Position numbers and translations under genes: made by a program
Shown here: positions 1 through 26,025 of the stretch, one piece after another
Layout of the letters: the number at the start of each line of letters is the position of its first letter
Position numbering within the stretch: position 1 is the first letter of the stretch
IMG/VR virus record: IMGVR_UViG_3300005573_000256
Span: 1 to 26,025 of that record
Length of the DNA: 26,025 nt
From: a virus
Lineage: Duplodnaviria > Caudoviricetes
Direction: 5' to 3' (one strand)
Notes under the pieces: model-generated
What the model saw: the letters and a program-made list of their open reading frames with translations, nothing else
Told to the model about the DNA's origin: nothing
Databases searched by the model: none

Positions 1-318
1 CAAAAAAAACCTCATTTTTGAGCGATTTTGACTCAACTTCAAAAAAAATATAAACTTAGAAAAGTTGCAAAATAAAACAAAAAAAACGCAAAATTTTGAA
101 ATCTAACATATTGAAAATATTGAGGTTATAACAATAAATGTTGCAAAATGCAACAAAATGGTGCGTTTTGCAACGGAAGTAAATCTTTAATTTTTATTGA
201 GTTACAAATATACATTTATCACTTATCATTTCCATCGCTAAGAATAAATTGATTGAGCAGATCAACGAAAGCTTCGAAAGAATAACACACATGAACATTG
301 AGTCTTTCGCTCCAGTCT
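1..318. repeat. Left terminal inverted repeat (1-121 identical to the reverse complement of 25905-26025; degenerate homology to 318)
   Basis: Manual alignment with the reverse complement of the right end; first mismatch at position 122. Confidence 0.97.
125..174 (-). promoter_or_regulatory. Outward-facing sigma70-like promoter overlapped by palindromic operator-like sites
   Basis: - strand TTGCAT (148-153)-N17-TATAAC (125-130) with a TG extension; palindromes GTTGCAAAATGCAAC 140-154 and GGTGCGTTTTGCAAC 160-174. Confidence 0.6.
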
Positions 319-647
319 AATTGCGCATTGGATAATTTCCCTTTTTTGCTTTTTAACTCCACAAATAATGCAGTATTGTAAGAATTATTATCTTTGCGAA
401 ATATAATAAGATCAGGTAAACCCTTAAAATATTCTGAAATTATTCTTTTGATTCCGATGGGAATTGGTGAATTATAAGAAGCTAATCGTGTAATTGTTTC
501 TGGTATCCGAATATATGGTACATCTAATCGTTTCAACAACTCTTCACATTGTTTTTGTAATTCATTCTCTTGTTGTACCGCTTCTGTTTTGCCTAATTCT
601 TTAATATTATATTTTCTTAATTGTATTTCTTTAGAATAACTTGGCAT
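219..647 (-). CDS. VRR-NUC domain (PD-(D/E)xK) nuclease
   Basis: Motifs GLPDL, FVELK and GKLSNAQ are typical of phage VRR-NUC proteins. Confidence 0.85.
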   Translation of the reverse strand: MPSYSKEIQLRKYNIKELGKTEAVQQENELQKQCEELLKRLDVPYIRIPETITRLASYNSPIPIGIKRIISEYFKGLPDLIIFRKDNNSYNTALFVELKSKKGKLSNAQLDWSERLNVHVCYSFEAFVDLLNQFILSDGNDK

Positions 648-649
648 AA

Positions 650-1102
650 TTATAATGGCAATCTATATCCCAAGATTCGTTCAATTGGATATTTTGCGAT
701 TGACACTCGGTTATTTTGGTTTCCGCCTAATAACCATATATTATAATCGCTTAATCTTATGAAAAAGCCAACGTGTCCATTAATTTCACCACGTTTCAAA
801 ATTGTAATACATCCACGCACAGGTTCTTCAATTCTTTTCCCCCAGTTAAGCCATGATCTTGCCCATGCATTATTTGTACCTTCTATTCCAACTTGTCTTA
901 AACACCAATTAACGAAAGCACTACACCACGGTGTCTCATCTGATAATGCATCTTTCAATCCGAGATTTACAGCTTTCAAATATTCTACAATTCTTGGATT
1001 AGAAGCTTCCCCCGGTAATTCTTTGACTCCAATTTCCCTTAAGGCCACTCTCATCCACGGGAATTCTTTTTGTTTTTCTGTGTCAATAATCATTTTATAC
1101 AC
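650..1102 (-). CDS. TIGR02594-family (NlpC/P60/CHAP-like) cell-wall hydrolase, probable endolysin
   Basis: DETPWCSAFVNW (catalytic Cys), GHVGF (His), LGGNQ; follows a holin-like gene. Confidence 0.88.
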   Translation of the reverse strand: MYKMIIDTEKQKEFPWMRVALREIGVKELPGEASNPRIVEYLKAVNLGLKDALSDETPWCSAFVNWCLRQVGIEGTNNAWARSWLNWGKRIEEPVRGCITILKRGEINGHVGFFIRLSDYNIWLLGGNQNNRVSIAKYPIERILGYRLPL

Positions 1103-1113
1103 CTTTCTATTAA

Positions 1114-1356
1114 TTATTTTTTTCGTGGTCTACTTGTTAATACTTCGAGAATCATATTTATCTTTTCGTCTAATTTAGTTAATTGTATTTCAATATTTCT
1201 ATGTCGTTCATCGCAAAAATCCGAACGCACAAATCTAATTTTGCCGTTTAACGAATTAAGTTGCGAACGTTGTTTGAGTGCAACAATAATTATCTGTGCA
1301 AGCGCAATACACAATGACCCCATTGCAATTCCATAACCGAGATCAATATGTAGCAT
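1114..1356 (-). CDS. Small single-TM protein, putative holin or lysis accessory protein
   Basis: N-terminal hydrophobic helix, coiled basic C-terminus, directly upstream of the lysin; ATG at 1356 chosen because GGAGGA precedes it (ORF track starts at 1368). Confidence 0.55.
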   Translation of the reverse strand: MLHIDLGYGIAMGSLCIALAQIIIVALKQRSQLNSLNGKIRFVRSDFCDERHRNIEIQLTKLDEKINMILEVLTSRPRKK

Positions 1357-1372
1357 TATTTCCTCCAATCAT

Positions 1373-1400
1373 AATTTAGTTAATTTTTTAGAAATGTCAA
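1373..1400 (-). promoter_or_regulatory. Sigma70-like promoter for the lysis cassette
   Basis: TTGACA (1395-1400)-N16-TAAATT (1373-1378). Confidence 0.5.
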
Positions 1401-1406
1401 GAAAAA

Positions 1407-2972
1407 TTACCATCCTGTATCTTCCTTAAGTTCCAGTTCCCAATCATACTTATCCCCACCGTATATTTGTTTCGGTGAATATTCGTCAGAATCTAATATT
1501 AGATTGGTAAAATAATTTTTCCCGATGCCAAGTGCATTAGGTGATAATGCAATTTGCTTTATTCGTTCTTCACTTAATATTTCTGAAAGAATTATTATAT
1601 CATCTAATATTGCATCACTATTATAAGTTTTTGTTGCATCACAACCAATTAATATTTCAGTGAGTGGCAATGGTGTCCCAGATAATCCAGTTTCATTAAC
1701 TTTATTTCCATTAATATATAATTTCCATGTACCATATTGGTAATTTTCAGAAGGAAAAGACCACGTAGTAGCTATATGTATCCATTCGTTTTGCCACGAT
1801 TCGGATATTCCTGTTGCCAAATATAATACGGAACCCATATAAGGCGGAAATTCAACATATAATGATCCATTCAGTTGATATATTTCCAATTGATTATTTA
1901 CCATTTTACAAATTAATAAATTTCTCATTGCAGTTGATAACCATGGAAATTTAACCCAAAAAGCTATAGTACCAGCCTGCATATCCATTTTGTGACTTGC
2001 ATCCGGTATGTAAGATATCTTCTCCGCACCTTGTGTTATTGGGACGTTGTAAGTTCCAATATAACTTCTCATATAATCTACACCAATATCTAATTGTGCC
2101 CCCCATATATATATTGGATAATAATATTGATCACTAACTAATACAATTTCCACCCGCCAATTATTTGTATTATTTCCATAATTTCGGAAATCCACATCAT
2201 ATCTTTTCCATTGTGGAGTCAAATAATATGTTTTCTCCGCTAATATTGTATTGATAGAATCTTTAATTCTTAATTTAATTGTAGTATTAATAACAATAGA
2301 TTTAACGAATATTGAAAAATTAGCACTATTAGTACCAATACTTTCGGATATATTTTGTACAATAGTACCATTCGATTCAGTATTTGTTAATGATATTTTG
2401 TATGCATAATTTTGCCCAGCAGGATCATAAGTTTCAGTAGTATTTGCTGATATTGTAATATTAGTTTTTGTCCATACTGAATTATCAAATTGTGCAGAAT
2501 ATAATAATTTATTTGTATGATTATTTTCTACTAATAAGCCACGACCATATCTTCCTTCGGGGAATCTCATCTCATCAGGGGCAACTGTTGTCAATAATCC
2601 AGTGACTGGATCAATATATGTAGCGGATGTACCACGATTCGCAAAAGTACATTCTATCCCATCATTAGATTTTAACGATTTTGCTTCAAAATCGAAATAT
2701 GCTTTGATATTACGATCTAACCAAAGATTGCAAGTTCTTCCTTCTCCAGCAGATAAATATTCTATTAACTTATTTGTAGATTGTACCAATCCGGGTTCAA
2801 GTCGATCTTTTGCCAATCGTATTTTATTTCTCGAATATAAGTAATCAACTTGTATTTCACCACTGGAAGCTTCAAATTCGCTTTTATTAATTTCACGTGT
2901 AATTTCTACTTCGTTAAAATGTCTTTTGAAATCAATTACATCATTACCAAATTCTATTAATGGTAATCCCAT
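1407..2972 (-). CDS. Distal tail (Dit-like) protein with inserted carbohydrate-binding/LamG-like domains
   Basis: Short N- and C-terminal structural segments flank WGAQL and GTIAFWVK...WIHIATTW...LYING...LDDIII LamG-type motifs; tail-tip position. Confidence 0.6.
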   Translation of the reverse strand: MGLPLIEFGNDVIDFKRHFNEVEITREINKSEFEASSGEIQVDYLYSRNKIRLAKDRLEPGLVQSTNKLIEYLSAGEGRTCNLWLDRNIKAYFDFEAKSLKSNDGIECTFANRGTSATYIDPVTGLLTTVAPDEMRFPEGRYGRGLLVENNHTNKLLYSAQFDNSVWTKTNITISANTTETYDPAGQNYAYKISLTNTESNGTIVQNISESIGTNSANFSIFVKSIVINTTIKLRIKDSINTILAEKTYYLTPQWKRYDVDFRNYGNNTNNWRVEIVLVSDQYYYPIYIWGAQLDIGVDYMRSYIGTYNVPITQGAEKISYIPDASHKMDMQAGTIAFWVKFPWLSTAMRNLLICKMVNNQLEIYQLNGSLYVEFPPYMGSVLYLATGISESWQNEWIHIATTWSFPSENYQYGTWKLYINGNKVNETGLSGTPLPLTEILIGCDATKTYNSDAILDDIIILSEILSEERIKQIALSPNALGIGKNYFTNLILDSDEYSPKQIYGGDKYDWELELKEDTGW

Positions 2973-2981
2973 AATATACTC

Positions 2982-5111
2982 CTATTCTAATAACTCATCA
3001 ATAAATTCGCTTTCGATCTCGTATAATTGATCAACAAAAGTTACTCCAACCAATTTCACCTCTGTCGGTGGTTCGTCGCAAGTGGAATCATACCAATCTA
3101 TTTTTATTCGTTTGATATTATATCTATCCGGTGAGTTTAGCGTTGCATTTCTCCATACATGTATACCATAATAATTTTCTATCCAAAATGATAAATCCAC
3201 AATGAAAGGCTCACTATCTCTTTCACAATATGTTACTTCATAATCGCAATATTTAATTGTTGTTCCCTCCGGATCCTGCGCATGTATCCTAATGTTTATT
3301 ATTGAATAATCATTCCCGCTTGGATTATTCGGTGGTGTTATTTGTAATTTACATTTTAAGTATGTTACATAATAATCATCTTGATCTAAAAATCCATCGT
3401 AAGATTGTAAAGTTTCAGAGGCGTCTGAATTAAATTGAATTATCTGTCTTGCTTTTCCGATATCTTCTAACTCTTCGAGATCGGAATTATCCCAACTATG
3501 TATTTGTATGATTGGCCAATTTGCAAGTGGAAGCTTCGCATAATTTGTTTCAAATTTGATTTCTAATGAAAATTTATCTTTATCAAATGAAATTGTTTTT
3601 TCAGTAATTCTTGCTAATATATTTTGCCAACCATAATTAATATTTTCAAAATTGACAAATTTGGAATATGTTATACTAATAATATCACTTGGTTCGAGCA
3701 AAATATATTTTGGTGATATTGTTAATTCGCCAGTGACAAATGGATATCCATATAAATACATTCTCCGCCTTAAATTATCTTGTGCAATATAATGATTCCA
3801 TAATACACCATCGGGCCATATTAAGTCCCAGAAAAATGATTCACTCGATATTTCAACTTCTCTTCCGGACAATGATAGATCAATATCTTTCCATTTCCAT
3901 ACTTCTTGCACATCATATCTTCCGTAATAATGTAACGGTCCATCTTTCCATCTTTTATAGCGTAATATGCCTTTTTCGATTACATCATTATAATTTAATT
4001 TTATTTTTCCATTTTTAATATCATTCTGTGTAATATCAGCGATTTTATCAACTTTTGAATATATATCATAACTTCTTGCAACTAATTTCCCATCCTTGAA
4101 TTGTAACCAAATTCCAAGTGGTTCGAGAATATTATTTTTTACATAAGCCCATCCATCATCTAATTCATTTTTTTCTTTTTCTGGAATGATATAATTAATA
4201 GTAGGTGCAATAGAATTGCCGGTGGCAGTATCTATTGTCGGCCCTAATCCATATATTGTGTTACGTATCTGTATCCAATCAATTATATTTTCCGGGACTT
4301 CTAAACCCCAATTGCTAATACCTACATCATATCTACCACCTTTGTTTGTTTCTAATATATTCATTAGTGCTTCAAAATATCTATTTGATCTTATTTGCAT
4401 TACTTCTGATATAATTGATTCATCTTCGTGCTTATATTTTTGCCCAACTGCCCACTCAAATTTTACTGCGTTTTCATTGCGATTAGTATATCTTATTATC
4501 TCCTCATCTCCGCCGGAAAGATGTACCCATGTATGGTTATAGATACCCCACGGAGCGGATTCTTCATCGCAAAATGTTAGTAATTGCTCAACTGTCTCCG
4601 CATTCGCTTCTGTTGCTCCTTTGTCATGAGTTCCTCTCATTGCAGTGCGCCCATATTTTTGGATAATTGAACGTTTTTTAGTTTTATCATAAAAATAATT
4701 TTCACTAAATTTTAAAGTATATTTGTAATTATCAACTGAAATATCTTTAATATATCCTTGGAATATTTTAACAAAATTATCTTCTTCTAATTGCGCAAAA
4801 CCGTATCGTATAACTGCATAATTTTCAGCAAGATAAGGATCTAAGTACATTAATATATCTAATATTGGATGATCGGAAATCCTTTCGTTGAGAACTACAG
4901 TAGCCTCTCCTTCAGAGGGAAAATCTGAATCCTTTGGGTCCGGCCAATTAATCTCTATTGATTTAATTATTGGCAGACAATTTTCACTTATTCCATTAAA
5001 TATACCAGTAGAAAAATAATTAAGATCTAAATTAGGCCATCGTAAAATAAATATAGGCTTTCGGTGGCGTAGATTATTTAATGCATCAAATGCTTTATTA
5101 CTTTTGATCAT
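2982..5111 (-). CDS. Tail tip / baseplate hub-like protein
   Basis: Immediately after the tape measure gene; FQGYIKDI and LLEPSDIISIT hub-like motifs. Confidence 0.6.
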   Translation of the reverse strand: MIKSNKAFDALNNLRHRKPIFILRWPNLDLNYFSTGIFNGISENCLPIIKSIEINWPDPKDSDFPSEGEATVVLNERISDHPILDILMYLDPYLAENYAVIRYGFAQLEEDNFVKIFQGYIKDISVDNYKYTLKFSENYFYDKTKKRSIIQKYGRTAMRGTHDKGATEANAETVEQLLTFCDEESAPWGIYNHTWVHLSGGDEEIIRYTNRNENAVKFEWAVGQKYKHEDESIISEVMQIRSNRYFEALMNILETNKGGRYDVGISNWGLEVPENIIDWIQIRNTIYGLGPTIDTATGNSIAPTINYIIPEKEKNELDDGWAYVKNNILEPLGIWLQFKDGKLVARSYDIYSKVDKIADITQNDIKNGKIKLNYNDVIEKGILRYKRWKDGPLHYYGRYDVQEVWKWKDIDLSLSGREVEISSESFFWDLIWPDGVLWNHYIAQDNLRRRMYLYGYPFVTGELTISPKYILLEPSDIISITYSKFVNFENINYGWQNILARITEKTISFDKDKFSLEIKFETNYAKLPLANWPIIQIHSWDNSDLEELEDIGKARQIIQFNSDASETLQSYDGFLDQDDYYVTYLKCKLQITPPNNPSGNDYSIINIRIHAQDPEGTTIKYCDYEVTYCERDSEPFIVDLSFWIENYYGIHVWRNATLNSPDRYNIKRIKIDWYDSTCDEPPTEVKLVGVTFVDQLYEIESEFIDELLE

Positions 5112-6934
5112 TTTCTTTCCACCCGTCTCAACATTGGTACAAGTTTATTACGCACAAAATTTTCATCAATTGTTGCTGTTGTATTAATTACTATATTAAT
5201 TGGTTTCTCTTTTTTATATCGACCTCTATTAATATCATATAACCAATCTGGACCTAATTCCTGCATCGCACGCTTATTGACAATTCCTTCCCCGGGTGTC
5301 CCGAGAAAAACTCGCTCGCTCGACCAAGGCACTTGAGGCCCGGTCAAAAGTATCCCGCCCTCGGCGAATGATTGCGAGGAGATCATCTTAACCCTTGCCA
5401 ATCCTGATGCAATTGTAGCAGCTGCTAATGTTGCGCCTATTACATAGGCAGCCGGACCAATCGGAAGTTCCAGTGCTCGTTGAAATGCCAACTGCGCAGA
5501 AGTATATGTTGATACAATAGTCTCTGCGATCTGGGCGGCCTTATACGCTTCAAATGCTTGTTCGGATTTTTGCGAGAATGCATATGCAATATCAGTCATA
5601 CTTTGCATCAATGCATTTGCAGCTTCATATGAATATTCTTTTGTTAGTTTAATTCTTTCTTTTTCAAGTTCATTATTTTGTAACATTAATTCATAACGAT
5701 TTTGTATTTCCTCATCATCTTTTAATTTGATTTCATATCCTTCCTCTAATATCTTATTTGCTTTTTCACCACTTTTCGCCATATCTTCTAATAATTTTGT
5801 ATATATTTCTAATTCATGCGGATACTTAAATTTAGTGCCAGCTAATGGACCACGAAATTCACCTTCAAGCAATGGTGCTTTCATTTCCTCTTTTTTCTCT
5901 TCTTTCTCCTTTTCTTCTTCCCCGATTTTTCTTCCTTCTGAATATGGTGCAGGCATTTTTCGTATTTCCATTTTTTTCCCAAAGAGTTCAAGAGCCAATT
6001 GTGCCTTCCCCGCTTCAACAAGTTCTTTTATGGTTTTCGCTTGTTTAGATAATAATTCCGCTTGTAATTCTTGCCGTTTTAAATAGTCCGGATCCTTAAC
6101 TAATTGTACATATAATGCATATCCTGTGACCAACTCATATATTTTATTAGCAAAATTAGTTAATGCTGGCAAAACAGCTTGACTGATTGTGATTTTTATC
6201 CCATTAAATGCATCTTTCAAATCCTGTACTCTATCTCTGTATTCGTCCATTTGTTTTGCTTTTTCTGGGCTAATATAATGTCCGAATAATTTCATTCTAT
6301 CAGTAATTTGAGAATATTCTTTTCCGAGCATATCGAGAGTGTTAATAAATTCCGTCCCACTACGTCCAAAAATATCAAGAGCATAGGACGTCTTGTCTGT
6401 TATATTATTAACAAGTGATAATTGGCGTGCAACATCAATCAAGATCTCATCAAGAGTGCGTAATGTGCCATCTGCATTTCTCCATTGGACGCCAAGATTT
6501 TGGAAAGTTCTAATTGTATTTTCATTACCTTCCGATAATTCTTTGACCGTTCTTGCAAGTCGAGTAACTGCACTTGCAACGCTTTCATTGGTTTCTCCGG
6601 TCCGTCTTGCTGCCCATTGGAACGCTTGCAATGTTTCTACGGATACATTAGTTGCTTCTGATAATTCATTTAATTTTTCACCATATGTAATAGTCTGTGA
6701 AATGACAGAATTATATACTTGACTTACAGTACCAATTACTTTTTTACTTAATTCTAATGCTTGATTAACTCCAGTAACGGCAATTGCAAGATTAGACCAT
6801 GAGACTTTCGATCTTGCAGTTGTCTCTTCTGAAATTCGGCCAAAACCTTCGACAGCACGACCTGTTTTATTGGCTATGGCTTCTATTTTATCCGAAGCCA
6901 TATCTACAACTTTTACATCGACTTCAAGTGCCAT
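5108..6934 (-). CDS. Tail tape measure protein
   Basis: Helical, Ala-rich; LGV...DGTLR, DIFGRSG, FAEGG...PGEGIV motifs; follows the chaperone pair. Confidence 0.9.
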   Translation of the reverse strand: MALEVDVKVVDMASDKIEAIANKTGRAVEGFGRISEETTARSKVSWSNLAIAVTGVNQALELSKKVIGTVSQVYNSVISQTITYGEKLNELSEATNVSVETLQAFQWAARRTGETNESVASAVTRLARTVKELSEGNENTIRTFQNLGVQWRNADGTLRTLDEILIDVARQLSLVNNITDKTSYALDIFGRSGTEFINTLDMLGKEYSQITDRMKLFGHYISPEKAKQMDEYRDRVQDLKDAFNGIKITISQAVLPALTNFANKIYELVTGYALYVQLVKDPDYLKRQELQAELLSKQAKTIKELVEAGKAQLALELFGKKMEIRKMPAPYSEGRKIGEEEKEKEEKKEEMKAPLLEGEFRGPLAGTKFKYPHELEIYTKLLEDMAKSGEKANKILEEGYEIKLKDDEEIQNRYELMLQNNELEKERIKLTKEYSYEAANALMQSMTDIAYAFSQKSEQAFEAYKAAQIAETIVSTYTSAQLAFQRALELPIGPAAYVIGATLAAATIASGLARVKMISSQSFAEGGILLTGPQVPWSSERVFLGTPGEGIVNKRAMQELGPDWLYDINRGRYKKEKPINIVINTTATIDENFVRNKLVPMLRRVERK

Positions 6935-7248
6935 TTACTTTTTACCCTTTCAAGCTCTTTTTCATTATATTCATCTATTGTAGTTTTTATCAATATTAAT
7001 TTCTGCAATAATACATATACTTCTTCATGTGTTAACTTAAGACCTAATATTTTGATTGCATCCCAAAACCCAACTCCATCAATTGCATGTAATATATTCC
7101 AGACTTCTATGGCAACCGAATTTGCTAATGATAATTTTGGCAAATCCGGTATTTCTATTCTATGACCTTCCTCGAGCAATTTTTTATAATATTCTTCCGT
7201 TTCCCACGGATAATTTAGCTTGTGCTCGAGGAAGGTTTTCAGTTTTTT
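6913..7248 (-). CDS. Tail assembly chaperone, -1 frameshift extension (gpGT-like)
   Basis: The -1 frame is open from the slippery site through KLKTFLEHKLNYPWETEEYYKKLLEEGHR into ORF 6913..7179. Confidence 0.75.
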   Translation of the reverse strand, partial: KKLKTFLEHKLNYPWETEEYYKKLLEEGHRIEIPDLPKLSLANSVAIEVWNILHAIDGVGFWDAIKILGLKLTHEEVYVLLQKLILIKTTIDEYNEKELERVKSKWHLKSM

Positions 7249-7604
7249 AGTTCTTCCTCTATATTACCAAAAAATAATTTCTCATCTCTACACTTCATCA
7301 AGATGAAGTCTGCCCACTCAATATAAGTGGAGAAGAATATTTGCTTATTCTCATCCGTGCAGGGCCATGGCTTCCCTTCTTTGACTAATCCTTCCCAATC
7401 TACAACCGCTTGACATACAATTCTGGTAACCCAGCCATCGGGAGCATTTTCATTGTAATTTTTTTCTTGCTTTCTGGATTCATCCCTTGCAATTTCCATC
7501 TTAATAACCGCAGAAGGGATATACTTAATTAGATATCTATCACCATAACCTTTCGGATGTTCTACCCAAATTTTCTTATTTTCTAATTTATCGATATCAA
7601 ACAT
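7239..7604 (-). CDS. Tail assembly chaperone (gpG-like)
   Basis: Between tail tube and tape measure; VVDWEG...PCT motif; AGGAGG before ATG 7604. Confidence 0.8.
   Translation of the reverse strand: MFDIDKLENKKIWVEHPKGYGDRYLIKYIPSAVIKMEIARDESRKQEKNYNENAPDGWVTRIVCQAVVDWEGLVKEGKPWPCTDENKQIFFSTYIEWADFILMKCRDEKLFFGNIEEELKN
7242..7248 (-). other. -1 programmed frameshift heptamer A_AAA_AAC
   Basis: CTA AAA AAC TGA at the end of the chaperone gene; X_XXY_YYZ pattern. Confidence 0.8.
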
Positions 7605-7615
7605 ATCTCCTCCTA

Positions 7616-8680
7616 TTAACCAGTGTAACTTGTTGAAAATGCATCTCTTAACACTATCTGCCAATTAGTGCATGTCATACCGTTTGGCGCATTCGATGCA
7701 AGGAATGGCACAAGTTTGATCGTTTGCGGAATTCTGCCCTCGCCAAGTGTTGCTTCCGGGTTATCAATCACAAGTCGTGGAAATTGTATTAATAAGTCAT
7801 GATTTGAATCAAGCGAAAAATATATATCAGCTTTTTTCTCTGCTTTATCTTGGAAATTTTCGAGATATGTTACCGCATTCAAATCCGGTATTTCGATTGT
7901 CAATTCTTGTTTTGGGATTCCCTCTTCGATCGGTTCATCTGTTTCCCAGGCACTCGTTGTAGATGCTTTCGAAACCCACTCTTGCGACATATTCCTTTCA
8001 AAGTTAAATGTGAATTTACGAATTTTTATAGTATCTCCACTCGCAAGTGCAGAACCACTCTGTGAGTTCATTCGGAATCTTAACGCCCCGAATGGGATCA
8101 TCGGTGGCAATGTTGAGTTAAGTGTAATATGTGTTACATTGCCAAATGCTTGTACAGTATGCGTTGTCTCATCTTCCTGAATACGTACATTAGTTCCGAT
8201 TAATTTAACGGTCAAATCAATAAATCCCTGTCCATTGGGACCGGTAATTGTAAAACCAACCGGCTTGATTGAAGGCCAACCGAATCGCAACTCTCCCCCC
8301 GAAGGTCCAAGCATCACGCCAAGCGTCCCGAAAAGATTAAGACCATCAACGGAGTCTCGCAATGTAATTGTGTGCGTGTATGGGTCACTTGACCCAGTCA
8401 CTGTATCAAGTCCAACGCACTGTGCAATCAACGACCACATACGGCCGGAGTATCTTAATGGCATTGTTAAGTCAAATGAAATATTCTTTTTTCCTAAATC
8501 AAAATATTTGTTCCAAGCATATCCAATTGATGGATCTGGGATAAATTCTCTGGGCTCATGCAGTGGGAGACCTGCAGATATTAATAATTGCGTATTAGCC
8601 CCGACTGCAACGGGAGTGCCCCATTGTGTTAATCCAATCTGGTAAGCGACAATCGCTCCTCTTGATGTAATGGCTGGCAT
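7616..8680 (-). CDS. Major tail tube protein
   Basis: Position before the chaperone; PYTHTIT and LLIQFPR tube-like motifs; strong AGGAGG RBS. Confidence 0.8.
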   Translation of the reverse strand: MPAITSRGAIVAYQIGLTQWGTPVAVGANTQLLISAGLPLHEPREFIPDPSIGYAWNKYFDLGKKNISFDLTMPLRYSGRMWSLIAQCVGLDTVTGSSDPYTHTITLRDSVDGLNLFGTLGVMLGPSGGELRFGWPSIKPVGFTITGPNGQGFIDLTVKLIGTNVRIQEDETTHTVQAFGNVTHITLNSTLPPMIPFGALRFRMNSQSGSALASGDTIKIRKFTFNFERNMSQEWVSKASTTSAWETDEPIEEGIPKQELTIEIPDLNAVTYLENFQDKAEKKADIYFSLDSNHDLLIQFPRLVIDNPEATLGEGRIPQTIKLVPFLASNAPNGMTCTNWQIVLRDAFSTSYTG

Positions 8681-8693
8681 ATTTTATCCTCCT

Positions 8694-8885
8694 TTATTTT
8701 TCTTTTTTTATTTTTTTCTCAACAAATAATGCACTCGGATGGGAAAAATCATAATCATCAGGTACATAATATTCTTTTCCCCTAATGATTACAACTCCAT
8801 CCACTTTTGCGTCTTGTTTTTCGACTGGTTCAAATTTCCCAGTCAAACAGATTCCAAGATCATCTTTTGCAATACCGATTTTCAT
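8694..8885 (-). CDS. Small hypothetical protein
   Basis: AGGAGG RBS; fills the gap in the tail operon. Confidence 0.7.
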   Translation of the reverse strand: MKIGIAKDDLGICLTGKFEPVEKQDAKVDGVVIIRGKEYYVPDDYDFSHPSALFVEKKIKKEK

Positions 8886-8901
8886 ATAACCTCCTTTAAT
8901 T

Positions 8902-10065
8902 TTAACTATAATTATCTTTTGTATTCAAATAATATTCATTTATTTCATTATCTGATAATGCTCTATTATATACTCTAATCTCCCCCATCAGACCATTATA
9001 ATATCTCCCCCCTTGCCATCCACATCCTATCATAGTATATGTTGTCCATGCCCTTACCGTCAAAGAATAAGTACTTGTTTTTTTTAGCTCTCCATTAAGA
9101 TAACCTTTGATATTTTTGGGCGATTTTGTTCTCACAACACCAATACATTGCCAAATATTAGTAACTACGCTATATAATGAAATCGATTCAGAACTTGTAC
9201 CATTACCATGCGAAAAAATAATATTTCCATTAGGATCATATGTCAAATCAAAATCATCTTTTTCACCTTTCGTAATTATCGTATCATATGAATCAACATT
9301 TGGTTTAATCCATGCTAATATTGTCAAATCTCCATCACTATTTAGCGTTGTATTGGGCGGTATATATACAGCTTCATTTATACCATTAAAACTTAATGCA
9401 TAATATTTACCTGCTTTTTGCCAATTTTTAAGACCAAATCCATGATTATTATTACCAGATATATCTAATATTATTTCATTTGTTAACCCAGTATATGAAA
9501 TCTCTGGCAAAATTCCGTTAGCCAATTCTATCCTCGTAATCGGTTGATTTGGCAAATATAATATAAGATTACTATCTGTATCAAATCTACTTATTAACGG
9601 CACAATCTGTTCCTTGATAATACGATATGCGACAGCCACCGAACCAATATAACCTTTTGCTTCCCAAGGCCCAGCAAAACGTAATCCATTAAAATCGCAT
9701 ATATCAACTTCCCCATTCAGATTATGTGTTTCGTTAATTACTTCAATTATTGCACGTTGATAACGCCATAATATTTTTTGTAATTTTTCTGGTGATGCAT
9801 CAAAGCAAATAACAGATATTAATATATTCACATCCATATAATATGTCTCATTCGTGTATCTGCTTCCATTGTCAGACTCGGGAAAAATCATAATCGCTGG
9901 AGTCTGCTGTATTACTTCCGTCTTGCCAATGTGTATTTCCCTTGCCATATCAAGCATAATGCCATCATTATGTTCTGCAGTAATTGCATTTAATTTATCT
10001 TTTAGATTCAATTCTAATATATTTTTTATCTTAACAATTACTGGCTCTATCCATCTTCCTGTCAT
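8902..10065 (-). CDS. Tail terminator-like N-terminal domain fused to a C-terminal LamG-like domain
   Basis: TPAIMIFP neck/terminator-like N-terminus; TILAWIK...YLNG...YNGLMGEIRVYNRALS LamG signature. Confidence 0.7.
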   Translation of the reverse strand: MTGRWIEPVIVKIKNILELNLKDKLNAITAEHNDGIMLDMAREIHIGKTEVIQQTPAIMIFPESDNGSRYTNETYYMDVNILISVICFDASPEKLQKILWRYQRAIIEVINETHNLNGEVDICDFNGLRFAGPWEAKGYIGSVAVAYRIIKEQIVPLISRFDTDSNLILYLPNQPITRIELANGILPEISYTGLTNEIILDISGNNNHGFGLKNWQKAGKYYALSFNGINEAVYIPPNTTLNSDGDLTILAWIKPNVDSYDTIITKGEKDDFDLTYDPNGNIIFSHGNGTSSESISLYSVVTNIWQCIGVVRTKSPKNIKGYLNGELKKTSTYSLTVRAWTTYTMIGCGWQGGRYYNGLMGEIRVYNRALSDNEINEYYLNTKDNYS

Positions 10066-10068
10066 ATT

Positions 10069-12009
10069 TCACTCCGTATATGATGATGAGTAATCATCTA
10101 CTATTGTAATTCTCCAATTCACAAAATTCATACCTGCAGGCTGTGCTATTGCTTCTGAGGCCCACCATGAGAGTTCCATTTGATTCCTCGAACTTTGTGT
10201 TTTTGCCAATTGTGTGGGCTCTGGGAATAAGCATGGAATTTCTATAAGTATTTTATAAGTTCCATTATAATCAAATAATAAGTCAGCTTTCTTTGGATTG
10301 CCGTCTTGATGTTTTTCGATTTTAGAAACATCAATATCAGCAAGTGTAACTTGTAATGTTGTTTCGGGCAATCCTTCTTCGATCGGCTCGTCAACTTCCC
10401 ACGCTCGATTTGATTCGCCTCTTGTTATATAATCTGGAGCGAATTTTCTTCGAAAACGAAAGCGAAAACCTTTGATTTTCCATATATCATTATCACTTAA
10501 TTCTGTGCCAGTATAATCATTCATTCGGAATCTTAATGCACCAAATGGTACAAATGGTGGCATATCAGATGCAAGTTGTATATGCGTCACCGATTGTATT
10601 TCGCTTTGCGTATTTTCCGCCGACATATTAAGATCAATCCTATCTGCTATTGCCCTGATAGCCACCGAAACAAATCCATCTCGATCAGGACCATATAATT
10701 CCACCTCAATCGGTTTGATCGAAGGCCATTCGAAGATTTGCGCCACACTCTTCGGATCAATACAAGCAATTAATGTACCATATAATCTTTGCCCATCAAT
10801 ACTATCTGCTAATGTTAACGTATGAGTATATGGTCCTGTCCCACTTACTTGATCTTGCCCCATTAATTGTGCGATGAGTGACCATAATCTGCTCGCATAT
10901 TTTAGCCGTGCCTCCAATATTGGCTCTACTCGCTTGCGACCATAGCAATAATATCTTGCCCATTTCCAACCAATACACGGATCGGGGAATACTTCCCGCA
11001 ATTGCATAATTGGACCTAATGATAACGTCTTAACTTCATCATTTACCCCAACAACTGATGCTTCCCCCCATGCTTTCATTTGCGCCACTGCTGGCCTATA
11101 TGCAATAATACAAGATTTTGTATTAACTTTTCCGAATGTAATCTGTTCACTTGGTTGTAATATTTGCAAATCCTGTTGTGGTACAACTTTTGCGACATAA
11201 GCCCAATCGGCCGAAAAAAGTGCCCCTGCACCGGTTGCATAGATACCAATTCGAAAATCTAATGTAGTTGATCTATTCCGATCAAATGAAGCTTCTTTTG
11301 TCCCATCAAAATATCCATCATCTCTATATACTCCATTGATAAGTCCTTTGCGATGTATCCATATTCTGTGCCAATTATAATCATATATATTACTCGCATG
11401 ATAATTCAATCCCCAATAAGCATCATTTGACCCCCTACCAGTACTGCGGTATGATATATAATAACTACTCATCTTTCCAAAAGATACATATTTGGTCTCG
11501 GAATATGCATTCATTGCATTAATACACATAGCACCTATATAATTAACGCCAAATGTTTGGAATGAGGCAAGAGTTGGATAAAGATAATCCCACTGTGCAT
11601 ATAATATTACTTTGCCATCTTGAACATATACATAATTTTGGTTACTACCTAATATTTGCCATTTAGTTAAATCTAATGTTGCAAAATCATCAAATAAGGG
11701 GAATGTATTAAGCCCATCAGAAGCATCAGATGCTGATGGATTGGAAAAATACATTTGGATTGTTTTTCCAGATGCAGGATATGTAGGAATTTTCAAAATA
11801 AACAATGCTGATGTATTTGCAATATAAGTCTCTTTCCAATGATATAATAAAGTTGTTCCATCTTCATCTGTAAAACGAATATCAGAAAAATCTGATTTCA
11901 TCAGTGGAGAATATGATACGGAAACATATACATTGATATTGGTCTGCTGTGAAGCAATTGCAGGCAGTGTAATTGTCTTCCGTGCGCCCCATCCTGCAAG
12001 CCAGCCCAT
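10069..12009 (-). CDS. DUF2341-like domain fused to a tail-tube paralog
   Basis: DFSDIRFTDEDG..LLYHWKE...FPLFDDF (DUF2341-like); the C-terminal ~350 aa align end to end with 7616..8680. Confidence 0.85.
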   Translation of the reverse strand: MGWLAGWGARKTITLPAIASQQTNINVYVSVSYSPLMKSDFSDIRFTDEDGTTLLYHWKETYIANTSALFILKIPTYPASGKTIQMYFSNPSASDASDGLNTFPLFDDFATLDLTKWQILGSNQNYVYVQDGKVILYAQWDYLYPTLASFQTFGVNYIGAMCINAMNAYSETKYVSFGKMSSYYISYRSTGRGSNDAYWGLNYHASNIYDYNWHRIWIHRKGLINGVYRDDGYFDGTKEASFDRNRSTTLDFRIGIYATGAGALFSADWAYVAKVVPQQDLQILQPSEQITFGKVNTKSCIIAYRPAVAQMKAWGEASVVGVNDEVKTLSLGPIMQLREVFPDPCIGWKWARYYCYGRKRVEPILEARLKYASRLWSLIAQLMGQDQVSGTGPYTHTLTLADSIDGQRLYGTLIACIDPKSVAQIFEWPSIKPIEVELYGPDRDGFVSVAIRAIADRIDLNMSAENTQSEIQSVTHIQLASDMPPFVPFGALRFRMNDYTGTELSDNDIWKIKGFRFRFRRKFAPDYITRGESNRAWEVDEPIEEGLPETTLQVTLADIDVSKIEKHQDGNPKKADLLFDYNGTYKILIEIPCLFPEPTQLAKTQSSRNQMELSWWASEAIAQPAGMNFVNWRITIVDDYSSSYTE

Positions 12010-12596
12010 TATCTCCTCCCAACATTACTATAATCCCCTCTATCAATCCATGCAGGCCGTTCAAGTCTCACACGGTCGAATGGTTTTTCATATTTTTCTA
12101 ATGAATCAACAAGCTGTCGTTGTATTATCTGCATCCATCTATGTATATCTTCACGCTTTGGATCGATTGTTCTTCTTGCCGGCACTTTTCTTTTTACATC
12201 ACCTCCCATCTGATGGTACAGAGGATAGTCGAATCCAGTGGGGGACGTCACTGTTGTCCCCCACTTGATATGCCATACATTACCTTGTCTATATACAGAT
12301 GCGATTGAATCTTTTGTCTGTTTTATTAATGATTCTTTTAACGCTCCTGTCAATACCATTATATTCGTTTTTCCATGTTTTTCTTTCCAAATTTTATAAT
12401 TTGGCGATAATTCTGCCCAGTGTCCATGATAACCACTCCCACCCTCGGTGGCAAATAATTTCTCGGCCGTCTCGTATGAGTCTTGTATTACTTGCCTACC
12501 AGCAATATCCATTGTAGCAAGCGATAATCGTCTTGCCACACGGTGCATATCCGATATCCATGTTTTAGTGTTTGGAAATGAAATTGCAATATACAT
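12009..12596 (-). CDS. Virion morphogenesis / tail completion protein (Mu gpG/P2 S-like)
   Basis: WAELSP, LTGALKES, YHQMG and VPAR motifs. Confidence 0.75.
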   Translation of the reverse strand: MYIAISFPNTKTWISDMHRVARRLSLATMDIAGRQVIQDSYETAEKLFATEGGSGYHGHWAELSPNYKIWKEKHGKTNIMVLTGALKESLIKQTKDSIASVYRQGNVWHIKWGTTVTSPTGFDYPLYHQMGGDVKRKVPARRTIDPKREDIHRWMQIIQRQLVDSLEKYEKPFDRVRLERPAWIDRGDYSNVGRR

Positions 12597-12600
12597 TACC

Positions 12601-13305
12601 TCAGAACTCCTTATCTATTGTTATCCATTCGTTAATATCATCTGGATTTTCCGAACCGTAACTTGATATACTTATCTTCTTAACTGATTTAGTTGTCCTT
12701 GTCGCTCCTTCAAGGTAATTTGCAATATTACGGATTGCCCATATTCCGCATGGCATATTTTCAGAGCCCCAATATTGCGCCCACAATTCTTTCGCTCTTT
12801 CAGGTTTGACTGGGGAAATCCCCATGAATGAAATTTGATCTACTTCTGCGGCTGCACCTTTCATGCATATATCTCTTAATATCTTTAATGCCGTATTTAC
12901 TTTTATAATTTTACAACCTATATCATAATCATTATCAACATTATCTAATGTTATTATATTATTGCTAATATTTTTAATTTTACAAAATTCATAAACTCGA
13001 ATACCGTTATCCAATCCCTCTAACTTGACAGTATCTCCAACTGAAAAACCAGAACTATCTCCGACATCCACATCAACATCTGAACCAGCAGTAATTGCTT
13101 GGGAAGCTGTTGTACTTACTTCATGCAGATTGTCCACATCATATCCAGCATCACTTACAATACTGCGCAATGATGCAGATATCCTGTCGATTATCTCTCG
13201 CACTTGGGAGCGGGTGGGTCTGGTATCGTCAGTATATACCATCCCACCCTGCGCTCCTTGTAACAATATGATCTCTACATCCTCAATTGTGCAATATGGA
13301 TACAT
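12601..13305 (-). CDS. Head-tail adaptor-like protein with a small inserted beta domain
   Basis: YCTIEDV start typical of adaptors; internal DSSGFSVGDTVKL segment; position after the capsid genes. Confidence 0.65.
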   Translation of the reverse strand: MYPYCTIEDVEIILLQGAQGGMVYTDDTRPTRSQVREIIDRISASLRSIVSDAGYDVDNLHEVSTTASQAITAGSDVDVDVGDSSGFSVGDTVKLEGLDNGIRVYEFCKIKNISNNIITLDNVDNDYDIGCKIIKVNTALKILRDICMKGAAAEVDQISFMGISPVKPERAKELWAQYWGSENMPCGIWAIRNIANYLEGATRTTKSVKKISISSYGSENPDDINEWITIDKEF

Positions 13306-13311
13306 CTTATA

Positions 13312-13740
13312 TTACCATGATGTTGTATCTGTTTTGCAGTAATATTTCGCTCCATCAATTATAATCTCCGCCCATCGGGGTACTCCAGAGGGAGTACAGA
13401 TCGTATCAACCGCTGTAATCGTATGTCCAGTATAAGTAATTCCTGTTCCATATAATATTACGGGCGAATCTCCATCACCAATATATAATGTTCCATTTCC
13501 ACCAGCCCTAATTGATAATCCAGCTGTCGTATCATTATCAGCACTTACTAATTTCACAACTCCAGCATCGTCACGGATAAGTTTGAAGACTCCATCTGTT
13601 ACACCAATCAATACATATTCTCCATTTTTCCCAACAATCTTCCCGGGCAATACATACAATGGCCTTCGCACAATTTGTATATTCTGTGCGAATAATATAC
13701 TACTTAATAGCACAAATAAAATAATTAATTTATTTCTCAT
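13312..13740 (-). CDS. Hypothetical protein with a Sec-type signal peptide
   Basis: MRNKLIILFVLLSSILFA/Q N-terminus; AGGAG RBS. Confidence 0.7.
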   Translation of the reverse strand: MRNKLIILFVLLSSILFAQNIQIVRRPLYVLPGKIVGKNGEYVLIGVTDGVFKLIRDDAGVVKLVSADNDTTAGLSIRAGGNGTLYIGDGDSPVILYGTGITYTGHTITAVDTICTPSGVPRWAEIIIDGAKYYCKTDTTSW

Positions 13741-13891
13741 CTTTATTCTCCTTCTTTTTTTGATCTTGTTCTAATCTTACAATCAATCCAGCTTGTTCTA
13801 ATTCTTCATTGACCGGCATATCGAAGATCATTCCAGCCAATACAATTTTTCCTTTTGCAAGTTTCAGATTTTTCAATGCTTTATACTTCAT
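13730..13891 (-). CDS. Small 53-aa protein (not in the ORF track)
   Basis: GGAGG RBS; MKYKALKNLKLAKGKIVLAG...; lies just after the major capsid gene. Confidence 0.65.
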   Translation of the reverse strand: MKYKALKNLKLAKGKIVLAGMIFDMPVNEELEQAGLIVRLEQDQKKKENKDEK

Positions 13892-13916
13892 ATGAGCCTC
13901 CATAAGTTATAAGCTA

Positions 13917-13956
13917 AATTAGGGCAGATATGCAATATTACATATCCGCCCTAATT
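13917..13956 (-). terminator. Stem-loop after the major capsid gene (terminator or mRNA stabiliser)
   Basis: Near-perfect 40-bp palindrome; both mismatches become G-U pairs in the - strand transcript. Confidence 0.7.
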
Positions 13957-13958
13957 AA

Positions 13959-14930
13959 TTATGAAACTACAGATGTGAGCAAATATCCACAGTTAGGATC
14001 AATGATTTGGATATCCTCATCAATTGTGCCCTCGACGAATGTCCCAGTTGCGGCCTCATCGTACCACTTGCGGATCTGCACAGCATCCGTGCCATATCGG
14101 GAGAAGATTGCTCCGAGTGTCCGACTTCGATTAGTCGGTGCCGGATCTCTGTACAATCCAATTACATTCTTGCCCCAGATATAACCCAGCGTCACACTTT
14201 GGCCCTCTTTGGTTGTTACATAAAGAGGATTCCCGATGAGCACTTCTTCCACGTCGAATGCGGCTGCCAACAATTCCGGAGTAATCTTACCTTCTTTCAC
14301 ATTCATCGTATATTTGATTCTGTCAACAACAAGTGGATGATGCTTTAATTTATTATATACTTGTCGACCAATAATAACAACATTCATCTCGCATCCAGTC
14401 TTGGCATGGATGCTATTGCGCATCGTCTCAACATCTTCAAATGGATCAGAGTCCTCACTTGTATAATTATCCCACTGATTAGCTGTTGTCAATGTGGTAT
14501 AATTAGTAAGTACAGATGTACTTGTAAGCAACGCAGCCGCCCTGTGCTCTCGACCAAGCAATAGTGCATCCGTCACGATCCGCACAGCATATTCTGTAAG
14601 ATCGAGTCCTTGCGACAAGAATTCATCTCTGTCTCGATCATCGATCCCATCATGCAGTGCGTATCTGGTACAATGGAATGTTCCATCAGTATCCATTTCG
14701 ACATTGACTTTGCTCGATTTGGCAAGTGGGCCTCTTGTATCATAACCATAATAATCCCGGAACATATTGCCTTTCTTAAATTTCCTGAATCGTCCAGAAA
14801 CTTTACCTTCCGTATTAATTACAGGTAAAGCTTTTGACGCAATATATGATCCCTCTCGATTCATGTATTCAATCGAGAGCTTGGTCAAATATTGATCAAC
14901 TTGTTGTAATTCATATCTTGAGAGAGACAT
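13959..14930 (-). CDS. Major capsid protein (HK97 fold, lambda gpE-like)
   Basis: 323 aa; follows protease and decoration genes; W...SDPFED and LKHHP motifs; strong RBS. Confidence 0.88.
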   Translation of the reverse strand: MSLSRYELQQVDQYLTKLSIEYMNREGSYIASKALPVINTEGKVSGRFRKFKKGNMFRDYYGYDTRGPLAKSSKVNVEMDTDGTFHCTRYALHDGIDDRDRDEFLSQGLDLTEYAVRIVTDALLLGREHRAAALLTSTSVLTNYTTLTTANQWDNYTSEDSDPFEDVETMRNSIHAKTGCEMNVVIIGRQVYNKLKHHPLVVDRIKYTMNVKEGKITPELLAAAFDVEEVLIGNPLYVTTKEGQSVTLGYIWGKNVIGLYRDPAPTNRSRTLGAIFSRYGTDAVQIRKWYDEAATGTFVEGTIDEDIQIIDPNCGYLLTSVVS

Positions 14931-14963
14931 ATTTAACCTCCTTTTATTATTTTATAATTTACA

Positions 14964-15359
14964 CTATGCTGTAGCAGTTGGAGCTAATATTAACCGTACG
15001 GAAATAATATCACCACTTACACCATCCTCAAGAGCAATGCCCACGACAAATTGACCGGCGCCTGTAGGAACAACTACAGTACCATTAGTATCTGCAATAA
15101 GTGTATCACCAGCGGAGATATTACCACCGGCTTTTACACGAGCAATACCACCAATCTGCAATGTCACATCTTTCTCGCTTGTGTCGGTTGCATACACTTT
15201 GTCAAGGATGACACCATCAACTTTACCGCCTTTTGATGCCGCACCAACTACAATTAAGCCACTTGACAATCTGCCAAGATAATATTTTTTAGCAGATAGA
15301 TCCGACTGAGTTCGAAACGTGGCCACAAAGTCCTTTATTTCTTTTGGAACTTGACTCAT
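14964..15359 (-). CDS. Capsid decoration/cement protein (DUF2190-like)
   Basis: GIARVKAGGNISAGD...VVGIALE...GDIISV. Confidence 0.8.
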   Translation of the reverse strand: MSQVPKEIKDFVATFRTQSDLSAKKYYLGRLSSGLIVVGAASKGGKVDGVILDKVYATDTSEKDVTLQIGGIARVKAGGNISAGDTLIADTNGTVVVPTGAGQFVVGIALEDGVSGDIISVRLILAPTATA

Positions 15360-15387
15360 AATTTATTACCTCCTATTTATTATTAAT

Positions 15388-16701
15388 TTATTCATAATTT
15401 TTGAATAGATCGGGATTTTCACTTTTCATCCGTCTTTTTGCTTCTATGAAACTAATATTCTTTTCCGCAGCATATTTCTCGATTAATTTCACGAGCTTTT
15501 CGGATGAATCAACTGCATCCCCATCTGTGCCCTTCTCACCGAGTTCAATTGGAAGCGGTGGAGTATTTTTCAAAAATTCTTCAAACCACTTCCGGTCAGA
15601 CAATGCCATCTGCACCATTTGTGCCTTTTGAGAGGGCAAGATTTTCCTCGCTTTGATCGCATCGTCTACAAGTGCTTCGGCTTCCATCAACGCAAGTTTC
15701 TTTTGCGCTTCAATCCCGGCCTCTGCACCCTTTTTCAATGCGTTCAATTCGTCCACTGTAATTTTCACTTCCCCATTCTTGGGAGTTAATTTTTCGATCT
15801 CTTCTTTCAATTTCTTGTTTTCCGTCTCAAGTTCTTCGAGACGTTTCACTTTTTCGCTCAATTCGTCCGTTAATTTTTTGAGCTCATCAGTGATTTCTTG
15901 CTTTTGATCTTGCATTTGCTTTTCCTCCTTTGTTTCGTTAATTTTAATATAATAATTTTCGTTTAGAGCTATTGCAACTTGACCCTTCTTCAGGAATGGC
16001 CAATTTGTCAAACCAAATCCACGCAGAGTGAATCCATGTTCTTGTCCTTGTTCGTCAATGAAGTTTTCTTCGAATACCGGAGAGATGAACTTAAATTCTT
16101 TATTTTTAATATATTCCTTTGCTTTATTTGTAAATTCAATTTTTGCATATAAACCGTCTTCTTTCAAAATGAGCTCCCGGATCCAACCGCTTGCTTTGGT
16201 CATTTCCGGATCAGAGATCCCAGACATTGGATGTTCATAAGTCCCGGGCAATACCCAACTTTCGGAATCTTTTACTGCGCCAATTCCAGCATTGAAATTT
16301 TTCACCGCATTTTCTAAATCTTTTTTCGTAACTCTGAATTTTCCATATGCTTTGTGGTGAAATTCGTCTGGATATAATATTTTAACTTCAACTAATTTAT
16401 TATCATTTTCCATTTCATTTAATCGTATATATACAGATGTTTCTCTTGTCTCTTTTTCTTCCGTCTCTCTCGCTGGCTCAAATTCACCGTTATGATCCTT
16501 ACAATGTTTTTCAGCTTGTTCTTTTGACCATATGTCCTTCGGATATCTATAAGCTTGTTCTACACTTCCACCCTCACCAGATTTTGGCAAGCCGAAGATA
16601 ATCCGATATTTCTTCCCCTCGTGTTCCCTCTCTTCTGACCCGACAATTTTCAGTTTGTCTGGGTCAACTAATCTACAAGCATGTTCATTAGGATATGGCA
16701 T
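15388..16701 (-). CDS. Mu-like prohead protease with a C-terminal scaffold
   Basis: YEH...ASGWI...GLYAKIEFT...FISPVF...GLTNWPF; coiled-coil C-terminus. Confidence 0.85.
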   Translation of the reverse strand: MPYPNEHACRLVDPDKLKIVGSEEREHEGKKYRIIFGLPKSGEGGSVEQAYRYPKDIWSKEQAEKHCKDHNGEFEPARETEEKETRETSVYIRLNEMENDNKLVEVKILYPDEFHHKAYGKFRVTKKDLENAVKNFNAGIGAVKDSESWVLPGTYEHPMSGISDPEMTKASGWIRELILKEDGLYAKIEFTNKAKEYIKNKEFKFISPVFEENFIDEQGQEHGFTLRGFGLTNWPFLKKGQVAIALNENYYIKINETKEEKQMQDQKQEITDELKKLTDELSEKVKRLEELETENKKLKEEIEKLTPKNGEVKITVDELNALKKGAEAGIEAQKKLALMEAEALVDDAIKARKILPSQKAQMVQMALSDRKWFEEFLKNTPPLPIELGEKGTDGDAVDSSEKLVKLIEKYAAEKNISFIEAKRRMKSENPDLFKNYE

Positions 16702-16723
16702 ATATTTCCTCCTTTGTTAATTA

Positions 16724-18838
16724 TTATTTTTCTTTTGATATTTCGAAAATATTAATTCCTCTACAATTATCTCCGCCATCACAATCAACATAAGGACCTG
16801 CGAGGAATGAATCTGCTTCCGGCGAATCAAGTGAAAATTCTAATCCATCCACTTGCTTACAAGGACCACATGTTTTTTCGTCCATAACTTCAGAACGTAT
16901 TACAATTTCAATTTGTTCCTTGTGTTTCATTGCTTCCGCATTTCTTGCGAGCCCGAATATTTTATTCGTAGCTTCGGCCATAGCATTTCGCACACTCTTT
17001 TCCGACAACCCGCTTAATCGATCTTGTAATCTCTGCGTATTTACCATATTAAGTAATTTCTGCGATAATATCTCATCTTCCCATTCATCCTCCAACAATC
17101 GTATCATTGCTTTGATTTTTGTCTCAATGATCCTTTTGATTGCTCTCTGGATTTCTCCTTCATCTTCTATGATCGGTTTTGGTGTGTCGGCCAATTTCAA
17201 TCCTTGCAATTTCAGTTCTCGCTGTAACTCTTCCTTCGAATATTTTGCCAATTCCATTGCAATTTGGGCAAGTTCTTCTTCAAGTTTTTTGGTAACAATA
17301 CTCATCCTTCTTATTTCCGCCATTATCGCATCGATCCCGCCTGTCTTTGCCAATATTCGCATTCCTCTATCAGTTAACAACTTAATAAATTCTGCACGAT
17401 GTTGTAATGCAATCTCTGCCATTTTATTCCGGAATTCACGAATTTTCTTATCAATATCTCTCAATCCGATTAGATTTTCTAAATCTGTCAATGGCCGCCA
17501 ATATTCGATTAGCTCTTCTGCTTTATTTTTTTCCGATAAGCATTTGCATATATTTTCTTTTGATTTTATTTCTTCTCTTTCTTCTTTTTTCTCTTCTTCC
17601 TCTTTTTGTGGCTGTTCCTCAATTTCTTTTTTTTGCACTTCCGGTAATTCAAGCCATTTGCGGATTATTTTTTCGTCTTCTTCATTCAATTTTAGTGCAC
17701 CGGAATTAACAAGTACATTTATGCTATTGGCTATTTCAGTTAAGTTAATATCTTCAATATAAGATCCACGTAATTTAGGGTATACATTATTTTCGGGCAT
17801 CCCGAAATTCCAATCGATTAATTCCTGAATGAGTTTTCTATTTTCATGGCCTGTATTAATTGTATTTTCGATTTCTTTCGTAATTGCTAATAATGACTGA
17901 AGAAATTGATCTTTCAGTGTTTTCCCAAGCGCCCTTGATCCTGTCTCAGTTTTCCCGAGATCGAGAAATTGTTGGAGTAAGGCGGTTGACATTTCTTGGT
18001 CAAAATATTTGATCGTGGATTCAAGATCAGATGTTTGAGAAGCTTTCATATCGAGAATCTCGAATTCGAAACCATGCGGTAATATTACATATCCCTTACT
18101 ATGGGCCCGGAAAGTTTCTCCGACTTCTACTGCTTTATCTTCGTCATTTTCAGTAACATTAATTTGTGGTAATTTAATAATCGGAATACCAAGCCCTTGT
18201 TTATCATGCTTTAATAGAGCAATCTTTATGAGAGTATCTTTAGCATAATAAGCTCTATATAATGGTCGTAATATTGATACGCCTCTCCAATTATTACCTT
18301 CTCGTTCATTTGTGAATATAAGTAATTTATTATTTGGTATACGAACTGTTTTATACGTTCCATCCGGAAAATATGCTAATTGTTCAATCTCTTTGAGCGA
18401 TCCGTCTGGGTTTTGATACCACCCGATAATTGTATTTGGCTTTCTTGGTGCAAGTTTTTTCAACCAATATTTCCCATCTCTATATTCATATACTTTTTCG
18501 AATATATAAAATCCATACTGTAGATATTTCAAAGCATGCGAAAGGAAGAAGTCCCAAGTAAAATTTGGATTTGCTAATATATTCTGCTCGATAAATTTTG
18601 CCTGCTCAACATGTTTGGGATCATCAGAGGCGGGCTCAATTGTCCATATTGCAGATCGTACGGCAAGGTTAATTGCATTTAGTACGCCCTTTATTTTCGC
18701 ATCTTTCAAGGGCATTTTGCAATATACTTCTATCGCTTTTGCATCCGCAAGATCAGTATTATATTCTTCATTTACAATTTGTCCGCTGTAGATTTCAGTA
18801 CCTACAGCACCAATTTCATTTAATCTTTCTTTTTCCAT
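16724..18838 (-). CDS. Portal protein (DUF935/Mu gp29-like) fused to a MuF-like minor head domain
   Basis: YGFYIFEKVY, GVSILRP, GSRALG; C-terminal DEKTCGPC...CDGGDNCRG. Confidence 0.85.
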   Translation of the reverse strand: MEKERLNEIGAVGTEIYSGQIVNEEYNTDLADAKAIEVYCKMPLKDAKIKGVLNAINLAVRSAIWTIEPASDDPKHVEQAKFIEQNILANPNFTWDFFLSHALKYLQYGFYIFEKVYEYRDGKYWLKKLAPRKPNTIIGWYQNPDGSLKEIEQLAYFPDGTYKTVRIPNNKLLIFTNEREGNNWRGVSILRPLYRAYYAKDTLIKIALLKHDKQGLGIPIIKLPQINVTENDEDKAVEVGETFRAHSKGYVILPHGFEFEILDMKASQTSDLESTIKYFDQEMSTALLQQFLDLGKTETGSRALGKTLKDQFLQSLLAITKEIENTINTGHENRKLIQELIDWNFGMPENNVYPKLRGSYIEDINLTEIANSINVLVNSGALKLNEEDEKIIRKWLELPEVQKKEIEEQPQKEEEEKKEEREEIKSKENICKCLSEKNKAEELIEYWRPLTDLENLIGLRDIDKKIREFRNKMAEIALQHRAEFIKLLTDRGMRILAKTGGIDAIMAEIRRMSIVTKKLEEELAQIAMELAKYSKEELQRELKLQGLKLADTPKPIIEDEGEIQRAIKRIIETKIKAMIRLLEDEWEDEILSQKLLNMVNTQRLQDRLSGLSEKSVRNAMAEATNKIFGLARNAEAMKHKEQIEIVIRSEVMDEKTCGPCKQVDGLEFSLDSPEADSFLAGPYVDCDGGDNCRGINIFEISKEK

Positions 18839-18846
18839 TTTGCCCC

Positions 18847-18875
18847 AATATAATAATTTATACTTTCGTTGTCAA
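18847..18875 (-). promoter_or_regulatory. Near-consensus sigma70 promoter directly before the portal gene
   Basis: TTGACA (18870-18875)-N17-TATATT (18847-18852); ATG only 8 nt after the -10 box. Confidence 0.7.
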
Positions 18876-18882
18876 GTACTTT

Positions 18883-20268
18883 TTAAAATTCTTTTTCCAA
18901 TAAATTAGCCGTAAATGGTTTGTACTTGACATCCTCTCTCTCTTCCTTGGAGTCTTTTTCCAATGAAAAAGTTCCCCTTGAAATTATATGCTCATCAATC
19001 CATGCAACGCCCCGCTGAAATGCTTCCAGCGCATGATTTTCTGCTTGCTCTATCTTTTTCCAAGTAATTGATTCAATTTGCCTTCTCAAATTTTTACAAC
19101 GTTCGAATATTTTAATTTTGTCAATTCGTAACAATCTATTACATATCTCCGCTCTTGTCTCAATGCCTATATTATAACCTTGCAGATTAAGCCCATATTG
19201 TCTGCGATACTCATCCGCAGGAGTGAGACCATCACGTTCCGACTGGAACGCTCTTGGGCAAGCAATAATTGCCTTTGGATAACTATATTCTTTGTATAAC
19301 TCTTGTATTCTTTTAGCATGATGTGATATTGTCATTCCTTCCTGATAATATTCGTCGAATATTACGATTTCCCCGGTCCGCCTTGAGTAAGCCATGAATA
19401 GCCATACTGTAGGATTGGCAATGCCATAATCCATAGCATCAATACGTATCCATTCCTCACCCTGTGGTAAAAAATAATTATTATGGGAGATTATATGTCT
19501 GTGCTCATTATATTCTGGATGGACTAATCCACCAATCCCAATTGGCAATGCCCACATATATTTCGCATTCCAGAACTTGGAATGCGTTGAAATCTGATCA
19601 TCATAATAACCGGGAGCGATATTGTGTTCATTAAGGAATGGAGGTGGCCAGAATCCTATCCAATTATTATTGATCCCACGATATATACCATAATCTCTTG
19701 TTACTGTTTCACCACCTCTTGTCCATGTGCCAGTATATCTTTCCATTGGTATCAAATAAAATTTTTCCCAATACCAATCTTTCGCTTCCGGATTCCCAAT
19801 CCAGACAGATTTCACTTCCTTGTCTTCCCGCCCATGCGAGAGTCTCGAAATTGCCATGTCGAATATTTCCGGATCAATCTCTTCTGCTTGATCCCCCATT
19901 ACATAAGATAACGTCACATTTTTCAACTTTTTTTTGTCATCCGGTCTATCTAAAGCAAAAAATATAATTCTACTATTATTATGAAATAATAAAATTTTTT
20001 GCGACTTATTAAATGCTTCACCGGTTAAATCCCAATCATGAATCTCCTTGAACTGATGAATTGTAGAAGTCCATAACTCACTATTAATATTGCGGATAAC
20101 GCCCGCTGTTGAACCCGGATACTTATGTAAATAACTTAATAAATCCATACAAGCCATGAATGTTTTACCGCTTCTGAATTCTGCAAAATACGCTCTATGT
20201 TTTGCAGGGCAAGTCAAAAATTTCCATTGCCATTCATTCCAATATATCTTTTTCGTTATCTTTTCCAT
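18883..20268 (-). CDS. terL: Terminase large subunit
   Basis: Walker A FRSGKT, Walker B YVMGDQ, GNP coupling motif, nuclease AMDYG..NPT and FDEYY. Confidence 0.92.
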   Translation of the reverse strand: MEKITKKIYWNEWQWKFLTCPAKHRAYFAEFRSGKTFMACMDLLSYLHKYPGSTAGVIRNINSELWTSTIHQFKEIHDWDLTGEAFNKSQKILLFHNNSRIIFFALDRPDDKKKLKNVTLSYVMGDQAEEIDPEIFDMAISRLSHGREDKEVKSVWIGNPEAKDWYWEKFYLIPMERYTGTWTRGGETVTRDYGIYRGINNNWIGFWPPPFLNEHNIAPGYYDDQISTHSKFWNAKYMWALPIGIGGLVHPEYNEHRHIISHNNYFLPQGEEWIRIDAMDYGIANPTVWLFMAYSRRTGEIVIFDEYYQEGMTISHHAKRIQELYKEYSYPKAIIACPRAFQSERDGLTPADEYRRQYGLNLQGYNIGIETRAEICNRLLRIDKIKIFERCKNLRRQIESITWKKIEQAENHALEAFQRGVAWIDEHIISRGTFSLEKDSKEEREDVKYKPFTANLLEKEF

Positions 20269-20716
20269 CTTCTATTGCATTATCATTTCCATTTTCTATT
20301 ATATTATTATTTTTATTTTGAAATAATGGAGTCATCTCATATACAATCATTGTTCCAGTTGAAATAAATGGTTTGATTTCTTTCAGTCCTTTTAGTTCTG
20401 CAATCTCTTTTTCAATTGCAAGTATGGTTCGTACCATTTCAGGTGTTATGCCTTTTTCTTGGCATTCCTTTTCGCACATCGATACTAATTTATGTAATCT
20501 GTTAAGTGTCTTCCCTAATTCTGTCTCACGGTCAATTTTCGCCTCTTCTGATATTATTCTATTGGCTTTTGTAATATAAGCTCTTACAGACCGTGGTGAT
20601 AAATGCGGATATCTGTCACGTGTCAATTGGATAATTTCTTTGTGAGTATGTCTATTGATTAACAATTGATATACATAATTTAGTATTTCCAATGCTTGTG
20701 CTCTTGTTGCCGTCAT
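20234..20716 (-). CDS. Probable terminase small subunit
   Basis: Helical, HTH-like N-terminus; overlaps the start of terL. Confidence 0.65.
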   Translation of the reverse strand: MTATRAQALEILNYVYQLLINRHTHKEIIQLTRDRYPHLSPRSVRAYITKANRIISEEAKIDRETELGKTLNRLHKLVSMCEKECQEKGITPEMVRTILAIEKEIAELKGLKEIKPFISTGTMIVYEMTPLFQNKNNNIIENGNDNAIEDGKDNEKDILE

Positions 20717-20838
20717 ATTTTATCATCCTTTGACATAATTTTTGATATATTTTTAGTTTCCCATAATTTCAATATTTATAACAATTTAATTATCAAAATA
20801 AGCTAAAATCAATAAAATCAATGAGTTAATATTATTTT

Positions 20839-21003
20839 TTAGACTAAATAATGCTTAATATAATTTATAAAATCCTCTATAGCAATCTCTGTCTCAAAAT
20901 ATCCCTTATAATCACATTCTTCACAGCCTGTTCCTTCACATTTTTCGCACCAACAATGTAATATTAACATTGATTTATCTAATTTGAGTTTTTCAAATGT
21001 CAT
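20839..21003 (-). CDS. Small 54-aa zinc-finger protein (not in the ORF track)
   Basis: MTFEKLKLDKSMLILHCWCEKCEGTGCEECDYKGYF...; CxxCxGxGCxxC motif. Confidence 0.65.
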   Translation of the reverse strand: MTFEKLKLDKSMLILHCWCEKCEGTGCEECDYKGYFETEIAIEDFINYIKHYLV

Positions 21004-21015
21004 ATTTTATCTTTT

Positions 21016-21447
21016 TTATACAAATTCAGTTTTATCAACGGCCTCATTGGGCGCCGGAATTTGGATGCCCAAAAAATCCAATGCCCATTGACGAATTCTA
21101 TCAATATATTCGGAAAATTCTTTTTTACTTAATCTTGTAGTTGATTCCGGAATGAGAGTTCCCATCACTTCAATTTTGTTCAAAAATTTTTCTTTGAAAA
21201 CCTCATGCAATTCTTCCGGGGTATGCTCTGTAACTTCTGAAATTATCTGTAATACAACTCCCCAATAATATCTATTTTGCGATAAACTTCGTCTTTTATG
21301 AATTGGTTTAATTATACATTCGACTAATTTTTTTTCTAAAGTTGATAAGTAAAATTTAAACAAATCGTTAAAATCTGGAAGTGGAACAAATTGTCCATTC
21401 TGAATTGTACCTCGAAAAATTGGATAAATTTTGCTCATTATAGCCAA
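21016..21447 (-). CDS. NinB/Orf-like protein
   Basis: RSLSQNRYYWG...LHEVFK...STTRLSKKEFSEYI motifs. Confidence 0.75.
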   Translation of the reverse strand: MAIMSKIYPIFRGTIQNGQFVPLPDFNDLFKFYLSTLEKKLVECIIKPIHKRRSLSQNRYYWGVVLQIISEVTEHTPEELHEVFKEKFLNKIEVMGTLIPESTTRLSKKEFSEYIDRIRQWALDFLGIQIPAPNEAVDKTEFV

Positions 21448-21827
21448 TATCTATTTGTTCTTTTTCTGTCTAATCTTTTATTTATTAATTTCTCAATTTT
21501 CTTTGTTATATACAATCCTAAAAAATTAAAACACAAATCTTTTGTGCTAAATCCATCCCCACCAATTATGCCATATTTCTCATATGGTAAAATTGCATCC
21601 TTTACTTCCCAACATATACTTGTAATTATGCAGATTTCGGTGGAGTTTTTTTCATTTATTCCTAATTCTCTAAAATACAAATATAATACCGAAGTTCCAA
21701 GCGCATGTTCGAGTTTATCATACTTTAGAATTAACCCATCTGTTGAATCCCATTTATCGTGCGACCAAAAATTCGCAAAACAAAAATTTACTAAAAAAAA
21801 TAATATAATGCAAGTAATTTTTTTCAT
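21438..21827 (-). CDS. YfiM/DUF2279-like membrane protein with signal peptide
   Basis: DKLEH...WEVKD...GDGFSTKD pattern. Confidence 0.6.
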   Translation of the reverse strand: MKKITCIILFFLVNFCFANFWSHDKWDSTDGLILKYDKLEHALGTSVLYLYFRELGINEKNSTEICIITSICWEVKDAILPYEKYGIIGGDGFSTKDLCFNFLGLYITKKIEKLINKRLDRKRTNRYWL

Positions 21828-21889
21828 AATTTTGCCAATTATACAATATCTTTAATTTGTAAATGAAATTACAACCTCTTTTGTTCCCA

Positions 21890-22729
21890 TTAAATAATAA
21901 CTTCTTCTAATAATACGGGCTCGCAATCTTGGATATGTAATCTCAAGTAACCTATTTCCCGTGGATCAAATCCGGCATATTCTGCATAACCAGAAATTCC
22001 AATACCATACAATCTCTCAAAACTGCCTGTGCACCCATACCATCGCAAATCTGGATGAATATATTCTGCGCTATAATCCACTTTTTGTAAATTTGTATAG
22101 TGCTGTTTTAATAAATTATCTTTTTCGGAAATATATAAAATTCTAACTGGTTTTACTGTCTTTAACAAATGAGCGTTAGCGCAAAGCATAACAGCACAAT
22201 CACCCATCTTATTTTTCAAACGCATCTTAAGTGATGCCTTGATATTGGCATCCATCTGTTCCGGATCTTTTGCGTTTGATCGAAATTGAAAAATCGAATG
22301 ATGTAAGAACATTTTAAAACATATTTTTTTGTTATAAGTAAATATTACAACTGCAGTAAAAGTACCATAAGATATACCGAGAGCATTGCAAATATATTGT
22401 GCGATATCACCATAACGATGGAGAGCTCGCTCGTGATTTCCTTGTAAACCAACTATGCCTTGTTTTGCGATTGGCGCAAACCATCTAATGGCTTCGTCTG
22501 CTTGTTCCATTGGTAATAATCTTTCGATTCCATGATAATATCTCTTATCATTTGTTTTTATTGCATTTATCCAATCCCCAAGATGCATCCACAATTCATT
22601 TTGATTTTTTATTCTTTCGATCGTTTCTCGCAACTTATCCTCCGCACATAATATACTACCAATATGTGTATCAGATAAGCAATTTATTATAATATCTTTT
22701 CTTGGTAATTCATATCTTATTATCTGCAT
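21890..22729 (-). CDS. Calcineurin-like metallophosphoesterase
   Basis: SDTHIG, HLGDW, GNHE and LHH motifs. Confidence 0.88.
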   Translation of the reverse strand: MQIIRYELPRKDIIINCLSDTHIGSILCAEDKLRETIERIKNQNELWMHLGDWINAIKTNDKRYYHGIERLLPMEQADEAIRWFAPIAKQGIVGLQGNHERALHRYGDIAQYICNALGISYGTFTAVVIFTYNKKICFKMFLHHSIFQFRSNAKDPEQMDANIKASLKMRLKNKMGDCAVMLCANAHLLKTVKPVRILYISEKDNLLKQHYTNLQKVDYSAEYIHPDLRWYGCTGSFERLYGIGISGYAEYAGFDPREIGYLRLHIQDCEPVLLEEVII

Positions 22730-22745
22730 ATCTCAATCTCCATTT

Positions 22746-23057
22746 TTAGTATCTAATATGTCGTATTTTTTCTTTTACACGGCACATTATACATATTGTT
22801 TTTTCATCCGGAATTAACGGACATCCGCACCAGAGACATTTATTTTCCTTTTTCCGCTTTGCAATAATTTTTGGTTTCCACCGTTTCGTTGTTTCTCTAT
22901 TTTTGGCCAAACAATCACTACAATATACATAACCCGGTTCTGCTTTTCGAGTACACCATATGCATAATCCTTGCTCTCTATGTCTCCTGCGCCATCTTTG
23001 TTTTTGAATGCGCCATTGCAATCTTACTTTGTTAACATCAACAATTTTATTATGCAT
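22746..23057 (-). CDS. Basic protein with four CxxC pairs (two zinc ribbons)
   Basis: CIWC/CSDC and CLWC/CIMC. Confidence 0.75.
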   Translation of the reverse strand: MHNKIVDVNKVRLQWRIQKQRWRRRHREQGLCIWCTRKAEPGYVYCSDCLAKNRETTKRWKPKIIAKRKKENKCLWCGCPLIPDEKTICIMCRVKEKIRHIRY

Positions 23058-23078
23058 TGTTTTTATTTTTTAACTTTA

Positions 23079-23433
23079 TTATTTCCAATATTTGCCAGCA
23101 ATAAAAATCCATTTACCAGTTTTATCAATTTCCAATAATTTTTCAAATCCTTTTTCATAATCGAATTGTTTCCAATATCTCCCTGCCCAATATATCCATT
23201 CCCCCGTCTTATCAATTTCAAGCAATCTTCTCAATCCATTTTTGTAATCAAATTGCTTCCAATTGCTCCCCGCCCAATATATCCATATGAGCGGATGCAG
23301 AAAAACAATTTCTGCAATTTTTACTCATTTCATCCATTTGATAAATTTGATTTATCTCAAAATAATATTTGTTTCCATTGCATTGTAAATAATATCCTTT
23401 TTTATCTTTCTGAAATGCTTTAATTGTTTTCAT
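23079..23433 (-). pseudogene. Frameshifted gene for a Trp-rich 29-aa repeat protein
   Basis: RBS-led ORF at 23433 overlaps a startless +1 frame encoding about 2.3 WIYWAG...LLEIDKTG repeats; stop at 23079. Confidence 0.7.
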
Positions 23434-23633
23434 GATTTGACTCCTCTATTTTTTCATAAAATTTTCAAGTTGTATCCCGGCACATATTAATGCACGCTCT
23501 ATATGATAACTCTTAGAAAAACTATAATCAATTGGCCAACCGTTAATAGGGGCTATTAAGATGGACTCGCATTACTCCTTTCCTTTTTCAATTAACATAT
23601 CAATATATTTAGAGCCAGCAATTCTATTTTTCA

Positions 23634-23963
23634 TTATTCCCTGTCACCAATATCATGTGCCCAATAATAGGCCCATCCCGACTCTGTTATTCGGTCCCGC
23701 ATGATATCCCTGTCACCAATATTCAGTGCCCAATAATAGGCCCATCTTGACTCCGTTATTCGGTCCCGCATTATTTCCCTGTCACCAATATCACGTGCCC
23801 AATAATAGGCCCATCGTTCTGGGGCATATGATGCAATTTTGTCAATTGTATCATTATCTTCAAAATTTTTTTCCAAAAACTCCAAAGCTTCCTTTACTTC
23901 CGGCTCGCAAAAATCATGATTGCCTGAGCGTAAAATTCTGACAACGTCTTTTTTGGTCTTCAT
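23634..23963 (-). CDS. Protein with 23-aa WAYYWA tandem repeats
   Basis: AAGGAGG before ATG 23963; about 2.6 copies of RWAYYWAxDIGDRxIMRDRITES. Confidence 0.8.
   Translation of the reverse strand: MKTKKDVVRILRSGNHDFCEPEVKEALEFLEKNFEDNDTIDKIASYAPERWAYYWARDIGDREIMRDRITESRWAYYWALNIGDRDIMRDRITESGWAYYWAHDIGDRE
23637..23818. repeat. 69-bp coding tandem repeat (about 2.6 units)
   Basis: CCCTGTCACCAATAT...TGCCCAATAATAGGCCCATC occurs three times. Confidence 0.9.
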
Positions 23964-24013
23964 AACTTCCTCCTTCTCCTTCTGCCCGCCTTGCACCACA
24001 TGGGGCGGATTAC

Positions 24014-24232
24014 TCAATAAGCCGTGGTCGCTCTTTTTATTTTCAAATCATTAACTCTATATACCCTCTTGCCATCTGTTGCATAACTCATAACATTATC
24101 CGCATTGTCGATTGTAGACCACATAATTGTCACCTTGACAACCTTATAGCCGGATTTCGTTTTGACGACAATGCCTTTAATGTCGCCACCTAATATATCC
24201 TTCATTTTTTCGATTGATTTATAGTACCCCAT
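24014..24232 (-). CDS. Small hypothetical protein
   Basis: GAGG RBS; first gene after the 24.3-24.6 kb control region. Confidence 0.65.
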   Translation of the reverse strand: MGYYKSIEKMKDILGGDIKGIVVKTKSGYKVVKVTIMWSTIDNADNVMSYATDGKRVYRVNDLKIKRATTAY

Positions 24233-24370
24233 GGCTACCTCTTTTTTGGGTTATCTGTTTCAACTTTTATTTGTTCGCAAATCTCATGCCATTTTTATTT
24301 TTTTTAAAATAATATATTGATTATTCTAAATTTATAGCATTCAGAAGGCCAGCATTTAAAATTTAAAAAT

Positions 24371-24538
24371 GTTGCATTTTGCAACACAAAAACATGCATC
24401 GTACAGCACAATTTGATTTAACTTAAAGATATACAAAAACTTATAAACGTTGCATTTTGCAATAAAATTTCGTTAAATTTCTGCCTTTAAGATACTGTTT
24501 TTGTTAAACTTAAATACATAAACGTTGCATTTTGCAAC
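24371..24538. promoter_or_regulatory. Three GTTGCA-TTT-TGCAA(C/T) palindromes
   Basis: At 24371-24385, 24449-24463 and 24524-24538 (spacing 78 and 75 bp). Confidence 0.75.
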
Positions 24539-24652
24539 AAAATGATGCGTTTTTCAACAGAAGTAAAACTTTGATTTTTATTGATTTAACGGTATACATT
24601 TATGACTTAAGATTTGTACTCCATGCGAAATACGATAAGATCAAGAAATCCA
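24521..24652. repeat. Degenerate direct copy of left-end 137-225 plus collapsed VRR-NUC gene fragments
   Basis: Ungapped similarity over about 89 bp; TGCGAAATACGATAAGATCA matches TGCGAAATATAATAAGATCA near 395-414. Confidence 0.8.
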
Positions 24653-24671
24653 GGGCCAAGCTTGTACCTTA

Positions 24672-25109
24672 TTATATTTTTTCAATTTTTTTTTGATCAT
24701 ACGGGAGTCTATAGCTTAAAATTTTTGAAATAGGATATTTCGAAATTGAAACTCTATTATGTTGGTTTCCACCTAAAAGCCATATATAATAATCACTCTT
24801 TTTTATAAAAAATCCCACATGCCCGTTTGTTTCCCCATGTTTTAGTACCACAATACACCCACGTACCGGCTCTTTGATTTCACGCCCCCAATTTAACCAC
24901 GACAAAGCCCAAGCATTGTTTGTTCCTTCAATCCCTACTTGTTTCAACACCCAATTGACAAAAGCACTTCCCCAAGGTACTACATCGTTCAAAGCATCCC
25001 TTTGCCCGAAACTTGTTGTCTTTAAGTATTCTACCACTTTGGGATTTTGGCTTTCTCCAGGCAATTCTTTTACACCCAATTCTCTCAATGCAATATCAAT
25101 CCAATTCAT
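24672..25109 (-). CDS. TIGR02594-family paralog with the catalytic Cys replaced by Gly
   Basis: Aligns along its length with 650..1102; PWGSAF versus PWCSAF. Confidence 0.88.
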   Translation of the reverse strand: MNWIDIALRELGVKELPGESQNPKVVEYLKTTSFGQRDALNDVVPWGSAFVNWVLKQVGIEGTNNAWALSWLNWGREIKEPVRGCIVVLKHGETNGHVGFFIKKSDYYIWLLGGNQHNRVSISKYPISKILSYRLPYDQKKIEKI

Positions 25110-25132
25110 ATTTTACCTCTTTTGTTTTTGAC

Positions 25133-25161
25133 AATTTAATTTACCAAAATCATTTTGTCAA
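25133..25161 (-). promoter_or_regulatory. Sigma70-like promoter for the lysin paralog
   Basis: TTGACA (25156-25161)-N17-TAAATT (25133-25138), then a GAGG RBS. Confidence 0.7.
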
Positions 25162-25418
25162 TAATAAAAATCATAAACTGTATACAAAGCAATAATAGAA
25201 CCAATAAAACCAATGTATAAAAATAAAAACAATATTCAGAACAATATCCAGAACTTCATTCTGAACTCTTTTATAAAAACAAAACAATACAATAATGTAA
25301 ACGTAAAAATGCGAATGAACGTAATAATACGAATAAATGCAATATGAGTAACGATATAAATAAATGCAATCATGAGTAAATTCAATAATAAGAGTCATAA
25401 TGTGAGTTAATTTAATGG

Positions 25419-25543
25419 AGTGAGTAAATTCAAACATATAAGTAATGTGTGAGTACATTTGATAATCTGAATAATTAAGTGGGTAAATTCAAACATATAA
25501 GTAATGTGTGAGTACATTTGATAATCTGAATAATGAAGTGAGT
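25419..25543. repeat. 59-bp tandem duplication within a periodic TGAGT array
   Basis: Units 25419-25477 and 25478-25536 differ at 2 positions. Confidence 0.92.
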
Positions 25544-25630
25544 TATTAATAATATGAGTAAAAAAGTGATGTAAAATTGGGATTGAAATGAGTGTAAAAG
25601 ACGCAGTACGTTTCGTGCGAAGTGGGACTC

Positions 25631-25697
25631 CACGCGCACGCACGCGCACGCACGCGCACGCACGCGCACGCGCACGCGCACGCACGCGCACGCACGC
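25631..25697. repeat. 67-bp alternating (C-purine)n tract of CACG/CG units
   Basis: Every odd position is C and every even position is A or G. Confidence 0.95.
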
Positions 25698-25720
25698 CCT
25701 ATAGGTGAAACATTTGGAAT

Positions 25721-25752
25721 GTCGCGCCCCGTGCGAGCTCGTGGATTGAAAC
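25721..25752 (+). CRISPR. Solitary type I-C-like CRISPR repeat (no array, no cas genes)
   Basis: GTCGCGCCCCGTGCGAGCTCGTGGATTGAAAC, 32 bp, with the GTCGC start and GTGGATTGAAAC end of I-C repeats. Confidence 0.85.
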
Positions 25753-26025
25753 AGACTGGAGCAAAAACTTAATGTCCATTTGCTTAATCAATGGAAATGA
25801 TAAGTAATAAATGTATATTTGTAACTCAATGAAAATCAAAGATTTATCTCGGTTGCAAAATGCACCAATTCGTTGCATTTTGCAATATTTGTTGTTATAA
25901 CCCAAATATTTTCAATATGTTAGATTTCAAAATTTTGCGTTTTTTTTGTTTTATTTTGCAACTTTTCTAAGTTTATATTTTTTTTGAAGTTGAGTCAAAA
26001 TCGCTCAAAAATGAGGTTTTTTTTG
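25753..26025. repeat. Right terminal inverted repeat including a deleted remnant of the VRR-NUC 3' end
   Basis: Reverse complement of 1-318 with gaps of about 1, 30 and 14 nt. Confidence 0.92.
25852..25901 (+). promoter_or_regulatory. Outward-facing promoter with palindromes (mirror of the left end)
   Basis: TTGCAT (25873-25878)-N17-TATAAC (25896-25901); palindromes at 25852-25866 and 25872-25886. Confidence 0.6.

Follow-up and report, generated by a model that had tools for sequence, protein, structure and literature searches.

A solitary type I-C CRISPR repeat in a tailed-phage contig abuts a relic of a VRR-NUC nuclease gene

What is a single CRISPR repeat doing in a phage genome, and how did it get there? 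The window, that is, the whole stretch of DNA analysed, is one 26,025-bp virus record (G000) of a tailed phage, with completeness put at 60%. An earlier note had described a 32-bp I-C-like repeat with an intact 3′ end and two stem mismatches, and had offered three readings: a candidate RNA anti-CRISPR (Racr), a mini-array, or an attachment site. The description held. The 32-mer at 25721..25752 (plus strand) agrees with array repeats at 30 of 32 positions, positions 20–32 being identical, so that the cut-site bases 20–24 and the 11-nt handle are unchanged. Under a uniform base model, such a match has an expected chance count of ~1e-11 in 52,050 positions, and the next-best site in the window reaches 20/32. 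Also borne out was the claim that the window holds no second repeat and no cas gene. At spacer-like distances of 8–45 nt, the array repeat matches at most 10/32 positions downstream and 14/32 upstream, and Pfam and PHROGs scans of 35 of the 106 listed ORFs (the minus-strand gene run plus the end-region frames) recovered no cas, integrase or replication family. An Rfam scan returned 0 matches. The lack of a second repeat at spacer distance makes the mini-array reading improbable.

The repeat is a common one. When any base is allowed at positions 16 and 19, 72 matching loci turn up in GTDB genomes, and the majority are arrays with several copies. These genomes are spread over many phyla, and the repeat therefore does not name the host. 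Because G occupies both positions in 1159 of 1160 array copies (a count in which overlapping loci enter some copies twice), the phage copy can be described as carrying G16A and G19T, both within the 3′ arm of the 7-bp stem. The Cas5d profile TIGR01876 was found in all five repeat-bearing genomes picked from 49, above the cut-off in four, which confirms subtype I-C as previously proposed. The two substitutions are mutually complementary and turn repeat positions 14–21 (25734–25741) into a perfect 8-bp DNA palindrome; both could have arisen as one decay event if a first change was then copied across by template-switch correction.

The element is an already known viral solitary repeat unit (SRU) and a published Racr candidate. 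The same sequence and coordinates appear in row 927 of supplementary file 3 of PMC10651486, listed as I-C at 93.8% with 2 mismatches; across the nine supplementary files the element occurs in this row only, and the available parts of that publication hold no test of it. Our own data agree with the listing. SRUFinder demands at least 90% full-length identity to a known repeat, here 30/32, and the element is intergenic, lacks cas genes and has neither a complete nor an incomplete further repeat in the 100 bp around it. The repeat itself is thus catalogued; what is new here is its right flank, a junction with a relic of a VRR-NUC gene.

The phage is represented by a minus-strand morphogenesis operon in which Pfam and PHROGs scans recognised a terminase, a Mu-like portal and protease, a major capsid protein, tail genes, a CHAP hydrolase and a VRR-NUC nuclease. 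As a complete relative (G002) measures 43.6 kb, ~15–17 kb, or about 40%, of the genome is probably missing from this record. A second assembly, L153, differs from the window by one substitution and a 59-nt indel over 2440 aligned bases and carries the identical repeat and flanks, which rules out a one-off misassembly. The indel corresponds to a 59-nt tandem duplication at 25413–25530, present in two copies in the window and one in L153, amid a run of 26-nt repeats; this stretch is possibly iteron-like.

The DNA directly 3′ of the repeat, whose nature the earlier note had missed, is a gene relic, and it points to a recombination origin. An intact resident VRR-NUC gene lies at 219..647 (minus strand; Pfam and PHROGs), and the relic, at 25753..25807 (plus strand), corresponds to the last 100 nt of such a gene, of which three deletions (1, 30 and 14 nt) have left 55 nt. 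Homology begins at the first base after the repeat and aligns to the resident gene from position 318 downwards. Next to the repeat, 26 of 31 alignment columns are identical, the first ten without exception, and the 34 nt 3′ of the repeat score 20 against the gene, compared with a maximum of 17 in 300 shuffles. Past the three deletions, the relic runs in order through the stop codon into a non-coding module described below. The repeat, by comparison, matches the 32 gene bases ahead of the junction point at only 6/32 positions.

Two properties of the relic bear on its source. Of the six substitutions among 51 aligned coding bases, five are synonymous (P = 0.018 against random transitions, 0.001 against random changes), from which the donor was likely a working, diverged allele of a related phage, the transferred piece having lost bases afterwards. 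In addition, homology extends over 100 gene bases plus the module, far exceeding the 33–35 nt typical of spacers in the matching arrays; hence this DNA is no spacer standing by itself. Scanning IMG/VR with a pattern for an intact donor allele gave 0 matches, and the nearest VRR-NUC homologues of the donor search are 35–42% identical.

The module into which the relic runs is about 350 nt long and, as judged by alignment, occurs in three copies. The right copy (25791..26025, plus strand) is non-coding and continues for at least 140 nt past the contig end in L153. The left copy (1..235, minus strand) lies downstream of the intact VRR-NUC gene; the two are identical over their outer 121 nt and differ at 13 positions in the inner 114 nt. 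The more diverged middle copy (24263..24615, minus strand) aligns to L153 19–371 at 66% over 357 columns, and its identity as a third copy follows from the 140-nt L153 extension, which aligns to 24263–24380. Since the middle copy lies directly ahead of the gene that opens the minus-strand run and holds three TTGCA-N3-TGCAA palindromes, the module is likely a promoter/operator region. In all, five perfect palindromes of this form (at 141, 24372, 24450, 24525 and 25873) are confined to the three module copies and were absent from the relatives scanned; they are candidate operators or terminator hairpins.

The record is classed with inverted terminal repeats, and we considered whether the 235-nt inverted repeats (1–235 and 25791–26025) are true genome ends. 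This was rejected, as L153 runs 140 nt longer, into DNA homologous to the internal module, and completeness is 60%; more likely, the assembly broke off at both ends because the module is repeated. Near the middle module, a CHAP-domain gene (24672..25109, minus strand) is a diverged duplicate of 650–1102 at 69% DNA identity, and another short VRR-NUC relic follows it near 24608–24651. On this sequence comparison, a cassette of CHAP gene, VRR-NUC gene and module was duplicated and eroded more than once in the end region.

Upstream of the repeat, the picture is less clear. A GC-rich simple-repeat tract (25631..25697) ends 23 nt before it, and the end of this tract (minus strand, near 25629–25644) holds the sole notable partial match to the repeat, at 15 of 16 bases to positions 10–25 in the opposite orientation (reached in 1 of 500 shuffles). 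The match is mostly low-complexity, yet the tract could have grown by slippage from what was left of a repeat. Further upstream, at 25580, a degenerate repeat end was not significant (184 of 500 shuffles). Scans with the upstream flank gave 0 matches in IMG/VR and only E=0.2 matches in GenBank phages. The 5′ flank (tract plus 23 bases) is thus assignable neither to host nor to phage, which leaves a second crossover unexplained.

A repeat fused to protospacer-like DNA and to that DNA's natural flank is the expected product of a crossover within a spacer. We therefore read the repeat, with about even confidence, as the scar of a host I-C repeat-spacer unit that recombined with spacer-matched phage DNA and is now probably decaying. 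A host array would have held a spacer derived from a related phage's VRR-NUC gene. A crossover inside that spacer would have placed the repeat at the former PAM position and so hidden the site from Cascade. The piece would then have landed, inverted, in the rearrangement-prone end region of a phage that kept an intact VRR-NUC gene elsewhere. Later, the relic would have lost 45 nt and the repeat gained its two stem-breaking substitutions, either through drift or through selection against a guide that targets a gene of the phage itself. In agreement with such a product, phage homology starts precisely where the repeat ends and extends on into flanking phage DNA. By a rough, post hoc estimate, a junction within 0–1 nt would arise from a random fragment end in the next spacer about 1–2 times in 34; the first matching base (A) after the repeat may itself be chance.

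Recombination between spacers in arrays and their phage targets has been reported for staphylococcal phages (Varble et al. 2019, as cited in the available text of PMC8616872), where the product likewise joins a repeat to the protospacer and downstream phage DNA. As presented in those passages, however, the process is a way for CRISPR loci to be transduced from one host to another rather than a source of a fixed repeat in a natural phage. The present locus also differs in that its PAM does not fit and the searches found no donor spacer. The resident VRR-NUC allele reads ATT at the PAM position, not TTC or TTT, while I-C acquisition uses TTC and sometimes TTT (PMC5602111, in the portion available). 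The Gln codon supplying position −3 is kept in all five VRR-NUC homologues compared by eye, so TTC exactly there is unlikely in any allele, and a PAM fit would call for a rare event, a one-base slip from TTA. No spacer matching the site or the phage was found among 1054 array spacers, whose best matches to the phage span 15 nt. The only second copy of the locus, in L153, differs by just 1 substitution in 2440 bases, too little to reveal selection in either direction; from the sequence, the repeat is probably decaying rather than working. Judged by title and abstract, and with most subscription journals outside the scope of the search, we found no paper describing a recombination origin of SRUs, nor do the available passages of Watson et al. 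2018 (PMC5821089) contain anything on spacer-target recombination.

Is the repeat instead, or as well, an active RNA decoy? A recombination origin and Racr function can coexist, but we consider it unlikely that this is a working Racr of the RacrIC1 kind, transcribed from the AT-rich upstream region, bound or cut by Cas5c, and soaking up I-C Cascade subunits. Like RacrIC1 and other viral SRUs (PMC10651486; Camara-Wilpert et al. 2023), the element is a single intergenic phage repeat without cas genes, and it passes the published SRUFinder screen. Both substitutions spare bases 20–24 and the handle, on which Cas5c recognition centres (PMC3973291 and PMC8524198, as far as their available text goes), and the identity to array repeats includes the cut after G21. 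The hairpin tells against activity. At 37 °C, the canonical stem has a predicted pair probability of ~0 in the phage repeat versus 0.66–0.72 in the array repeat, with predicted folding energies of −1.6 and −14.3 kcal/mol, and a weaker alternative hairpin is predicted in its place. By prediction alone, then, this element lacks the canonical hairpin, whereas according to the accessible sections of PMC10651486 a structure resembling the repeat was a basis for choosing the Racrs that were tested, and mutating a stem base abolished RacrIF1. Loss of the stem does not have to make the element inactive, though, because Cas5c gives some cleavage of a repeat without its first 7 nt (PMC8524198, same portion); processing of the phage repeat may be reduced rather than lost.

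Expression is similarly two-sided. A relaxed scan finds weak plus-strand promoter-like sites within ~250 nt (one scores 8/12 and ends at 25577; another, with a 19-nt spacer, scores 9/12 and ends at 25489), and a hairpin followed by a T-rich run near 25852–25895 could end a transcript, but the standard promoter scan is empty on the plus strand from 24793 to the repeat and even the relaxed scan is empty over the last 143 nt. In the part of PMC10651486 available, RacrIC1 lies 11 nt after acrIC5; here, no acr-like gene was recognised nearby within the contig, genes beyond the contig end lying outside view, and the 3′ flank is a gene relic. The repeat is also missing from all ten related virus records, at up to 3 mismatches (best ungapped match 21/32). 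These records, found via capsid and terminase (capsid identity 45–71% for the nearest), offer no sign of the conservation that the earlier note had looked to, but most are incomplete, they have little of the end region in common with the window, and they are too distant to judge it. The proposal of an RNA anti-CRISPR thus stands as a published candidate (PMC10651486), while current inhibition is doubtful given the predicted loss of the hairpin and the lack of a strong promoter close upstream. Equally doubtful is the earlier inference that a host I-C system is now being inhibited, hijacked or integrated into, as the searches brought up no second repeat, no integrase in the contig or four relatives, and no host array whose spacers match.

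The remaining explanations are less probable still. One is that illegitimate recombination with host DNA, or a mini-array losing its second repeat, brought the repeat in, and that its contact with the VRR-NUC relic is a deletion coincidence in a rearrangement hot spot. The region is indeed full of duplications and deletions, the PAM test fails, and the middle module copy also has a VRR-NUC relic, one with no adjoining repeat (family D13). A 0–1 nt junction that leaves the full 32-mer intact is nevertheless unlikely by chance, and no host-like spacer remnant separates repeat from relic; we regard coincidence as a rather improbable account. We find it more improbable that the repeat and its neighbouring DNA form a guide that borrows host Cascade, with the handle and the next 34 nt targeting the VRR-NUC alleles of competing phages, as in a mini-array, or silencing a promoter, as Cracr/CreR-like RNAs do. 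The parallels are real: viral mini-arrays (PMC11656645; 10.1101/2023.03.03.530964; both as far as available) also place a host-type repeat before related-virus-like DNA, and their spacers mostly target related viruses (PMC11656645), the downstream DNA here resembles a related phage's allele, and Cracr/CreR-like RNAs combine a repeat-like handle with a short seed, I-C Cracrs being among the examples reported (10.1101/2024.10.29.618823, available portion). The details, however, do not suit a guide. A mini-array has two repeats and this element has one, while the spacer-like DNA is frameshifted and runs in order into the phage flank. A 1-nt deletion breaks register after base 10, leaving 17/34 ungapped matches to the resident gene beside an ATT PAM. 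The match falls in a coding region rather than a cas promoter, the 9-nt seed stands beside TTC at none of the loci examined, and what would serve as the seed is already explained as a gene relic.

Least probable, and to our minds very unlikely, is that the repeat is an attachment site through which the phage enters the CRISPR repeats of its host, as described for phiAP1.1 (10.1101/2020.10.09.333658, in the text available). There, too, phage DNA shares sequence with a repeat, and integration into a type II-A array has been shown; about 40% of the present genome is missing, which leaves room for an integrase. Yet the phiAP1.1 case is type II-A, uses an 8-bp core and is integrase-driven, whereas neither a tyrosine integrase (PF00589) nor a large serine recombinase (PF07508) was detected in any of five records (the contig and four relatives, two of them at least 90% complete), with profile controls matching in 14/14 and 2/14 genomes. 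The same study found no prophage in I-C loci of the species surveyed, and integration would leave the gene-relic junction unexplained.

Searches for hosts and closer phages returned little within their scope. The exact 32-mer, its last 18 nt and the terminal module gave 0 matches each in IMG/VR scans, and the repeat has no match in GenBank phages. When window positions 6026–25720, which exclude the VRR-NUC gene, were compared with 49 of the repeat-bearing genomes, one weak match appeared (E=0.004), and no capsid match was present in 301 genomes of one class.

Returning to the scar reading, we offer a broader version of it tentatively, with confidence well short of even. Phage SRUs, catalogued Racr candidates included, may arise through recombination of a host repeat-spacer unit into the very phage site that it targets, an event that would erase the PAM, create an SRU and potentially drive rearrangement of the genome. 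Here it would have left an inverted duplication of the promoter module, making the locus a natural snapshot of the process in which a handle-intact, stem-broken RNA may still act as a I-C decoy. The junction would then be a sequence signature of how viral solitary repeats arise, one that can be counted across the published SRU list, and among the catalogued Racr candidates there may be some that do not inhibit anything but are scars in decay.

Several other features of the window deserve mention. The 72-aa gene at 24014–24232 has no usable atlas match. Directly downstream of the major capsid gene, a 40-nt near-palindrome (13917–13956) probably forms a hairpin for termination or processing. Small unknown genes contain tandem coding repeats of 87 nt (23078–23251) and 69 nt (23638–23844); over the 87-nt repeats L153 diverges sharply from the window (79%), which suggests a variable locus. 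Lastly, the IVYWREL fraction over the 32 predicted proteins of the whole window is 0.423, a rough hint of a moderately thermophilic host living at ~60 °C.
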